Source of the DNA: an uncultured Candidatus Saccharibacteria bacterium
Lineage (GTDB): Bacteria; Patescibacteriota; Minisyncoccia; Phycocordibacterales; DSPV01
Assembly (NCBI GenBank): GCA_964617735.1
Contig: CAZTXT010000001.1
Span: 532,776-596,775 of the forward strand
Length of the DNA: 64,000 nucleotides
Direction: 5' to 3'
The notes under the pieces were generated by a model. It saw only the letters and a list, made by a program, of their open reading frames with translations, did no database searches and was not told where the DNA came from. This document shows, piece after piece, positions 1 through 64,000 of this stretch (position 1 is the stretch's first letter; each line of letters starts with the position of its first letter). Made by a program: the position numbers and the translations under genes.

Positions 1-2
1 GA

Positions 3-347
3 ATGCAGCTCCGCAAGGATAGGCAGGCGGAAATCGAAGCAGGAACGGTGCGAGCATTAGACGACAACGAATGGCAGATGATGTCTCTCGCAGTGACTGA
101 ATATGGGAGCGGGTATTTGAGTAGGCCTCGAACAGCGGTGCTCGCAGAGTTAAGAAAGAGAAGGAATGCCGCTACTTCGTCCCGTGAGCTGTTCCCGACG
201 AATCTAGAAACAGGACTCTGGCGGCAAAGCATCGTTGGTATGAATCGCTGTTGGGAGTTAAAAAGGCTGCCCTATCGCCTACGGTTTGTTCAGACTGTTG
301 GTAAGCAATCTCATGTGGGTGAAATGCAGATTGTGACAGTGAAGTAA
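3..347 (+). CDS. hypothetical protein (5' end cut by window edge)
   Basis: ORF open from the window start to TAA at 345-347, followed by a hairpin terminator. No motif recognised. Confidence 0.3.
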   Translation: MQLRKDRQAEIEAGTVRALDDNEWQMMSLAVTEYGSGYLSRPRTAVLAELRKRRNAATSSRELFPTNLETGLWRQSIVGMNRCWELKRLPYRLRFVQTVGKQSHVGEMQIVTVK

Positions 348-356
348 CACACTCGA

Positions 357-396
357 GACCGAACGGTTATATAACCGTTCGGTCTATTCTTTTTAA
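357..396 (+). terminator. rho-independent terminator
   Basis: GACCGAACGGTT-ATAT-AACCGTTCGGTC perfect 12-bp stem followed by TATTCTTTTT. Confidence 0.7.
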
Positions 397-873
397 ACCT
401 ATCAAACCTATCTGGGGTCATTACCTTGGAAAGGCGCCGCAGGTCGCGAAGGAGTCTATGCTGTGATAATTATTGAGCTAATATTCCTTCCAGGGTTTTT
501 ATGTCCGAAGGTATAAAAAAGCTATACTTAGGAAGTTCTGAAAGCCAACCCAAGAGCTCAACTGAGTCATAATAACCAACCTTGGGTCGGTAATTTGATT
601 TAGTCCAGGGGATTTGAAGCCTTATTGAGTTTTTCTTGAGCTTGAATAAGAGAAAAGAAAATCCAATAAGGGGACCGACCTTGTAAAGGTCGCATCCCCG
701 TGGGGTCAAAATTACCCGTAGGCGAATAGCCGAGACCGGGTCTAGATAGTTTGCTTTCGATGGAAAGCAAACTATTGTGGACCAGAGGCAGATCAAGCAC
801 GCGAAACGTCTCGGAAAAGGATCATGAGTCACATCGGGAACCATCCTTGAGTTATATATGCTATAATATCGAG

Positions 874-1167
874 ATGCGTTGGAATCCATTTCTCAATGCG
901 GCTGGAGCCACAGCGTATGTTTGGGGAATCGCACTCCTCATCCACCACATTGCTTCATTGCATCACGACACTCCCGATAACCTGGTAGGTTCAACCGCGG
1001 CCCTTTCAATCTTCGTATGTTCCGCCGCGGTTATGGGATTTTTCTTCTTTTATCGTCCTGCGGTATTGCTTCTGGAAAACAAAAGGAGTGAAGCCGTTTT
1101 GTTTTTCCTAAAAACCCTGGGCACCTTCGGCGCGATAACCCTGCTCGTCATACTCACAATACTCTAA
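874..1167 (+). CDS. small hydrophobic membrane protein (about 97 aa)
   Basis: Starts MRWNPFLNAAGATAYVWGIALL with two to three predicted TM segments. TATAAT at 863-868 sits only about 6 nt before the ATG, so the mRNA may be leaderless. Confidence 0.4.
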   Translation: MRWNPFLNAAGATAYVWGIALLIHHIASLHHDTPDNLVGSTAALSIFVCSAAVMGFFFFYRPAVLLLENKRSEAVLFFLKTLGTFGAITLLVILTIL

Positions 1168-2472
1168 CTATCGATTCGCCCATTCGCTTTCCTGCCGCAC
1201 CAAAAACCGACTTTTCTCTTCGGGATGCGCCATCAGCTCTTCCACTACCCTCTCACAGCGTATTCCCTGTGAACCTTTAACGAGGATCACGTCGCCCGGC
1301 TGGAGAAGTTTTGCCAGCGCTTTTCCTGCTGCGGCAGGCTCATCGAATTTCAGCACATTGAGGGCACTCATGCCCTTTTCAAGGGCTCCCGCAGCAGTAT
1401 CGCGAGACCGAACACCAACAGTCGCGAGGAGCGATACTTTTTCGGCCGCGTATTTTCCGATCTCTTTATGCTCGGTTACTGAGAATTTGCCGAGCTCGAG
1501 CATATCCCCGAGCACCGCGATCTTTCTACCTTTATTCGTAAGCCCCGCGAGCGCATCAAGACCCTCGCGCGCGGCGACGGGAGAAGAGTTATACGTATCA
1601 TCGATGACTAGCGAACCATTGATACCCTCTAAAAGATGCATGCGGCCGAGCGGTCCCTCTAAGCCAGAGAGAGTCTCGGCGATATCCAGGAGCTTCATAT
1701 TGAGCGCCCTGCCCACTGCAGTAGCGGCGAGAGAAGCATAGAGCATCTGTCGTCCGACGCTCTTGCGAACGGAGAGCATCACGCTCTCTTCGCCATAACT
1801 CACCCGCACCGCAGAGCCAACCGCACGACGTTTTTCGCCTCTGCCTTCATAAACGACCGAGTCTTTGGACGCCCAAATAGTGGAAGACCGAGAGAAACCG
1901 AAAGTTATCGACTCATTGGCGACCAGCGCCTTGAGCGCGTAAACGTCAGGATCATCCTGACAGAGCACCAGTACGCCGTCACTTTTGAGCGATTTGACCA
2001 GATATGATTTTTCTTCGATGACGCGCTCGCGTGTGCCGAAAAACTCGATGTGCACCGGAACCGGAGCAAAGCGGGTAACGACGACGATATCGGGATGGAG
2101 CCATTTGGCGATGGACCGTATGTCGCCCGGCCGATCCGCCCCGACTTCGAGCACCAGCCAACGCGGATAATCTTCACGGCGCAGAATGGTGAGCAGGCCA
2201 AAACCGATATTCTCCAACCACCCCAGCGGATCATTCCACGCATTCGGCCTACCCAATATGGTAAGCGGCACGCCGATCTCGCTGTTAAAACTCTTCTCAC
2301 TCTTCCTGACAAATTCACGCCGCGCGATGAGTTCATAAATCGCATCTTTCGTCGAGGTCTTACCGACGCTCCCGGTCACCGCGATGATGCGGGGGCGATA
2401 ACGCTTGAGCACGAGACGCGCCTCAAGCGTCAATATAAAAACGATGATTCTTTTGAAAAAAGTCTTAAGCAT
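1168..2472 (-). CDS. murF: UDP-N-acetylmuramoyl-tripeptide--D-alanyl-D-alanine ligase
   Basis: Mur ligase P-loop TGSVGKTST, a typical MurF central domain and C-terminal DDTYNSSP. Last gene of the dcw cluster. Confidence 0.8.
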   Translation of the reverse strand: MLKTFFKRIIVFILTLEARLVLKRYRPRIIAVTGSVGKTSTKDAIYELIARREFVRKSEKSFNSEIGVPLTILGRPNAWNDPLGWLENIGFGLLTILRREDYPRWLVLEVGADRPGDIRSIAKWLHPDIVVVTRFAPVPVHIEFFGTRERVIEEKSYLVKSLKSDGVLVLCQDDPDVYALKALVANESITFGFSRSSTIWASKDSVVYEGRGEKRRAVGSAVRVSYGEESVMLSVRKSVGRQMLYASLAATAVGRALNMKLLDIAETLSGLEGPLGRMHLLEGINGSLVIDDTYNSSPVAAREGLDALAGLTNKGRKIAVLGDMLELGKFSVTEHKEIGKYAAEKVSLLATVGVRSRDTAAGALEKGMSALNVLKFDEPAAAGKALAKLLQPGDVILVKGSQGIRCERVVEELMAHPEEKSRFLVRQESEWANR

Positions 2473-2536
2473 AAACGAGAAACGGAGGCTCCTCTAGGGA
2501 ATTCTCCGGGTACGAAGACCTTGCCGTGAAGGCATG

Positions 2537-4240
2537 CTACCTATCTGGCGGGACGTGATAGTAGTTGATCAAAAATTTGACCATATGGACGAAGGGATCG
2601 GTAAGCGTCCCCGAAGCATACAGCGCCCCCTTCGGATGCACCGCGAAGAAAAAGATCAGGAATTTGGGATCGTAGGCGGGGAAATAGCCGAAAAACGAAT
2701 GCAGGTAGCGGTCTTCATAATAGCCTCCTCCGTCGGGCTTGGCAATTTGAGCGGTGCCCGTCTTCGCTGCGATGCTGTAATTCTTTATCTTCACCGTGCC
2801 GTTCGCGAGGGCCTTGTCATACACCTCGACGAGCATTCGCGAGACTGCTTCGGTTGTTTCCGGCTTAAAGACCTCTATGCGGTCTTCCGCCGCGATCGAA
2901 TGGGTGAGCCCAACGTCATATTGAACCGATGAAACCGCATGCGGCGTCACGAGCCAGCCACCATTGGCGAGCGAACAGAGCGCGCGCACGATCTCGATCG
3001 GAGTGAGGGCGATGCCTTGGCCAAACGACGCCGTCGCATACTCGAGATCACGCGGGCTCTTGAGGTTACTGACCAGGCCATACGTTTCGTTCGGTAGATC
3101 GATGCCAGTTTCTTCGCCGAACCCGAGTTTCAATAGATAATCCGCAAAGCGTTTATTGCCAACCGAGTGCTCGACGAATGCCGCCCCGGTATTGAGGGAC
3201 TGATTCAATACTTCCTGCATCGAAACCGTACCGCGCGCGCGTCCGTCGAAATTGGAGAGGCGCGCGCCGTTGATGAATATTGTTCCTTCATCAAGATACG
3301 TAGTCTCGGGCGTAATGGATCCGGTATCGACACCGATCGCCATAGTGAGCGGTTTTACGATAGAACCCATTTCATAGACATTCTCCACCATCGGATTGGA
3401 GAAAACGTGCGGATCAGTTTCTTTAGAAAATGAATTCAGATTAAATGTCGGGGAGACCGCCATCGCGTAAATCTCGCCGTTCTGCGGATTGATGACGATA
3501 GCCCCGCTTTTGTCCGGATGCCACTTCTCCTCGATCGTCGCGAGTTCTTCTTGCAGAGCGCCTTGCACGGTCGGCTCTATGGTCGAGATGATGTCTCCCT
3601 GGAGGGTCTGGTGCGAGATCGCGTCTTTAGTATCGGAAAAGATCTGAACGAAGATATTGGCATAGGGGTTCTCATTATCGCGCGTAAGCACATCGTCATA
3701 ATAACGTTCAAGCCCATAGCGGCCGGAGAGGGTGTTCCCTGAATAGCCGACAAATCCAAGCACATGCGACGCGAGATCGCCGCCCGGATAAAAACGCCAC
3801 TTCTCGCGGCTCAACACGATCCACGGTTCGTTGAGCGCGCGTATCTTCGCGGCATCCGCGTCGCTTATATGATGCGCGATCTCCTCGTAGGTATCGGAAC
3901 GTTTGTTCGCCCGCGATAAGAACTCCTCGCGGTCAATCGGAAAAACAGCCGAGAGCTCCTTGTAAGCCTGCGCCACATCCGGTATCGTATCGGGCTTGAT
4001 GGCGAGAATGAGACCCGACTCAAGCGATGCAGCCGAAATGAGTTTGCCGTCGCGGCTTGAGAAAAAGATGCTGCCGCGGTCATAGACGCCTCCTGACCCG
4101 GCCGCGTATTGATGGTCAGCCTGTTGCGTGTAGACATCGGCCCGTACGACCTGCAACCACCAAAGTCGCGCCGTGTACACCAGCGCGACCAGAGCAATAG
4201 CTCCCCAGATTATGCGTATGCGGGAAAGCCCGTCCTTCAT
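2537..4240 (-). CDS. ftsI: class B penicillin-binding protein / peptidoglycan D,D-transpeptidase (FtsI-like)
   Basis: N-terminal TM, dimerisation domain, and transpeptidase motifs STxK-like SIVKP, SxN and KTGTA. Sits between ftsL and murF. Confidence 0.8.
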   Translation of the reverse strand: MKDGLSRIRIIWGAIALVALVYTARLWWLQVVRADVYTQQADHQYAAGSGGVYDRGSIFFSSRDGKLISAASLESGLILAIKPDTIPDVAQAYKELSAVFPIDREEFLSRANKRSDTYEEIAHHISDADAAKIRALNEPWIVLSREKWRFYPGGDLASHVLGFVGYSGNTLSGRYGLERYYDDVLTRDNENPYANIFVQIFSDTKDAISHQTLQGDIISTIEPTVQGALQEELATIEEKWHPDKSGAIVINPQNGEIYAMAVSPTFNLNSFSKETDPHVFSNPMVENVYEMGSIVKPLTMAIGVDTGSITPETTYLDEGTIFINGARLSNFDGRARGTVSMQEVLNQSLNTGAAFVEHSVGNKRFADYLLKLGFGEETGIDLPNETYGLVSNLKSPRDLEYATASFGQGIALTPIEIVRALCSLANGGWLVTPHAVSSVQYDVGLTHSIAAEDRIEVFKPETTEAVSRMLVEVYDKALANGTVKIKNYSIAAKTGTAQIAKPDGGGYYEDRYLHSFFGYFPAYDPKFLIFFFAVHPKGALYASGTLTDPFVHMVKFLINYYHVPPDR

Positions 4241-4569
4241 TAAATTTCATCACGTACCGACAGCGCCTTTCCTAAGGCCTTGCGCGAAACATATTTCTGC
4301 ACATCGGTCTGCGACAGTCCAAGCTCTTGAGCTTTGGACAGCGTGATCTTATTTTGCATCGAAAGATAGCGTTCTTGCAAGCCATTGAGAGCCGAGGAGA
4401 TATCATTGATATGCGTCTTGATCGTGCGCGTCTCTATCGCCTCGAAAAGGGTCGCGTTAAGCCAGTAGGCGTATAAAATCGCCGAGAGCATACAAACGCC
4501 CAAAAGCGACCATACCAGCGTGGTACGGAAATTGTCGTTTTCTATTGCATTTTCTACTACATTCCTCAT
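4240..4569 (-). CDS. ftsL: cell division protein FtsL-like (single TM + coiled coil)
   Basis: 109 aa with one TM helix followed by a coiled coil, located between rsmH and ftsI. Start/stop are adjacent to ftsI. Confidence 0.5.
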   Translation of the reverse strand: MRNVVENAIENDNFRTTLVWSLLGVCMLSAILYAYWLNATLFEAIETRTIKTHINDISSALNGLQERYLSMQNKITLSKAQELGLSQTDVQKYVSRKALGKALSVRDEI

Positions 4570-4591
4570 TGTTTTAAGAATTCTTGATCGT

Positions 4592-5503
4592 TCATCGTTT
4601 CTCTAAGATTCGCAACTTTGCGCTTCGCGAGCGCGGATTTTGATGCATCTCTGCATCGGACGGGACAATCGGCTTTCGAGTGAGCAGTGCTGCCTCCTGT
4701 GCTTTCGCACGGTCTCTCATAAAATTCTTCACCATCCTATCTTCAAGGCTATGGAATGAAATGACTCCCATCCGCCCGTGCGGCGCAAGCGCCGCAAATC
4801 CTTTTGAGAGACCTTCCGTAAGAGCGCCGAGTTCGTCGTTTACCTCCATGCGCAGCGCCTGGAACGTGCGGGTCGCGAAATGGATCGAGCGTGGATACTT
4901 CCCGCGGTATCCCTTCGCTATGACTTCGACCAGCTCGAAGGTCGTGCGAATGGGATACTTTCGGCGCGCTTCGACGATCGCGCGTGCGATGTGATTCGCT
5001 TCACGCTCTTCTCCCAGCTCGTGCAGGAGATGAGCGAGGGAGGCCTCGTCATAGCGCTCCAGAATCTGCTTCGCCGTCAGCGTTCCGTTCACCGGATCCC
5101 CGAAAGTCATCAACAGCGGTTCATCGCGTTTGAAGGAGAAGCCTCGTCCCGAACTCTCCAGCTGTTCGGAGTTGAGTCCGAGATCGAAGAGCAGTGCGTT
5201 GACTGTGCTCACCCCTGCCTCTTTAAGGACACGGTCGAGGTTTCTGAAGTTCTCATTGAACACCTGGGCTCGCGCGCCCGCTTTGGTAAGCACTTCCCGG
5301 GCGTAGAGAGTACGGGAAGGATCGGCATCAAGAGCGATGATACGGACGTTTCTGCCGAACCGGCGGAATACTTCGAGCGCATGCCCGGCATTCCCGACAG
5401 TCGCGTCTACATAGGTCGCATCCGGCGAGAGATTAAGTCCCTCTATTGATTGCTGTAAAAGAACCGCTACATGCCCCTCTTGCCTCGCACCGTGCGTTTC
5501 CAT
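4592..5503 (-). CDS. rsmH: 16S rRNA (cytosine1402-N4)-methyltransferase
   Basis: MraW family: SAM-binding GHA motif and conserved DLGxSS(xQ)-like DLGLNSEQL. Sits downstream of mraZ. A start at METHG (5503) is preferred over the upstream ORF start at 5584, which would overlap mraZ. Confidence 0.8.
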   Translation of the reverse strand: METHGARQEGHVAVLLQQSIEGLNLSPDATYVDATVGNAGHALEVFRRFGRNVRIIALDADPSRTLYAREVLTKAGARAQVFNENFRNLDRVLKEAGVSTVNALLFDLGLNSEQLESSGRGFSFKRDEPLLMTFGDPVNGTLTAKQILERYDEASLAHLLHELGEEREANHIARAIVEARRKYPIRTTFELVEVIAKGYRGKYPRSIHFATRTFQALRMEVNDELGALTEGLSKGFAALAPHGRMGVISFHSLEDRMVKNFMRDRAKAQEAALLTRKPIVPSDAEMHQNPRSRSAKLRILEKR

Positions 5504-5505
5504 GA

Positions 5506-5952
5506 TCAGATGATGCCTGCTGAATTGAGTTTCTCGGCCATCACGTCGGTCTTTTTCTCGAACGCCTTCCGATATCGCTCCCAACGCTCGGCGTTCCAGA
5601 TCTCGACGCGGTTGAGCACTCCAATGATCACTGCGCTACTCTTCAAGGACGCGTGCTCGCGCAGATGATCGGGTATGAGCACTCGTCCGATAGAATCGAT
5701 GCTAGTCTCCGTTGCGCGGCCGATGATGAGACGGTTGAAATTGCGGTTGTCTGCCTGCAGGACCGACGAGGAGTCGGGACGGGAGAGTCGGTCTGCGAAC
5801 TGCTGCCACTGCCGTGCGCTGAAAACGAAAAGACACCCATCGATACCGGGCGCGATCACTACGGTCGAGCCCATCTCCTTACGGAACTTTGCAGGAAGTG
5901 AGATGCGGCTCTTCTCATCGAATGTGTGTGCGTACTCGCCTATGAGCATCAA
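5506..5952 (-). CDS. mraZ: transcriptional regulator MraZ
   Basis: 148 aa, tandem MraZ/SpoVT-AbrB-like halves. First gene of the dcw cluster. Confidence 0.8.
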   Translation of the reverse strand: MMLIGEYAHTFDEKSRISLPAKFRKEMGSTVVIAPGIDGCLFVFSARQWQQFADRLSRPDSSSVLQADNRNFNRLIIGRATETSIDSIGRVLIPDHLREHASLKSSAVIIGVLNRVEIWNAERWERYRKAFEKKTDVMAEKLNSAGII

Positions 5953-6186
5953 AATGAACCGATTTCACCTCCGTGCAAACTTCCACCTTTTCCCACTTGT
6001 CTACCATTCTATACCACTCTATAGTCTCTGCAAACACAGTTATCCACATGGTCTACATCCGATAACACCAAAAAATCCGGACGGAAACGCATAGAAAAAA
6101 CCCGAGAAATGGGCGTATCTTTTCGATCGGTCCGTGGGTACAACAAAAAAGCCGACCATGCGGTCGGCTTTTCCTTTGACTCGTCG

Positions 6187-7650
6187 TTACTCGTGCATTC
6201 CTTTGGGTCTCAAGAGTGGGAAGAGCTGCGTTTCGCGAATCGGTTTTCCTTCAAATAAAGAAAAGACTCGCTCGCCGAAACCGAAGCCGCAGGTCGGCGG
6301 CATCCCGTGCTCGAGCATCTCGATGAATTCCCAATCAGGCATCATGGCTTCCTCATCCCCTTTCTCAATGAGTTTCTGCTGCGCTTCGAAACGCTTTCGC
6401 TGTTCCAGCGGATCATTGAGTTCAGAATATCCCTTGCCCGCTTCGCTTCCCGCAAGCAGCGGACTGAACATCTCGACTTTTCCGGGAACTTTTTCATCAA
6501 GCTTCGAAAGAGGTGCTACGATGACCGGGTGACCGACTAAAAACGCGGGGCCGGCGATCTGCTTGCGGCAGTATTTCCAGAGCGTATCGGTCAGTCGTTC
6601 GCGGTTCATGCCACTATATTCGACATTCAACGCCTTGAGCTTTTTCTCCATCTCTTTCTGCGATGCCTCGAGCACATCGATGCCGGTCATCTCTTTGATC
6701 GCCCCTACATAATCGATTCGCTTCCATTCGTCTAAGAGATCGAAGCTAAACCCGCGGGCAGAGAATTTCGTCGTTCCGTAGACCTCTTTCGCAAGGGTGC
6801 GATAGAGCTCTTCTACGAGCTTCATTCCATCTTCAGCATTGGCGTACGCCCAATAGAATTCCATATTGGTGAATTCCTGCAGATGTTCGGGGCTCGTACC
6901 TTCATTGCGATAGGCGCGTCCGATCTCGAACGTTTGGGGAAATCCCGCCGCCATCAAGCGCTTCTGCCAGAGCTCGCCGACCGAGATACGCAGATACACA
7001 TCGATATCAAAATCATTGTGGTGGGTCTTAAACGGCCGCGCCTCGGCACCGCCCGTGGTAACTTCGAGCGTCGGCGTCTCAACCTCAAGGAAACCGCGTT
7101 CTTTAAGAAAACTTCTCGTGACATCCCAAAATTTCGCTTTTCGAACAAACATCACACGCTCTTCTGTATTCATCAAGAGGTCCAGGTAACGCAAGCGATA
7201 GCGTTCTTCCGGATCGGTTATCCCATGCCATTTCTCCGGGAGTGGCAAGAGCGATTTGGATGCCATCATCCAGTGCTCAACGAGCAAAGTCTTTTCTCCG
7301 CGCTTGGTGATGAATAAACTGCCGGAAAGCGAGACAAAATCGCCGATGTCGACGGTTTCTGCAAAAAGTTCCCGAGCCTCCCGCGGAGTGTCCCCGTCTT
7401 TAAGAAGCGCCTGGAACGTACCCGTACCATCGCTGAAATTCAAAAAGGTGATTCCGCCCTGCGCGCGGATAGCGAGTATGCGCCCTGCAAAGGAAACGCT
7501 TTTCTTTTTCGAAAATTCATCAAAACGCTCTATCGCTTCGGCGATAGAACAGTCACGCGGCACTTTAGCAGGATAGGGGTTAACGCCGGCATCCTTTAGA
7601 CGCTTCAATTTCTCAAGACGCGTATTGCGCAATTCCTCAAGAGAGGACAT
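6187..7650 (-). CDS. lysS: lysine--tRNA ligase, class II
   Basis: N-terminal OB anticodon-binding domain and class II core motifs (FEIGRAYRNE, GGAEARPF). Confidence 0.85.
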   Translation of the reverse strand: MSSLEELRNTRLEKLKRLKDAGVNPYPAKVPRDCSIAEAIERFDEFSKKKSVSFAGRILAIRAQGGITFLNFSDGTGTFQALLKDGDTPREARELFAETVDIGDFVSLSGSLFITKRGEKTLLVEHWMMASKSLLPLPEKWHGITDPEERYRLRYLDLLMNTEERVMFVRKAKFWDVTRSFLKERGFLEVETPTLEVTTGGAEARPFKTHHNDFDIDVYLRISVGELWQKRLMAAGFPQTFEIGRAYRNEGTSPEHLQEFTNMEFYWAYANAEDGMKLVEELYRTLAKEVYGTTKFSARGFSFDLLDEWKRIDYVGAIKEMTGIDVLEASQKEMEKKLKALNVEYSGMNRERLTDTLWKYCRKQIAGPAFLVGHPVIVAPLSKLDEKVPGKVEMFSPLLAGSEAGKGYSELNDPLEQRKRFEAQQKLIEKGDEEAMMPDWEFIEMLEHGMPPTCGFGFGERVFSLFEGKPIRETQLFPLLRPKGMHE

Positions 7651-7654
7651 CTCT

Positions 7655-8122
7655 CTATTTTACTTCCGAGATCGTGTAGCTGACAACACCGGCCGGGGAT
7701 TTAAATTCAACTCGATCCCCTTTCCGCTTGCCGATCAAAGCGCTGCCCAAGGGAGAATGGATGGATATCTTTCCCTGCGAGACATCTACTTCTTCCGAGC
7801 CCACGAGCGTAAAGGTATGCTTGCCAGCGTCTTTCTCCTTCTGAACGACGACCGTAGAACCAACCGCCACCGAACCACCATGCTTGTCATGCATGATGAC
7901 CGCTGTCTTGAGTATCGCTTCGAGTTTGGCGATGCGATCCTCGACATTGGCTTGCATCTCGCGCGCCTCATGATACTCGGCGTTCTCGGAGAGGTCCCCG
8001 AGGCCTTTGGCATATTCGAGATTCTCTGCGACCTCTTTCCGCTTTTCAGTCTTTAAATACGTCAGCTCTCTCGTCAACTCATCGAATTTCTCTTTCGTCA
8101 AATATTCGCTCTCCTGGATCAT
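7655..8122 (-). CDS. greA: transcription elongation factor GreA
   Basis: N-terminal coiled-coil with conserved LSENAEY and a C-terminal FKBP-like domain. Start chosen at MIQESEYLT (8122). Confidence 0.75.
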   Translation of the reverse strand: MIQESEYLTKEKFDELTRELTYLKTEKRKEVAENLEYAKGLGDLSENAEYHEAREMQANVEDRIAKLEAILKTAVIMHDKHGGSVAVGSTVVVQKEKDAGKHTFTLVGSEEVDVSQGKISIHSPLGSALIGKRKGDRVEFKSPAGVVSYTISEVK

Positions 8123-8293
8123 AGCGTGTAGGCTAGGTAGTAAAAACAACGCGGCAATTCTAGCATACTTCTGGTGGAGCACCAAATGATGCCTCGACGC
8201 TGGATTGACTCCAAAGAAATGATTGGTAGCATGAACCGGAGAACAGAAACGCAGCCGAGCATACGCCACGCTGCATTATAGAGAAAGGTTCTT

Positions 8294-8593
8294 ATGGAAA
8301 TCGTGTTCGTGGAGAACTCACAAGAAAAAACCCTATGCCTGATCGGACCATCGGCATATAAAATCGCGGAATCCCTTCAAGAATCCGGGCGATACAAAAT
8401 ACTCAATACGATGGTCACGGCGGACTACCAGATTGAGCGAGGCGTCATCGACTGGGATGGAGCGAAGCTAGAGCATCAAAGCTCCCTCCATACACTTCTC
8501 TGCAAGGCCTTCGAAACTGGTCGGCAGACAGAAATGAAAACGTCCTTAGTCGAACTTCAGAGAATCCGCGAGATTGTCGAGAAATCGAAATGA
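8294..8593 (+). CDS. hypothetical protein
   Basis: 99-aa ORF with no recognised motif. Confidence 0.3.
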   Translation: MEIVFVENSQEKTLCLIGPSAYKIAESLQESGRYKILNTMVTADYQIERGVIDWDGAKLEHQSSLHTLLCKAFETGRQTEMKTSLVELQRIREIVEKSK

Positions 8594-8660
8594 GGGTCTC
8601 CCAGGGACAAAAGGGCTCCAAGCGAAGCTTGGGGCCCTTTTCCATCTCCGTGTACCAAAA

Positions 8661-10370
8661 TTATTGTAAATAGCCGGGAGCATTGAGCGAGAGCCATTCG
8701 AAGAACTGCCGCATGACATAGAGCGCGCCAACCGTATTGTCATGCGGCCCTTTCTCCATCACCGCTGCAAACGCATAACGAGGATGTTCGTACGGAAAAA
8801 ATCCTTCTACCCACGAATTCACGAATTGTTTCTTGCTGCCGAGTTCTGCCGTACCGGTCTTTGCAGCGATTGCTACCTCAGGGATATCGAGATTCTTCGC
8901 CGTGCCGTAGAGCACCGCATCGCGCATTCCCTCCTTAACCACCGTAAGATCCTTCTGCGAGAGCCCGAGGTCGGTCGAGAAAGACCGGCTCTGATTGCCG
9001 TTGAGAAGCACGGTGGGCTCGAGGAGTTTCCCGCCATTGGCGAGCGCCGCGACGGCCCGCACAACCTGTATGGGAGTCACTTGCATGCCATACTGACCGA
9101 TAGCAGTGTTGTAGGTGTCTCCGATCCGCCAGATTTCTCCGTTGAAATGAGCCTTCTTCCAGTCGGGATCGGGAAGCGTGCCGGCTGTGCCAAGGAGATA
9201 ATTGTCACTCTCCGCCTGCCCGAATCCGAACAACTGCATGTACTTCTTTATATTGGCGATACCCAGGCCTTGCTGATCCTCAAATCCCCCGCCCACCTCG
9301 TAAAAATAAACGTCCGAAGAAACTGCGATAGCTTCGCGCATATCAACCCAGCCATGCGCTTTCCAATCGTTGAATACCGATTTCTTCTCGGGTGCATAGG
9401 GGTTAGGAATGGAAATTGAACCGGTGCTTAAGATCGCTTTCTTCGGATCGATGATGCCTTCGTTCAATACTCCGGCGGCGAGGAACGGCTTGACGATAGA
9501 GCCAGGCGTGTAGAGACCGGTCACCACACGATCCAAAAATGGCTGCCGTTTATCCGCTAAGTAGCCGTTGATGGCAGAGGCTTCCGTCCCTTCGGACATG
9601 ACCGTCGAGTCGAACTCGGGAAAACTGGTCATTGCGACAATCTCTCCTGTTTCAACATCCATAACGACCGCCCCACCACTCGCGAAGCCGTTCGAATCAG
9701 CAAGACTTTTGATATAGCCGTACAGGGCGCTCTGGAGCTTCGAGTCTATAGAGAGCACTACATTCATCCCGTAATGCGCGGGTTTGATTACGCTCTCAGA
9801 TTCAACTGCACCTAGGGCATTGCGCTCGGTTATCTTGGTGCCATTCTCGCCGGTAAGAAGATCGTTGTAGTACGCTTCGACTCCATCCTTTCCCGAATAA
9901 TCAAGACGGTAGTATACGCCGGAGGAATCTTTCTTCGGATAATTAACATAGCCGAGGAGGTGCGCAAGCCCTGCATCACTGCGGTACTCGCGAGAAGGAT
10001 ACTCGGGATGCTCCGTTGAGATCTTGTTGGAGACAAGCGTTACCTGATTGCGGTCCTGGATAAGCCCGCGCGGAGCAAAGATAGTAGTGGTCAAGAGACT
10101 GTTGCGCTCGCTTAATATCGAGTAAGCCTCCCCCTTCTTGACCTGCAGCACCCACGTTCGAGACAGGAGGGTCACGCAAATAAGGAAAAACGCTAGTCCG
10201 GCAAAAAGCATCGTCCGGCGCGAGATCGGCTTTTCGATCCTTCCTTCGAACTGGTAGGTATCGAAATTCGGCAGATTGCTCGAATCGAGAAAGATCTCGT
10301 CTGGCGCGATCTCATGCACCGATTTTCCGCTCAACCGTCGGTCATTCCTCCGACTGAAAAATCGCTTCAT
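8661..10370 (-). CDS. mrdA: penicillin-binding protein 2 (elongasome transpeptidase)
   Basis: Class B PBP with SIVKP (STxK-like), SSD and KTGTA motifs. Immediately downstream of mreBCD. Confidence 0.8.
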   Translation of the reverse strand: MKRFFSRRNDRRLSGKSVHEIAPDEIFLDSSNLPNFDTYQFEGRIEKPISRRTMLFAGLAFFLICVTLLSRTWVLQVKKGEAYSILSERNSLLTTTIFAPRGLIQDRNQVTLVSNKISTEHPEYPSREYRSDAGLAHLLGYVNYPKKDSSGVYYRLDYSGKDGVEAYYNDLLTGENGTKITERNALGAVESESVIKPAHYGMNVVLSIDSKLQSALYGYIKSLADSNGFASGGAVVMDVETGEIVAMTSFPEFDSTVMSEGTEASAINGYLADKRQPFLDRVVTGLYTPGSIVKPFLAAGVLNEGIIDPKKAILSTGSISIPNPYAPEKKSVFNDWKAHGWVDMREAIAVSSDVYFYEVGGGFEDQQGLGIANIKKYMQLFGFGQAESDNYLLGTAGTLPDPDWKKAHFNGEIWRIGDTYNTAIGQYGMQVTPIQVVRAVAALANGGKLLEPTVLLNGNQSRSFSTDLGLSQKDLTVVKEGMRDAVLYGTAKNLDIPEVAIAAKTGTAELGSKKQFVNSWVEGFFPYEHPRYAFAAVMEKGPHDNTVGALYVMRQFFEWLSLNAPGYLQ

Positions 10371-10424
10371 ATCGGTATCATACTTCAGGGTAAGGAATTT
10401 TCAAAAATCATGAACGATATCAAT

Positions 10425-10709
10425 TCAGTAAAATATCAGGCGCTTCTTGAGAAACGGAATGAGCAGTAAAAAAAGCAACGAGAGCGCCGTGAATGGAAAC
10501 GGGAATCCGGGGGCAAATGGAGGCGGCCCGTAGAGCATATCTGCGGCGAAGCAAACGCCGACACCTTCGTAAAATCGACTGAACGCGAGAAAACCCCCGA
10601 CTGAGAAGACCAGAATCAACCACCACGGTGCCATAAAAAGAAGCACTATCATAAGGACGATAAAGAGAGAGCGGAAGATGATTTGCCTGCTGTTTTGGCG
10701 GGGGCTCAT
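10425..10709 (-). CDS. mreD: rod shape-determining protein MreD-like membrane protein
   Basis: 94-aa polytopic membrane protein between mreC and mrdA. Start overlaps the mreC stop. Confidence 0.45.
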   Translation of the reverse strand: MSPRQNSRQIIFRSLFIVLMIVLLFMAPWWLILVFSVGGFLAFSRFYEGVGVCFAADMLYGPPPFAPGFPFPFTALSLLFLLLIPFLKKRLIFY

Positions 10710-11515
10710 GGAGCGTGGGGTGCGCCGGTCTTGATAAGCACGGTTCGCTGTTCAAAGATATTGACCGGAATGCGAAAACGCACCAGTTGTAAGAAATCAA
10801 CGTCTCGATGCTCGAGCGACTCGACGGCACCGAGCGATATCCGCTCCCGACCCGGCAGTACCACAATATCTCCCTTTGCCACGGGCGCCTCCTGCGGAAG
10901 CAGTGCCTCAAACGCCCCTCCACCCACGCCGTGCGCGGAAGCTTGCAAACCCTTTGTACCGATCAGGACCGTAACGTCGTTTGCAGGAGCAGAAAGCAAA
11001 GTCGCGCGGGAGAAATCTCTGAACACTTCGGTTATCGAGCCCAGCGCAACGCCTCCCAGAGAAGTGACCGTATCACCAAGACTCACTCCTGCATCCGCTC
11101 CTGCCTCGAGCACCAGCGTGTCATACGGCGAGAGCGGCGGACGCAACAGAACGTCCGCTAAAAGGTCACGGCCAGGACTTTTTTCAACCGAAGAGGTCGC
11201 CAGCCGCTCATTCTCCGGAAAACCGGAAGCGAGGAGCTCTTGCCGCGCAAGCTCCAATTCAGTACTAAGCCGCCGATTCTCTGCGGTGAGCGTTTCTTTA
11301 GAGACCAGATAATCGAAAAACCCCGAAAAAAAACCGGCGATCTCATCGCGCGTTCGCCCTAAAGGCGCAGACACGTTATAGATGATGGTCGGGAAAAACG
11401 ATGGCGCCAAGAGTGCAACGACGACGCATATGAAAAGCAGGAAGAGTGCGACATAGAAAGAACGCCCGCCGCGCCAGCGATGCAGATTACTGCTCGAGGG
11501 GAAGGTCCGCCTCAT
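10706..11515 (-). CDS. mreC: rod shape-determining protein MreC
   Basis: N-terminal TM, coiled coil, then beta-rich domain. Sits between mreB and mreD. Confidence 0.7.
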   Translation of the reverse strand: MRRTFPSSSNLHRWRGGRSFYVALFLLFICVVVALLAPSFFPTIIYNVSAPLGRTRDEIAGFFSGFFDYLVSKETLTAENRRLSTELELARQELLASGFPENERLATSSVEKSPGRDLLADVLLRPPLSPYDTLVLEAGADAGVSLGDTVTSLGGVALGSITEVFRDFSRATLLSAPANDVTVLIGTKGLQASAHGVGGGAFEALLPQEAPVAKGDIVVLPGRERISLGAVESLEHRDVDFLQLVRFRIPVNIFEQRTVLIKTGAPHAP

Positions 11516-12566
11516 ATTCGATGAGTGTTTCTTTATATCGCTCCATATCCTCGACGATTATCCCTGCGCCGCGCGCAACTGCGGTTAAGGGATCGTCGGC
11601 GACATGGACGGGGATTTTTAGGCACTGCTGTAAATACGGCGCGAGACCGCGCAGGAGCGCACCGCCCCCCACCAGATAGATTCCCCGCTGCATGACATCG
11701 GAGACAAGCTCTGGGGGCGTGGACTCGAGCACTTCGCGCGCAGCCTCGACGATACTATCCACTGACTGACCGATCGCTTCACGGACATCGGCATCAGTGA
11801 TAATCACTTCGCGCGGCAGTCCCGTGATAAGGTCTCTTCCTTTCACGGTCGTCTCAAGCGAGCTTCCCAGAGGCATCGCGGAGCCGATCGATATCTTTAT
11901 GTGCTCGGCAGTCTTTTCGCCGATAAGTATTTTGAATTCACTGCGGATATAGGCAATGATGTCGTTATTGAAATGATCCCCCGCTATTTTAAGGTTCTTG
12001 GACTTCACGATACCACCTAAACTAATGATCGCGATGTCCGTCGTGCCTCCGCCGATATCGATGACCATATTCCCCGTAGGTTCTTTGATGGGCAGGCGGA
12101 TTCCGACAGCGGCCGCCATCGGCTGCTCGACGATATGCACCTCGCGAGCGCCGCTGTTGCGCGTCGCGTCCCGAACCGCCCGCGACTCGACGTTAGTGAC
12201 ACCCGAAGGAACACCAACCACCACGCGCGGTCCCAAGATCTTTCGTGAATCCTGCTGAACGCGGCTGATGAGATACGCGATCATCTCCTCGGTCACTTCG
12301 AAATCAGAGATGACTCCCTCGAAGAGCGGCCGGATCGCGGCGATATGCCCGGGAGTACGACCGAGCATCGCCTTTGCTTGATTGCCTATCGCAACGACCT
12401 GTCCGGTCTTTTGATTGATGGCGACGACTGAAGGCTCATTGATGACGATTCCCTGCCCGCGCACATACACCAGCGTATTCGCGGTTCCGAGATCAATACC
12501 GAGATCGTGGCTAAAAAGCCGGTACAATTCTTCCAGCTTCTGCCTCAAATACGATCCTTTAAACAT
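11487..12566 (-). CDS. mreB: rod shape-determining protein MreB
   Basis: Actin-fold motifs GIDLGTANT, DIGGGTTD and GGGALL. Start placed at MFKGSYLRQ (12566); the ORF extends further upstream, but that would overlap proS. Confidence 0.85.
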   Translation of the reverse strand: MFKGSYLRQKLEELYRLFSHDLGIDLGTANTLVYVRGQGIVINEPSVVAINQKTGQVVAIGNQAKAMLGRTPGHIAAIRPLFEGVISDFEVTEEMIAYLISRVQQDSRKILGPRVVVGVPSGVTNVESRAVRDATRNSGAREVHIVEQPMAAAVGIRLPIKEPTGNMVIDIGGGTTDIAIISLGGIVKSKNLKIAGDHFNNDIIAYIRSEFKILIGEKTAEHIKISIGSAMPLGSSLETTVKGRDLITGLPREVIITDADVREAIGQSVDSIVEAAREVLESTPPELVSDVMQRGIYLVGGGALLRGLAPYLQQCLKIPVHVADDPLTAVARGAGIIVEDMERYKETLIEYEADLPLEQ

Positions 12567-13815
12567 GGGATTTGATGCTCGGCAGCAGTTTTTTAGACGG
12601 TATGAGTTCTGTTTTTCCCGAGCGGCGATTGAGCAGCTCAAATGAGTCCTTGGAAGCGTTCCGCGCGCTTGCGATGATGCGTAGAGGGATGCCGATGAGG
12701 TCGGCGTCGGCGAATTTCTCTCCGGCCCGAGCATCGCGATCATCAAAAAGGACATCGATTCCCGCCGCTGAAAGTTCGTTGTATATCTTCTCCGCCTCGG
12801 TACGAACAGCTGCCTCTTTCTCATCGAGCAGTATTAGATGCACCGAGAACGGGGTCAGGGTGCGCGGCCACAGGAGACTTCTCTCGTCCGAGAAAAGTTC
12901 GACAGCGACCCCCATCAATCGTGCAGGGCCGATACCGTAGCTTCCCATGTGGACTGGCCGCGTTTCGTTCTTCTCATCCACAAACTTGAGTCCCAACGCT
13001 TCTGAAAAACGCGTACCCAGATCGAAAATGTTACCGACTTCGACGGCTTTGAGGGCGCGGAGGCTCTTATTACCGCAAACGGGACAAACTTTCTGCTCCG
13101 CGATTATCTCATCATTGACAGCAACCGAGCATTTCTCACACAGGTGGATGGTATCCTCGCCCGCGTCGCAAACGGTCTGAAATTCATGCGAATATTTGCT
13201 GAAACTGCCCCCCGCAGCATAGGTCAGATACGTTTGCGCGCCGATCCCCGCTCGGTCGAACACCGTTTTGTATGCGGCTTTCATCGCTTCGTAGAACTCG
13301 GCATGCTCCTCTGCGTCTTTCGAGAACGAATAGAGGTCCTTCATTAAAAACTCCCGGGTCCGCATGAGACCGGATTTTGCGCGGGCTTCATTGCGGAACT
13401 TCGTCTGTATCTGATACGGATAGACCGGAAGATCGCGGAATGAGCGGATATGGTCGCGCATCAAGAGCGTCAGAGGCTCTTCATGAGTGAAGCCGAGCCC
13501 CAGCTCGCCTCCGCTGTTGAGCTTCGTCTTGAACCAATTGTCGACATCCCTCTCGCTCCAGCGGCCGGTTTTCTCCCATGTCTCTTTGTTCTGCAGAGTC
13601 GCGAGAAAGATCTCCTGCCCTCCCACGGCGTTCATTTCCCCCCGAATGATCCCGATGATTTTGTTGAGAACGCGCAAACCCAGCGGCAAAAACGAATAGA
13701 CGCCGGCCATTTCCTTGTGGATGAATCCGCCTTGAATCAAAAGCTTAGCGTTCTTTGCAGCCTCATCTTTAGGGACCTCTTTGCGTGTTTTGGTGAATAG
13801 CTCAGACTGGCGCAT
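12559..13815 (-). CDS. proS: proline--tRNA ligase (class II, lacking INS editing domain; Cys4 insertion)
   Basis: Class II motifs, a C-terminal anticodon-binding domain, and a Cys4 cluster CEKC...CPVCG between motifs 2 and 3 where the INS domain normally sits. Confidence 0.8.
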   Translation of the reverse strand: MRQSELFTKTRKEVPKDEAAKNAKLLIQGGFIHKEMAGVYSFLPLGLRVLNKIIGIIRGEMNAVGGQEIFLATLQNKETWEKTGRWSERDVDNWFKTKLNSGGELGLGFTHEEPLTLLMRDHIRSFRDLPVYPYQIQTKFRNEARAKSGLMRTREFLMKDLYSFSKDAEEHAEFYEAMKAAYKTVFDRAGIGAQTYLTYAAGGSFSKYSHEFQTVCDAGEDTIHLCEKCSVAVNDEIIAEQKVCPVCGNKSLRALKAVEVGNIFDLGTRFSEALGLKFVDEKNETRPVHMGSYGIGPARLMGVAVELFSDERSLLWPRTLTPFSVHLILLDEKEAAVRTEAEKIYNELSAAGIDVLFDDRDARAGEKFADADLIGIPLRIIASARNASKDSFELLNRRSGKTELIPSKKLLPSIKSHV

Positions 13816-13935
13816 GACAGCGTTTACAAGTGACTAAGCTGCTTAATAATACAGGAATTATGGCTCAACGGCGAGAGTTGACAGTATGAATCGGTCGTTG
13901 CAACCTTCCTGACCGAAGCGTAAAACCCGATCCTC

Positions 13936-15030
13936 CTAGAGCAGATGGACGATATCCTTGTACGTGATAAGAACGAGAAGCAGCAGGAGTAATCCAAAAC
14001 CAACTGCATTAAGGGTTCTCGTCACCTTAGGCGGCAGCGGCCGGCGGATGAGTGCTTCGATGAGCACGAAGAAGAGTCGTCCCCCGTCGAGCGCGGGAAA
14101 TGGGATCACATTGATGACGGCAAGATTGAGCGAGATGATAGCGGTAAATGAGATGAGATAGAAAAATCCGAGCGAGGTCGCAGAGCCCACCATCACCGCG
14201 ATGCCAACCGGCCCCGATACCTGCGAGAAATCAGCATGCCCCGTCACTACCTGATAAAGGAAAACACCGATGGCCTGCGCGATCACTAAGAAAAGGTCGA
14301 TCGTTCGCTTCCCTCCTTCCCATAGAGCACTGAAAAACGGGAGCTTGAGCGTCCCTACCTGATCCATGCTGATGCCAATGCCTGCAACCGCGCTTACCAC
14401 GCCTTTTTTGGGCGTGACCTCAAGAGAAAGGTCTTGCCCGCTACGCTTCAGATTGATGGTGAGCGTTTTACTTTCGTGCGCCGCGATGAATTCCTGCACG
14501 TTTTTGATCGAAACACTGGAGAGACGATCGTCAGATGAAGCGCTCATGTTCAGTATCGCATCGCCCGCTTTGATGCCGGCGACATCGGCGGGAGAGAGCG
14601 GTAAGACATCCACGATCAGCAAACGCTCATTTTCCAGATGCGCTCCGACATACTGTTCGGTCGAGACGGGTGCGCCGGTCATAAAGACCAATGACAAAAG
14701 AACCCAGGCGAAAATGATGTTCATGAGTATCCCGCCCAAAAGCACAAGTGCCTGCACCGCACGGTTTTTCGCAATGAAACTCCGGGCACGATCGGGACTA
14801 TCCGGCAGAACGTCGATGGCTTCTTCGCCGAAGATCTTGACGTAACCGCCGAACGGCACGATGTTGAGAGCATACAGAGTCTCGCCGATCTTTTTCGAGA
14901 TTATCCGCGGCGGAAAACCGAGTGCAAATTCATCCACCCTGATGCCAAAAAGCTTGGCCAAACTGAAATGACCGAGTTCATGGACGAACACTAGAACCGC
15001 AAGAATAACGATAAAAAGTACGACAGTCAC
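13936..15030 (-). CDS. rseP: RIP metalloprotease RseP (site-2 protease) with PDZ domain
   Basis: HELGH zinc motif in TM1, a PDZ domain, and the C-terminal LDGG motif. Confidence 0.8.
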   Translation of the reverse strand: MTVVLFIVILAVLVFVHELGHFSLAKLFGIRVDEFALGFPPRIISKKIGETLYALNIVPFGGYVKIFGEEAIDVLPDSPDRARSFIAKNRAVQALVLLGGILMNIIFAWVLLSLVFMTGAPVSTEQYVGAHLENERLLIVDVLPLSPADVAGIKAGDAILNMSASSDDRLSSVSIKNVQEFIAAHESKTLTINLKRSGQDLSLEVTPKKGVVSAVAGIGISMDQVGTLKLPFFSALWEGGKRTIDLFLVIAQAIGVFLYQVVTGHADFSQVSGPVGIAVMVGSATSLGFFYLISFTAIISLNLAVINVIPFPALDGGRLFFVLIEALIRRPLPPKVTRTLNAVGFGLLLLLLVLITYKDIVHLL

Positions 15031-15036
15031 AGAAAA

Positions 15037-15588
15037 TTACGAGAGTATTTCTTTTTCCTTCTTCGAGAACAACTCATCGAAACCCTTGGAAGCCTGCTGA
15101 ACAGCCTTTTCCATTTCGTCTTTGAGACGGAATTTCTCGTCCTCGCCCATTTTCCCCTCTTTCTCTTTCGATTGAATATCCCTCCAGACTTCGTCGCGGA
15201 TAGCACGAAGCTTTTTGCGAGCTTCCTCGAGCTTCTCTTTGGCGACCTTGAAATATCCCTCGCGCCGCTCGGCGGTCAGCTCGGGAAAGATGACACGGAG
15301 GCCGCGATCATCGACAGCGACCGAAAGACCAAGACTCGACTGCACGATGGCTTTCTCGATATTTTTCGTCTGGGACGGATCGTAGGGACTGATGCGTAGC
15401 GAGCGGGCGTCTTCGATGGAAACCGAGGAAAGTTCGCGGATGCCCATTTTTGCGCCGTAGGATTCGACCGAAACCCCATCGAGTATTGCCGGCGCCGCAC
15501 GTCCGGTGCGTATAGCGGAGAATTCCTTTTGCAGCCACGAAAGGCTCGCCGCCGTCTTTTCCCTCAGTGGTTTGAAATCATAAGCCAT
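15037..15588 (-). CDS. frr: ribosome recycling factor
   Basis: 183 aa with the typical RRF sequence. Confidence 0.85.
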   Translation of the reverse strand: MAYDFKPLREKTAASLSWLQKEFSAIRTGRAAPAILDGVSVESYGAKMGIRELSSVSIEDARSLRISPYDPSQTKNIEKAIVQSSLGLSVAVDDRGLRVIFPELTAERREGYFKVAKEKLEEARKKLRAIRDEVWRDIQSKEKEGKMGEDEKFRLKDEMEKAVQQASKGFDELFSKKEKEILS

Positions 15589-15622
15589 AGTGGAAAAAGT
15601 ATAGCAGATTATCGTTTAAAAT

Positions 15623-16339
15623 TTAATGCTTAGAACTTATAGGCGGCAGTATGAGCGCAAGATGCTCGAGGAGCATTTTCACGGAAGACGAACGGTCACT
15701 AATGTACTTGCGACAGAGCGCCAAATCATCAAAAGCCTCCTGTGCGATATTAGATTTTCCTCGCGTCTCCCAAAGCATTTTTTCAAGTTGGCCGATCAAA
15801 TCAACAGTGAATTGCTTCTCGAGATCACCGTCAAAGATATCATCGGCTATCTTCTTTGCAAGCGTCAGACGCTCGGCGGGAGAGGCAGAGAGGAATTCCT
15901 GCGCCTGATTCTTGGCGGCGCTCCCTGCCGGTCGCGCCGTGTCGATGATATACAAACGCGAAGAGACCGTGGGAAGCAGAACTTGCGCGCGCGGAACGAT
16001 GAGAAAGAAATGGGTGCGTTCTCCAGGCTCTTCAAGGGTCTTTAAGAGCGAATTTTGCGCTTCAGTGGTCGCAGTGTTGAACGCGGCGATGATGACCTTG
16101 CGATTGCCGAATGCCTTGCGTTCGGCGATGTCTTTCACCCTGCGAGCATCGTCAATCGTAAGGACGTCAAAGCGCGAAACATGCAGGTCTGGGTTCCCGC
16201 GCAATTCAAAATTCTTAATCTTTTGTAAAAACGCCAAGATGTCGGAAATCGCTTCTTCTCTGTCCCCCGCAATGAGATAGGCATGATGGAGGGAAAGCGC
16301 TTCTTCTCCGGCCCAGCTTGAGATTTTCTCGGCTTGCAT
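15623..16339 (-). CDS. holB: DNA polymerase III delta'/delta-like clamp-loader subunit (no intact Walker A)
   Basis: AAA+-like clamp-loader fold signature (HHAYLIAGD, TLEEP, sensor SRL) but no GxxGxGKT. Confidence 0.5.
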   Translation of the reverse strand: MQAEKISSWAGEEALSLHHAYLIAGDREEAISDILAFLQKIKNFELRGNPDLHVSRFDVLTIDDARRVKDIAERKAFGNRKVIIAAFNTATTEAQNSLLKTLEEPGERTHFFLIVPRAQVLLPTVSSRLYIIDTARPAGSAAKNQAQEFLSASPAERLTLAKKIADDIFDGDLEKQFTVDLIGQLEKMLWETRGKSNIAQEAFDDLALCRKYISDRSSSVKMLLEHLALILPPISSKH

Positions 16340-16351
16340 ACGCTAAGTATA

Positions 16352-16402
16352 GCAAAAGCTCCACCCAGCCGTAGGTTTTAAAGAATCTACGACTGGGTGG
16401 AG
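16352..16402 (-). terminator. rho-independent terminator of second mreB
   Basis: On the minus strand, GGCTCCACCCAG...CTGGGTGGAGC forms an 11-bp stem with a structured loop, followed by TTTTG. A TATACT -10 for holB lies just beyond. Confidence 0.55.
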
Positions 16403-16429
16403 CCAGGGCTGGCGAATCAGTTTAACAAC

Positions 16430-17443
16430 TTATCGCTTCGCAATGATTGACTTCTTATACGCATCCAAGTGCTCGAGCGCGACCCCCGTCCCGCGGGCGA
16501 CGCAGAAGAGCGCATCCTTGGCAAGGGTTGCTTTCACGCCGGTGCGGCGAAAAACCAGTTCGGGAAAGTTGCGCAGCTGGGACGAACCGCCGGTCATGAT
16601 GATGCCGCGCTCAATGATATCCGCCGCAAGCTCGGGAGGAGTTTCCTGCAAAACATCCTTGATGGCCTTGATCATCTCACGCAATTCGCGGCTGATGGCC
16701 TTGACCACCTCGTTGGTCCGGAACTCGGCGCTCCGCGGAAGACCCGTGACGAAATCCCTGCCCTTCACCATCATCGCGATCTCTTCTTCCAGCGGTATCG
16801 CCGAGCCTATCGTTAGCTTTATCTCTTCCGCCATGCGATCCCCGATGGAGAGGTTGTATGTTTTCTTGAGATAATCGGCGATCGCCGAATCCATCCGGTT
16901 GCCAGCGCACTTGACCGAGTTGCAGGCGACAATGCCACCGAGAGAGATGACCGCGACATCCGTGGTCCCTCCGCCGATGTCCACCACCATATGCCCAACC
17001 GGTTCATGGATAGGGATGCCCGCGCCGATAGCGGCCAAGATCGGCTCTTTCACCACGAACGCGTTTTTCGCGCCAGCTCTGATGGCAGCCTCGATAACGG
17101 CGCGCCGTTCAGTGGAAGTCACCGAGGCGGGCACCGACACCATCACGTCAGGCTTCCAGATGTTCCAGCGGCCGAGCGCCTTGCCGATGAAATAACGTAA
17201 CATCGCCTCGGTCACCCGATAGTCGGCGATGACACCGTCTTTCATCGGCCGATAGGCAACAATGGAATCGGGGGTCTTCCCCACCATCTTCTTCGCCTCA
17301 ATGCCGACCGCAAGAATTTTGCGATCAACTTCAGAAACCGCCACTACGGATGGTTCGTTGAGTACGATACCCCTTCCCGGCGCGAAAACCAGGGTGTTCG
17401 CGGTTCCGAGGTCAATGCCCAACTTTGTAGAAAATAGAGCCAT
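16430..17443 (-). CDS. MreB/Mbl actin-like protein, second paralogue
   Basis: Motifs GIDLGTANT, DIGGGTTD and GGSS. Stand-alone, with its own terminator. Start placed at MALFSTKLGIDLGT. Confidence 0.8.
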   Translation of the reverse strand: MALFSTKLGIDLGTANTLVFAPGRGIVLNEPSVVAVSEVDRKILAVGIEAKKMVGKTPDSIVAYRPMKDGVIADYRVTEAMLRYFIGKALGRWNIWKPDVMVSVPASVTSTERRAVIEAAIRAGAKNAFVVKEPILAAIGAGIPIHEPVGHMVVDIGGGTTDVAVISLGGIVACNSVKCAGNRMDSAIADYLKKTYNLSIGDRMAEEIKLTIGSAIPLEEEIAMMVKGRDFVTGLPRSAEFRTNEVVKAISRELREMIKAIKDVLQETPPELAADIIERGIIMTGGSSQLRNFPELVFRRTGVKATLAKDALFCVARGTGVALEHLDAYKKSIIAKR

Positions 17444-17558
17444 AGAGGTAGCGTATAGGGTACAGCGGAAAGCCCAGAGCGTCCAGTCAGAAACGCCCAA
17501 AATCACCTTAGCACGTCACTTCCATATACATAGCACATATGCTATACTGGCTGATACC

Positions 17559-19082
17559 ATGACTGTGACAGAAAAAAAGAAGCTCTCGGTCCTCGGTCAG
17601 CTCATCAAGAGCCTGCGGGAGGAACGTGCGATCACCCAATCGACATTCGCGAAAAAACTCGGCACGACGCAGAGCGCCGTCGCACGCATCGAGAGCGGGG
17701 AGCAGAACGTGAGCGCCGGAATCTTAAGCCGCATCTCGGACATTCTCGAAAAAGACGTCATTCAAGTGAACGACGGCGCCATGAACATCCAGATCGAGGG
17801 AGGCCATGAACTCTCGGGAACAGTCGTCACCAAAACTTCCAAGAACGCGGCGATGGGACTGCTGTGCGCTTCCCTGCTGAACCGCTCGGAAACGATCCTC
17901 GAGCATGTCCCCAGGATCGAAGAGGTCCATCGGATGGTGGAAGTGCTCGTAAGCATCGGGGTACAGGTCCGCTGGGACAACGACAATCTCATCATCAAGC
18001 CGCCGGAGAAGATTGCTCCAGAATCAATGGATCGGACCGCCGCACAAAAAACCCGCAGTGTCATCATGCTCACCGGACCCCTGATGCATCTGTTGCCGAA
18101 ATTCTCGCTGCCGCAACCCGGCGGCTGCAAGCTCGGCAGCCGCTCTATCCGTCCACACCTCTACGCGCTTGAGCGCTTGGGCGTCAAAATAACCACCCGG
18201 CGCGGAAGCCATGACGTGATCATCGGCCCTCCGAAAGATCGCGAGATAATCCTCTACGAATCAGGCGACACCGTGACCGAGAACATCCTTATGGCCACGG
18301 CAAAGCTTCCGGGAAAAACCGTAATCAAGTACGCCTCGGCGAATTATCAAATCCAGGAACTCTGCTACTTTCTCGAGAAGCTCGGCGTCACGATCGAGGG
18401 CATCGGCACCACGACCCTCACCGTAAATGGCATACCGGTCATCGACACGCCAGTGCGCTACAGCCTCGCCGAAGACCCCATCGAATCCATGTTCATGCTC
18501 GCAGCCGCTATCGTCACGCGCTCGAATATCACGATCAAGCGCTGCCCCATCGACTTTTTGGAGCTCGAATTGCTCAAGCTCAAAAAGATGGGTTTTAGAT
18601 ATAAACAGAGCAAACGCTATAAAGCTCTCAATGGCCGAACGAATTTGGTCGACCTAGAAACCTTACCGTCAAACCTCAACGCCCTCGAGGAGAAGATAGA
18701 CGCACGACCCTATCCCGGGCTCAACATAGACAACCTTCCTTTCTTTGCGGTCATCGCGACGCAGGCGAAGGGACAGACATTCATCCATGATTGGGTTTAC
18801 GAGGGACGTGCGATACACTACAAAGAGCTCGATAAGCTCGGCGCAGAGGTGATAGTGGCCGATCCGCACCGGGCGTATATAAACGGGCCCACGGCTCTTG
18901 CTGCTGCCGAAGTCATTTGTCCGCCGGCGCTACGGCCTGCAGCAATCATTTTGATCGGCATGCTCGCGGCAAAAGGGACTTCCATACTGCGTAACATCTA
19001 TTCGATAAATCGGGGATACGAAGACTTGGTAAAGCGGCTCAACGCATTGGGCGCAAAAATAAAGATACTAAGGAACCTGTAG
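17559..19082 (+). CDS. murA: UDP-N-acetylglucosamine 1-carboxyvinyltransferase with N-terminal XRE-type HTH domain
   Basis: Residues 1-65 form an HTH (QSTFAKKLGTTQSAVARIESGE). The remainder is the MurA/EPSP-synthase-fold enolpyruvyl transferase. TATACT at 17544-49 lies close to the ATG. Confidence 0.75.
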   Translation: MTVTEKKKLSVLGQLIKSLREERAITQSTFAKKLGTTQSAVARIESGEQNVSAGILSRISDILEKDVIQVNDGAMNIQIEGGHELSGTVVTKTSKNAAMGLLCASLLNRSETILEHVPRIEEVHRMVEVLVSIGVQVRWDNDNLIIKPPEKIAPESMDRTAAQKTRSVIMLTGPLMHLLPKFSLPQPGGCKLGSRSIRPHLYALERLGVKITTRRGSHDVIIGPPKDREIILYESGDTVTENILMATAKLPGKTVIKYASANYQIQELCYFLEKLGVTIEGIGTTTLTVNGIPVIDTPVRYSLAEDPIESMFMLAAAIVTRSNITIKRCPIDFLELELLKLKKMGFRYKQSKRYKALNGRTNLVDLETLPSNLNALEEKIDARPYPGLNIDNLPFFAVIATQAKGQTFIHDWVYEGRAIHYKELDKLGAEVIVADPHRAYINGPTALAAAEVICPPALRPAAIILIGMLAAKGTSILRNIYSINRGYEDLVKRLNALGAKIKILRNL

Positions 19083-19085
19083 TCT

Positions 19086-19871
19086 ATGCAAACAAGAAAG
19101 AACACTGTGATCTGGATACTGACCTTCGCCGCGATAGTGGTCGCGATTTTGATCATCGCCGGAGTCATAAAAACTCCGCTTAGTCCTCACGGAAAGATAA
19201 CAATCGAAGGACTCGATGCGAATGAGAAAGTATTCGTGGATAACGTGCCCCAAAGCATCTCCTTCAATAAAAGGGACAATGCGACCATAAGCGCTGCCGC
19301 AGGCATCCGCGATGTCTTGGTATCGCGTGACGGATACTGGCCATACCTCAAACAGATCAGCGTCGAGGCGGGAAAAACTGCCTCGATACATCCCTTTCTT
19401 TTCCCCAAGCAGCCAGATTTTGAAGGGATTGATAGTCGGGATCCCGAATACTATGCGCTCATCGCATTGATCAAAAAACAAACTATCCCGAGCGAACCGC
19501 ACCTCTTGGGATCGTCGGAAGGTACGGTGACCATCTGGAAAGAGGGCTCGGCGCTCAAGGCTAAATGGATCGGGTCAGGTCCTATCGCCTCTTTTCTCTG
19601 TCCGGAAGGCGACGCGGGAACTTGTCAGAGCGGCATAACCTTCTTCAACGCGAACGAGCCGGTACAAGCGGTGGCATTCTGGAGAGATCGGCCGGATGTG
19701 GCCATCGTCGCTTCGGGAGAAAAGATATTCGCGCTCGAACTCGACCTCCGGCCCATACAAAACTTTCAACTGCTCTACCAGGGCGTAAGACCTGTCTTCG
19801 CGCTAACACCAACGGGAACGCTCATCGTGCTCGACGACGGACATCTTTACTCTCTTGCTCTTGCGGAATAA
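19086..19871 (+). CDS. membrane-anchored PEGA-domain protein
   Basis: N-terminal TM followed by PEGA-like beta-strands (KITIEGL...VFVDNVP...VLVSRDGYWPY). Confidence 0.45.
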   Translation: MQTRKNTVIWILTFAAIVVAILIIAGVIKTPLSPHGKITIEGLDANEKVFVDNVPQSISFNKRDNATISAAAGIRDVLVSRDGYWPYLKQISVEAGKTASIHPFLFPKQPDFEGIDSRDPEYYALIALIKKQTIPSEPHLLGSSEGTVTIWKEGSALKAKWIGSGPIASFLCPEGDAGTCQSGITFFNANEPVQAVAFWRDRPDVAIVASGEKIFALELDLRPIQNFQLLYQGVRPVFALTPTGTLIVLDDGHLYSLALAE

Positions 19872-19924
19872 TTTTAATACCTAACCGGCGCTCTGGTCCG
19901 CTGTCGATACCCTCGAGCCTCTTT

Positions 19925-21817
19925 GTAGCCTCCATGAAAATCGTTACCGTCACAACGATAGACCGGAATCATCAGAAAGGCCCGCTGACCTACTTTACCG
20001 CTAAGGATGTCTCGGTCGGCGACGTGGTCGCCGTGCCAGTACGGAAAAAGACCGTCTATGGGCTTGTGGAGGGCCTCGAAGAAGCATCGAAAGAAAAAGC
20101 GGCGATAAAATCTTCGGCATTCGGTCTCAAAAAGATCTCAAAGGTCGCCACTCCCCCTCCCTTCTCTATGTCATTCGTCGCGGCTGCGCGAATGACTGCA
20201 GAATATTACGCGACTTCGACCGGAGCAGTACTCTCTGCCGCGACGCCTGATCGCCTGATACATCGCCTGGGATTTCAAAAGGCCCCGATCGAAGAGAACA
20301 ACATCGCTCCGAATGTCGCGGTGCTCCAGGCGAATGACGCAGACCGCTATGCGCATTATCGGTCCTGCGTGCGTGAGACATTTAGTCACGTACGATCGGT
20401 ACTGATACTGGTACCAACGATACAAGATGCTGACACGATATCGAGCATTCTATCAAAAGGGATCGAACCCTACGTCCATATTCTGCACAGCATGCGATCG
20501 GTAAAAGAAATCAATACGTCGCTTGCTGCGCTCAACAACGAGCAACACCCGCTTCTCATCATCGCAACACCCGGCTTTATGGCGCTCGCTCCGAAAGGGA
20601 TCGAGGTCATCATCATCGAGCGCGAGAATTCTTCGGCATACAAACAAATGGTGAAGCCGCAGATCGACTTTCGTTTTCTGGCGCGCGCATTCGCGCAAAA
20701 AGCCGGATTACGCCTCATCATGGGAGATGCCGTACTCTCGCTCGAGACGCTGAATGCGGTTTCGGAGGGACTATACGCCGAGCTCATACCTCTACCGTGG
20801 AGAATACCGTCGAAAGCAAGCGGAGAACTGGTCGACATGAAAGCGTACAAACCGGACCTCCGCGGAGTCTCCGAAGCCCTAAGTCCGGAGCTCAAAGCCC
20901 TGATCAAACGAACTCGTGAGAGCGGCGATCGGACGTTCATTTTCGCGGGTCGCAAAGGCCTCTCTCCGGCAACGATATGCGGGGACTGCGGGGAGTTGGT
21001 GCTCTGCGAGCGATGCGGGACAACGCTCACCCTTCACAGCAGCAAGAACCAAAAACGCTTCTACATTTGCCGACGCTGCGGATTGAAAAAAGAACCGACA
21101 TTGCGATGCAAAAACTGTGCGAGCTGGAAACTCACGACGCTTGGCATTGGAAGCGAATTGGTCGAAGCCCAAGTGGCTAAAGCCTTCCCCGATCTCACGC
21201 TCATAAGGCTCGACAAAGAGTCGGCCAAAAACCGTACCGAGGTGCTGAAGCTCGTTGAGAAATTCTATGATTCTCCCCGAAGCGTCCTGATCGGCACCGA
21301 ACTCGCGCTCGGATATCTGCAAAAGCCCGTGGGCGCTGTTGCAGTGGCATCCCTCGATGAATTCTTCTCTATCCCCGACTTTCGAATACACGAGCGGATA
21401 TTCTATCTTCTGTTGAGATTACGCGGTCTTGCCGAAAAGAATTTTCTCGTGCAAACCCGTCATGGCGAGCTACCATTGATCACTGCCGCGCTTGAAGGAG
21501 ATCTCAGCGATTTCTATCACCGCGAATATGAGATCCGAAAAATACTCTCCTATCCCCCATTCTCCGTCATAATATCGATCTCGGCGCCTGCAGAACCGCA
21601 TGCGACGGAAAGATTCAGAGAGCTGGCGAGACAATTCCGACCTTTCATTTTCGATACATTTCCCCTGCTCATCGCAAAAGGAAAAGGAAAGCCAGTGATC
21701 TCCGGAGTCGCAAAGATCCCGCGGAGCGCTTGGCCGAACCCGCGAGTGTTAGCTATACTGCATACACTCCCGCCTTCCGATATGGTCATCGTCGACCCCG
21801 AAAACTTCATCTCATGA
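19925..21817 (+). CDS. priA: primosomal protein N' (PriA)-like, Walker A/B degenerate
   Basis: N-terminal 3'-DNA-binding domain, helicase-core similarity (ILVPTI, HSMRS), and a Cys-rich zinc region CGDCG...CERCG...CRRCG...CKNC. Has ANDADRY in place of GxGKT and IIIEREN in place of DEEH. Confidence 0.6.
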   Translation, partial: VASMKIVTVTTIDRNHQKGPLTYFTAKDVSVGDVVAVPVRKKTVYGLVEGLEEASKEKAAIKSSAFGLKKISKVATPPPFSMSFVAAARMTAEYYATSTGAVLSAATPDRLIHRLGFQKAPIEENNIAPNVAVLQANDADRYAHYRSCVRETFSHVRSVLILVPTIQDADTISSILSKGIEPYVHILHSMRSVKEINTSLAALNNEQHPLLIIATPGFMALAPKGIEVIIIERENSSAYKQMVKPQIDFRFLARAFAQKAGLRLIMGDAVLSLETLNAVSEGLYAELIPLPWRIPSKASGELVDMKAYKPDLRGVSEALSPELKALIKRTRESGDRTFIFAGRKGLSPATICGDCGELVLCERCGTTLTLHSSKNQKRFYICRRCGLKKEPTLRCKNCASWKLTTLGIGSELVEAQVAKAFPDLTLIRLDKESAKNRTEVLKLVEKFYDSPRSVLIGTELALGYLQKPVGAVAVASLDEFFSIPDFRIHERIFYLLLRLRGLAEKNFLVQTRHGELPLITAALEGDLSDFYHREYEIRKILSYPPFSVIISISAPAEPHATERFRELARQFRPFIFDTFPLLIAKGKGKPVISGVAKIPRSAWPNPRVLAILHTLPPSDMVIVDPENFIS

Positions 21818-22338
21818 CAACCATCGTACAAAAAGAAGATCCTGTCTTACGAGAAAAAGCGGTTGAGGTGCCGAAAGAGTCCCTGTCCTCGGCCCGCATC
21901 GTACGGATCATCAAAGCCATGCAGCAGGCGCTTGAATCGCAGGCTGACGGCGTCGCTATCGCGGCGCCGCAGATCGGAGAGAACCTCCGGATATTCATCG
22001 TCTCTAAACGGGCGTTCCAACTTCAGGGAGAGAAGTCGGAGGAATTGAACGAATCACCCGCGCATGATCTCGTCTTCATCAATCCGCGCCTGATGAAACT
22101 TTCCCGAAAGAAAGAATGGGTTGAGGAAGGATGTCTCTCGGTCCGATGGCTCTATGGGCACGTTCAGAGGTCTGTCAAAGCATCCGTCCGGGCATACGAC
22201 GAGCGGGGAAAGATATTCGAGAGGGGCGGCAGCGGCATTCTTGCACAGATCTTCCAGCACGAAATGGATCATCTCGACGGCATGCTTTTCATCGATAAAG
22301 CGAAGGATATCCGCGAAGTCCTTCCTGAAGAATCGTAA
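21814..22338 (+). CDS. def: peptide deformylase
   Basis: GxGxAAxQ-like, EGCLS and QHEMDHLDG motifs. Overlaps the priA stop (ATGA). Confidence 0.85.
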   Translation: MTTIVQKEDPVLREKAVEVPKESLSSARIVRIIKAMQQALESQADGVAIAAPQIGENLRIFIVSKRAFQLQGEKSEELNESPAHDLVFINPRLMKLSRKKEWVEEGCLSVRWLYGHVQRSVKASVRAYDERGKIFERGGSGILAQIFQHEMDHLDGMLFIDKAKDIREVLPEES

Positions 22339-22339
22339 T

Positions 22340-23188
22340 ATGCAAAAACCGCGCATTGTCTTTTTTGGGAACTCGAAATACTCGGTCATCGTCGAACGTG
22401 CTCTCCACGAAGCATTTGGATTGGCGTTGGTGGTTACTATCCCCGACCGTCTGAATTCGCGCAAAGAGAAGGTCGAAAGCCCCGTAAAGCAGTTCGCACA
22501 GACGCAGGGCATCGATGTCATCGAAGTAGATAAACTCTCCTCCGATACGATCGAGCAGATTAAAAAATATAGACCCGATTTTCTCGTCGTCGCCGACTAT
22601 GGACTCATCCTTCCTCGGTCTTTGCTAAGAGTTCCTGTTTTTGCGCCACTCAATGTCCATCACTCTCTGCTTCCAGAGCACCGCGGGCCTTCCCCTGCCC
22701 CTGCTGCGATCCTAAGCGGCCAAAAAGAAACGGGGGTGAGCATCATCGTCATGAATGAGCGCGTTGACGCAGGCGATGTGCTCGCCCAAATCCACTATAC
22801 CCTTCCCGAGGACGCGACTACCGATCATCTGCTCAATGAGCTCAATACCCTCGGTGCGAATGCGCTGATCGATACCATCAACGCGTATCGGGCGGGAACC
22901 GTGCACCCTATCCCTCAAGACGAAACTAAAGCTAGCCATACTTCATTGCTCTCAAGAGAGGATGGCGAGATAAATCTTCATGACAGTCCCGAGCTTAATT
23001 GGAGGAAAATACGCGCTTTCGGAACTTGGCCGGGAACGTATTTCATTGCAGTTCGCGGCACGAAGCGCGTGCGCGTAAAGATCGCGCACGCGCGCTTCCA
23101 CGACGGAATGCTTACTATCGAGCGCGTAATCCCCGAAAATAAAAAGGAGATGTCTTTCGAAGATTTCGAACGCGGCTATTTGCCTTGA
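22340..23188 (+). CDS. fmt: methionyl-tRNA formyltransferase
   Basis: Formyl-transferase N-domain with the HxSLLPxxRG motif (HHSLLPEHRG) and a C-terminal domain. Adjacent to def. Confidence 0.85.
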   Translation: MQKPRIVFFGNSKYSVIVERALHEAFGLALVVTIPDRLNSRKEKVESPVKQFAQTQGIDVIEVDKLSSDTIEQIKKYRPDFLVVADYGLILPRSLLRVPVFAPLNVHHSLLPEHRGPSPAPAAILSGQKETGVSIIVMNERVDAGDVLAQIHYTLPEDATTDHLLNELNTLGANALIDTINAYRAGTVHPIPQDETKASHTSLLSREDGEINLHDSPELNWRKIRAFGTWPGTYFIAVRGTKRVRVKIAHARFHDGMLTIERVIPENKKEMSFEDFERGYLP

Positions 23189-23378
23189 ACTACCGGCAGT
23201 TTCTTATGCATTTGAGCCGGCACTGAATTGGACGACTGGGTGCTCTCTTCAAACGCATACCAGCCTTCAGCAGTTTGATTGACCTCTGCGGCAAAATGGA
23301 ACATCCAGGCAGTTCCCAGGGTAAGAAGGAGGAGTATCAAAAGAGAGGTGGTATTCGAGAAACGATGGTTGAGATAAT

Positions 23379-23759
23379 TCATGACTGTCGTTTCCACCAC
23401 GGGATACCCTTGATGAAAGCCTTGACCTTCTGACCTCCATGACGGATCAGCGACATGCGCTTCCCTTTTTCAGACCGCAATTCATCCATCATTTGATCTT
23501 TGGCCGCATCGATGGAGGAATGAAGGTCCCCGGTCTCCTGCACTGCACGAAAATTCTTCTGGCCGATATGGATATTGATCTCGGCGCGATAGATATCGCC
23601 GGAGTGATGATGTTTGGTAGTTCTGCCGATCTCAACATCAAGGAACGCGTCTTCTGAATGGTGCGCGGTTAACTTTTCAAACGCCGCCAACCGCTTCTCT
23701 AGGTACTCCGCTATATCGGGAGTAAGGGTGATATTCGTCGTTTTTATCCTTGTTCTCAT
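23379..23759 (-). CDS. hpf: ribosome hibernation promoting factor / RaiA family
   Basis: 126 aa with a typical YfiA/HPF N-terminus (IKTTNITLTPDIAEYLEKRL). Confidence 0.75.
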   Translation of the reverse strand: MRTRIKTTNITLTPDIAEYLEKRLAAFEKLTAHHSEDAFLDVEIGRTTKHHHSGDIYRAEINIHIGQKNFRAVQETGDLHSSIDAAKDQMMDELRSEKGKRMSLIRHGGQKVKAFIKGIPWWKRQS

Positions 23760-23782
23760 AAAAAAAGTATAACAGAAAGGAC

Positions 23783-24028
23783 TTAGCGGCGCATCATCAC
23801 CGATACTATTTTAGCGGATGAGCGATGCCCCTTGACGATGCTAATTCCCACGCGGCCCCCAAAATATCGATGCAGCAACGCGAGTACCCGCCGGTTAGCC
23901 GCAGCATGTCGAGCGGGTTCGCGAACAGAGATCTCGAACGCATCAGGTGCGCACTCTGCGAAGGATTCTTTCTTCGCGCCCGCCGTGACCTTCACCTTCA
24001 ACAGCTTTCTATCGCGATCCTCGCGCAT
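23783..24028 (-). CDS. DUF167 (YggU) family protein
   Basis: 81 aa with LKVKVTAGAKK...ANRRVLALL, a pattern typical of YggU. Confidence 0.55.
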   Translation of the reverse strand: MREDRDRKLLKVKVTAGAKKESFAECAPDAFEISVREPARHAAANRRVLALLHRYFGGRVGISIVKGHRSSAKIVSVMMRR

Positions 24029-24584
24029 AGCGACCCATGAGAGATGCCTGGGCGATCACATGTCCTTGCATCGCCGCTTCGATCTGCCTTCTCGAAGCAC
24101 CGCTGTGCAGATCGAGAGCAACATCCAGCGCATAGAGCGTGAAGATGTAGCGGTGGCTTCCGCTCGACGGGCAAGGCCCTCCATAACCCTCCCTCGACCA
24201 CGAATTGAGGCCGCTCGTCCCCGGAATCGCCGCGCCAGCGGGCAATGAAGCGAGAGAATCGTCATGGGCGTTGATATTGAAAAGCAACCAATGATCCCAT
24301 CTGCCACTCGAAGCGTCCGGATCATCCATAATAAGCACGAGTGTAAGCGCCTCGTTCGGAACACCCGTGATAGAAAGCGGAGGAGAGGTGTCGTCCCCAT
24401 CGCAACTATAGCGTGACGGAATCGCGCCGCCGTCCGCAAAGTCCGTACTGCTCATGCGCATCGTAGTGGGGAGAATGTTGTTCGAATCAGTGCTCACGGT
24501 TCTAAAATTTCTGAAATAAATGAGAATTATCGATCCTAAAACGAGTATAACGAGCACTCCCCTATACCATCTCTTCATGCTCAT
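24009..24584 (-). CDS. YbhB/YbcL (PEBP/Raf-kinase-inhibitor-like) family protein, secreted
   Basis: N-terminal signal/TM and PEBP motifs (DPDA, GYGGPCPSSGSHRYIFTLYAL). Confidence 0.7.
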   Translation of the reverse strand: MSMKRWYRGVLVILVLGSIILIYFRNFRTVSTDSNNILPTTMRMSSTDFADGGAIPSRYSCDGDDTSPPLSITGVPNEALTLVLIMDDPDASSGRWDHWLLFNINAHDDSLASLPAGAAIPGTSGLNSWSREGYGGPCPSSGSHRYIFTLYALDVALDLHSGASRRQIEAAMQGHVIAQASLMGRYARGSR

Positions 24585-24605
24585 GCATCATGCTTAGTGG
24601 GTAAT

Positions 24606-25184
24606 TTACATTTCCGCCTGGGGATGTTCTACCAGCTGAACTCCGATCCGCCGTTCGAGCTCTTGCCGAATATTCTCCGCCACATCACGATCTATGGGAT
24701 CGAGCACGCCATCGCTTTCATCCCTCTCCCCTGGTGCTTCTTGGCCTGCAGTCGTGATGATCACTTTACTGACACCCAAGAGCCGATAAAAGAGACTGCG
24801 ATCAACGTTGACGTCCTGGATCTGGCGGTACGGGATCGAGATTTCTTTGATGTTGAAGATCCCCTTTCGGATCTTTATATCATACAGCTCAAGCATGAAG
24901 CGGTAATGGTGATAGATAAGCCAGCTGATCCCGATTTGGAGCGCGATAAGCAGCACCGAAATGAGAAGGAGTGCCCATAAAGAACCGCTGATCCACCCTG
25001 CGAGGGTCGAGGGATTGACCGCAGCAGAAAGAGCGATCCTTCCAAATTGAGCAGTGATCGAGCCGCTCAATCCCCACAACACCAAAGCTCCTAGGAAGAG
25101 GATGCCCGGCCCAGAAACCCGCTGTAAAAGCAGCAGGAGGAATGAACGGGGACCCAGGTAATTTTCTTCGCCGAGATTGATCAT
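24606..25184 (-). CDS. bacterial PH-domain (YdbS/YdbT-like) membrane protein
   Basis: Two TM helices followed by a bPH_2-like domain. Confidence 0.45.
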   Translation of the reverse strand: MINLGEENYLGPRSFLLLLLQRVSGPGILFLGALVLWGLSGSITAQFGRIALSAAVNPSTLAGWISGSLWALLLISVLLIALQIGISWLIYHHYRFMLELYDIKIRKGIFNIKEISIPYRQIQDVNVDRSLFYRLLGVSKVIITTAGQEAPGERDESDGVLDPIDRDVAENIRQELERRIGVQLVEHPQAEM

Positions 25185-25186
25185 CG

Positions 25187-25393
25187 TTAACGATCTCTAC
25201 CGCAACAGGTGCACTTGTAGGCAAACGCTTTATTGAGGCCGATGAGGATAATAATGGTCGGCCATGCGATCGAAACGGTTTGTGTAGAAAGAACGCCGAC
25301 GGCTTCGAGTAAGAAAGCAAGCCCTAAAAGCGTTATAAGCCCGGGGACGACCTTATGATGCGGACATCTGCATACCCCATTTTGTGTATCCAT
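25187..25393 (-). CDS. small Cys-containing membrane protein
   Basis: 68 aa with one TM helix. Confidence 0.3.
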   Translation of the reverse strand: MDTQNGVCRCPHHKVVPGLITLLGLAFLLEAVGVLSTQTVSIAWPTIIILIGLNKAFAYKCTCCGRDR

Positions 25394-25529
25394 GGTAAAA
25401 AATGTTACCGTATAAAGAGACCCATTTTAGCATAGGATTGCAGGGGGCAAAAACGCTTCATGAAGCATTCATCGAGCGCGGCGTAGACTACTGTGTAGAG
25501 CACCATAGGATTGCTTTAGCAATTATTAA

Positions 25530-26213
25530 ATGCTCATTATGAGAATACTTGTTGTCGAAGACGAAGAGAAACTTGCGGATGCGATCGCCCGGGGGCTCAA
25601 GCATGAAGGATACGCGGTAGATACGATCAACGACGGGAAAAAAGCACTGACGCGCATTTCCCTGTACCGGAAAGATTACGATCTTATCATTCTCGATCTG
25701 ATGCTACCCTCCCTCGACGGTCTTTCGATCTGTAAGCAAGTACGTGAGTGGGAGATCACGATACCGATACTCGTCCTAACCGCGCGCAATGAGACCGAGA
25801 CGAAAGTGGAACTCTTACTCTCGGGTGCGGATGATTATCTGGTGAAACCGTTCTCGTTCGAAGAACTGCGGGCGCGCTTACATGCCCTCTTGCGGCGACC
25901 GCACGAGACGATACCTGAACTTCTTAAGGTAAAGGATATCGAGCTCAATCCGGTTGAACGGAAAGTGCGCCGGAACGGCTCCGAGATATCACTGACGCTC
26001 AAAGAGTTCGGGTTACTGGAGTACTTCATGCGCAGACCCAACGAAGTCATCAATCGCGAAGATCTGCTCACCCATCTGTGGGACTTCAATTATATGTCAT
26101 TTAGCAATGTGATAGACGTGCATGTCAAAAACCTCCGGAGAAAACTCAACGATAAAGACAATCCGGGCATACTGGAAACGGTTCGTGGCATTGGTTACCG
26201 CCTCCGTCAATAG
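25530..26213 (+). CDS. two-component response regulator, OmpR/PhoB family
   Basis: Receiver domain (DD...D...K) plus a winged-helix trans_reg_C domain. Confidence 0.85.
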   Translation: MLIMRILVVEDEEKLADAIARGLKHEGYAVDTINDGKKALTRISLYRKDYDLIILDLMLPSLDGLSICKQVREWEITIPILVLTARNETETKVELLLSGADDYLVKPFSFEELRARLHALLRRPHETIPELLKVKDIELNPVERKVRRNGSEISLTLKEFGLLEYFMRRPNEVINREDLLTHLWDFNYMSFSNVIDVHVKNLRRKLNDKDNPGILETVRGIGYRLRQ

Positions 26214-27279
26214 ATACCGCACCGATCTTTTCTTCAGAACAGAATGTAACATCATTGCGCTTCAGATCGCCTTTTCCCTTTTGCTCATTGCTATTGTAGG
26301 AGTCATCTTCTCCTATCTCTATTATGATATCTCCAACACGATCGTCGCGGGGATACGAGAGAGCTTGCGGACGAACGCGGACCCTCTGGTAAGCGGCACC
26401 ATGATCCTGCAGCAACTCCAGGACCTTAAGATACATAATCTCCTGCTTATCGTGATCATCAGCACGCTCTTGACCATCGCCTTCGGCTACATCATCGCTC
26501 GGGTCACGCTGTTCCCTGCCCGCAACGCACTTACATCACAAAAACAATTCATCGGGAATGTAGCGCACGAGCTGCGTACGCCGCTTTCTATCATCAAAAC
26601 GAATACGGAGGTGGCGCTTATGGATATGAGCGTAGACAAGCGATTTAGGCTCATGACCAAAAGCAATATCGAAGAGCTCGATCGCATCTCTCACATCATC
26701 AATAACCTCCTCACCCTAAGCGCATTCACCCAACCCGAACGGATGGAGTTCGTCACGATCGATCTCTGCCTTATCGCCTCCGAGGTAGTGAAAAAACTCT
26801 CCGGCCTCGCCGATCGAAAGCACCTTGAGCTGACCATTCGCAAGTGCAAGAACGCAATGATCGTCGGGAATCCGGCGGCACTCGATCAGATCATCTCGAA
26901 CCTCCTCAAAAACGCGATCAACTTCACGCCGGAGAGAGGTCATGTCAGCGTCACCATTGAAGCGCGCTATAACACCATCGAACTGACCATCAAAGACTCG
27001 GGGGTCGGTATCGCTCGGAAAGACCTGTTCAGGATATTCGAGCCTTTCTACCGCGCTGATCTCTCGCGCAACCGCCAGCGCGGCGGCAGCGGCCTAGGCC
27101 TCGCTATCGTCAATGAGCTCGTCAAACTACATCATGGCAAGATCGTCATGCAGAGTGCCATGGGACAAGGCACCACGGCAACCGTGCTCTTCCCTAAAAT
27201 CAAGTACGCGCAGGAGAAAGAGGGGGCGGGCGAACGCAAACAGCTCAACGAGATCGAAGTCGATTTCACCCACTACTGA
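26122..27279 (+). CDS. sensor histidine kinase (membrane)
   Basis: TM region, H-box HELRTPL and an ATPase domain with N, G1 and G2 boxes. The start is uncertain; the ORF overlaps the 3' end of the response-regulator gene. Confidence 0.75.
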   Translation: MSKTSGENSTIKTIRAYWKRFVALVTASVNRYRTDLFFRTECNIIALQIAFSLLLIAIVGVIFSYLYYDISNTIVAGIRESLRTNADPLVSGTMILQQLQDLKIHNLLLIVIISTLLTIAFGYIIARVTLFPARNALTSQKQFIGNVAHELRTPLSIIKTNTEVALMDMSVDKRFRLMTKSNIEELDRISHIINNLLTLSAFTQPERMEFVTIDLCLIASEVVKKLSGLADRKHLELTIRKCKNAMIVGNPAALDQIISNLLKNAINFTPERGHVSVTIEARYNTIELTIKDSGVGIARKDLFRIFEPFYRADLSRNRQRGGSGLGLAIVNELVKLHHGKIVMQSAMGQGTTATVLFPKIKYAQEKEGAGERKQLNEIEVDFTHY

Positions 27280-27667
27280 CACCCCACAATCTTCATTCTT
27301 CTTTAACCGATCCATTAATATATTCTTCACGGTCCCTCTGCTATCGTGTGGTCACCTTCGTCGAGATCTCTCTGCACTGTCGATATAGAGAACACGACGG
27401 GAGTTTATGAAGTTTTTAAATGAATCCCATCCAATGTGAAAAATAACTCATAGCAACACACCTCTATGATCTAAAAAGAGTCGCAATCTCCAGGGACTTA
27501 AAGAATCATGCGATGATGAACGTTTTGACTGACCTGTACGAGCATCTCGTAGATAATACTCCTAGTATCACTGCCGAGCATGTCGCTACTATCATTTCGG
27601 GAATATGGAGCTCGGCAAAGGCATCGCCGCTAACCGCGGCGATGTTTTTGTATGCTAAAATGGCAGC

Positions 27668-27930
27668 ATGGATCAGGGGAGTGATAAAAAGACCCTCTTA
27701 CGGGGCGAGTTCAAGAAGCGTGTTGCGGGATATATTCTCGCCGGGCTCGGGCTCGTCGCCGGTCTTGCATGGAATGACGCGATAAAAGCGTTGATCGATT
27801 CCCTCTTTCCTTTCCGGTCAGCAAAAGTTCGCTACTTGCAAAATTCATTTATGCGCTCTTATTGACCGTAGTCATCACTGCCGTCGCGTTACTGTTGTTT
27901 AGAGAAGGATCGAGCGAAGGAAAATCCGAC
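27668..27930 (+). pseudogene. small membrane protein gene with apparent -1 frameshift near 27814
   Basis: Frame A gives MDQG...GLVAGLAWNDAIKALIDSLFPF, then a stop after 17 more residues. The -1 frame continues PVSKSSLLAKFIYALLLTVVITAVALLLFREG... with the hydrophobic helix expected for this protein type. The switch falls in a CTTTCCTTTCC run. Confidence 0.35.
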
Positions 27931-27951
27931 GAGCGCTAAGGTGAGATAAAG

Positions 27952-28893
27952 TCAGAAGAGATCGCGCGTAAGTTCAGGAAGAGAGAGGTTGACTTCAAAA
28001 GTCGAGGTATCTCCGACGTTTACATATAGCGAGAGCGTGTCGGTCTGCCCCTGTTTGACCACTCCGCCGCATGCATACACAACACGTCTAAGGCGTGGAT
28101 GCAATTGCGGCGCGAGCGAGCGCCCGCGTTTGTCGACAAAATCATCCGGAGTAAGAATCGGCTCCGGCGAGACCTTAAGCGTAAAAACGCCCTTGACCCG
28201 TTCAAGGCGCGCTTTCCCCAGGCTATAGATATAGCGACCACTCTGCCGCGCGATGCCGTGAAAGATCATCAGCGCCCGATTATCATCCAACCATATCGGG
28301 GGAAGCGCGGTTCCAATGCGCCAATGCGCCCAAGGAAGGTCGGTCGGGAATGAAAGATCTTGTATTTTTCGAGGAACCAGATTATAGAACGAGAATGTCA
28401 GGAGCGTATGCGAATACCCTTTCTGCTCGGGTCTACAGAAAAACGTGTGCGAATCGATAGGAGTGATGTTCTTACCCGGACCGAACCGTTCGACGACGGT
28501 AATGGCCGGAAGGACATCCTCACGCCAGGCGCGGCTGCTCAAACGCGTCAGGGCTGGATAGGGCTGATAGCCGCGTTTATCGCGCAAAAGCGCGGTAAGA
28601 CCGATAATGACCGAACCATCATCAAGAGCAAGAGCACGCGGATCCTCAAGCCAAAGACTATCTCCTGCAGGCTCCCAGACAACGTGCTCGCGCACTACCT
28701 TCCCCGCTTCATCGAACTCCGAGAGCACGAGACGCCCGAAGTCCGGGGTCTTTATATTGCGCGCCGCCTGTTCGACTTCGCGCATCAGCATGAAAAGTCC
28801 ACCGCTCGATGCATCCTGCCACGCCGCGACATTGTACCGCGCCGTTTTTATCCCTGAGAACAGATTCTTACTGTGTATGATATGGTGAGTCAT
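27952..28893 (-). CDS. GH130 / DUF377-like beta-propeller glycosidase-phosphorylase family protein
   Basis: C-terminal YACGGVV...LYVNVGDTSTF resembles the GH130/DUF377 terminal blade. Immediately downstream of the GT4 fusion gene. Confidence 0.45.
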   Translation of the reverse strand: MTHHIIHSKNLFSGIKTARYNVAAWQDASSGGLFMLMREVEQAARNIKTPDFGRLVLSEFDEAGKVVREHVVWEPAGDSLWLEDPRALALDDGSVIIGLTALLRDKRGYQPYPALTRLSSRAWREDVLPAITVVERFGPGKNITPIDSHTFFCRPEQKGYSHTLLTFSFYNLVPRKIQDLSFPTDLPWAHWRIGTALPPIWLDDNRALMIFHGIARQSGRYIYSLGKARLERVKGVFTLKVSPEPILTPDDFVDKRGRSLAPQLHPRLRRVVYACGGVVKQGQTDTLSLYVNVGDTSTFEVNLSLPELTRDLF

Positions 28894-31187
28894 GGCGCTG
28901 TCACGAAGATACGCGATGGAAACTCCTCTTTTATTTTCTTTGCGGAGAGCAACTCCTCGATGAGCTCTCGAGCAATGAGATACGAGAGCGTCGACTCCGC
29001 TCCTTGATTGTCGTTCACGCCATCTTCCATGAGTCCGTCGTGGCAAGCGCCGGTCGCTGGCTCGACGATTGGCAGACCCAAAAGATTATTTCCCAAAAAC
29101 CAATAGAACACCCGCCACGCTTTCTCTCTGAAACGATCGTCGAGCGTAACCCGATACGCCGATGCAAGCGCCTGGATCATTGCGAGCGGCTCTTCAGGCT
29201 GCTGATCGAAATCCGAGCGCTCTTTGTCGCGTATATGCCAACCTCTCTGCCCCACCGGCACATAGATACCGCCGCGGAAATTGTTCTGAAGCAGGAAATC
29301 AAGCGTCCGCAACCCGATCTCCCGATACTCCGAAACGTTCGTAGCGCGAAATGCCTCAAGGAGCGCCGCGGGAAGTGCGCCGTTGGCATAGGTGAGGTGC
29401 GGTTCGAACCATTGCCACCGATCGAGCGAATGTTCCTGGAAGCGGGCTACTAGAAAATCGGCTTGCTCGCGTATCCGCCGTGTCAGGTCATCGGCGTTTT
29501 TGCGGACCTGCTTGCGCGCAGGAGCCGCGACCCGAGTCAAACCTAAGAGCAAAAACGCCTTGGGTCGCGCATGTTTGAGAACCCTACCGCTGGTCAAAAA
29601 ACGCTTCCAGAGAAGACGCGCTTCATCGCGCAGCGGCAAAGGCAGCGAGGCCTGTCCGATAAGCGCTCCCAGCGCCCAGAGCGCGCGGCCATTGGCATCG
29701 TCGAGATCAACATGAGGACCTTCAGGAGGATCGACGATAGCGCGCTTCTCGCCGATGTAATTGTGGAATGATCCTCGCCCTGTTTGGCAAAAGGCGACCA
29801 CGTTGAGATATTTCCGCGCCAATGCCAGCAAACTCCGGTCGCCAGTTGAACGATATCGCTCTGTACAAACGAGCATCGCACGGGCGTTATCATCGAGCGT
29901 GTAGCCTGAAGAGGGCTCTGGCTCGCTACCGCGAGCGAACTGTATCATGCCGAATCGATCCGTCATCTTCTCCAGGTGATCCAATGAAAAAGACGGCAAG
30001 AGCCGCACCCTATCCTCTAAGGATGGTGCAATCCGCATGCACTCTTCCTGGTAGGAGAGCGCGCAATTGGGCCAGAGCATCCCTCTCGTCATCTCATATG
30101 CCCGCAACTGCATGCGTTTGCGAGCGCGGGGATTGTCAAGAAGCGTAAGTATCGCTCGACTGAATTCATCTGGCTTCCTAAAATCTACCAGTATACCCAT
30201 ATTCTTCCGTACGATAAGTTCTTTCGCTTGCGCGAACTTCGTTGAGACGATGCAGCGGCCGCTCCCGAGAGCGTAAGAAAAGGTGCCGCTCACCGTCTGA
30301 TCCGGATCAAGCGATGTAGCGACGTAGATATCCGTCATCGCAAGGAATTTTAGAAGCTCGGGGAGGCTTTGATAGCGGCTGTAGAACTTCACATGCTTCT
30401 CGAGCTTGAGACGCTTGACCAGACGGATCAGACTCTTGCGATACTGTTCGCCATGCTGTGCCTGCACCAAGGGATGGGTCCGACCGATGAGCCAATACTC
30501 TGTATCCGGATGTTCTTTGACTATGGCCGGAAGCGATTCGATGACATACTCGATACCCTTACCGGGGCTCAAAAATCCGAACGTTGCCAGCACCTTTTTC
30601 TTGGAGAGTCCAGCGCGCGCTTTGGCATCCTCGGGAAAATGAAAAGCACTGGGGTGAACCCCATGCGGTATCGCGACGATCTGCTTGTCCGGAACCTTAT
30701 AAAGACGCGTCAGCGTATCGCGGGAATGACGGGACATCACGACGATGGAGCGCGCTTTCGGGATAAGCCGCTTCGTAACTGCCATCATCTCGGGAGAGGG
30801 GCGGGAGAGCGCGGAGTGCAAGACCAGCATGACGGGCTTTTTGATGCGATCGAGGAACTCGAGCAGATAATCTCCACAGACTCCGCCGAAGATCCCGTAC
30901 TCATGCTGGATGATAATGCACGAGATATCACTCCGTTTGTTGAGATTCTCGGCAAGGGAGAGATAGTCAGCTTTGCGATCGCGCCGGACCATCCAGCGCA
31001 CTTCCTTGGGATACCGTGAGCGTTCGATCCCCGTGATATCAACGGCCGCGACCTGAAAACGGATGCCCGGCTCAAAAAGCATCCGCTGGGCTTTAACAAG
31101 GTCGGCAGTGAACGTCGAAATCCCGTCCTCGTACGGCGGATAAGTCCCCAGGGTAACGATGGTCTGGACAGTTCGTTCTGCGCTCAT
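28890..31187 (-). CDS. GT4-family glycosyltransferase fused to C-terminal (alpha/alpha)6-barrel glycoside-hydrolase-like domain
   Basis: N-terminal 370 aa match the GT-B/GT4 fold (EX7E-like region, HGV motif). The C-terminal 400 aa resemble six-hairpin glycosidase-like domains. Confidence 0.55.
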   Translation of the reverse strand: MSAERTVQTIVTLGTYPPYEDGISTFTADLVKAQRMLFEPGIRFQVAAVDITGIERSRYPKEVRWMVRRDRKADYLSLAENLNKRSDISCIIIQHEYGIFGGVCGDYLLEFLDRIKKPVMLVLHSALSRPSPEMMAVTKRLIPKARSIVVMSRHSRDTLTRLYKVPDKQIVAIPHGVHPSAFHFPEDAKARAGLSKKKVLATFGFLSPGKGIEYVIESLPAIVKEHPDTEYWLIGRTHPLVQAQHGEQYRKSLIRLVKRLKLEKHVKFYSRYQSLPELLKFLAMTDIYVATSLDPDQTVSGTFSYALGSGRCIVSTKFAQAKELIVRKNMGILVDFRKPDEFSRAILTLLDNPRARKRMQLRAYEMTRGMLWPNCALSYQEECMRIAPSLEDRVRLLPSFSLDHLEKMTDRFGMIQFARGSEPEPSSGYTLDDNARAMLVCTERYRSTGDRSLLALARKYLNVVAFCQTGRGSFHNYIGEKRAIVDPPEGPHVDLDDANGRALWALGALIGQASLPLPLRDEARLLWKRFLTSGRVLKHARPKAFLLLGLTRVAAPARKQVRKNADDLTRRIREQADFLVARFQEHSLDRWQWFEPHLTYANGALPAALLEAFRATNVSEYREIGLRTLDFLLQNNFRGGIYVPVGQRGWHIRDKERSDFDQQPEEPLAMIQALASAYRVTLDDRFREKAWRVFYWFLGNNLLGLPIVEPATGACHDGLMEDGVNDNQGAESTLSYLIARELIEELLSAKKIKEEFPSRIFVTAP

Positions 31188-31330
31188 AGGCGATTATGGT
31201 TATGAAGACTTAATGGATGCAACTTGATTACGATAGGCCTTAGCATACCACGCGCGAACACGATTTCCGTAGAGTATTCAGGATCATCGGTACATGCTAT
31301 CATTCCTCTATACTCTAAAATTATCCAACC

Positions 31331-31621
31331 ATGAGCGACGCACAGCAACTTGAATTCCTCAAGCGAGAACTCGAACGGGAAACGCAAACCATCGAGCACA
31401 AGAAGCGTGAACTGGAGCGAGCCGAGGAAGATTTGAATAGGAAAAAACAGAATCTCGAACAAGAGCTTAAGCACGAAGAGGGGCATGTGGCGACACTGCG
31501 CAGAGAGCTCGATCCCCTCTTGCATGCACGGGAGCACCGACACGATGAGATCCACCGTATCGAGCAGGAACTTGAGCATAAACGACAAGAGGAAACGCGA
31601 AAGAAACACGAAGATCAATAA
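31331..31621 (+). CDS. highly charged coiled-coil protein
   Basis: 96 aa with repeated KRELER/EQELEH heptad-like units. A TATACT -10 lies upstream. Confidence 0.4.
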   Translation: MSDAQQLEFLKRELERETQTIEHKKRELERAEEDLNRKKQNLEQELKHEEGHVATLRRELDPLLHAREHRHDEIHRIEQELEHKRQEETRKKHEDQ

Positions 31622-31657
31622 CGACGAGATTTTCTGTGGTACTTGGGATCGTATCGA

Positions 31658-32569
31658 TCAATCGAATATAGAAACGAGATAGAGATCCAGTTCACGCTGA
31701 TCCACATCGTAAAAATTGCGATCATCATCGTGAAGCGCGGTCGCGAGCGCGACACCGACGAATCGCCAATGCCATGGCTCGAACTGATAATACATATTAT
31801 GCTCCGGATACGAGAGGATGAATCCGTACCGATACGCATTATCGAGAAGCCACTGGTAGGCGGAGGAATTCTTGAAGGGATCGAGTGTCGATCCGATTGC
31901 GGGCGTCGTGAAATCGACGGCGGTACCGAGCTGATGCTCGGAATATCCTTGGTCGGCGGAGAACTGATTCGCGCCTGAACCAAAAACTACCTTATAGCTG
32001 TATTTGAGCGTCGCTTGCGTACCAAAAGAGCGGTAGGCAGAGAGGATCCGTATCGGCACGCTCGAAGAAGCGGCGGCCTGCAATAGGGCCTGTAGATGCG
32101 GCCAGACGAGCGTGTGAATGGAGAGGGGCTTTGTCTTGTCGAATGCGAATTCGGAAGTATGGATATCAGTGAGCGACGAGGGGACGTAATTTTCGTTCAA
32201 GAAATATACTTTTGAATACTTCTGCAGAAGCTCGCGGTCGATCTTGCTTAATTTCTCATACGTTCCCAGTATCGTCGTGACACTTTTGAGCTGGTTGTCG
32301 TAATAGTCATTCTTCCCCCTCGCTTCGTTCAAAGCCTCCGCGAGGGTGACATTGTCTTGTGTCGTACTCGAAAGCTGTGCGGCGATGAGCTGCAGCGCAT
32401 GATTTTGCGAGTCAGTAGTCGAAGCAAACTGGAGCTTAGCGCTCTCGAATTTTGCAGAGAGCGTACTATAGCGATAGTATCCATACCCAAAACCTGCCAG
32501 AACTGCGAGAAAGAACAGCAACTCAAGCGTGGTCCGTACCGACAGGGATTGATGCGATTTCGCGTTCAT
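31658..32569 (-). CDS. D-alanyl-D-alanine carboxypeptidase, VanY/peptidase M15B family
   Basis: N-terminal TM and the zinc-binding pattern SYPEHNMYYQFEPWHWRFVG characteristic of VanY. Confidence 0.7.
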   Translation of the reverse strand: MNAKSHQSLSVRTTLELLFFLAVLAGFGYGYYRYSTLSAKFESAKLQFASTTDSQNHALQLIAAQLSSTTQDNVTLAEALNEARGKNDYYDNQLKSVTTILGTYEKLSKIDRELLQKYSKVYFLNENYVPSSLTDIHTSEFAFDKTKPLSIHTLVWPHLQALLQAAASSSVPIRILSAYRSFGTQATLKYSYKVVFGSGANQFSADQGYSEHQLGTAVDFTTPAIGSTLDPFKNSSAYQWLLDNAYRYGFILSYPEHNMYYQFEPWHWRFVGVALATALHDDDRNFYDVDQRELDLYLVSIFD

Positions 32570-33080
32570 GAACTACATAATAGCATAAGGGCCGTCCCGA
32601 CGTACGTCGGGACGGCCCGTTCTCTGCTTGGATTATCGCCGAGCTCCATGTGCTCAAACTGACCCGGCACCGATTCATTCCCAGAACGCGCTTTGCATGG
32701 AAGGAAACGCGACACTATGATTGCTAAAGAGGTTCGGAGGACGGCGTTGCCGTTTCCGCTTGAAATTGTGCAGGTAAACCTCGTACGGAGAGAGGGATCC
32801 GAACTTGAGTTTCGAATCGAACACGCGCTGTTTCTTTATTCGGTCAAGTCTCGCGTCAATGAGGTCAAGCTCAGTGTAATGCTTTATAAGGAACGTGATC
32901 CTCGATGTGTCTGTATGCCTTTTCGGGGGCATGAATTTCCAGAATTCCTGGAGAACAAAAGCCGATAACGGCTCGAATGAGGGTATACTCATATCTCCCT
33001 CAAGTATACCGGACCGATCGGACTGTGCCAAAAATAACCGGCTTGCTATACTAACGGATGAATACGCTAACGCCAAAACG

Positions 33081-33983
33081 GTGAACCGAAAGAGTTTGTT
33101 CCTATTTATAGCGCTAGGTGTCATACTGATGATCACATACGCGGTGTTCATCGGAGGCGGACGCTTGGTAGTGCTCAATCCGCAGGGAACCATCAGTCTT
33201 GAAGAGCGCAATCTTATCGCAACGGCGGTGCTCTTGATGCTTACCATCGTCATACCCGCTCTGGTGATGACCTTCTATTTCGCGTGGAGATACCGTGCGG
33301 GCAATACGAAAGAGATATATGCGCCGGATTGGTCGGGGAATCCGCGCATCCAGCTTATCTGGTGGGTCGTGCCAGCTGCGGTCATTTCCATCCTCGCTCT
33401 GATCACCTGGCGTGGCACTCACGCCCTCGACCCATACAAACCCATCGCTTCCGATGAAAAGCCACTGACCATACAAGTCGTTGCCCTTCGTTGGAAATGG
33501 CTTTTTATTTACCCTGACCTCAATATCGCGACGGTAAACACTCTTGAGCTTCCCGTCGGCACGCCGCTTAATTTTGAGCTTACGGCTGATGCGCCCATGA
33601 GTTCTTTCTGGATACCAGCGTTGGGCGGCCAGATGTATGCGATGGCAGGTATGACAACGCAGCTTCATCTCTTAGCCAATGCACCGGGAACATTCAAAGG
33701 CTCCAATGCCGAGATCAGTGGCGCTGGATTTTCAAGTATGACGTTTCCGGTAAAGGCGCTGTCGCGCGATGATTTCAATGTTTGGGTCTTGACTGCACGC
33801 GCATCGGGACGAGTGCTCAACGCAGATGAATACGCAACCGTGGCGAAACCGAGCGAGAATGCGCCGATACAGTATTATTCTTCCGTCCAAGACGACCTGT
33901 ATACTATGATAATGATGAGCTATATGATGCCGATGCCGGAGATGACCGGAAGCACAGAACCAACAGCGGATAGCCATTATTGA
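33081..33983 (+). CDS. cyoA: cytochrome bo3 ubiquinol oxidase subunit II
   Basis: Close to the E. coli CyoA pattern (WKWLFIYPD, IPALGGQMYAMAGMTTQLHLLANAPGTF). CuA Cys ligands are absent, as expected for quinol oxidases. GTG start inferred. Confidence 0.8.
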   Translation: MNRKSLFLFIALGVILMITYAVFIGGGRLVVLNPQGTISLEERNLIATAVLLMLTIVIPALVMTFYFAWRYRAGNTKEIYAPDWSGNPRIQLIWWVVPAAVISILALITWRGTHALDPYKPIASDEKPLTIQVVALRWKWLFIYPDLNIATVNTLELPVGTPLNFELTADAPMSSFWIPALGGQMYAMAGMTTQLHLLANAPGTFKGSNAEISGAGFSSMTFPVKALSRDDFNVWVLTARASGRVLNADEYATVAKPSENAPIQYYSSVQDDLYTMIMMSYMMPMPEMTGSTEPTADSHY

Positions 33984-34002
33984 ATATGATGCGTGCACAC
34001 AC

Positions 34003-35979
34003 ATGAACATTCTCTTTGGAAAACTCACTCCCGCGGCGCTTCCCCACGAATGGTTCACGATCGGCGGAACCATCGCGATGGCCGCCACCGGTCTCTGCAT
34101 CGCCTTCCTTTTGACCTATTACAAGCGGTGGAAATGGCTTTGGAGCGAATGGTTGACCTCAACCGACCCTAAGAGGATCGGTATCATGTACATGGTGGTC
34201 GCCTCGGCGATGTTCGTGCGCGGCGCACTCGATGCCGTGATGATCTGGCTCCAACAATCTCTCGCCTCCGGCTCATCGCACGGCTACCTCTCGGCAGACC
34301 ATTTTCAGCAGATATTCACCGCGCACGGCAATATCATGGTCTTCTTCGTTACGATGGGATTCCTCTTCGGATTGATGAACCTGATACTGCCGCTTCAGAT
34401 CGGTGCTCGCGACCTCGCATTCCCCTTCCTTAATTCTTTGAGCTTCTGGCTCTACGTCGCTGGCGCGCTCCTCATCAATATGTTCTTCGTCGCGGGAGGC
34501 GAATTTGCCGCAACGGGGTGGCTCGCGGTTGCTCCGCTCTCGGGCATCCAATACAGCCCGGGGGTCGGGGTGGATTATTGGATATGGAGCCTGCAGGTCT
34601 CCGGACTCGGAACATTGTTAGGCGGCATCAATTTTTTGGTTACTATCATTAAAATGCGGGCGCCCGGCATGACGCTGATGAAAATGCCTCTCTTCACATG
34701 GACATCGCTGTGCAGCATGGTCCTTATCGTCTCGGTCTTCCCTATTCTCGCCGCCACGATCGCGCTCCTCTTCCTCGATCGGTTCTTTGGCTTGCATTTC
34801 TTCACCTCAAGCTTTGGCGGGAACCCCATGATGTACATCAATCTCATCTGGTCATGGGGACATCCGGAAGTCTATATTCTCATCCTTCCTGCGTTCGGAG
34901 TTTTCAGCGAGGTAGTCTCTACGTTCTCGCAGAAACGCCTCTTCGGCTACACCTCGATGGTCGCCGCCGCGATCGGCATCACGCTTCTCTCTCTCCTGGT
35001 CTGGCTGCACCACTTCTTTACGATGGGAGCTGGCGCTGACGTCAACGCGTTCTTCGGCATCATGACCATGTTCATTTCAGTACCTACCGGCCTCCAGGTC
35101 TTCAACTGGATCTGTACGATGTACAGAGGCAAGATCGTCTTTTCGACCCCGATGTACTGGTTCCTCGGTTTCGTCGGCACCTTCACGTTCGGCGGCATGG
35201 CGGGAGTCCTCATGGCAATCCCTCCGGCCGATTTCCAACTGCATAACAGTTTATTCCTCGTCGCCCACTTCCACACGATGATCATCGGAGGCGCGCTCTT
35301 CGGAATATTCGCCGGCTTTACCTATTGGTTCCCCAAAGTCATGGGGTTTCGGCTCAATGAACGCCTCGGTAAATATGCCTTTTGGTGTTGGCTCGTCGGC
35401 TTCTTCGTATCATTCGTCCCCCTCTATATTTTGGGGCTGATGGGCGCGACCCGCCGCCTCGACCACTACGATGCCTCGACAGGCTGGCAACCCCTTTTTA
35501 TGATCGCACTCCTCGGCTCTCTGATCATCACCGTTGGGGTTATCTTCCAGTTGGTCCAAATCATCGTGAGCATCAAACAGCGGAAACTGAATACCGATAC
35601 GACGGGCGATCCATGGAATGGGCGGACGCTTGAATGGTCAACCGCATCCCCCGCACCAGCTTACAATTTTGCATTGATACCACGCGTGGAGAGCCGCGAT
35701 GCATTTTGGGAAATGAAAAAAGGCAAGAAACCGCGACTCTCGGGCGCTGATTTTAAGGACATCCTGATGCCCAAAAACACTCCGATCGGCATTTATATCG
35801 CAGGATTCGTATTTCTCTTCGGCTTCGCGGCCGTCTGGCATATCATTTGGCTTATGATCGCAGGTATCATCGGGGCGATCGCCTGCGCCGTGATCCGCAT
35901 GTTCGACGAGGAAACCGAATACACTATCCCCGCGAGCGAGATCGCGAAAATAGAAGCCCAAAGAACTGTTCATGGATAA
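34003..35979 (+). CDS. cyoB: cytochrome bo3 ubiquinol oxidase subunit I
   Basis: 658 aa heme-copper oxidase subunit I with conserved His ligands (HPEVYILILPAFG, HHFFTMG). Confidence 0.9.
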   Translation: MNILFGKLTPAALPHEWFTIGGTIAMAATGLCIAFLLTYYKRWKWLWSEWLTSTDPKRIGIMYMVVASAMFVRGALDAVMIWLQQSLASGSSHGYLSADHFQQIFTAHGNIMVFFVTMGFLFGLMNLILPLQIGARDLAFPFLNSLSFWLYVAGALLINMFFVAGGEFAATGWLAVAPLSGIQYSPGVGVDYWIWSLQVSGLGTLLGGINFLVTIIKMRAPGMTLMKMPLFTWTSLCSMVLIVSVFPILAATIALLFLDRFFGLHFFTSSFGGNPMMYINLIWSWGHPEVYILILPAFGVFSEVVSTFSQKRLFGYTSMVAAAIGITLLSLLVWLHHFFTMGAGADVNAFFGIMTMFISVPTGLQVFNWICTMYRGKIVFSTPMYWFLGFVGTFTFGGMAGVLMAIPPADFQLHNSLFLVAHFHTMIIGGALFGIFAGFTYWFPKVMGFRLNERLGKYAFWCWLVGFFVSFVPLYILGLMGATRRLDHYDASTGWQPLFMIALLGSLIITVGVIFQLVQIIVSIKQRKLNTDTTGDPWNGRTLEWSTASPAPAYNFALIPRVESRDAFWEMKKGKKPRLSGADFKDILMPKNTPIGIYIAGFVFLFGFAAVWHIIWLMIAGIIGAIACAVIRMFDEETEYTIPASEIAKIEAQRTVHG

Positions 35980-36541
35980 GTACGACCAGGGCGAAAAAAA
36001 TATCTTCGGTTTCTGGGTCTATCTGATGACCGACCTCTTAATGTTCGGCGTGCTGTTCGCGGCGTACGCGGTTCTGCGCACGAATACCTTCGGCGGTCCG
36101 GGAGGTCGTGATCTCTTCAATCTTCCATTTGCGCTCACCGAAACGCTCATACTCCTGACGTCGAGCTTCACCTGCGGCCTCTCTATGCTTGCTGCGCGTG
36201 AGCATCGGATGAGCGGGGTGGTCACGTGGCTTGGCACTACGTTCATTTTGGGAATCACCTTCCTCGTCCTGGAACTGAAAGAATTCTCGCACCTCGTAAG
36301 CGACGGAAACGGACCGCAGCACAGCGCTTTTCTGTCCTCATTCTTCACGCTCGTGGGAACGCACGGCTTGCACATCACCTTCGGCCTCTTGTTCATCACA
36401 ATACTGCTTGTCCAAGCATCACGACAAGGTCTCACCGAAGCGATGGTGAATCGGCTCGCACGCATGAGCATGTTCTGGCATTTTCTCGATGTCGTATGGA
36501 TATTCATATTTACCATCGTTTACCTTTCAGCCTTCGTTTAG
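35972..36541 (+). CDS. cyoC: cytochrome bo3 ubiquinol oxidase subunit III
   Basis: IFGFWVYLMTDLLMFGVLFAAYAVL matches the CyoC N-terminus. Five TM helices. Confidence 0.85.
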   Translation: MDKYDQGEKNIFGFWVYLMTDLLMFGVLFAAYAVLRTNTFGGPGGRDLFNLPFALTETLILLTSSFTCGLSMLAAREHRMSGVVTWLGTTFILGITFLVLELKEFSHLVSDGNGPQHSAFLSSFFTLVGTHGLHITFGLLFITILLVQASRQGLTEAMVNRLARMSMFWHFLDVVWIFIFTIVYLSAFV

Positions 36542-36555
36542 TACCGATCAAGAAC

Positions 36556-36915
36556 ATGGAGACACCGAAAGAAAACCAGAAACTCACGCTATCCTATATC
36601 ATAGGGTTCATCGCTTCCCTTGTGCTGACACTGGTCGCGTATTTTCTGGTCGCTGGTCATCGGTTCGAGGGCGGCGTATTACTATCAGCGATCCTTGGCC
36701 TGGCGATAATCCAGCTTTTGGTGCAGCTGATCTGTTTCCTACATATCGGACACGAGACCGGACCTCGATGGAACCTCGCCGCGCTCATCTCCACCCTCTC
36801 CGTCATTGGTATCGTCGTGGTCGGGTCGCTGTGGATCATGGCGCATCTCAACTACAACATGACACCAACGGAGGTTGATTCGTACGTGATGCACCAGGAA
36901 GGAATGCAGAAATAA
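36556..36915 (+). CDS. cyoD: cytochrome bo3 ubiquinol oxidase subunit IV
   Basis: 119 aa with three TM helices. Sits between cyoC and cyoE. Confidence 0.75.
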   Translation: METPKENQKLTLSYIIGFIASLVLTLVAYFLVAGHRFEGGVLLSAILGLAIIQLLVQLICFLHIGHETGPRWNLAALISTLSVIGIVVVGSLWIMAHLNYNMTPTEVDSYVMHQEGMQK

Positions 36916-36988
36916 AAAAGCTCGCACCAGAGGTACGAGCAGTTAAACATGCATAGAGTGTCCTTTCTCCTAAAGTTGTTTAAGTCTT

Positions 36989-37396
36989 TTAGTCAGGAAT
37001 CTCGACAACGCTTCCGGCGCTTCGAAATGCTCGGCGCAAAAAGCGTTCTCTCTTCTCAGCTGCCACACGGGGCAAGAGGCCACGAACCTGATAGCATAAC
37101 CAAATGAGTTTGGCTCCACCCTCCCTTTTCTTGAAGTGATGAGCCAATTTGATTATATCCTCGATGAGATCCGGAGACTCGCACAGAACTTTCCGTGCCA
37201 AGTCTTTGAACTCACTGATGGATGTGTGTCCTTGAATCAGAAACATCCGTTCTGATTTGTTGCCCTTCCGAGCAAGTTGTCTTGCAACATCTTCGCGCTC
37301 CTTTAACATTCGCGCTTGATCTGCTAACACCTGGCTCTTTTCTTCGTCCGTGATTAACCCGACTTTGTTCAATGCATCAGCTAATGAGGTAGACAT
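36989..37396 (-). CDS. hypothetical protein
   Basis: 135-aa ORF with no recognised motif. Confidence 0.35.
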   Translation of the reverse strand: MSTSLADALNKVGLITDEEKSQVLADQARMLKEREDVARQLARKGNKSERMFLIQGHTSISEFKDLARKVLCESPDLIEDIIKLAHHFKKREGGAKLIWLCYQVRGLLPRVAAEKRERFLRRAFRSAGSVVEIPD

Positions 37397-37525
37397 AAAC
37401 AGTATTTTTGGTGTTCTTTATCATGGATCCGCTAGCAGAAACTAGCTTCTCCAAATCCAATAGCACATTAACACAACATACGATGTATTGTCAACATCTC
37501 TAAAACGGCCTATTTCCTATATAAT

Positions 37526-38389
37526 TTGAGTACCAACGTGTTTAAAAACTATTACGCGCTGACGAAACCCGGCATCATCTACGGCAACCTCATTACCACG
37601 GCGACGGGGTTTTTGCTGGCATCCAAATGGAATGTAAATCTAGCACTACTTATCGCAACACTATCGGGTATCGCTCTCGTGATGGCATCGGGGTGCGTGT
37701 TCAACAACATCATAGACAGAGCCATCGACGCACGAATGGAGCGGACGAAAAGTCGCGGCCTAGTTACGGGAAAGATTTCAAAACAAAATGCGGTTATCTT
37801 CGCTCTCCTCCTTGGAATCGGCGGCCTCTTCATGCTCGGGAAATATACTAATCCCCTCTCGCTTGGCATCACCCTGGTTGGCGTCTTTGTCTATCTTGTT
37901 CTCTACACCATCGGCAAGCGCCGCTCCATGTACGGGCCCCTGATCGGAAGCATCGCGGGTGCAGTCCCGCCCGTGGTCGGCTACACTGCCGTAACCGCTC
38001 ATCTCGAGCTTGCGGCGATGATTCTATTTCTGATGCTCATTCTCTGGCAGATGCCGCATTTCTACGCGATCGCCATCTTCCGTAAGGAAGAATATGCCAT
38101 GGCAGGAATCCCGATACTCCCCATACAAAGAGGCATTCGGAGCACGAAGATCTTGATCGTGCTCTACATAATCGCCTTCGCGATCGTCTCGCTTTCCCTC
38201 ACCCTTTTGGGATCAAGCGGCCGCATCTACTTTTCGGTTGTCCTGGCGCTCAATATCGCATGGCTTTCTCTCTCCCTGTGGGGTTTCCGTGCAGCAGATG
38301 AAAAGCTCTGGGCTCGGAAGATGTTTTTCTTTTCGCTCTTTACCCTCCTTATAACCTTCATAGCGCTCGCGCTCGATGTGACACAATGA
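37526..38389 (+). CDS. cyoE: protoheme IX farnesyltransferase (heme O synthase)
   Basis: UbiA-family motifs (NxxxDxxxD: NNIIDRAIDARMERTKSRG). Confidence 0.85.
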   Translation: MSTNVFKNYYALTKPGIIYGNLITTATGFLLASKWNVNLALLIATLSGIALVMASGCVFNNIIDRAIDARMERTKSRGLVTGKISKQNAVIFALLLGIGGLFMLGKYTNPLSLGITLVGVFVYLVLYTIGKRRSMYGPLIGSIAGAVPPVVGYTAVTAHLELAAMILFLMLILWQMPHFYAIAIFRKEEYAMAGIPILPIQRGIRSTKILIVLYIIAFAIVSLSLTLLGSSGRIYFSVVLALNIAWLSLSLWGFRAADEKLWARKMFFFSLFTLLITFIALALDVTQ

Positions 38390-38436
38390 TAAAGCGCTCG
38401 TTGCTGTGCAGCGAGCGCTTCAGAGAAGCTTATTCC

Positions 38437-38862
38437 CTAGTGCCGGAGAAGAAGAGCTGTCCCCGTGCTGGCCATCCCGATGAAAAGCGCGGTCGATGTG
38501 TATGCGATCGGAGCATGGAAACGGGCATTTTTCTCTCCGGTAAGCCAAAAATAGAGAACGAGGATACCGGAAAAGAATCCCAAAGCAAAGACCAGATGCG
38601 TCACGAAGAGTGGATCGAACCGCGCAATGCCACCAGACATCCGGACCGCGATCTCGATGAGCCCGATAAGACCTGCGGTGATAATGAGCAGAGCCCGCGC
38701 ATAGCGCTTATGGCGCCTGACTGAACCGGGCGTTCTCGCCCGTGCATTTTTGTTGCCGCTGATACCGAGGCAAACAATAAGGATCGAGATGCACCCGAGC
38801 CCAAAAAAAACGGCGATTTTGATCACGATGTTCACGACTTTCCTTTCTGTTGAAGTTCTCAA
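38437..38862 (-). CDS. polytopic membrane protein
   Basis: 141 aa with four predicted TM helices. Confidence 0.35.
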   Translation of the reverse strand: MRTSTERKVVNIVIKIAVFFGLGCISILIVCLGISGNKNARARTPGSVRRHKRYARALLIITAGLIGLIEIAVRMSGGIARFDPLFVTHLVFALGFFSGILVLYFWLTGEKNARFHAPIAYTSTALFIGMASTGTALLLRH

Positions 38863-38955
38863 GAAAGTATATCGTCTCGCGGGAAAGGACGCAAAAAAGC
38901 CTGCGGTAGAGCACCGCAGGCTTTTTGATTTTTTACTGGACGGAAGAATGTGGAT

Positions 38956-39693
38956 CTATTTTCCTCCGTGCACGTGGTTAGGCATCTTATGCCGAAAGCG
39001 CATTCTCGATTCTCGGACGAATTGACCGCGCAGGCGTGGCCAATCCTCTTTCATCACCGCCATACAGATAAGACCGTGGCGCTTACCTTCGATGAGGGCA
39101 TGATTCGGAAGGACCGTTTCTACGCGGAACCCGCACGCAAGATTACAGCTATAATTCGCTGTATTAGTCTCAACCATGAAGGAGGAGATCTTATCCAGGG
39201 CGAGCGTCTCGAACCCGAACCGCAGTATGAGCTGTTTCGCCTCTCGTCCATAGCCCCGACCGCGAAAGCCGGGAGCGATGATGGTACGGATCGTCCCTGT
39301 CAGATGAGAAAAACTCACCCGCAGAACGATGACTCCCACCAAAACCCCGTCTCTCCGCACAATCGAGAATACTATATCCTTGGGAGGACCCAGCTGATCC
39401 TGGGTATCCTTTACTAGAGGATCCATCAGCACAGATCTTGACCCTCCCATGACATTGAGCCATTCTCGATCAGGTTGCGGCAGCGTAGAAAAACGCCTTT
39501 GTAACGTCCGAAGCTCGATCGTCGGAACGATGGGGTCTTCGACGTTCATATTTTGGCGTGTTTCTGTATCGTCGAACCACGCGCCAATACGTTCGATCTC
39601 ATTCCCTTCAGGGGGGCGAATCGCCAGTCGTGGCCCTTTGAGGTGCAATAACGGCGTTTTCCGCAAGATCGAACGTTTGTGTATATCTTTCAA
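38956..39693 (-). CDS. GNAT family N-acetyltransferase (RimJ/RimL-like)
   Basis: Acetyl-CoA-binding motif IAPGFRGRGYGREA within a GNAT fold. Confidence 0.65.
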   Translation of the reverse strand: MKDIHKRSILRKTPLLHLKGPRLAIRPPEGNEIERIGAWFDDTETRQNMNVEDPIVPTIELRTLQRRFSTLPQPDREWLNVMGGSRSVLMDPLVKDTQDQLGPPKDIVFSIVRRDGVLVGVIVLRVSFSHLTGTIRTIIAPGFRGRGYGREAKQLILRFGFETLALDKISSFMVETNTANYSCNLACGFRVETVLPNHALIEGKRHGLICMAVMKEDWPRLRGQFVRESRMRFRHKMPNHVHGGK

Positions 39694-39920
39694 GTGATTT
39701 CACCACCTTTCTAAGTCCATTATAGCAATCGGGTGTATAATGCAAGCGATATACACGCATCTTCATGACTTTTTCATGGAGAAAGCTCTATCATTTTAAG
39801 TGCTCATAAAGATACAGAAGAAAAAGACAATCCCAGCAAGCCTAAAATCGGGGCGTGGGTTTTGTTTTGTGTCTTCCATTCAGCTGCCCGGGCACAGTGC
39901 CCCAGGTCTATGTAAACTCG

Positions 39921-40964
39921 ATGTCCGAGTCTGATTACAAAGAACTCCTTGACGAAGTGCTCGACGGGATCGTCGTCACTAACAGCGCGACTAAAGTGCT
40001 CTATGCCAATGCTGCGGCTGAACAGATATTGAAAGTGTCGCACGATAAACTCGCGCGTATAAACCTCGTCGACCTGGTGCACCCCAACGACCGTTCCAAA
40101 GTCAAAAAATACGCCGAAATCCTCAAAACGAAAAAGAGCATGGTCACGGTACGCAAGCTCATGCGCGGGGATGGCAAGTATATCTATATCGAACGCCGTA
40201 CCCGTCTTCTCCCCGACGGGTACCAACTCTCTGTATTCCGCGACATAACGGAACAAAAAGAATTCGAGCAACGGCGGGATATGTTCGTCTCGATCGCCAG
40301 TCACGAGCTACGCGACCCGCTTTCAAGCATCAAACTCTACACCAACCTTCTCTTGCAAATCTCACGGCACTGGCCCAATGCGACCGAGGCCGCAGATATA
40401 TTCGCAAAGATACAAAACCAGATCGACCGGCAGGCCATGCTCATCGAAGACCTGTTGAGCCTCTCGCGGATACAAACGGGTAAGCTCGCATTCCGCATGG
40501 ATTGGTTTAATCTCAAAAAACTCGTCGATGAAGCAGTCTTCCATATTCACTCGATAACCAAGCGGGTGTACAACGTCTCCGCCAAGGGGAACCCGCAGAC
40601 CCTGGTATTCGGCGATAAGAACCGTATCTATCAGGTGCTTATCAATCTGCTCTCGAATGCCGCGAAATATTCTTCCCCGCCGGATGAGATCCAGATTGCT
40701 GTGGAGGATCTTAAAGATTCACAGCGGGTGAGCGTGAAAGATAGCGGCGTGGGCATACGGAAAGAAGATATGGGTCGCATCTTCGAGCGGTATTATCGGG
40801 TCAACGAGGAGACGACTCCCGGCTTGGGCATTGGACTATTCCTTTCGCGCGAGATCATCGAACGACATGCCGGGACGCTCAACGTCAAAAGCACGCCGGG
40901 TGCCGGCTCGACATTCACCTTCACGGTCTCAAAGCAAGCTCAAGAGGAAATCTCCGAAAGCTAA
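39921..40964 (+). CDS. PAS-domain sensor histidine kinase (cytoplasmic, orphan)
   Basis: PAS domain, H-box HELRDPL and an HATPase domain. No adjacent response regulator. Confidence 0.8.
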   Translation: MSESDYKELLDEVLDGIVVTNSATKVLYANAAAEQILKVSHDKLARINLVDLVHPNDRSKVKKYAEILKTKKSMVTVRKLMRGDGKYIYIERRTRLLPDGYQLSVFRDITEQKEFEQRRDMFVSIASHELRDPLSSIKLYTNLLLQISRHWPNATEAADIFAKIQNQIDRQAMLIEDLLSLSRIQTGKLAFRMDWFNLKKLVDEAVFHIHSITKRVYNVSAKGNPQTLVFGDKNRIYQVLINLLSNAAKYSSPPDEIQIAVEDLKDSQRVSVKDSGVGIRKEDMGRIFERYYRVNEETTPGLGIGLFLSREIIERHAGTLNVKSTPGAGSTFTFTVSKQAQEEISES

Positions 40965-40977
40965 TTATGTAGCAGGG

Positions 40978-41433
40978 TTATTTCCCGTCGAACGCCTTTT
41001 TGAGCCCTGCGATATCGATCTTCTCCATAGCAAGCATCGCCTGCATGGCGCGATTCGCTTTTTCTCGATCGTCATCGCCGAGCATATCGCCGAGGGCGGC
41101 GGGAATTATCTGCCACGAGAGGCCATATTTATCCTTCAGCCATCCGCACTGCTGCGTCTTCCCTCCCACAGAGAGCTTTTCCCAGAAATAATCTACTTCT
41201 TTTTGGTCCTTGCAATCCACAAAGAGTGATATGGCTTCGGTGAACTTGAATTGAGGACCGCCATTGATGGCCTTGAATTCCTGCCCTTCCAATTCGAACG
41301 AAACGCCCATCGCATTGCCGTCCGGTCCGGGCATGACGGAGAGTATCTTGGAATTCTTAAAAATAGAGGTGTAGAACTTCGCCGCCGCTTCCGCCTCCGT
41401 ATTGAACCAAAGAAATGGAGTTACTTTTTGCAT
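40978..41433 (-). CDS. VOC-family (PhnB/3-demethylubiquinone-9 methyltransferase-like) protein
   Basis: MQKVTPFLWF...SWQIIP pattern of the PhnB-like glyoxalase fold. Confidence 0.6.
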   Translation of the reverse strand: MQKVTPFLWFNTEAEAAAKFYTSIFKNSKILSVMPGPDGNAMGVSFELEGQEFKAINGGPQFKFTEAISLFVDCKDQKEVDYFWEKLSVGGKTQQCGWLKDKYGLSWQIIPAALGDMLGDDDREKANRAMQAMLAMEKIDIAGLKKAFDGK

Positions 41434-41452
41434 AGGATTAGATTATGGTGGA

Positions 41453-41863
41453 TTACATCGCTTTGGGCTGAAGGATGCTCGCTACATTGCCTTCAGTGTC
41501 GATAAAAGTCGCGTACAAGCCTATGCCAGGGATCTCGTCCGGTTCTCCCGGCTTTTGCATGCCGCCGATCACCGTACCACCCGCTACTGCTATCTTTTTC
41601 ATGGCTTTTTGAATGTCACCAACGGCGATAGTGAGCCGCGTCGCCTGATCCGGTTTTGATTTCTCGTAAAAACCGCCATTGATCGCGCCGGGGTTCTTTA
41701 TCATCCTTTGCTCATCGGTCTCGGTTGTGGTCGCCAAAACGTAATTGCCCATTTCCGGTCCCAATTGTTTGGTTTCCCAGCCAAAAACATTTTGATAAAA
41801 ACTTACCATCCGATTTTTGTCCTCGTAGGGCATTTCAAAGTGAACTACTGAATTCATGCTCAT
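41453..41863 (-). CDS. VOC-family glyoxalase/bleomycin-resistance fold protein
   Basis: HFEMPYED...FGW glyoxalase-like N-terminus. Confidence 0.55.
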   Translation of the reverse strand: MSMNSVVHFEMPYEDKNRMVSFYQNVFGWETKQLGPEMGNYVLATTTETDEQRMIKNPGAINGGFYEKSKPDQATRLTIAVGDIQKAMKKIAVAGGTVIGGMQKPGEPDEIPGIGLYATFIDTEGNVASILQPKAM

Positions 41864-41987
41864 GATATTGATTATTTTATATAACTCGATCTTACTTAGA
41901 ATAGCTGAGTTGATCATGAAGAACAACTACGTTTTGCTGAAAGTAAGGAGCCAGTTTTATTTCAAGTGTCCAGAGTTTGCGAGATAT

Positions 41988-42323
41988 TTAAGCTAGTCCA
42001 GACTCAACTTCAGCGTGACAATTCTTACATAAAAGAATACATTTTCTCGCCTCATCTTCTAGACTTTTCCATGAATAGCTCAAGCCCTTAACGCTAAGAG
42101 AAAAGGTCTTTGAACTCCGTTTGGTGTGATGGAAATCAAGCGCTCCGGCATACTTACTATATCCGCAACGCGAACACTTACCCCCGAATAGACTTACCAA
42201 CTTCTCCTTTTTTCTCCTGCGATTCTCAATAACCCAAATTGATGCGCATTTATTGCATCGAATTCCACCATCCGTGCGTCTGAAATGTGGAGTGAGACCG
42301 TGGATTTTGCACACTCTCATCAT
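41988..42323 (-). CDS. small HNH endonuclease
   Basis: Cys4 zinc knuckle plus an HNH core (CSRCG...DFHH...NCHAE). Start could be the ATG at 42323/42320 or the GTG at 42338. Confidence 0.7.
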   Translation of the reverse strand: MMRVCKIHGLTPHFRRTDGGIRCNKCASIWVIENRRRKKEKLVSLFGGKCSRCGYSKYAGALDFHHTKRSSKTFSLSVKGLSYSWKSLEDEARKCILLCKNCHAEVESGLA

Positions 42324-42329
42324 GAATAA

Positions 42330-42350
42330 GTATAACACCTCGTGTTATAC
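42330..42350. promoter_or_regulatory. perfect 9-bp inverted repeat GTATAACAC-CTC-GTGTTATAC at HNH gene start
   Basis: Palindrome located 7 nt upstream of the HNH ATG. A candidate operator or RBS-sequestering hairpin. Confidence 0.4.
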
Positions 42351-42697
42351 CGGCCAACTCTTGTATGAATCAAATTCAGTTACATTAACTATATCAACTG
42401 AGCTCCCCGGATACACCTTACTTCGAACTTTCCATACCGGAAATGCAGATCGCAGCAACAGAAATCTACAACTTCTTTAAAAGCCTTCCCCGCCCCGACA
42501 CCGAGTATTTCTTTTTGCGTCGTAACTGAGCATACTCCCGGCTCAACCTGAGAAGAAGGAGGGTAACCTTGTCGTCGGAGGTAGAAGAAAACTTTCTGCG
42601 GTTAAAAATGCGAGACCTTGACCATATGCATTAGGCATGCTAATGTCCAGCGCGGCTCGGGGAATTCACCCCACCAGTTCAAAAGGAGAACATCCGC

Positions 42698-42982
42698 ATG
42701 AAATTCCAACTGATGGGTCTGGTTCAGTTCAATGAATCGGGCCCGCCCTCTGAACGAATGGAAGTTCGTACTATAAATGAAGTATTCCGGGTTCGTCCTT
42801 CCCCAAAGGCCCAACTCATGGGAGCCCGGAGGGCTCACAAAATCCTGCAGGAGTATCACCGGCGTTTTCATAAAAAACGCAATTACAGTCTCCACGCGCA
42901 GTTCTTCAGACTGAATCTGTACGCCACAGCCAGATCAGAAATGAGGAGCGGCAAGTCGTGCCTAGATTGGTTGAGCTCATAA
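42698..42982 (+). CDS. small basic protein (94 aa), unknown function
   Basis: AAAGGAGAA Shine-Dalgarno 7 nt before the ATG, and an intrinsic terminator right after the stop. Confidence 0.4.
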   Translation: MKFQLMGLVQFNESGPPSERMEVRTINEVFRVRPSPKAQLMGARRAHKILQEYHRRFHKKRNYSLHAQFFRLNLYATARSEMRSGKSCLDWLSS

Positions 42983-42994
42983 GCAACCAACCCA

Positions 42995-43030
42995 AGCTCC
43001 CGGCAATTGCATGCCGGGAGCTTTTTTATT
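42995..43030 (+). terminator. rho-independent terminator
   Basis: AGCTCCCGGCA-ATTGCA-TGCCGGGAGCT followed by TTTTTTATTT. Confidence 0.7.
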
Positions 43031-43167
43031 TCCGACATTGCTAACCCCAGACCAGGGTGTTACTGGCCGATAAACGCCTTTTGGCAAGCTTTGGCTCAAA
43101 CCCACAGCATGAAGCCGAAGAGTGTAAACGCGGTTGCAAAAACTTCTCAATTGCTTACTATCAAACA

Positions 43168-43788
43168 ATGTGGCGAAAATACCAGAAGCTCATTCTGTTT
43201 GGAATTGCTCTCGCGGTTTGCATTTTCTTAGTCATTCGCCTCACCATATTTTTTGCACCTCCAATTCCAGAACCACTCAAGGACACGACCGCGGCCAAAA
43301 TCGATACTGCTGACTGGCAGACCTGTCGTAACGAGAAGGCAGGCTACGAGTTCCGTTACCCGAAAGATTGGTTCGTATACGGAGAAGGAGCACAGTCAAC
43401 CGGAGACTTTAGTCTTATCGCCACGACAACATGTACTGGCTTCTACGTTTGGGTACTCGATCAACCTCCTCCCATATCTGAATTTCCGACTGTAGGCGTT
43501 AACATTGCAGATGAGAGCGAAGAATATGTCCATTCCCTTCACAACGTTCCCGGGGGTCCAGGAGTCACTAACGAGAGTATACTTAAAGCCTACGCTAGAA
43601 CTACCGCCGGAGCTAGAAGCGGCAGTTGGGTGACCATCGACCATAGCCGGTTTCTCGCGTATCCTGCTCGAGGATCAACCGAGTACTCTACGATTCTCGC
43701 CGGTAGGCTCTACTCGATTTTCCCGTTTCCCGAGTTGGACCCGCAGCTATTCAAGGCGATTCTTTCCACTTTCAAGTTCTTGCGATGA
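43168..43788 (+). CDS. membrane-anchored hypothetical protein
   Basis: N-terminal TM helix followed by a roughly 170-aa extracytoplasmic domain. Confidence 0.4.
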   Translation: MWRKYQKLILFGIALAVCIFLVIRLTIFFAPPIPEPLKDTTAAKIDTADWQTCRNEKAGYEFRYPKDWFVYGEGAQSTGDFSLIATTTCTGFYVWVLDQPPPISEFPTVGVNIADESEEYVHSLHNVPGGPGVTNESILKAYARTTAGARSGSWVTIDHSRFLAYPARGSTEYSTILAGRLYSIFPFPELDPQLFKAILSTFKFLR

Positions 43789-43798
43789 TCTCTAATTG

Positions 43799-44053
43799 CT
43801 ATCGGACGCTACGCCAGAGTGGCTGGTTATCTTGGCCGTCCACGGGTGATGGGTCCGCTCCCTGCGGGCCCAGCCACCCATACGGATCGACTCGTTGATT
43901 TCCCTTTTTCACCGTAAAGTGTAGATGATAGTTTACACCCTCAGGACTATTGTAGTAATTCCCACAGTAACCAAGGTGCTGACCTTGCGTAACTGTTGAG
44001 CCATTAGTCAGCCAAAGACGTCCGCAGACCGGATAGTTAGTGTTCTGCCCAGA
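43799..44053 (-). pseudogene. remnant of peptidase M23 C-terminal domain
   Basis: Minus-strand frame reads ...LTNGSTVTQGQHLGYCGNYYNSPEGVNYHLHFTVKKGNQRVDPYGWLG..., matching the M23 GxxVxxGQxIGxxGxTG...HLHFEV...VDP pattern. Has no start codon and begins right after a stop. Confidence 0.5.
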
Positions 44054-44246
44054 CTATCAGCCCAAGCATATCTCCACTTTTTAGTCAGGCTGTAATACTC
44101 TTGACATAGATTATAGGCGTGATATAATCAATAAAGATGGAGGGCATTGTACTAAGTAGAGAAACCTCGGTTGGCAGACAGAACGCCACGTGCATGGTGT
44201 ACGCGGAGTTCTGCACTGCCAATCAGCCAACGAAAGGAATTCAACT

Positions 44247-44687
44247 ATGCTTAGTTCCCAATCATTAGCGCTACTGACCCCGAACTCAAATGACAGTCAG
44301 GGAGAAGTTGCGTGGAAGCGCCTCTTCTTACTCACGCTCCCTCGTTTGTCGCTGGACGAACGGCGTCAATTTGGTGAGCTCGTCTCCTCTGTCTGCAGGG
44401 AAGAAGCCCGCCGTCAGTTGGAGAGTCATGTGAGTTTTTCGCATGTAAGTAAGATTTGCGAACTTCACCATCAGCAGCAACAGGCCTGTTGCCGATTCAT
44501 CAAGGATCTGCTGCGAAACGGTATGCGGCGCCACCCCGAGTTCTTCAGGTCTTACCAAGAAACCTTCCAACGGCTTTGCGCCGAGGTTTACGTTGAGCCG
44601 CCATCCGAACAGGAGATAGGTGACGAAGCTGTTAAGGAATTCGAACGGCTCTGCGGTGGGTCACCGTCGCACACAATGAGGTCATAA
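44247..44687 (+). CDS. hypothetical protein
   Basis: Roughly 146 aa with no motif recognised. Followed by a terminator. Confidence 0.35.
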   Translation: MLSSQSLALLTPNSNDSQGEVAWKRLFLLTLPRLSLDERRQFGELVSSVCREEARRQLESHVSFSHVSKICELHHQQQQACCRFIKDLLRNGMRRHPEFFRSYQETFQRLCAEVYVEPPSEQEIGDEAVKEFERLCGGSPSHTMRS

Positions 44688-44723
44688 GTGCGGGTCGAAG
44701 TTTTTGGGTCAGTCGCGCGACAA

Positions 44724-44750
44724 GGGGTGCCCACGGGCACCCCTTTTTTC
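44724..44750 (+). terminator. rho-independent terminator
   Basis: GGGGTGCC-CACG-GGCACCCC followed by TTTTTT. Confidence 0.7.
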
Positions 44751-44832
44751 TATGTTAGGCAAGTATCGGCCCGTCAAGGCGAGGAAGAGCTTGCAGTAAG
44801 TGGCTGGGTGAAGAATGAATTGGCTCGCCCAG

Positions 44833-45372
44833 CTATAATGTCTTACAGTTTTGCTGTTCACCTCCAAGCGTCGGGGATATCTCATCCAGAAAATTGTACG
44901 AATTGTCGTCAGAAAATCCTAGCGACCTGAGTCGAGCTCGATACCCCTGAATTTCTTTATTTTGATACGTGATACAAAGATAATACGCAAATTGAGCATC
45001 AAAAAGCCCATACGAAACCATGCCAGCCCTGCTCATTGTCCAAATATCAGAGAGGAGGTTGAGGTAGTCATCGATTACATAATCGTCGAACCTTCCTCCA
45101 TTGGCAATTAGTAACGTGCCCCTGTCGTATAGATACTGTTCCTCGATTGCCTTACTTACCTCCCGATACTTAGGATTATCGAAAAACGTGCGATCGTAGT
45201 CATAAATAAACTGACGTTGAGCAACACGTTGATCAATGAGCTTGCCCGCATAAAACGAGAACGCGGTGCTAATAACGCTCGATATCAGAATGGAAATTAA
45301 GATTTCTCGAGCAATAGATGCCCGCTCATGTGACCAATACCTCTCGAACTGCTTCAAAAACATAGTCTCCAA
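44833..45372 (-). CDS. hypothetical membrane protein in AT-rich patch
   Basis: N-terminal TM helix plus a soluble domain. Local base composition is visibly more AT-rich than surrounding genes. Confidence 0.4.
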   Translation of the reverse strand: METMFLKQFERYWSHERASIAREILISILISSVISTAFSFYAGKLIDQRVAQRQFIYDYDRTFFDNPKYREVSKAIEEQYLYDRGTLLIANGGRFDDYVIDDYLNLLSDIWTMSRAGMVSYGLFDAQFAYYLCITYQNKEIQGYRARLRSLGFSDDNSYNFLDEISPTLGGEQQNCKTL

Positions 45373-45506
45373 AAGAGTGCTTACTTTCCAACGCGCTGGA
45401 GAGTTTTCATCCTGCCATCATCACCTTAATGACATAATGTTGCCTATATCTAGCCCTAGTAATCCACAGGGCCTTGCTTTATGGAGGCAATTCGGCTAGA
45501 ATTTAC

Positions 45507-46112
45507 TTACGTTACCTCGCCGGGCTTTGCGCCCGGTTTTTCCGTTTTTGGATCGACCCTTTGTGGAGAGCGCTCGATTTCGGACCTAATCGAATCCAGA
45601 CTGACAAACCATGAAGCTGTCCGGATTTCCCAGGCACAATTGTTCTCGTAAGCCAGAAACTTTATATGCTTCTGCCTCTTTAGTACGTTGTCTTTAGTTC
45701 GAATGAAATCGCTGTCGCCACTCACAAGATAAACGATATCGATATCTTCAAGATCAGCCATTATCTCGTCATGCATCTCAACATCAAAGTTGCACTTATT
45801 TCGGAACCCTAACGGCGATGAGGGGTCCCGGAGCCTCTTTAAATCTTTAGCGGTAACTGTATATCCTATTCTTTTAAAGTACTTTTCCAGAGCTTCACTG
45901 ATGGTTTTGGCAGGTTCATATCGGGGTCTACCCTTGTATATTCGTGCATGGACAATGGTATTTAGCTGAGCGACCCATTTGTAGAGCTTTTTGTAATCGG
46001 TCATCCATCCCGTCGCCTTACCCCGCTTGTACAAATTAGCGTCATCAACATACAGGCCTACTTTAGGCTTTGCTGGAAGTTTTATGGGGAGTGGTTGCTC
46101 CGAAGCGGACAC
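45507..46112 (-). CDS. NYN-domain (LabA/PIN-like) protein
   Basis: VGLYVDDANLY...DIDIVYLVSGDSDF matches the NYN/LabA nuclease-fold signature. Confidence 0.6.
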   Translation of the reverse strand: MSASEQPLPIKLPAKPKVGLYVDDANLYKRGKATGWMTDYKKLYKWVAQLNTIVHARIYKGRPRYEPAKTISEALEKYFKRIGYTVTAKDLKRLRDPSSPLGFRNKCNFDVEMHDEIMADLEDIDIVYLVSGDSDFIRTKDNVLKRQKHIKFLAYENNCAWEIRTASWFVSLDSIRSEIERSPQRVDPKTEKPGAKPGEVT

Positions 46113-46243
46113 ACCTCAAGTTTAACATATAGCTAATAGAGAGCACCAAGGGACAGCTGGCAAGCCTTTGCCTCACCCGGCAAATTGTCCCGTCTTTTGC
46201 GCTTTTGCGCTCCGACTACACTAACCAATTAGGAAAGTGACTT

Positions 46244-46432
46244 ATGAGCCGCAGCGCTTTCCTGTCGGACTCGTCCTCCGGCCGCGGACATGCTACTCCC
46301 TTGTACCCCGAACCAAAGCACGTGCTGGCCGAGCGAATCAGTCAACGGTTACGACTGATTTCCGATCAGCTTACGTCTCTTGAAGAGATCCTCCTCGACA
46401 TCGAGGATATGTTGGATCCCTTCATGAGATAG
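46244..46432 (+). CDS. small acidic hypothetical protein (62 aa)
   Basis: AGGAAAG about 7 nt before the ATG. No motif recognised. Confidence 0.25.
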   Translation: MSRSAFLSDSSSGRGHATPLYPEPKHVLAERISQRLRLISDQLTSLEEILLDIEDMLDPFMR

Positions 46433-46498
46433 TTCTATGGTTCGATTATCCTGCTCCTGGTCAGCAGAACTCGTTGTTACTATGGTATATCCTCTGAA

Positions 46499-46786
46499 CT
46501 CCGGGAGCAGGATTCGAACCTGCGACCAATCGCTTACACGTTATCCATTGTTACCAATGGCGTGGACTATATCACCGCCTTAGCAAATAAGCTTTAGGCG
46601 CCCCGGTATCTAGTCTCTACGGCGCCCCCGATTCGAAAATCAGGGTTCCCACGGTATTGCCCGATCCTACATTGCTTTACAATTGGATTTTGGGTTCCAC
46701 CGTTATCCCGGAGTTTTTCAATCCACCTTTCAGTGGAAAGCTGCAATTCCTTACAGGCGACTGCTCTACCGCTGAGCTATCCCGGA
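46499..46786 (-). tRNA. tRNA-Asn(GUU) interrupted by a group I intron (exon 1 46753-46786, exon 2 46499-46536)
   Basis: Exons join to UCCGGGAUAGCUCAGCGGUAGAGCAGUCGCCUGUUAAGCGAUUGGUCGCAGGUUCGAAUCCUGCUCCCGGAG. Cloverleaf has a 7-bp acceptor stem (U1-A72, G73), a GCUC/GAGC D stem, anticodon loop CUGUUAA, and a T-loop UUCGAAU. CCA is not encoded. Confidence 0.75.
46537..46752 (-). ncRNA. group I self-splicing intron (IC3-like, no ORF) in tRNA anticodon loop
   Basis: Contains the R-like GUAGAGACUAGA and S-like GAUAUAGUCC core elements. GCAG near the 5' end can pair with exon CUGU (U.G at the splice site), and the intron ends in G. Confidence 0.75.
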
Positions 46787-46953
46787 GCTCAATTGATATA
46801 CCTATTTATTTCTCAAGAGCAAGGTTCTTAAGCTATCCCGGAATATCGGCATCAATAGTAGCAGAATCTCGATACCAAGAAAAGCTGACCGAAAACGCAT
46901 TGTAATCCGTTCATTTCATCGAACCATCATCACCCAGCCGGTACATTTTAATT

Positions 46954-47373
46954 ATGCTGCATGAATCTGAAGCAGCTAAAGAAACGATATATGTTATGAA
47001 TGCTCAATCCCCACCAAACCTTGGATCAAACCCTGGATCAGAGGACAATTCTAACGATGCTGATGAAAACATCGAGAGAGGACCAATCCAACTGATTCCC
47101 GCCCAAAAGAAAGTCTATTATGCCGGAAAAGAGATCGCTCTGACGGCACGGGAGGCCAAGATCTTGGGCTTCTTGATGCAGAATGCCAACAAGATCATCG
47201 AACGCAAGCAGATTCTTGATTACGTCTGGGGAAGCAGCTTCAACCCGTTCAGCAACGTCGTGGATGTGCATATAAAGAACCTCCGACACAAACTCAATGA
47301 TGAAAAAGAGCAACCCTTGATCGAAACTATCTGGGGTTCGGGATATCGGCTTAGGATCCCTGATAAACTATAG
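46954..47373 (+). CDS. OmpR/PhoB-type winged-helix DNA-binding protein without receiver domain
   Basis: C-terminal trans_reg_C pattern (LTAREAKILGFLMQNANKIIERKQILDYVW...VVDVHIKNLRHKL...GYRL). The N-terminus is low-complexity and has no receiver domain. Confidence 0.6.
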   Translation: MLHESEAAKETIYVMNAQSPPNLGSNPGSEDNSNDADENIERGPIQLIPAQKKVYYAGKEIALTAREAKILGFLMQNANKIIERKQILDYVWGSSFNPFSNVVDVHIKNLRHKLNDEKEQPLIETIWGSGYRLRIPDKL

Positions 47374-47449
47374 CGCGAATGCGGCTTTTATATCCCCCAC
47401 CCTACTCGCGTTCTTTGCATTGTTATGTTAGTATTGAGCAGTCACTGAA

Positions 47450-48637
47450 TTGGAAGATGCTGCACGTCTGATGGCAAAAATCAAAACAACGTTAGCATAT
47501 ATCGGTCTCGGTCTGTTCATCATCGCCTGCGCACTCTCTTTAGCGCAGTTTAATGCGCGTGCAAGCGACGGAGATGAGCGCATTCTGGTCAAATATAAAG
47601 CAGAGAGCTCTGAAGAACAGATCGCGAAATTCGACAAGAAGTTCGGCTCTGATCTAGAAGAAATAATTCCCAAGCTGGGCGTGCGTATCGTAAGCGTTCC
47701 CGCAAACCTCGAGCGCGAAATAATCGGCAAACTCAAAAAGTATGCGCTCGTCGAATATGCCGAACCGGACGCCTTGGCCCAGGCCCTCTTCGTGCCGAAC
47801 GACCCGTATCTCCCCAATGAATGGGGTCTGGTAAATATCCATGCAACCAATGCATGGGATGTCGCTACCGGCACGTCGACAGTTAAGATCGCTATCCTCG
47901 ATACGGGCATCGATTATGACCACGGTGATCTCAAAAGCAAGGTCGTCTCGAACACCAATTTCACTGCCAGCAAATCGGCTACGGACCGCAACGGGCACGG
48001 CACCCATGTCGCCGGCATCGCTGCAGCGACGACGAACAATGCGCGCGGCGTCGCGAGCATCGGCTACTCATCCTCACTGATGAACGTCAAAGTCCTCTCC
48101 GACAACGGGAGCGGCTACTACTCATGGATCGCCAACGGAATAATTTTCGCCGCCGATAACGGCGCAAAAGTCATCAACATGAGCCTGGGCGGGAGCAGTG
48201 CTTCGCAGACCCTACAAGATGCTATCGACTACGCATGGTCAAAAGGCGTCGTGATCGTCGCTGCAGCTGGCAATAACAACAATAGCACGCCGAGCTACCC
48301 CGCATACTACGCCCACGTCATCGCCGTAGGCGCCACCGACGAAAATGACAGTCGCGCCAGCTTCTCTAACTTCGGCGACTGGGTAGATGTCGCGGCTCCT
48401 GGAGTCAATATCCTCTCCACCTATCCGCATATAGGCCGCACGGACCGTTATGCATATCTAAGTGGCACTTCGATGGCTTCGCCCTTCGTCGCCGGCCTTG
48501 CGGCGCTGGTATGGAATACTGCGTCCGGAACCGACAACCAGACCGTCCGAGACCGAATAGAGAACACTGCCGATACGCTCCCGACTTCCTGGACTACACA
48601 CGGCCTCATCGACGCCGCTAAAGCCGTTACGTTTTAA
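47450..48637 (+). CDS. secreted subtilisin-like serine protease (peptidase S8) with propeptide
   Basis: Signal peptide, an I9-like propeptide, and the catalytic triad motifs DTGID, HGTHVAG and GTSMASP. Confidence 0.85.
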   Translation: MEDAARLMAKIKTTLAYIGLGLFIIACALSLAQFNARASDGDERILVKYKAESSEEQIAKFDKKFGSDLEEIIPKLGVRIVSVPANLEREIIGKLKKYALVEYAEPDALAQALFVPNDPYLPNEWGLVNIHATNAWDVATGTSTVKIAILDTGIDYDHGDLKSKVVSNTNFTASKSATDRNGHGTHVAGIAAATTNNARGVASIGYSSSLMNVKVLSDNGSGYYSWIANGIIFAADNGAKVINMSLGGSSASQTLQDAIDYAWSKGVVIVAAAGNNNNSTPSYPAYYAHVIAVGATDENDSRASFSNFGDWVDVAAPGVNILSTYPHIGRTDRYAYLSGTSMASPFVAGLAALVWNTASGTDNQTVRDRIENTADTLPTSWTTHGLIDAAKAVTF

Positions 48638-48759
48638 GTTCTATCTTCTCAACGCAACGCCATCGATGGGCGTTTTTTACTGGCAGAAATTGACAGAAGT
48701 GTAGCTGGTGTGGTACTATCTTTCTTGGAAAAGATCCACCATCAACGAAAGGATCAAGT

Positions 48760-49170
48760 ATGAAAATCTGTTCTTTGTTAGCTGTTTTGTTGAGCGCATT
48801 AGTAGTATGCAGCTGTAGCACAATCCCTCCCCTAGAATTGGGAAAACTCCCTCGAGATTCAGTAACGATACAAAACTCGACCCGATATCATCTTCATGTG
48901 TACCGAAACGGCGACCCTTGGGTGGTTCCCTACTACGAGGGTACACGCTATAAGCTACCGATCGTAGTCAATCCATGGCAAGTGGTCACGCTATCAAACT
49001 GCACCGCTGCGCGTTTCGGCTCGAGCGTACGCATGGGCCTGCAAGCATTCAGGGTTGGACATGTCGGGTGCGTGGTGTTTGACCAGAAGATCGGACAGAC
49101 CGAAAAGCTGCTGCAGCTGGGCACCAACGCCCCGGCGCATATAGTACGGGTTATGCGAAGGGATTTTTGA
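48760..49170 (+). CDS. small lipoprotein
   Basis: MKICSLLAVLLSALVVCSCS lipobox-like signal. 136 aa. Confidence 0.45.
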   Translation: MKICSLLAVLLSALVVCSCSTIPPLELGKLPRDSVTIQNSTRYHLHVYRNGDPWVVPYYEGTRYKLPIVVNPWQVVTLSNCTAARFGSSVRMGLQAFRVGHVGCVVFDQKIGQTEKLLQLGTNAPAHIVRVMRRDF

Positions 49171-49295
49171 GACTGGAGTACAAACAATTCAGACAACGAG
49201 AGGAGTGATCCTCTCGTTTTTGTATCTCCCATTATCCACAACCAAACGTACCTCAGCTAAAAAAATGCGATAATGAAGATGCAGTAACACTACCC

Positions 49296-52200
49296 ATGCA
49301 TATACGCCGCGCTTCAGTGTTAGTTTTTTTAGGCATTCTCTCGCTCTTGAGCCTGTCAGCGCTCTTCTTCCTTCTACCTTCCGCTCCCGCACAAGCCGCA
49401 TGCGGCCATACTACCGAGTTTATTCCCTACCCAGACCCAAATGGCCCGGCGTACCTACCCAAAATCGGCTGGTTCGAACCGATCGGAAAATACTACAGTC
49501 CCTTCACCTATACCAATAACCTGCAGACGCCGACGATCCTCCCCCCGCCGGCGAATGGTTCGATGTGGGTCTATTACGATGACTGCGAGAGCTCTCCAAG
49601 CACTTCAACGATCAGCATCGGGGGAACCGATATACGCTGGACTGAAGCCAATACCTCCGGCACGCAATCATACGAGCCTCTGGCAAGCGTGCCGGTCGGC
49701 GGGTTTGGACCTAATCAACCCTACAACAACACCTGCGACCCCAGCAGATATTACTGTTACTGCCATATCTTAGGGAGTATAGCGTGTGTCTTGCAAGAAG
49801 GGTATTCGACCATCGGCTACTCAAATTATAGCGCCGACGGAGACATTCCTGCGGGAGAGCGGCAGACAAATAAGGGCTGGATCACTTCGGTACAAGATAT
49901 AAACCATTCTCTCGCAAGCCTCGTGGGTACCTCGACCCTAGAAGAAGATCAGTGGCTTGATAAGATTTCCCAGGAGAATACCGTGGGAGTCAGGGTGGAT
50001 ACTCCCGGCATCGGCTCCCACGTTTTTGACGTTCCATATACGAATTGCCTCATTGATGACGGAGTGAGCTTTCGAGCTCCCTATCCCGCCGAAATCAACG
50101 ACAAAACAAAAAACAAAGTGGTGTTCGTGCGCGGCAAGAGCGATTCAAATATCAATTATTTTATCACCAATGTTAATAAGGCAATCCAGGACGGTTTCTA
50201 TTCCGTTGACCCATTCAAGACGTATAAAGACAATTTTTCTTTCTATGTTGACCTCGATAAAATAGATGACTCGAACGTGCCCCTTGAAACCGTTTTCTTA
50301 AATGGGACTACTACGAGCTTCTTTCAACCCATTTTTGACACTGTGGTGCGGCTCACTTCAAGCTGCAGCGGGCTGCACGGCGGCACAGGAGATTCCTTTT
50401 ATATCTTCTATGTCGACCAACGCACTAGACCCCAATTATACCCAGGGTACTCTCGCACGGTTGCATATATTGATGATTCTCTCACAGACCTTACTCTAAC
50501 GACGTTGCACGAGTTTGGACATCAATTCGCTTCTCTCAACGATGAATACGAGAAATCAGTATATGGTGTTTTACCCGGAAGTTTCTTCGGGACATCGATT
50601 TTTGCGGAAAACTGTACCTCATTCCCCCGAACTAAATACAGAAATTCTTCAAACAACAAAGTGTACGGTTCACTTCAAAATACAGGGTGTGCATACATCA
50701 GTAATCTACCGGCCCCTAAACCCGATCCGCAGTATTACTTTAGACCCTCCATTGACAGCATTATGCGTTCTACGAGTCCCGCAGGAAGAAAATTCAATAT
50801 CATTGATTGCGGCTACATTATGGCAGCGATGTTTGGAGAGCCACACACCAAAGCTAATGCGGAGAAGTACTGGCCAGCGGTGGCTAAATCGCCCATAGGA
50901 AACATCAAAGGATGCGCGGCAATGGATGTGGATAGCGATGGCGTTCCTCCCCCAAACCTGTCAACTCCTGCATTCACCACTCCTTCCTCTTCGTCTGCAG
51001 CTCCCGGCCAATCGCTTACGGTGACTGGCTCTAACTTCACCCCAACTGACAATGCCGCCCATTTCACGAACATCGACAGCGGGCAGACCCAAGGGATAAG
51101 CATTGCTGACCCGAACTGGAACCTGACCGGTCATTGGGGCTTGGCCTTTGGATATCTGTTCGGAAACGGTGCCGCGGACTCATACCCGGCAAATGATACT
51201 GCAACCGCCACGGCACCGACGCTTAACCTGCTCGCTCACAATGCGGCGCGGCAAGCTACCCTACACTTCACCTCAAGCTGTTCCACTGAAACTTCCGACC
51301 CTGCAACCGGAAATTCCGACTACCTCGCGCTCGAGTGGAGCGGCGACGGTCTGCACTGGGGTCAAACCGCGCGGTGGAACACGTTCACTGACGGCTCTGC
51401 GCCCTCGGTGCATAATCTGCCTATCCCCTCTGCGCTCATAACTTCGAGCTTCGCCTTCCGTTTCCGGTGGGTCACGAATGCAACAGACAATAATCACAAC
51501 GGCTGCGGGATCAAGGATATATCGGTCACTGCTCCCGAACTCTCTTATGAAGTACTCGGCATCCCATCGCCGGATGGCACACACCTCACCTTTAAAATCC
51601 CGACCACGACACCTGATGGCGCAACGACTACCCCCGACGGATTCTCTGCCGTGCCCGTAGCCGGGCAGTATAAGCTCAAGCTCGGCGCATTCAATTCCGA
51701 CTGGTCAAATTCTCTACCGTTCACGATTCTGGGAGGAACCCCGCCGCCCGTACTCAACGCTCTGACTCCTTCTACCAGCGCGGCAGGAAATGCAGTGGAA
51801 CTAGAGGGTCGAAACCTGAAGTCGGGAACGTACGTCACCCTCTCCCGAGCAGGCATTCCGGCACTCACACTAACCGGCGAAAGCCACGCAGGCGGCAAGT
51901 ATTTCGATATCACCCTACCCGCCACTCTTGTAAGCGGAATCTATCAGCTCACCGCGACCAACGGAGGAGTGGCGAGCAACGCCCTTACCCTCACCGTAGT
52001 CGGTCCCCCCACCATCACGCTCTCGGCTTCTCAACTCGCCATTGCTGTAGGACAATCCGTTACGGTTTCGTGGAGCACGACAGACGCCACTACCTGTCAG
52101 GCGACGGTCAATGGCTCCAGCAGCGCGATCGCCCTGTCGGGTACTGCTGTGCTGACGCCGACGACTACCCTCTCCATCTCGCTCACCTGCACCGGTATCG

Positions 52201-53129
52201 GCGGCAGCAACAACAGAAGCATCACCATTACCGTAGTACCACCGCCGACGATCACTCTCTCGGCTACCCCCATCCCGGTCCTTTTGGGTGGAACTGCGAC
52301 AATCTCATGGAGCAGCACTAATGCGACGGGCTGCGCGGCAGCGGGAGCCTGGAGCGGCGCGCTTCCTCCCTCCGGCGCCACCTCCACTGCACAAATCAAC
52401 ACTCCGACCACCCGCACCTACACGCTCACCTGCACCGGAGTGGGTGGTACTACTACCCAGAGCTTTGCCCTACCGGTCGTCTCGCTCACTGCAGTGAGTA
52501 CCGACCAGGGTAGCTACCACGTCGGCAATCCGATGGATATCAACTGGAGAAGCACGAACCTCGCCTCCCCCATCGCCCTCTACCTCTTCGATTACAAAGA
52601 CCTGCACCTGGTGCTTCCCATCGCCTCGAACCTCCCCAACAGCGGCTCGTACACCTGGACCATCTCTGACGCGGTTGATACTGCAAACGACACCATCTAT
52701 CGCATCCGCGTTACCAGCTCCGCCCCGCTCCTCTACACCCAGACTAGCCCGGTGGAGATCCTCCCCGCCCTCCCTTCGATCACCCTCTTAGCGTCGCTCA
52801 AAACCATCGACATCGGCAAGTCCACGACGCTTGACTGGACTACGACACACGCTCTTTCCTGCCAGGGCACCACCGACCGCGGCGACCTGCCCGGCTGGAG
52901 TACTCCAGGACTCTCGGGATCTTTTACCTACACCGCAACTGCCCAAACCGGCCCCAGCATCACCTTCACGCTCACCTGCACGGGAGATGGGGGAACGGCA
53001 AGCCAGTCGGTACAGATTACGGTCAATGCAAGCCCCGCCCGAAACCATTCACCATTGAGCTTCCTCGCCGCACTCGTAGCGGCAGTACAGCGGGTGCTTG
53101 AGGGACTGACGGGCTCACTGTCGCGGTAA
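49296..53129 (+). CDS. giant secreted HExxH zinc metallopeptidase-like protein (M64-like motif) with IPT/TIG domain and three tandem Ig-like repeats
   Basis: Signal peptide; HEFGHQFASLNDEY near residue 400; IPT-like VLNALTPSTSAAGNAVELEGRNL; three repeats of about 95 aa each carrying T(L/V)SWS...C...TYTLTCTGxGG. Confidence 0.6.
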   Translation: MHIRRASVLVFLGILSLLSLSALFFLLPSAPAQAACGHTTEFIPYPDPNGPAYLPKIGWFEPIGKYYSPFTYTNNLQTPTILPPPANGSMWVYYDDCESSPSTSTISIGGTDIRWTEANTSGTQSYEPLASVPVGGFGPNQPYNNTCDPSRYYCYCHILGSIACVLQEGYSTIGYSNYSADGDIPAGERQTNKGWITSVQDINHSLASLVGTSTLEEDQWLDKISQENTVGVRVDTPGIGSHVFDVPYTNCLIDDGVSFRAPYPAEINDKTKNKVVFVRGKSDSNINYFITNVNKAIQDGFYSVDPFKTYKDNFSFYVDLDKIDDSNVPLETVFLNGTTTSFFQPIFDTVVRLTSSCSGLHGGTGDSFYIFYVDQRTRPQLYPGYSRTVAYIDDSLTDLTLTTLHEFGHQFASLNDEYEKSVYGVLPGSFFGTSIFAENCTSFPRTKYRNSSNNKVYGSLQNTGCAYISNLPAPKPDPQYYFRPSIDSIMRSTSPAGRKFNIIDCGYIMAAMFGEPHTKANAEKYWPAVAKSPIGNIKGCAAMDVDSDGVPPPNLSTPAFTTPSSSSAAPGQSLTVTGSNFTPTDNAAHFTNIDSGQTQGISIADPNWNLTGHWGLAFGYLFGNGAADSYPANDTATATAPTLNLLAHNAARQATLHFTSSCSTETSDPATGNSDYLALEWSGDGLHWGQTARWNTFTDGSAPSVHNLPIPSALITSSFAFRFRWVTNATDNNHNGCGIKDISVTAPELSYEVLGIPSPDGTHLTFKIPTTTPDGATTTPDGFSAVPVAGQYKLKLGAFNSDWSNSLPFTILGGTPPPVLNALTPSTSAAGNAVELEGRNLKSGTYVTLSRAGIPALTLTGESHAGGKYFDITLPATLVSGIYQLTATNGGVASNALTLTVVGPPTITLSASQLAIAVGQSVTVSWSTTDATTCQATVNGSSSAIALSGTAVLTPTTTLSISLTCTGIGGSNNRSITITVVPPPTITLSATPIPVLLGGTATISWSSTNATGCAAAGAWSGALPPSGATSTAQINTPTTRTYTLTCTGVGGTTTQSFALPVVSLTAVSTDQGSYHVGNPMDINWRSTNLASPIALYLFDYKDLHLVLPIASNLPNSGSYTWTISDAVDTANDTIYRIRVTSSAPLLYTQTSPVEILPALPSITLLASLKTIDIGKSTTLDWTTTHALSCQGTTDRGDLPGWSTPGLSGSFTYTATAQTGPSITFTLTCTGDGGTASQSVQITVNASPARNHSPLSFLAALVAAVQRVLEGLTGSLSR

Positions 53130-53362
53130 CAGGGAAAACCCTTGAAAAAATCTTTGGGATGTGTTAAAAGGTAGCACCATGAACCCGAAGAAGATCCTTT
53201 TTCTCGTGCTTGCCCCTCTCTATATACCGATGGCGGTGTTTCTTTTTCTTACCTTCGAATGGTGGAGCAATCTATGGGTTAAGGAATAGAAAAGACCCGT
53301 TTATAGGGCTGATTGAGAAAATCCACTCCGTCTGCATGGGATGGATTTTCTCAACGTATTAT

Positions 53363-53698
53363 TTACTTGGAGAAACCGAATGAACGGCGGGCAAGCCGAA
53401 CTTTCCGCACCGCTTCATAGAAAAAATACAGCGACGCAAGGGTAGACGCCCCTAGGAGCACCTGTACCCTCCATTCTGTGTGCAATACCGCCGAGAGTAG
53501 ATATTGCAGAAAGGATCCTGTGGCGAGCATCCCTTCGGCATTGGTATAGATGTTGCCGAAAGAAACCAACATGCTCAAGAGGACGAATGCTCCTCCCACC
53601 ACTGCGGCCTCCACGAGAAACGGCCGCGACATCGAGCGCATGAAAAAGATCAGCCGTACCCGCTGCATGATCGCTTCTAGTAATCGCGATTCGTACAT
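53363..53698 (-). CDS. putative membrane anti-sigma factor
   Basis: 111 aa with two TM helices. Its start lies 1 nt after the ECF sigma stop. Confidence 0.4.
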   Translation of the reverse strand: MYESRLLEAIMQRVRLIFFMRSMSRPFLVEAAVVGGAFVLLSMLVSFGNIYTNAEGMLATGSFLQYLLSAVLHTEWRVQVLLGASTLASLYFFYEAVRKVRLARRSFGFSK

Positions 53699-53699
53699 A

Positions 53700-54287
53700 T
53701 TATTGTACCGTTATATAAACTTGGGTGAATACTTTGCGTGCGCGGTGAAGCCGCGTCCGTATCGCACCCACCGATACTCGCTCGCGCTCCGCAACATCTT
53801 TGAGACTCTTCCCCAATAACACCAGCTGGCGCAACACTGATGAGAGCTGCTCCGGCATGCGTGAGAGAACGGAAAGGAAGGTATCCCTCGAAAGTCGGTG
53901 TTCCATACCATCGAGGTGTGCCGTTTCAAGAAGCGTCTCATCGAAGGCTTCGGACACATAGATCCGCTCGCGCGCCTTTTTGCGATAAACCGTCAGACAC
54001 GTATTGATGAGAATACGGTACGCCCATGACTGAAAAGACGCACCCGGCACTTTTCTAAACCGCTTGCCGTTGATGTATATTTTCACGAACGCTTCCTGCA
54101 CCGCATCCTCCGCATCCGCGGAAGTTTTCAGGATCGAGCCGGCTTTCCTCAAGAAGGCTGCACGATACCGCGCAACCAGTTCCGCGAACCGCTCCGGATC
54201 GGACTCTATAGATATCTGCAGAAGCTCCTCGTCCCTAAGACGAGCTTTGGCTTCTACTACTGCGCTCTCATTGAGGAGATTGGTCAT
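53700..54287 (-). CDS. RNA polymerase sigma factor, ECF (sigma-70 group 4)
   Basis: Region 2 (AFVKIYI...FQSWAYRILINTCL) and region 4 HTH (LGKSLKDVAERERVSVGAIRTRLHRA). Confidence 0.8.
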   Translation of the reverse strand: MTNLLNESAVVEAKARLRDEELLQISIESDPERFAELVARYRAAFLRKAGSILKTSADAEDAVQEAFVKIYINGKRFRKVPGASFQSWAYRILINTCLTVYRKKARERIYVSEAFDETLLETAHLDGMEHRLSRDTFLSVLSRMPEQLSSVLRQLVLLGKSLKDVAERERVSVGAIRTRLHRARKVFTQVYITVQ

Positions 54288-54870
54288 GTACCGTACCGCC
54301 CGCCTTGAACCGGAAGGCCAAGGCGGGGCGAAGCGCTAGTAAATTCGACCATATACCCAGTATAACATCTCGTCGCGGCGAAACATTACATAAAAAAGGC
54401 CGCGCAGTCTTTGAGTTTGGCCTCATAGTTACTGCGCGGTTTGAACTTTGGGGAAAGAGTCTTGTTGATGGTAGACATAACCCACGACCGTCGATATCTT
54501 CCAACCCCCTCGCGGCTTCGACCTAAGGGGGATGTTGCAGTCGAGGAAATACCCCAGCCTGTCCAGAATAGGCCTGATCAGGTCAGACCCGATGGCCGTC
54601 TCGTCACTGAGATCAGCAATAGAGCGGTGTGGACCAAGCTCTACCACAATGGACTTTACCAATCCCCGCACCCGATTTCGACTAAGGTGCTCGCGGGTAT
54701 GCCCGTTTAAGTTTGGATTCATAAGAGGTACTACACTTTAAAACGCGTCACACAAACGCGTAATTACTGCGCTTATAATACTTAAAGTCTTCCCCCAGTC
54801 AAGTGCGGCCGATGACGAAAGCAAAAAACGCCCAACTTGGGCGTTTCTTGCTAATGTGACCAGCAGAGGC

Positions 54871-55143
54871 TTAGAAGCTTCTGCGAGGCGCCTGCTCGGT
54901 GCGCGGTCGGGCCTCATTGACCCGAAGAGCGCGGCCGTCAAGATCCTTTCCGTCCCACATTTCAATAGCTTTCTGGGCATCGGCATCCTCCATAGTGACG
55001 AAACCGAAACCGCGTGACTTTCCCGTCATGCGATCCGTCATCACCATGGCTTCTGAAACCGATCCAGCTTGGGAAAAAGCATCGCGCAGACCGTTATCAT
55101 CGGTCTTCCACGACAAATTCCCTACATACAACTTTTTAGCCAT
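54871..55143 (-). CDS. RRM-type RNA-binding protein
   Basis: RNP2 KLYVGNL and RNP1 RGFGFVTM motifs. 90 aa. Confidence 0.75.
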   Translation of the reverse strand: MAKKLYVGNLSWKTDDNGLRDAFSQAGSVSEAMVMTDRMTGKSRGFGFVTMEDADAQKAIEMWDGKDLDGRALRVNEARPRTEQAPRRSF

Positions 55144-55353
55144 GAATTGTCTGTCAGTTAACTTTCATAGCGCGACCTTCCCAAATTCGCGCCAATTCAG
55201 GGCCGATATTCGAGAACCACTACGATGCTGCCATTATACATTAAACTCATGAATTTGCAATAGCCTCATCATTGATGTTCAAAAACCCCTTTCCCTGCTT
55301 CACTGATCGCAACAGATCTGTAAGAGACAAAAAACCGTCATTGCGCTACAATC

Positions 55354-56604
55354 TTGGCTATGTCGAGGAAGAGCAAAATCTCAACGGAGAGCTACAAAGG
55401 CGTCCGCGATTTCTATCCCCATGATATGTTCATCGAGAACTATATCTTCACGGTCATGCGAAAAACAGTGGAGCGATTCGGCTATGTCGAGTACGGCGCT
55501 TCCATACTCGAACCCGCAGAATTGTACCGGTCAAAGACCAACCAAGAGATCGTCAATGAGCAGACCTACACCTTCACTGACCGCGGCAAGCGCGAAGTCA
55601 CCTTGCGTCCGGAAATGACGCCGACGCTCGCACGCATGATCGCCGGCAAGCACCGAGAGCTCGCTTTTCCCTTGCGCTGGTACTCCGTTCCCAACGTATT
55701 TCGCTACGAGCGTCCTCAGCGCGGCCGCCTGCGCGAACATTGGCAGCTCAATGCCGATATCTTTGGGGTCTCGAGCAGCGAAGCGGAAGTAGAGATCATT
55801 GCACTGGCGTATGCGATCATGCGGAAGTTCGGCGCCGGGGTGGATGATTTCCAAATACGCATCAATAGTCGGAAATTGCTCCAAGAGTACCTACAAGGAC
55901 GGCTCATCAACAAAGATCTCTACGAAGATGCGATCCGGCTCATCGATAGGAAGGATAAGATTCCGGCAAAAGAATTCGAAACGAGCTGGAAAAAACTCTC
56001 GAACGAATCGTTCGCCTTAAATCTCTCTGCGGATGAGATGGTAGCGGACATCATCGCAAAGCTCAATGCGCAAGGAATACACAACGTCGTCTTTTGGCCA
56101 ACCCTCACCCGCGGTTTTGATTACTATACCGGCGTCGTGTTTGAGGTTTTCGATACCAATGCAGAGAACGGACGATCCCTCTTTGGCGGCGGGCGATACG
56201 ATGATTTACTCGAGCTCTTCGGCGAAAAGCCGATACCCGCGGTAGGCTTCGGCATGGGAGACGTCACGCTGCGTGATTTCCTGGAACTTCACGCTCTCTT
56301 GCCTGCATACCGACCCACCACGGACGCGTATCTCATACCCGTCTCTCCGGTTGACCAGAGCGCTGCGCTCTCGGTCGCAGACGTGCTCCGAAAACTCGGA
56401 CTTAACATCGCCGTCGATCTCTCGGATAAAAAGGTCGGTGACCGGGTCAAGCTGGCAGACCGTAATGCGATACCATTCGTCATCTTCGTCGGTGAGGCAG
56501 AAGTCTCAAGTGGGCTCTACAAATGCAAAAATCTCAAAACCCGTGAGGAAAGGACTGGAAGCACCGAAGAGATCGCACGGATCATCAAAGACTCTCGTGC
56601 GTAA
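55354..56604 (+). CDS. hisS: histidine--tRNA ligase
   Basis: Class II motifs and GGGRYDDL. Confidence 0.85.
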   Translation: MAMSRKSKISTESYKGVRDFYPHDMFIENYIFTVMRKTVERFGYVEYGASILEPAELYRSKTNQEIVNEQTYTFTDRGKREVTLRPEMTPTLARMIAGKHRELAFPLRWYSVPNVFRYERPQRGRLREHWQLNADIFGVSSSEAEVEIIALAYAIMRKFGAGVDDFQIRINSRKLLQEYLQGRLINKDLYEDAIRLIDRKDKIPAKEFETSWKKLSNESFALNLSADEMVADIIAKLNAQGIHNVVFWPTLTRGFDYYTGVVFEVFDTNAENGRSLFGGGRYDDLLELFGEKPIPAVGFGMGDVTLRDFLELHALLPAYRPTTDAYLIPVSPVDQSAALSVADVLRKLGLNIAVDLSDKKVGDRVKLADRNAIPFVIFVGEAEVSSGLYKCKNLKTREERTGSTEEIARIIKDSRA

Positions 56605-57172
56605 GGTAGTTTTCGATATCGAAACACAGAACTTCTTCCACGAAACCGGTTCGACGGACCCGGCGTCGCTCTCGATAGCGTGCGTCTGCATCCATGATTC
56701 CGAGACAAACAAATATCTAAGCTTCAAAGAAGACGAACTCAAGAATCTCTGGCCTATACTCGAGAAAACCGATCTGCTCATCGGCTTCAACTCCGATCAC
56801 TTCGATATCCCGCTTCTTGATAAGTATTACACCGGAGATCTCACAAAGATAAAGAGTTTAGACCTTTTAAAAGAAGTGAAGAAAGTCCTTGGGCATCGCC
56901 TAAAACTCGACACACTCGCTGAAGCCACCTTGGGAAGACGCAAAACCGCGGATGGCCTTGCCGCAGGGCTTTGGTGGAAAAACGGAGAATATCAGAAAGT
57001 CATAGACTACTGCATCGAGGACGTCCGTATCACAAAAGACATCTATGACTACGCGATGGAGAACGGTAAACTAAAATACCGCGACGGCAAGATGCTTCGC
57101 GATATTCCACTCGATACATCGAAATGGGAGAAAAAAGAGGAGAGCGCGATGACACACACCCTCCCCTTCTAG
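56597..57172 (+). CDS. DEDD-family 3'-5' exonuclease (RNase H-like fold)
   Basis: VVFDIET Exo I motif, followed by FNSDHFDIP and CIEDVR-like Exo II/III motifs. GTG start overlaps the hisS stop. Confidence 0.55.
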   Translation: MRKVVFDIETQNFFHETGSTDPASLSIACVCIHDSETNKYLSFKEDELKNLWPILEKTDLLIGFNSDHFDIPLLDKYYTGDLTKIKSLDLLKEVKKVLGHRLKLDTLAEATLGRRKTADGLAAGLWWKNGEYQKVIDYCIEDVRITKDIYDYAMENGKLKYRDGKMLRDIPLDTSKWEKKEESAMTHTLPF

Positions 57173-57405
57173 ACATATTGTCGTTTATTACTTGCTAGTC
57201 AAAGACGACGCCATGGGCACCCGCGAGTGAGCGAGCGCGCACGCGGTCTTGGATCTCGGCTTTAACTCTGAGGCTCTGTTCTACACGCAGCCTGTATCGA
57301 GCATAGACGATCCGATGAAGCGCTCTGTTGACCGCCTGAACTTCTCTTGACAGTCGTATCTTTTTCATAGAGTCCTTTCTTCTATGAAAAAGACTAACAC
57401 GACGG

Positions 57406-58125
57406 CTAAGATCCTGCGAGCCGGATGACAAGATACATCAACCCCATGCCGAGTATGGTCATGTAGGTCGTCCAACGGCGCGGATGCGTATGCTGACTCT
57501 CGGGCAAAAGATCGCTCGCACCGATGTAGAGAAAGAAGCCCGAGAAAAGGGCTAAAAGGAGACCGAGCTTGCTTTTCTCGACGCTGAAGAAGAGCGTCGA
57601 GGCAACGCCAACGATGGGGGCCAGGGCGTCTGTTAAAAGCCAGCTCATCGCCATCGTTCTGCTTGCCCCGTTTTTGAGGACAAGGTTGACCGTATTGATG
57701 CCATCAGAGAAGTCATGGACTAATACCGCCGCTGCAACGATAACGCCGAGCGCGGGAGACACTTTGAAGGCAAGACCGATACCCACTCCATCGAGAAAGC
57801 TATGGACCGAAAGGCTCCCGGCCCCGAAAATCGCCCGTCGTTTATCCCCTTCCGGCATATCATCATGGCCATGTAGGAGGATCAAACGATCGAGGATAAG
57901 ATAGGTGAGAAACCCGACGGCGATGACTGTCGCGACAAAAGAGACTTCATAGTGGTTTACCGTTATCTCGAACGCCTCGGGCATGAGGTCGAAGAAGGCA
58001 ACCCCGATGACCGCGCCGGCGCTAAAGCCGAGCACCAGATGCAAACGGTCTTTAAGGTGCAGCGCAAAGAGACCGCCGAAGAGCGTGCAAAGAAACGCTG
58101 CAGTACTTATCAAGAACAGCATCAT
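57406..58125 (-). CDS. zupT: ZIP-family metal (zinc) transporter
   Basis: Eight TM helices and an HDFSDG motif typical of ZupT. Confidence 0.7.
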   Translation of the reverse strand: MMLFLISTAAFLCTLFGGLFALHLKDRLHLVLGFSAGAVIGVAFFDLMPEAFEITVNHYEVSFVATVIAVGFLTYLILDRLILLHGHDDMPEGDKRRAIFGAGSLSVHSFLDGVGIGLAFKVSPALGVIVAAAVLVHDFSDGINTVNLVLKNGASRTMAMSWLLTDALAPIVGVASTLFFSVEKSKLGLLLALFSGFFLYIGASDLLPESQHTHPRRWTTYMTILGMGLMYLVIRLAGS

Positions 58126-58224
58126 AAAGGTTGTATACGTTATTACTATAATATACGTGGTGATCGTTTGCCAAAAGGGAAAAAGTTGCTATAATCGCTG
58201 GATCATTAACATAAACCCAATCCC

Positions 58225-59043
58225 ATGGAAGACTTGTACCAGAAGCCGAAGAATAATTTATCCGTATCCATCGCGATCGTTGTCGCTGGAGGCTTGATCG
58301 CAGCCGCGCTCTATCTCTCGCGCGGGCCTGCGGCACCGGCCAGTGCGATACAAGCGGGAACCGCTGCTCCGACGACGCAAACAGGACAGGCGGAGATATC
58401 GATCCGTCCCATCAAAAGTGAAGATCATATGCTCGGTAATCCGGCTGCGCCGCTGGCACTCGTGGTATTCACCGATCTCGAATGCCCCTTCTGTAAAGAC
58501 TTCCATACAACTCTGGGAAAAGTCGCAGACACGTATGGCAAGAATGGCAGCGTACTATGGGTGTACCGGAATTTCCCACTGGCCCAATTGCATAGCCGCG
58601 CGCCCAAAGAAGCCGAAGCTGCAGAATGCGCCGATGAGCTGGGAGGAAGAGAGGCTTACTGGGCATTCGTCAACGATGTCTTCAAAACGACGACTTCTAA
58701 TGATACGCTCGACCCCGCCGAGCTTCCCCGGATCGCCCGCCGGGCAGGTCTGGACGTGACTAAATTCAACGCATGCCTCTCGAGCGGAAAATATACGGAG
58801 AAAGTACAGGCTGATTATGATGAGGCAGTCGCCGCAGGTGGACAAGGTACCCCATTCTCCGTCTTCGTCCTCAACAGACCGATCAGTGATAGCGCTGTGA
58901 ATTCTATAAACCAGATGATCACAACGTATCGGCTCTCCCCTGACACCTTTGTCTTCTCGAACGATAAGCAACATCTCTCGATGTCGGGTGCGCTTCCCTA
59001 TACGATGGTGCAGAAAGTCATTGACGCCCTCCTCTCAAAATAA
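58225..59043 (+). CDS. DsbA-like thiol:disulfide oxidoreductase (membrane-anchored)
   Basis: N-terminal TM and a CPFC active site in a thioredoxin fold. Confidence 0.7.
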   Translation: MEDLYQKPKNNLSVSIAIVVAGGLIAAALYLSRGPAAPASAIQAGTAAPTTQTGQAEISIRPIKSEDHMLGNPAAPLALVVFTDLECPFCKDFHTTLGKVADTYGKNGSVLWVYRNFPLAQLHSRAPKEAEAAECADELGGREAYWAFVNDVFKTTTSNDTLDPAELPRIARRAGLDVTKFNACLSSGKYTEKVQADYDEAVAAGGQGTPFSVFVLNRPISDSAVNSINQMITTYRLSPDTFVFSNDKQHLSMSGALPYTMVQKVIDALLSK

Positions 59044-59073
59044 ATCCCGTTCGCCAAAACCGCACGGTTCACT

Positions 59074-62016
59074 CTAAGCCAAGAGCGAGCCGGAAGCCTC
59101 TTTAAGCGTGCACCATTCGCAATCCCGCTTACCACATCCCTGGTCAGCAAATGAGAAATCAGCGATCTGTCGCGCAACGTCCGCAGTCAGCGCGCGCAGA
59201 GCTTTCACCTCCGTATCCTCGATTGTAAATACTTCGCGTCGGTACCTGCCTCGCTCGTCGGGTTTGATGAAATCCAGCGTGCCCGTTTTCATACGCCACT
59301 TCCCTTCTACGTCCACGAGCAGTTTGTAAAATATGAGCTGGCGCTTATAGTCCCCGTTGCTCGAATTCGTTGTTCCCTCGATCTGCGCGCGAGATTTCGG
59401 GCGTCCTGTTTTATAATCGACGACATTGATTTCATTACCAGAGAGCAATTCCACCTTATCCAGCGAACCATTAAGCGTCACGTGTTTCTTCTTTCCGAGC
59501 GCAAGCGGGATCCCACCGATGCGGAACTCGTTGTAAATCGCGCGGGGGAAGTTACCTTGTCCCAGGTACCGCTTGAGCTCTCTTTTCCCTTCGGCAGCGT
59601 GACTTTCAAAGTCGCGCTGCGAGAGATGGGTGCGGCGAATATACTGCTCGAACAGATGCAGGGTCTGCGCGATGGTGATGTCTTCCTCGCGCGCATAGGC
59701 ATCAAAATATGACTTTAGTGCTGCATGAATTGCAGAGCCATAGAGAAGCGCGGGCGATTGCGACTCCGGTACTCGGATGAGATCAACGAAAAAATAACGC
59801 CAGGGGCATTCAAGAAAGTTGTTGAGGTGGGTAACGGAGAGGCCACGCTTGAAAAAGAGCGCGCGCAAATAGGCAGAGTCGGAGAGCAAGGGTGATGATA
59901 GTGATGTTTGTTTATGAACAGATGTTGGTATTGACGGGGTGAGATGCAGACGGTGCGCCTCGGCGATCTCTGCGATGAACCGTGACGGCACGCGCTCTCG
60001 CCCATCATCATCCCTCTGAAAATAGGAAATGACAGCCTCCTTCCGCGCGCGGGTGATCGCAACGTAAAATAATCGTCGCTCGTCCTCGGTCTCATGATCT
60101 TCCTCGCCGCCAAGGATCGTCAGATCAAAGAGGGAGCGTGAGCGCCGCCCTCCCCAGACGCCATCTTCGGCATGCAGGATAAAAACAGAGTTGAATTCAA
60201 GGCCCTTAGAGCGATGGGCCGTCATTACCGATACTCCTTCTGGAGCGGAGACTTCCGCGTTTATTGAGATATCATGCTCACGCGCACGGGCAAGATAGGT
60301 CACAAAATTAGCAACGGTAGCTCTCTTTTCGCGCTCGGCGTAGCGCTCCACACTTCGGAGCAGTGCACCGTAGAGGGGTAGAAGTTCATGCCCACCCGGT
60401 TGAGCGATAAGATGGCCGCTATATCCGCTCTCTCGTGCAATGCGTCCGAATCCTTCTACGAGAGACTCATTTCTGGCGATCTTTGCCCATCGGGAGAGAT
60501 CAGTAGTGAATTTCTTGAAGGGTTTGCTCTCGCGCAGGAGACGCACCAACGATGCACGTTTATGATGCCGAGCTTCCAACAACATATACACGTCATGGGG
60601 ATCCAATCCCAAAAAATCGAGGAACAATATGGGTGCAAGGCGCTCGTCAGATGGTTCTACGGAGGCCTCTAGCAACTTCAGGAATGCGTCAATACGGACG
60701 TGCGAGAGCGCATCCGCATCGGCGAACCGCGCGACCCCGATGCCGTGATCGCGCAATACGCGCTCCATTGGTTCCGCATCCTTATTCTCCCGCACCAACA
60801 CCGCGATCTCGGAGAGACTCTCTCCTGCCTTGAGACGCTTTGAGATCTCTTCGGCTACGAACGCTCGTTCGGCGCTGCGATCGGCTAGAGTTGCAACAGA
60901 TATCTTTTCTGGTTTGTGTACAGCGCGTGATATCAGTGAGACACGCAAAGACTCATCCGAGATGGGGTTGTGTACTATCAAACTATGAGCAGCATCAAGG
61001 ATGGTCTGGTTGGAACGATAATTCTCCTCAAGGGTGACGAGACGCGCCGAAGGGAACAATCTCCGAAAATACAGGAAGTTCTCTAACGATGCCCCCTGGA
61101 AGCGGAAAATCGCTTGCTTCTCATCGCCGACGATAAAAAGGTTCGGGTCTTTATGGAAGGAACTTAGCAATTCTAAGAGCCGGTTTTGCGCATTGTTCGC
61201 ATCCTGATGTTCGTCTGCGAGAATATATTGAAAGTCTTCCTGCAATTTCAAGAGTAGATTCGCATCGGATTCAAGAACACGGACACATTCCATGATCATG
61301 TCCTCGTAATCATATAGTCGTGCTTTACCCAATTTCTCTTCGTAAAGGCGGTAGACCCCGACCAGCTCACGATTCTTCTTCAACTTCTCGGCTCTCAATC
61401 GGTACTTCCCTTTTACCTCACCCGTATAGCGGCCGCTTTTATATCGCATATCGGGGACACCCGCAAGCTCTGTTTCCTGTTTCTTCACGAGTTTCCCGAA
61501 TGCTTCGGGAGAAATATTCTCTCGCTTCAAATCTTTGATGGCGGAGAGACACGGAGAAACATAGTAGGTCGGGTCGTTCTTTGGCCGAAGCTTGGCAATG
61601 TCGGCAGTGTCTAGCACTTCTTGCATCAGACGTATCTGCTCGAGTTCCTCCATGTGCTCCGAGCCGATAAGGCGCGGAAATCGATCCGGATACGTCTTAA
61701 TGATGTCATTCGCGAAACTATGGAACGTATGGATGTGCACGCGATACGCGGAAGGGCCGATAACGGTCGAAAGTTTGTCGCGCATGGCAGAAACTCCCGA
61801 TTCGGTGAAGGTCAGCGCCAAGATAGCATCGGGTTGAGTGTCATTCTTTATGATGTTCGCAATGCGCAGCGTCAGCACCGTCGTCTTGCCGGTACCTGGC
61901 CCCGCGATGACCATCACCGGCCCCTCAATGGTATCCACCGCCTCCTTTTGTTTAGCGTTGAGGCGCTTATACTGCGCCTCAAATTCAGCGTTTTTCACGC
62001 GTACAGTATACCTCAA
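59074..62016 (-). CDS. UvrD/PcrA-like superfamily 1 helicase fused to C-terminal PD-(D/E)xK (Cas4/AddB-like) Fe-S nuclease
   Basis: Walker A GPGTGKT plus SF1 motifs, and a C-terminal DYKTG...CGKRDCEWC cysteine cluster. Confidence 0.8.
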   Translation of the reverse strand: MRYTVRVKNAEFEAQYKRLNAKQKEAVDTIEGPVMVIAGPGTGKTTVLTLRIANIIKNDTQPDAILALTFTESGVSAMRDKLSTVIGPSAYRVHIHTFHSFANDIIKTYPDRFPRLIGSEHMEELEQIRLMQEVLDTADIAKLRPKNDPTYYVSPCLSAIKDLKRENISPEAFGKLVKKQETELAGVPDMRYKSGRYTGEVKGKYRLRAEKLKKNRELVGVYRLYEEKLGKARLYDYEDMIMECVRVLESDANLLLKLQEDFQYILADEHQDANNAQNRLLELLSSFHKDPNLFIVGDEKQAIFRFQGASLENFLYFRRLFPSARLVTLEENYRSNQTILDAAHSLIVHNPISDESLRVSLISRAVHKPEKISVATLADRSAERAFVAEEISKRLKAGESLSEIAVLVRENKDAEPMERVLRDHGIGVARFADADALSHVRIDAFLKLLEASVEPSDERLAPILFLDFLGLDPHDVYMLLEARHHKRASLVRLLRESKPFKKFTTDLSRWAKIARNESLVEGFGRIARESGYSGHLIAQPGGHELLPLYGALLRSVERYAEREKRATVANFVTYLARAREHDISINAEVSAPEGVSVMTAHRSKGLEFNSVFILHAEDGVWGGRRSRSLFDLTILGGEEDHETEDERRLFYVAITRARKEAVISYFQRDDDGRERVPSRFIAEIAEAHRLHLTPSIPTSVHKQTSLSSPLLSDSAYLRALFFKRGLSVTHLNNFLECPWRYFFVDLIRVPESQSPALLYGSAIHAALKSYFDAYAREEDITIAQTLHLFEQYIRRTHLSQRDFESHAAEGKRELKRYLGQGNFPRAIYNEFRIGGIPLALGKKKHVTLNGSLDKVELLSGNEINVVDYKTGRPKSRAQIEGTTNSSNGDYKRQLIFYKLLVDVEGKWRMKTGTLDFIKPDERGRYRREVFTIEDTEVKALRALTADVARQIADFSFADQGCGKRDCEWCTLKEASGSLLA

Positions 62017-62333
62017 GCTGATTCACTTTGATGTACGGCTATGCTAGGCTAACCCCAGATGAAAACTAAAATCCACCGATTCAAGCATCTCGTCGATGTG
62101 AGAACAGGAAGACCTCTCGAGATTGCTGCCCCGGCCGCTTCGCCACGCGTGTTCCCCATCACGGGGCGCCGACTGGAAAAAGGCGAGACCATACGGCGCG
62201 CCGCTTTAAAAAGTGCACAGCGGCTCATCAGAAGCCTCGAGGCTCAGCAAAAAGGACTGCCGTCCAGCGTATAAGACAACGCAACCGCCGCATCTTCGTT
62301 GAAGATGCCGCGGTTTATCTTCTCTGGATTTTC

Positions 62334-63533
62334 CTAATAGCTCTTGAGTTTAGAGGCCTTCTCGTGCTGACGAATCTTTTCGTGCGCTTTTGCCTCTATC
62401 TGACGGATTCGTTCGCGCGTAACGCCGAATTTCTGCCCAACTTCCTCAAGGGTATGCGTCACCCCATCCATAAGCCCGTGGCGCATCTCAAGGATACGCC
62501 GCTCTTTTTCTGAGAGATCGCCCAAAATCTCTTTGACCTGGTCCGCCAAAATACGGCGTGAGGATTCCTGGTCCGGGGAAAGTATCTTGTCATCGGATAC
62601 GAAATCGCCGAGCGTTGACTTGCCATCATCGCCCTCATCCCCCACCGGACTCTCGAGCGAAACCGTATCCTGGTCGATCTTTTCGATCTGATAGACCTTT
62701 TCTACATCAAGCCCCATCTCGATAGCGATTTCTTCGGGCAAAGGATCCCTACTAAGGTCCTGCGAGAGACGTCGCACCACCTGCTTGTATTTTGCGATGG
62801 TCTCGACCATATGTACGGGGACGCGGATCGTGCGCGACTGGTCAGCAAGCGCACGGGTGATAGCCTGCCTGATCCACCACGTCGCATAAGTCGAGAATTT
62901 GTAGCCTTTCGTCCAATCGAACTTATCTACCGCCTTGAAAAGTCCGAGATTCCCTTCTTGTATAAGATCGAGGAGGGTAAGGTCAGGAGAGCGGCCGACG
63001 TAGCGTTTGGCGATCGAGACGACCAAACGAAGGTTAGCCCGAGCCAAGAGATTCTTCGCTTCCATGTCCCCTTTCTCGATGCGTTTGGCGAGTTCCTTCT
63101 CATCGGATGCACCAATGAGGGGATACTGGCCGATCTCTTTGAGATACATCTGTATCGAATCATAGCCGCTGTCGGTCCGCCCGTATCCGAGTTTCTTCCC
63201 ACTGCTCTCTTCGGTGTGCAGGTCAAGCATACCCCCGCTCTCAAGCACGTCGATGCCGGCTTCGCTCAACTTCACATAGAGGTCTTCAAGGAAGACGATA
63301 TCATCTTCGATGGTCGGGAATTCCTTCAAGATCTCATCATAGGTGATGAAACCACGCTCTTTTCCGCGGGCAAGAAGTCGTGTCACTTTGTCCTCCTGCG
63401 CTTTCGCCCGTTTGGAGATCTTATCCACCGGCACCTTTTTATGCGCTGAATTCTCCTTTCTGCGCTCCTTCAGGCGCCGCTGGGGACGCGCCCGATGCAC
63501 TTGTTTCTTCGCAGTTTTCTTATTTTTTTTCAT
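62334..63533 (-). CDS. rpoD: RNA polymerase primary sigma factor (sigma-70)
   Basis: Regions 1.2 through 4 are present, including [14 protein letters not shown] and a region 4 HTH. Confidence 0.9.
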
Positions 63534-63539
63534 AGGGGT

Positions 63540-64000
63540 TTACGTATCAAAAGAGTATCGCTTGTGTTTTAAATCGTTGAGCCGCTTCGTCAATTCCTGG
63601 CACTGGCTTAACAATTTCCTTTTCTTCTCCTCGTTCTTCTGCGCCTCGGCCTGCGCGAGTGCGCTCATCGCCTGCCCAAGCTCCTCGGTCAAACTATCCT
63701 CCTCAAACGTATCCAAAAGCTCCGCGACTGCCGCCTCGACATGCTGATTGCCTTCGTAGTAACTCTCCGCCTGATAGATAAGCTCTTCGGAAATGGATGT
63801 CCCTTCGGCAAACAGCTGGTGGGCCGATGCCGGCCCGCGGATCCGCTCGATATTCTCTCGCAACTGCTGGGTATCGATGAGCGGTTTGTCCGCTTTATCC
63901 TGCCAGAACACAAGCCCGATCAGGAGCCGCTCGGTCAGGTTTCGCCGCGGCGTAAATGACGATTGGACCGGAGAACCGCGATCGACGGGCTTTTCGACCG
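63540..64000 (-). CDS. dnaG: probable DNA primase C-terminal region (partial, continues past window end)
   Basis: The open frame continues upstream beyond 64000 with no stop. The helical, acidic C-terminal domain sits immediately upstream of rpoD, the classic dnaG-rpoD arrangement. Confidence 0.4.
   Translation of the reverse strand, partial: VEKPVDRGSPVQSSFTPRRNLTERLLIGLVFWQDKADKPLIDTQQLRENIERIRGPASAHQLFAEGTSISEELIYQAESYYEGNQHVEAAVAELLDTFEEDSLTEELGQAMSALAQAEAQKNEEKKRKLLSQCQELTKRLNDLKHKRYSFDT

What the first reader, a model, noticed from the sequence alone, without database searches (positions are those of the whole stretch)
46954..53129. Secreted protease cluster headed by an orphan OmpR-type DNA-binding domain protein
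Four co-directional genes are involved. The first is a 139-aa protein made only of a low-complexity N-terminus and an OmpR/PhoB winged helix, with no receiver domain and no TM helix, so it is unlike ToxR/CadC. It is followed by a pre-pro-subtilisin, a lipoprotein, and a 1277-aa secreted HExxH metallopeptidase-like protein. This looks like a self-contained module for extracellular proteolysis or host and prey surface interaction, with a dedicated phosphorylation-independent regulator.
Basis: partly seen in the sequence, partly recalled or inferred. Interest (0 to 1): 0.6.

Follow-up and report, generated by a model that had tools for sequence, protein, structure and literature searches.

The report
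Receiver-less regulator beside unlinked secreted proteases
In a tiny-genome (Patescibacteria) bacterium, a DNA-binding regulator that has lost its phosphorylation domain sits next to two secreted proteases and a small lipoprotein. The four genes are not a conserved unit; only the lipoprotein and the large IgA-protease-like metallopeptidase recur together in related genomes.

Summary
They are a 139-aa OmpR-type winged helix with no receiver and no TM helix, a pre-pro-subtilisin with an intact triad, a small lipoprotein, and a 1277-aa secreted HExxH protein.

- **No missed receiver.** No receiver remnant lies upstream. That gap holds a tRNA-Asn split by a group I intron, a known Patescibacteria trait.
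- **The regulator is a working gene.** One other receiver-less copy exists (77% identical), and comparison with it shows purifying selection. Its nearest relatives are full-length response regulators.
- **The large protein is M64-like.** It carries a divergent M64/igalysin catalytic domain. The full catalytic signature is invariant, the structural-zinc cysteines are missing, and six cysteines are conserved. The family has 247 clusters and is almost confined to Patescibacteria.
Of 35 related M64-like loci, none has an S8 protease nearby and none has an orphan wHTH. Terminator-like hairpins follow the S8 and lipoprotein genes, and no shared operator motif exists.
- **One pair is conserved.** The lipoprotein lies directly beside the M64-like gene in 6 of 28 testable loci.

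Verdict: real parts, ordinary kinds, mostly a chance neighbourhood. Modest interest.

The parts
46954..47373 (+). Receiver-less OmpR/PhoB-type winged-helix protein, 139 aa (alternative start Met15 at 46996 gives 125 aa)
   Evidence: ORF. Trans_reg_C is the only Pfam domain. No TM helix and no receiver remnant upstream. It is 77% identical to the receiver-less P0002, 55% to full-length response regulators P0003/P0004, and 45% to the resident regulator's DNA-binding domain. pN 0.15 against pS 0.89 versus P0002.
47125..47352 (+). Trans_reg_C winged-helix DNA-binding domain (residues 58-133)
   Evidence: Pfam PF00486, 93.4 bits, covering profile positions 1-77 of 77. The recognition-helix segment SNVVDVHIKNLRHKL is conserved with full-length relatives.
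47450..48637 (+). Pre-pro-subtilisin (S8A); the likely true start is ATG 47471, giving 388 aa
   Evidence: Peptidase_S8 195 bits and Fervidolysin_NPro-like 31.8 bits. D144, H176, N236 and S332 are present. The N-terminus MAKIKTTLAYIGLGLFIIACALSLAQFNARA|SD is hydrophobic. The mycosin model scores 208.8 bits, below its cutoff of 278.75.
48656..48674 (+). Terminator-like hairpin 19 nt after the S8 stop codon
   Evidence: 6-bp G+C-rich stem followed by TTTTAC. The structure is recovered by folding. It is a consensus match only, not shown to function.
48690..48719 (+). Promoter-like site upstream of the lipoprotein gene
   Evidence: TTGACA-18-TACTAT with an extended TG, matching 10 of 12 positions; it is the best site in 45400-54500. 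It is a consensus match only.
48760..49170 (+). Small exported protein, probable lipoprotein (136 aa), of a family found beside M64-like genes
   Evidence: No Pfam, NCBIfam or PDB match. An iterated local profile finds homologues in 6 M64-like loci, all directly adjacent to the M64-like gene. The lipobox Cys is aligned across members and Cys104 is invariant.
49195..49218 (+). Strong terminator-like hairpin 25 nt after the lipoprotein stop codon
   Evidence: 10-bp stem, 4-nt loop, then TTTGTATCTC. The surrounding 70 nt fold at -24.3 kcal/mol.
49296..53129 (+). 1277-aa secreted multidomain protein. Order of parts: signal peptide, ~210-aa region of unknown family, M64-like catalytic domain, IPT/TIG-like and unassigned beta-rich regions, three Cys-pair Ig-like repeats, and a Kre9/KNH-like Ig domain
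   Evidence: ORF. Signal-like N-terminus. Kre9_KNH 36 bits on the C-terminal fragment, and no hits for the N-terminal region. Repeats ending in TCTGxGG at residues 965, 1046 and 1228.
50037..50975 (+). Divergent M64/igalysin-like metallopeptidase catalytic domain (about residues 248-560)
   Evidence: 247 representative clusters at E<=1e-3. The profile hits PDB M64 entries 3p1v, 4df9 and 9ekk at E about 1e-5. 26 of 30 family members hit Pfam M64. The AF2 model has pLDDT 82.8. The top 17 Foldseek PDB hits are all M64 structures.
50508..50549 (+). Zinc-binding and catalytic motif HEFGHQFASLNDEY (residues 405-418)
   Evidence: H405, E406, H409, D416 and Y418 are invariant in 30/30 aligned members and E417 in 29/30. 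The Met-turn residue M490 is invariant in 30/30. The motif matches the igalysin HExxHxxxGxxD-E-Y of PMC12237041, with Ser at the Gly position.
52512..52724 (+). Kre9/KNH-like Ig-like domain (residues 1073-1143)
   Evidence: Pfam PF10342, 29 bits on the whole protein and 36 bits on the fragment; cutoff 24.6.

Best explanation
This is a neighbourhood of separately evolving genes in a Patescibacteria genome, not one conserved system.

(a) **The wHTH gene.** It descends from a full-length OmpR-family response regulator of this phylum that lost its receiver domain. The loss predates the split of two lineages, and the gene has been kept by selection since. With no receiver, it should bind DNA without phosphorylation. 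Its output would then be set by its own abundance, or it would be constitutive, as happens when the PhoB output domain is freed from its receiver. Its targets are unknown. By position alone the most likely target is the S8 gene 76-97 bp downstream, or the two may be co-transcribed.

(b) **The S8 gene.** It encodes an ordinary secreted pre-pro-subtilisin with an intact catalytic triad.

(c) **The lipoprotein and the 1277-aa protein.** These are the one conserved pair. The large protein carries an igalysin/M64-like zinc endopeptidase domain with every catalytic residue intact. It appears to be stabilised by disulfides rather than by the family's structural zinc, and it is followed by Ig-like repeats that would extend it from the cell surface. 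The membrane-anchored lipoprotein is inferred to act on or with this enzyme as an inhibitor, a tether or a maturation partner.

**Shown:** domain identities, loss of the receiver, purifying selection, conservation of the catalytic motif, the taxonomic range, and the linkage or lack of it.

**Inferred:** DNA-binding activity, enzyme activity, export, disulfides, and every regulatory link.
For: - **Receiver loss.** Trans_reg_C is the only domain and there is no remnant upstream. The upstream gap holds an intron-split tRNA-Asn on the other strand.
- **Descent from full-length regulators.** The best non-orphan relatives are 222-227-aa response regulators at 55-56% identity, one of them followed by a HisKA gene. 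Of 67 more distant OmpR-type loci that could be scored, 0 are receiver-less.
- **Selection.** Across 98 aligned codons versus P0002, pN is 0.15 and pS is 0.89 (saturated).
- **Not a module.** 0 of 35 M64-like loci have an S8 gene and 0 have an orphan wHTH. Terminator-like hairpins lie between the genes. No shared motif exists.
- **M64-like identity.**, with family features taken from PMC12237041.
- **Pair linkage.** 6 of 28 testable loci, with gaps of 30-137 bp.
- **Organism.** The M64-like loci are nearly all Taylorbacteria, Paceibacterota or other Patescibacteria. The source contig is 674,686 bp. The tRNA-Asn intron sits at position 35/36, as described for Patescibacteria.
- **Disulfides are plausible.** A DsbA-like thioredoxin is encoded at 58225-59043.
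Against: - wHTH-S8 linkage could not really be tested. Only two receiver-less members are known, and the second lies on a 1157-bp contig that ends 42 bp after its stop codon.
- The hairpin and promoter calls are consensus matches, and their number over the region equals the chance expectation.
- Patescibacteria promoters and this regulator's operator are unknown, so finding no shared motif is weak evidence.
- The lipoprotein is linked in only about 21% of loci, so it is not required by the enzyme family as a whole.
- No activity, export or DNA-binding data exist.
- The word-index searches are insensitive: they missed the large protein itself and every lipoprotein homologue. 'Only two orphans' is therefore a lower bound.
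Confidence: 0.6

Rival explanations
1. The four genes form one regulon or operon for extracellular proteolysis, switched on by the receiver-less wHTH acting as its dedicated regulator.
For: The genes are co-directional and adjacent, and three of the four products are exported. No terminator-like site was called between the wHTH and S8 genes. The regulator is under purifying selection, so it does something.
Against: - 0 of 35 M64-like loci carry S8 or an orphan wHTH.
- Hairpins with U-tracts follow the S8 and lipoprotein genes, and a promoter-like site precedes the lipoprotein gene.
- No shared operator exists.
- The second orphan has a different upstream context.
Confidence: 0.15
2. The receiver-less wHTH acts on the regulon of the resident two-component system (regulator at 25530-26213, kinase at 26122-27279). 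It would occupy the same or similar direct-repeat sites without needing phosphorylation, either as a signal-independent activator or as a competitor. Its position next to the proteases would then be incidental.
For: A canonical response regulator and histidine kinase lie in the same window. The recognition-helix segments are nearly the same, SNVVDVHIKNLRHKL versus SNVIDVHVKNLRRKL. The protease block is not conserved.
Against: Overall identity of the DNA-binding domains is only 45%. That helix is conserved across the whole set of relatives, so it says little about shared specificity. No target sites are known for either protein.
Confidence: 0.12
3. The exported-protein genes are controlled by the ECF sigma factor and its membrane partner, encoded convergently just downstream (53700-54287 and 53363-53698, minus strand), not by the wHTH.
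For: Sigma70_r2 and r4_2 domains are present. The following 111-aa ORF has a TM segment and starts 1-2 nt after the sigma gene ends. From general knowledge, ECF sigma factors typically govern envelope and secreted functions.
Against: Neither gene has a homologue in any of the 35 M64-like loci. No ECF-type promoter was sought or found.
Confidence: 0.08
4. The 139-aa ORF is a decaying fragment of a response-regulator gene with no function.
For: Its closest non-orphan relatives are all full length. The N-terminal 40 residues are low-complexity and not conserved between the two orphans. No obvious ribosome-binding site precedes either candidate start codon.
Against: pN is 0.15 with saturated pS across 98 codons in two lineages that are only 69% identical at the DNA level. 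The reading frame is intact in both, and the full domain matches profile positions 1-77 of 77.
Confidence: 0.05

Closest known systems
OmpR/PhoB-family response regulators, including phosphorylation-independent atypical members such as ChxR and HP1043 (PMC3960148)
   Same: It has a complete Trans_reg_C winged-helix effector domain, including the N-terminal beta-sheet segment and the recognition helix. Its nearest relatives are bona fide Patescibacteria response regulators. Like the atypical members, it must act without phosphorylation.
   Different: It has no receiver domain at all. ChxR and HP1043 keep a receiver fold and dimerise through it, so here the dimerisation surface is missing as well. 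From my own knowledge rather than a test here: PhoB's output domain alone is constitutively active (Ellison and McCleary, 2000), which is the nearest functional precedent.
ToxR/CadC-type and SARP-type OmpR-like regulators (other receiver-less users of this DNA-binding domain)
   Same: They pair an OmpR-type winged helix with no receiver.
   Different: It has no TM helix or periplasmic sensor (ToxR/CadC) and no BTAD or other extension (SARP). It is a bare domain with a short disordered tail.
M64/igalysin metallopeptidases: Thomasclavelia ramosa IgA peptidase, Bacteroides BF3526 and BACOVA_00663 (PMC12237041, PMC12402451)
   Same: It shares the metzincin-type fold and the family-specific motif HExxHxxx(G)xxD-E-Y, with Asp as the third zinc ligand. 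It has a Met-turn xIMx and a multidomain secreted architecture with downstream beta domains.
   Different: - Sequence identity is about 15% and TM-score about 0.45.
- The Gly of the motif is variable and is Ser here.
- The Met-turn starts with Ser rather than Cys, and only one of the two C-terminal-helix cysteines is present, so the structural zinc site is not conserved.
- Six other cysteines are invariant.
- The family is found in environmental Patescibacteria, where IgA is not a plausible substrate.
Secreted subtilisins (S8A) with an N-terminal inhibitor-type propeptide, e.g. fervidolysin
   Same: It has a signal peptide, a propeptide and a catalytic domain with the D-H-S triad in order.
   Different: Nothing notable. 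It does not reach the mycosin model's cutoff and has no C-terminal anchor.
Metzincin plus small cognate inhibitor pairs, such as serralysin/AprA with Inh/AprI (recalled from memory as an analogy only)
   Same: A small exported beta-rich protein is encoded next to a secreted metzincin-clan peptidase.
   Different: There is no sequence similarity to any known inhibitor family. It is lipid-anchored rather than soluble. Its fold is unknown because the model was unusable. Linkage is seen in only about 21% of loci.

Membership tests
OmpR/PhoB response regulator | C-terminal Trans_reg_C winged-helix domain | tested here: met
   PF00486 scores 93.4 bits against a cutoff of 26.2 and covers the full profile.
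OmpR/PhoB response regulator | N-terminal receiver (REC) domain with a phospho-acceptor Asp | tested here: not met
   No Response_reg hit. All NCBIfam regulator models match only their C-terminal ~100 positions and score far below cutoff. tblastn finds no receiver remnant in 45001-48000.
ToxR/CadC-like membrane regulators | Transmembrane helix after the wHTH | tested here: not met
   No hydrophobic 19-residue window, and the protein ends 6 residues after the domain.
SARP regulators | BTAD domain following the OmpR-type wHTH | tested here: not met
   The protein is only 139 aa and Trans_reg_C is its sole Pfam hit.
Subtilase S8 | Catalytic Asp, His and Ser in that order, and a Pfam S8 score above cutoff | tested here: met
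   D144 (DTG), H176 (HGTH), S332 (GTSMA) and oxyanion N236. Pfam scores 195 bits against a cutoff of 21.8.
Subtilase S8 | Secretory pre-pro organisation | tested here: met
   The Fervidolysin N-prodomain scores 31.8 bits against a cutoff of 21. The N-terminus is hydrophobic with an ARA|S site. No dedicated signal-peptide predictor was available.
Type VII secretion mycosin (TIGR03921) | Score above the equivalog cutoff | tested here: not met
   208.8 bits against a cutoff of 278.75.
M64/igalysin metallopeptidase | Zinc motif HExxHxxxGxxD with Asp as the third ligand (PMC12237041) | tested here: met
   H405, E406, H409 and D416 are invariant in 30/30 members. The Gly position is Ser413 here and Gly in 13/30.
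M64/igalysin metallopeptidase | Family-specific Glu and the 'tyrosine switch' Tyr directly after the Asp | tested here: met
   E417 is conserved in 29/30 members and Y418 in 30/30.
M64/igalysin metallopeptidase | Met-turn (C-I-M-R in IgAse) | tested here: met
   The sequence is S488-I-M490-R. Met is invariant in 30/30, and the first residue is Ser in 24/30 rather than Cys.
M64/igalysin metallopeptidase | Structural zinc site: Glu, the Met-turn Cys and two Cys in the C-terminal helix | tested here: not met
   The Met-turn Cys is replaced by Ser. Only C505 is found in the following helix segment. Six other cysteines are conserved instead.
M64/igalysin metallopeptidase | Pfam PF09471 at or above its gathering score | tested here: inconclusive
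   20.0 bits on the whole protein (below 26) and 26.2 bits on the isolated domain. 26 of 30 family members hit only weakly.
M64/igalysin metallopeptidase | Catalytic-domain fold | tested here: met
   The top 17 Foldseek PDB hits are all M64 structures (E 4e-7 to 4e-5, probability 1.00) and the next class is adamalysins at E>0.01. TM-score is only about 0.45. The model has pLDDT 82.8.
M64/igalysin metallopeptidase | IgA-cleaving activity | not testable with these tools
PMC12237041 notes that even the Bacteroides M64 structures are unlikely to be IgA peptidases.
Bacterial lipoprotein | Signal peptide ending in a lipobox with an invariant Cys | tested here: inconclusive
   The strict pattern [LVI][ASTVI][GAS]C fails, while VVCS-C fits the looser PROSITE-type pattern as I recall it. 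The Cys aligns with G/S-Cys in L014, L027 and L005, but L016 lacks it. No LipoP or SignalP was available.
Single operon or conserved gene cluster | Co-occurrence of the genes in related genomes | tested here: not met
   S8 is present in 0/35 loci, an orphan wHTH in 0/35, and the lipoprotein in 6/28 testable loci.
Single operon or conserved gene cluster | No internal terminators or promoters | tested here: inconclusive
   Terminator-like hairpins lie at 48656-48674 and 49195-49218, and a promoter-like site at 48690-48719. These are consensus matches only.

The most novel reading that the evidence does not exclude
The small lipoprotein and the giant M64-like surface protein form a Patescibacteria-specific protease-partner system. 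The partner would be a membrane-tethered inhibitor, an anchor or a maturation factor for a disulfide-stabilised igalysin. These episymbionts would use the system to cut proteins on the host-cell surface. In this lineage a receiver-less OmpR domain would then have been recruited as a signal-independent switch for the neighbouring secreted proteases.
Probability: 0.15. Interest if true: 0.55.

Novelty: new variant of a known kind. Interest (0 to 1): 0.3.

Why it matters
Patescibacteria live attached to other cells and have very few regulators, so how they control and deploy surface enzymes is largely unknown. Three modest points follow.

1. A response regulator that has shed its receiver yet stays under selection is a clean natural example of a two-component output being rewired to signal-independent control in a minimal genome.
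2. A large family (247 clusters) of igalysin-like peptidases that is almost confined to this phylum gives a concrete candidate for host-surface proteolysis. It keeps the catalytic site but replaces the structural zinc with cysteines.
3. The recurring lipoprotein neighbour is a testable handle on how that enzyme is restrained or anchored.

None of this overturns current understanding, and the four-gene 'module' itself should not be propagated as a system.

Tried and rejected
- **Receiver pseudogene upstream: rejected.** tblastn with 23 relatives found nothing. The gap instead holds an intron-split tRNA-Asn.
- **Recent duplication of the resident regulator: rejected.** Identity of the DNA-binding domains is only 45%.
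I replaced it with the exhaustive HMMER search.
- **Word-index search for the lipoprotein: only the query itself was found**. Homologues came only from a local iterated profile on fetched loci.
- **Metagenome scan with the orphan alignment.** The tool picked weakly specific patterns and returned only generic response regulators at 46% identity or less. I reused these as a background set.
- **Shared operator search in the four upstream regions: counts within the shuffle range** (timed out, 37).
- **Genomic island bounded by a tRNA 3' repeat: no repeat found**.
- **Phage origin of the orphan wHTH: no support.** Only generic hits below 41% identity appeared.
- **Lipoprotein as a known inhibitor family: no Pfam or PDB match**.
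- **AFDB50 fold search: unavailable**.
- **Literature searches** for Patescibacteria M64 and for stand-alone OmpR domains returned nothing specific.
- **Paralogues of the M64-like, S8 or lipoprotein genes in the window: none**.

Full report
**1. Observation**

The four co-directional ORFs are present exactly as described.
- **wHTH (46954-47373).** The 139-aa product has a full-length Trans_reg_C domain (93.4 bits, residues 58-133) and nothing else. It has no hydrophobic segment.
- **S8 (47450-48637).** The product is a subtilase (Peptidase_S8, 195 bits) with a fervidolysin-type N-terminal prodomain. It has a hydrophobic leader when started at ATG 47471, and Asp144, His176, Asn236 and Ser332 are intact.
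- **Small protein (48760-49170).** The 136-aa product has a hydrophobic leader ending VVCS-C and matches no known family.
- **Large protein (49296-53129).** The 1277-aa product has a signal-like N-terminus and one HEFGH at residue 405.

Intergenic gaps are 76/97, 122 and 125 bp.

**2. Was a receiver domain missed?**

No. Twenty-three relatives, almost all full-length response regulators, were used as tblastn queries against 45001-48000. They matched only the winged helix, and every other hit had E>0.1. The 840-bp upstream gap is not empty. On the minus strand, 46498-46787 encodes tRNA-Asn(GUU) interrupted by a 216-nt intron between anticodon-loop positions 35 and 36. The intron matches Rfam Intron_gpI at 36.3 bits, E 1.7e-7, below the gathering score. 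Default ARAGORN and the Rfam gathering scan had both missed it. Nakagawa et al. [quoted passage not shown] The feature is therefore already known, and it also points to the organism.

**3. Organism and setting**

The proteins occur on one NCBI contig of 674,686 bp. The M64-like gene's relatives come almost entirely from Taylorbacteria, Paceibacterota and other Patescibacteria assemblies. The rest of the window is housekeeping: Mur ligase, two PBPs, aminoacyl-tRNA synthetases, PriA, sigma-70 and an AddA-like helicase. It also holds a haem-copper oxidase subunit I, a UbiA-family gene, an orphan PAS histidine kinase, a DsbA-like thioredoxin and a ZIP transporter. A canonical OmpR-family response regulator lies at 25530-26213, with its histidine kinase directly after it.

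**4. The receiver-less regulator**

Among 5.8 billion proteins, the word-index search found the protein itself and one close relative, P0002. P0002 is 130 aa, 77% identical and also receiver-less. All remaining hits but one short 114-aa sequence (P0021) were 220-234-aa response regulators, the nearest at 56% identity. One of those nearest relatives is followed by a HisKA-type gene.
- **Origin.** The orphan's DNA-binding domain is only 45% identical to that of the resident regulator, so it is not a recent local copy.
- **Background rate.** Of 67 more distant OmpR-type loci that could be scored, none was receiver-less and none had an S8 neighbour.
- **Selection.** The two orphans are 69% identical at the DNA level. 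Over 98 aligned codons pN is 0.15 and pS is 0.89, which is saturated. Receiver loss therefore predates their split, and the gene has been kept by purifying selection.
- **N-terminal tail.** The N-terminal ~40 residues are low-complexity and not conserved. P0002's Met1 aligns with Met15 here, so the true start may be 46996.
- **Expected behaviour (inference).** The protein should bind DNA without phosphorylation. From established knowledge, removing PhoB's receiver gives a constitutively active output domain. Atypical family members such as ChxR and HP1043 act without phosphorylation but keep a receiver fold for dimerisation (PMC3960148), and that surface is absent here.

**5. The large protein**

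An exhaustive HMMER search with residues 30-600 found 247 representative clusters at E<=1e-3. All matched through a ~330-residue domain (protein residues about 270-598) inside large proteins.
- **Motif.** 136 of 149 hits carry HExxH in the matched stretch, typically as HExxHxxxxLxDEY.
- **Sequence profile.** A 30-sequence profile hit the solved M64 structures 3p1v, 4df9 and the T. ramosa IgA protease at E about 1e-5. 26 of 30 members hit Pfam Peptidase_M64 weakly, and the window's domain scores 26.2 bits against a cutoff of 26.
- **Fold.** An AlphaFold2 model built from that alignment is confident (pLDDT 82.8, pTM 0.83). Its 17 significant Foldseek matches in the PDB are all M64 structures, at about 15% identity and TM-score about 0.45.
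- **Family features.** Per PMC12237041, igalysins are defined by HExxHxxxGxxD with Asp as the third zinc ligand, a following Glu and Tyr, a C-I-M-R Met-turn, and a structural zinc bound by that Glu plus three Cys. Here H405, E406, H409, D416, Y418 and M490 are invariant in 30/30 aligned members and E417 in 29/30. The Gly is Ser (Gly in 13/30). The Met-turn begins with Ser (24/30), and only one Cys (C505) remains in the following helix. The structural zinc site is therefore not conserved.
- **Cysteines.** Five cysteines in the domain (357, 440, 465, 505, 540) are conserved in 29-30 of 30 aligned members. A sixth lies in the upstream TNC motif at residue 251. This fits an exported, disulfide-bonded domain, and a DsbA-like gene lies nearby.
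- **Flanking regions.** The 210 residues before the domain have no detectable relatives. After the domain come IPT/TIG-like and unassigned beta-rich regions, three ~85-residue Cys-pair repeats and a Kre9/KNH-like Ig domain.

I read this as an active zinc endopeptidase of a divergent, Patescibacteria-centred branch of M64. Its substrate is unknown, and IgA is implausible for an environmental episymbiont.

**6. Is the block conserved?**

The profile retrieved 35 loci from species-representative genomes, with up to 10 kb on each side.
- **S8.** No homologue was found in any locus.
- **wHTH.** Homologues were found in two loci. Both are ordinary 232-239-aa response regulators with their kinases, on the opposite strand and beyond an unrelated gene.
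- **Other neighbours.** The ECF sigma, its partner, the NYN protein and the upstream hypotheticals were never found.
- **Small lipoprotein.** This was the exception. An iterated local profile found homologues in six loci, out of 28 with enough upstream sequence to test. All lie directly next to the M64-like gene. Five are upstream and co-directional with gaps of 75-137 bp where measurable, and one is convergent with a 30-bp gap.
- **Lipoprotein family features.** Members share the leader, an aligned lipobox-type Cys in 4 of 5 complete members, and an invariant internal Cys. The family has no Pfam or PDB relative. No usable model could be obtained.

**7. Transcription units and operators**

A hairpin with a U-tract lies 19 nt after the S8 stop codon (48656-48674). 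A stronger one, with a 10-bp stem, lies 25 nt after the lipoprotein stop codon (49195-49218). The best sigma-70-like site in the region (TTGACA-18-TACTAT with TG) lies at 48690-48719, just before the lipoprotein gene. These are consensus matches, and their total number equals the shuffle expectation, so they are suggestive only. No such element was called between the wHTH and S8 genes. The four upstream regions share no 9-12-mer above shuffle levels, and no convincing repeat with 10-11-bp spacing was found; the only one is a weak mismatched heptamer pair upstream of the lipoprotein gene.

**8. Conclusion**

The best-supported picture has three parts:
- a receiver-less but selected OmpR-domain regulator of unknown targets, with the adjacent S8 gene as the only positional candidate;
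- an ordinary secreted subtilisin;
- a conserved pair of a lipoprotein and a divergent igalysin-like surface peptidase.

Rival readings and their weights are a four-gene regulon (0.15), cross-talk with the resident two-component regulon (0.12), control by the neighbouring ECF sigma (0.08) and a dead gene fragment (0.05). None can be excluded without transcript or binding data.

**9. Novelty and score**

Each part belongs to a known kind. What is new is limited to two things. One is a lineage-specific receiver-less OmpR domain. The other is a Patescibacteria-centred M64 branch that lacks the structural zinc site and often has a lipoprotein neighbour. I rate it a new variant of a known kind, with interest 0.3.

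Noticed in passing
window 46498-46787 (- strand): A tRNA-Asn(GUU) gene is split by a 216-nt group I intron at anticodon-loop position 35/36. Default ARAGORN and the Rfam gathering-threshold scan both missed it. It matches the Patescibacteria-specific feature reported in PMC13011429.
   Followed up: yes
window 25530-26213 and 26122-27279 (+): A canonical full-length OmpR-family response regulator is followed by a HisKA/HATPase-type kinase. It is 73% identical to P0005. Its DNA-binding domain is 45% identical to the orphan's, with a near-identical recognition-helix segment.
   Followed up: partly
window 53700-54287 and 53363-53698 (- strand): An ECF-type sigma factor gene is followed 1-2 nt later by a 111-aa ORF with a TM segment, a candidate anti-sigma factor. 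The pair is convergent with the large protease gene. Neither gene is found near M64-like genes elsewhere.
   Followed up: partly
window 39855-40964 (+): A cytoplasmic PAS-HisKA-HATPase histidine kinase has no adjacent response regulator, making it an orphan kinase in a genome that also has a receiver-less regulator.
   Followed up: no
window 34003-35979 and 37526-38389 (+): Haem-copper oxidase subunit I (COX1, 474 bits) and a UbiA-family prenyltransferase occur in a contig of about 675 kb from a small-genome bacterium. Such respiratory components are not universal in Patescibacteria.
   Followed up: no
window 17262-19082 (+): A single ORF combines an XRE-type HTH_3 domain (residues 115-165) with an EPSP-synthase/MurA-family domain (179-593). 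This would be an unusual fusion if the upstream start codon is real.
   Followed up: no
window 58225-59043 (+) and 57406-58125 (-): A DsbA-like thioredoxin and a ZIP zinc transporter lie a few kb from the Cys-rich zinc peptidase gene. This fits extracytoplasmic disulfide formation and zinc supply, but no linkage was tested.
   Followed up: no
window 45507-46112 (- strand): A NYN-domain (predicted RNase) protein lies just beyond the 3' end of the tRNA-Asn gene, in a stretch of slightly lower G+C (0.47-0.49). No repeat of the tRNA 3' end was found, so there is no evidence of an integrated element.
   Followed up: partly
loci L002, L004, L013, L016: M64-like genes occur as tandem or nearby pairs in several Patescibacteria genomes, indicating paralogue expansion of this surface-protein family.
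   Followed up: no
loci L036 and L017: One M64-like hit lies in an assembly labelled Pacearchaeota (a DPANN archaeon) and one in an assembly labelled Bacteroidota. These could reflect transfer between episymbiont lineages or mis-binning.
   Followed up: no
window 53055-53126 (C-terminus of the 1277-aa protein); P0032, P0039, P0041: A short motif S-x-x-F-L-A-x-V, followed by an amphipathic stretch, occurs about 24 residues from the C-terminus here and in P0039, and internally in two other homologues. It was found in only 4 of 151 proteins, so it may mean little.
   Followed up: partly
locus L037 444-713 (- strand): Immediately upstream of the second receiver-less wHTH gene is an 89-aa ORF matching only part of a UDP-glucose/GDP-mannose dehydrogenase. 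It is probably a gene fragment, which hints at rearrangement at that locus.
   Followed up: no
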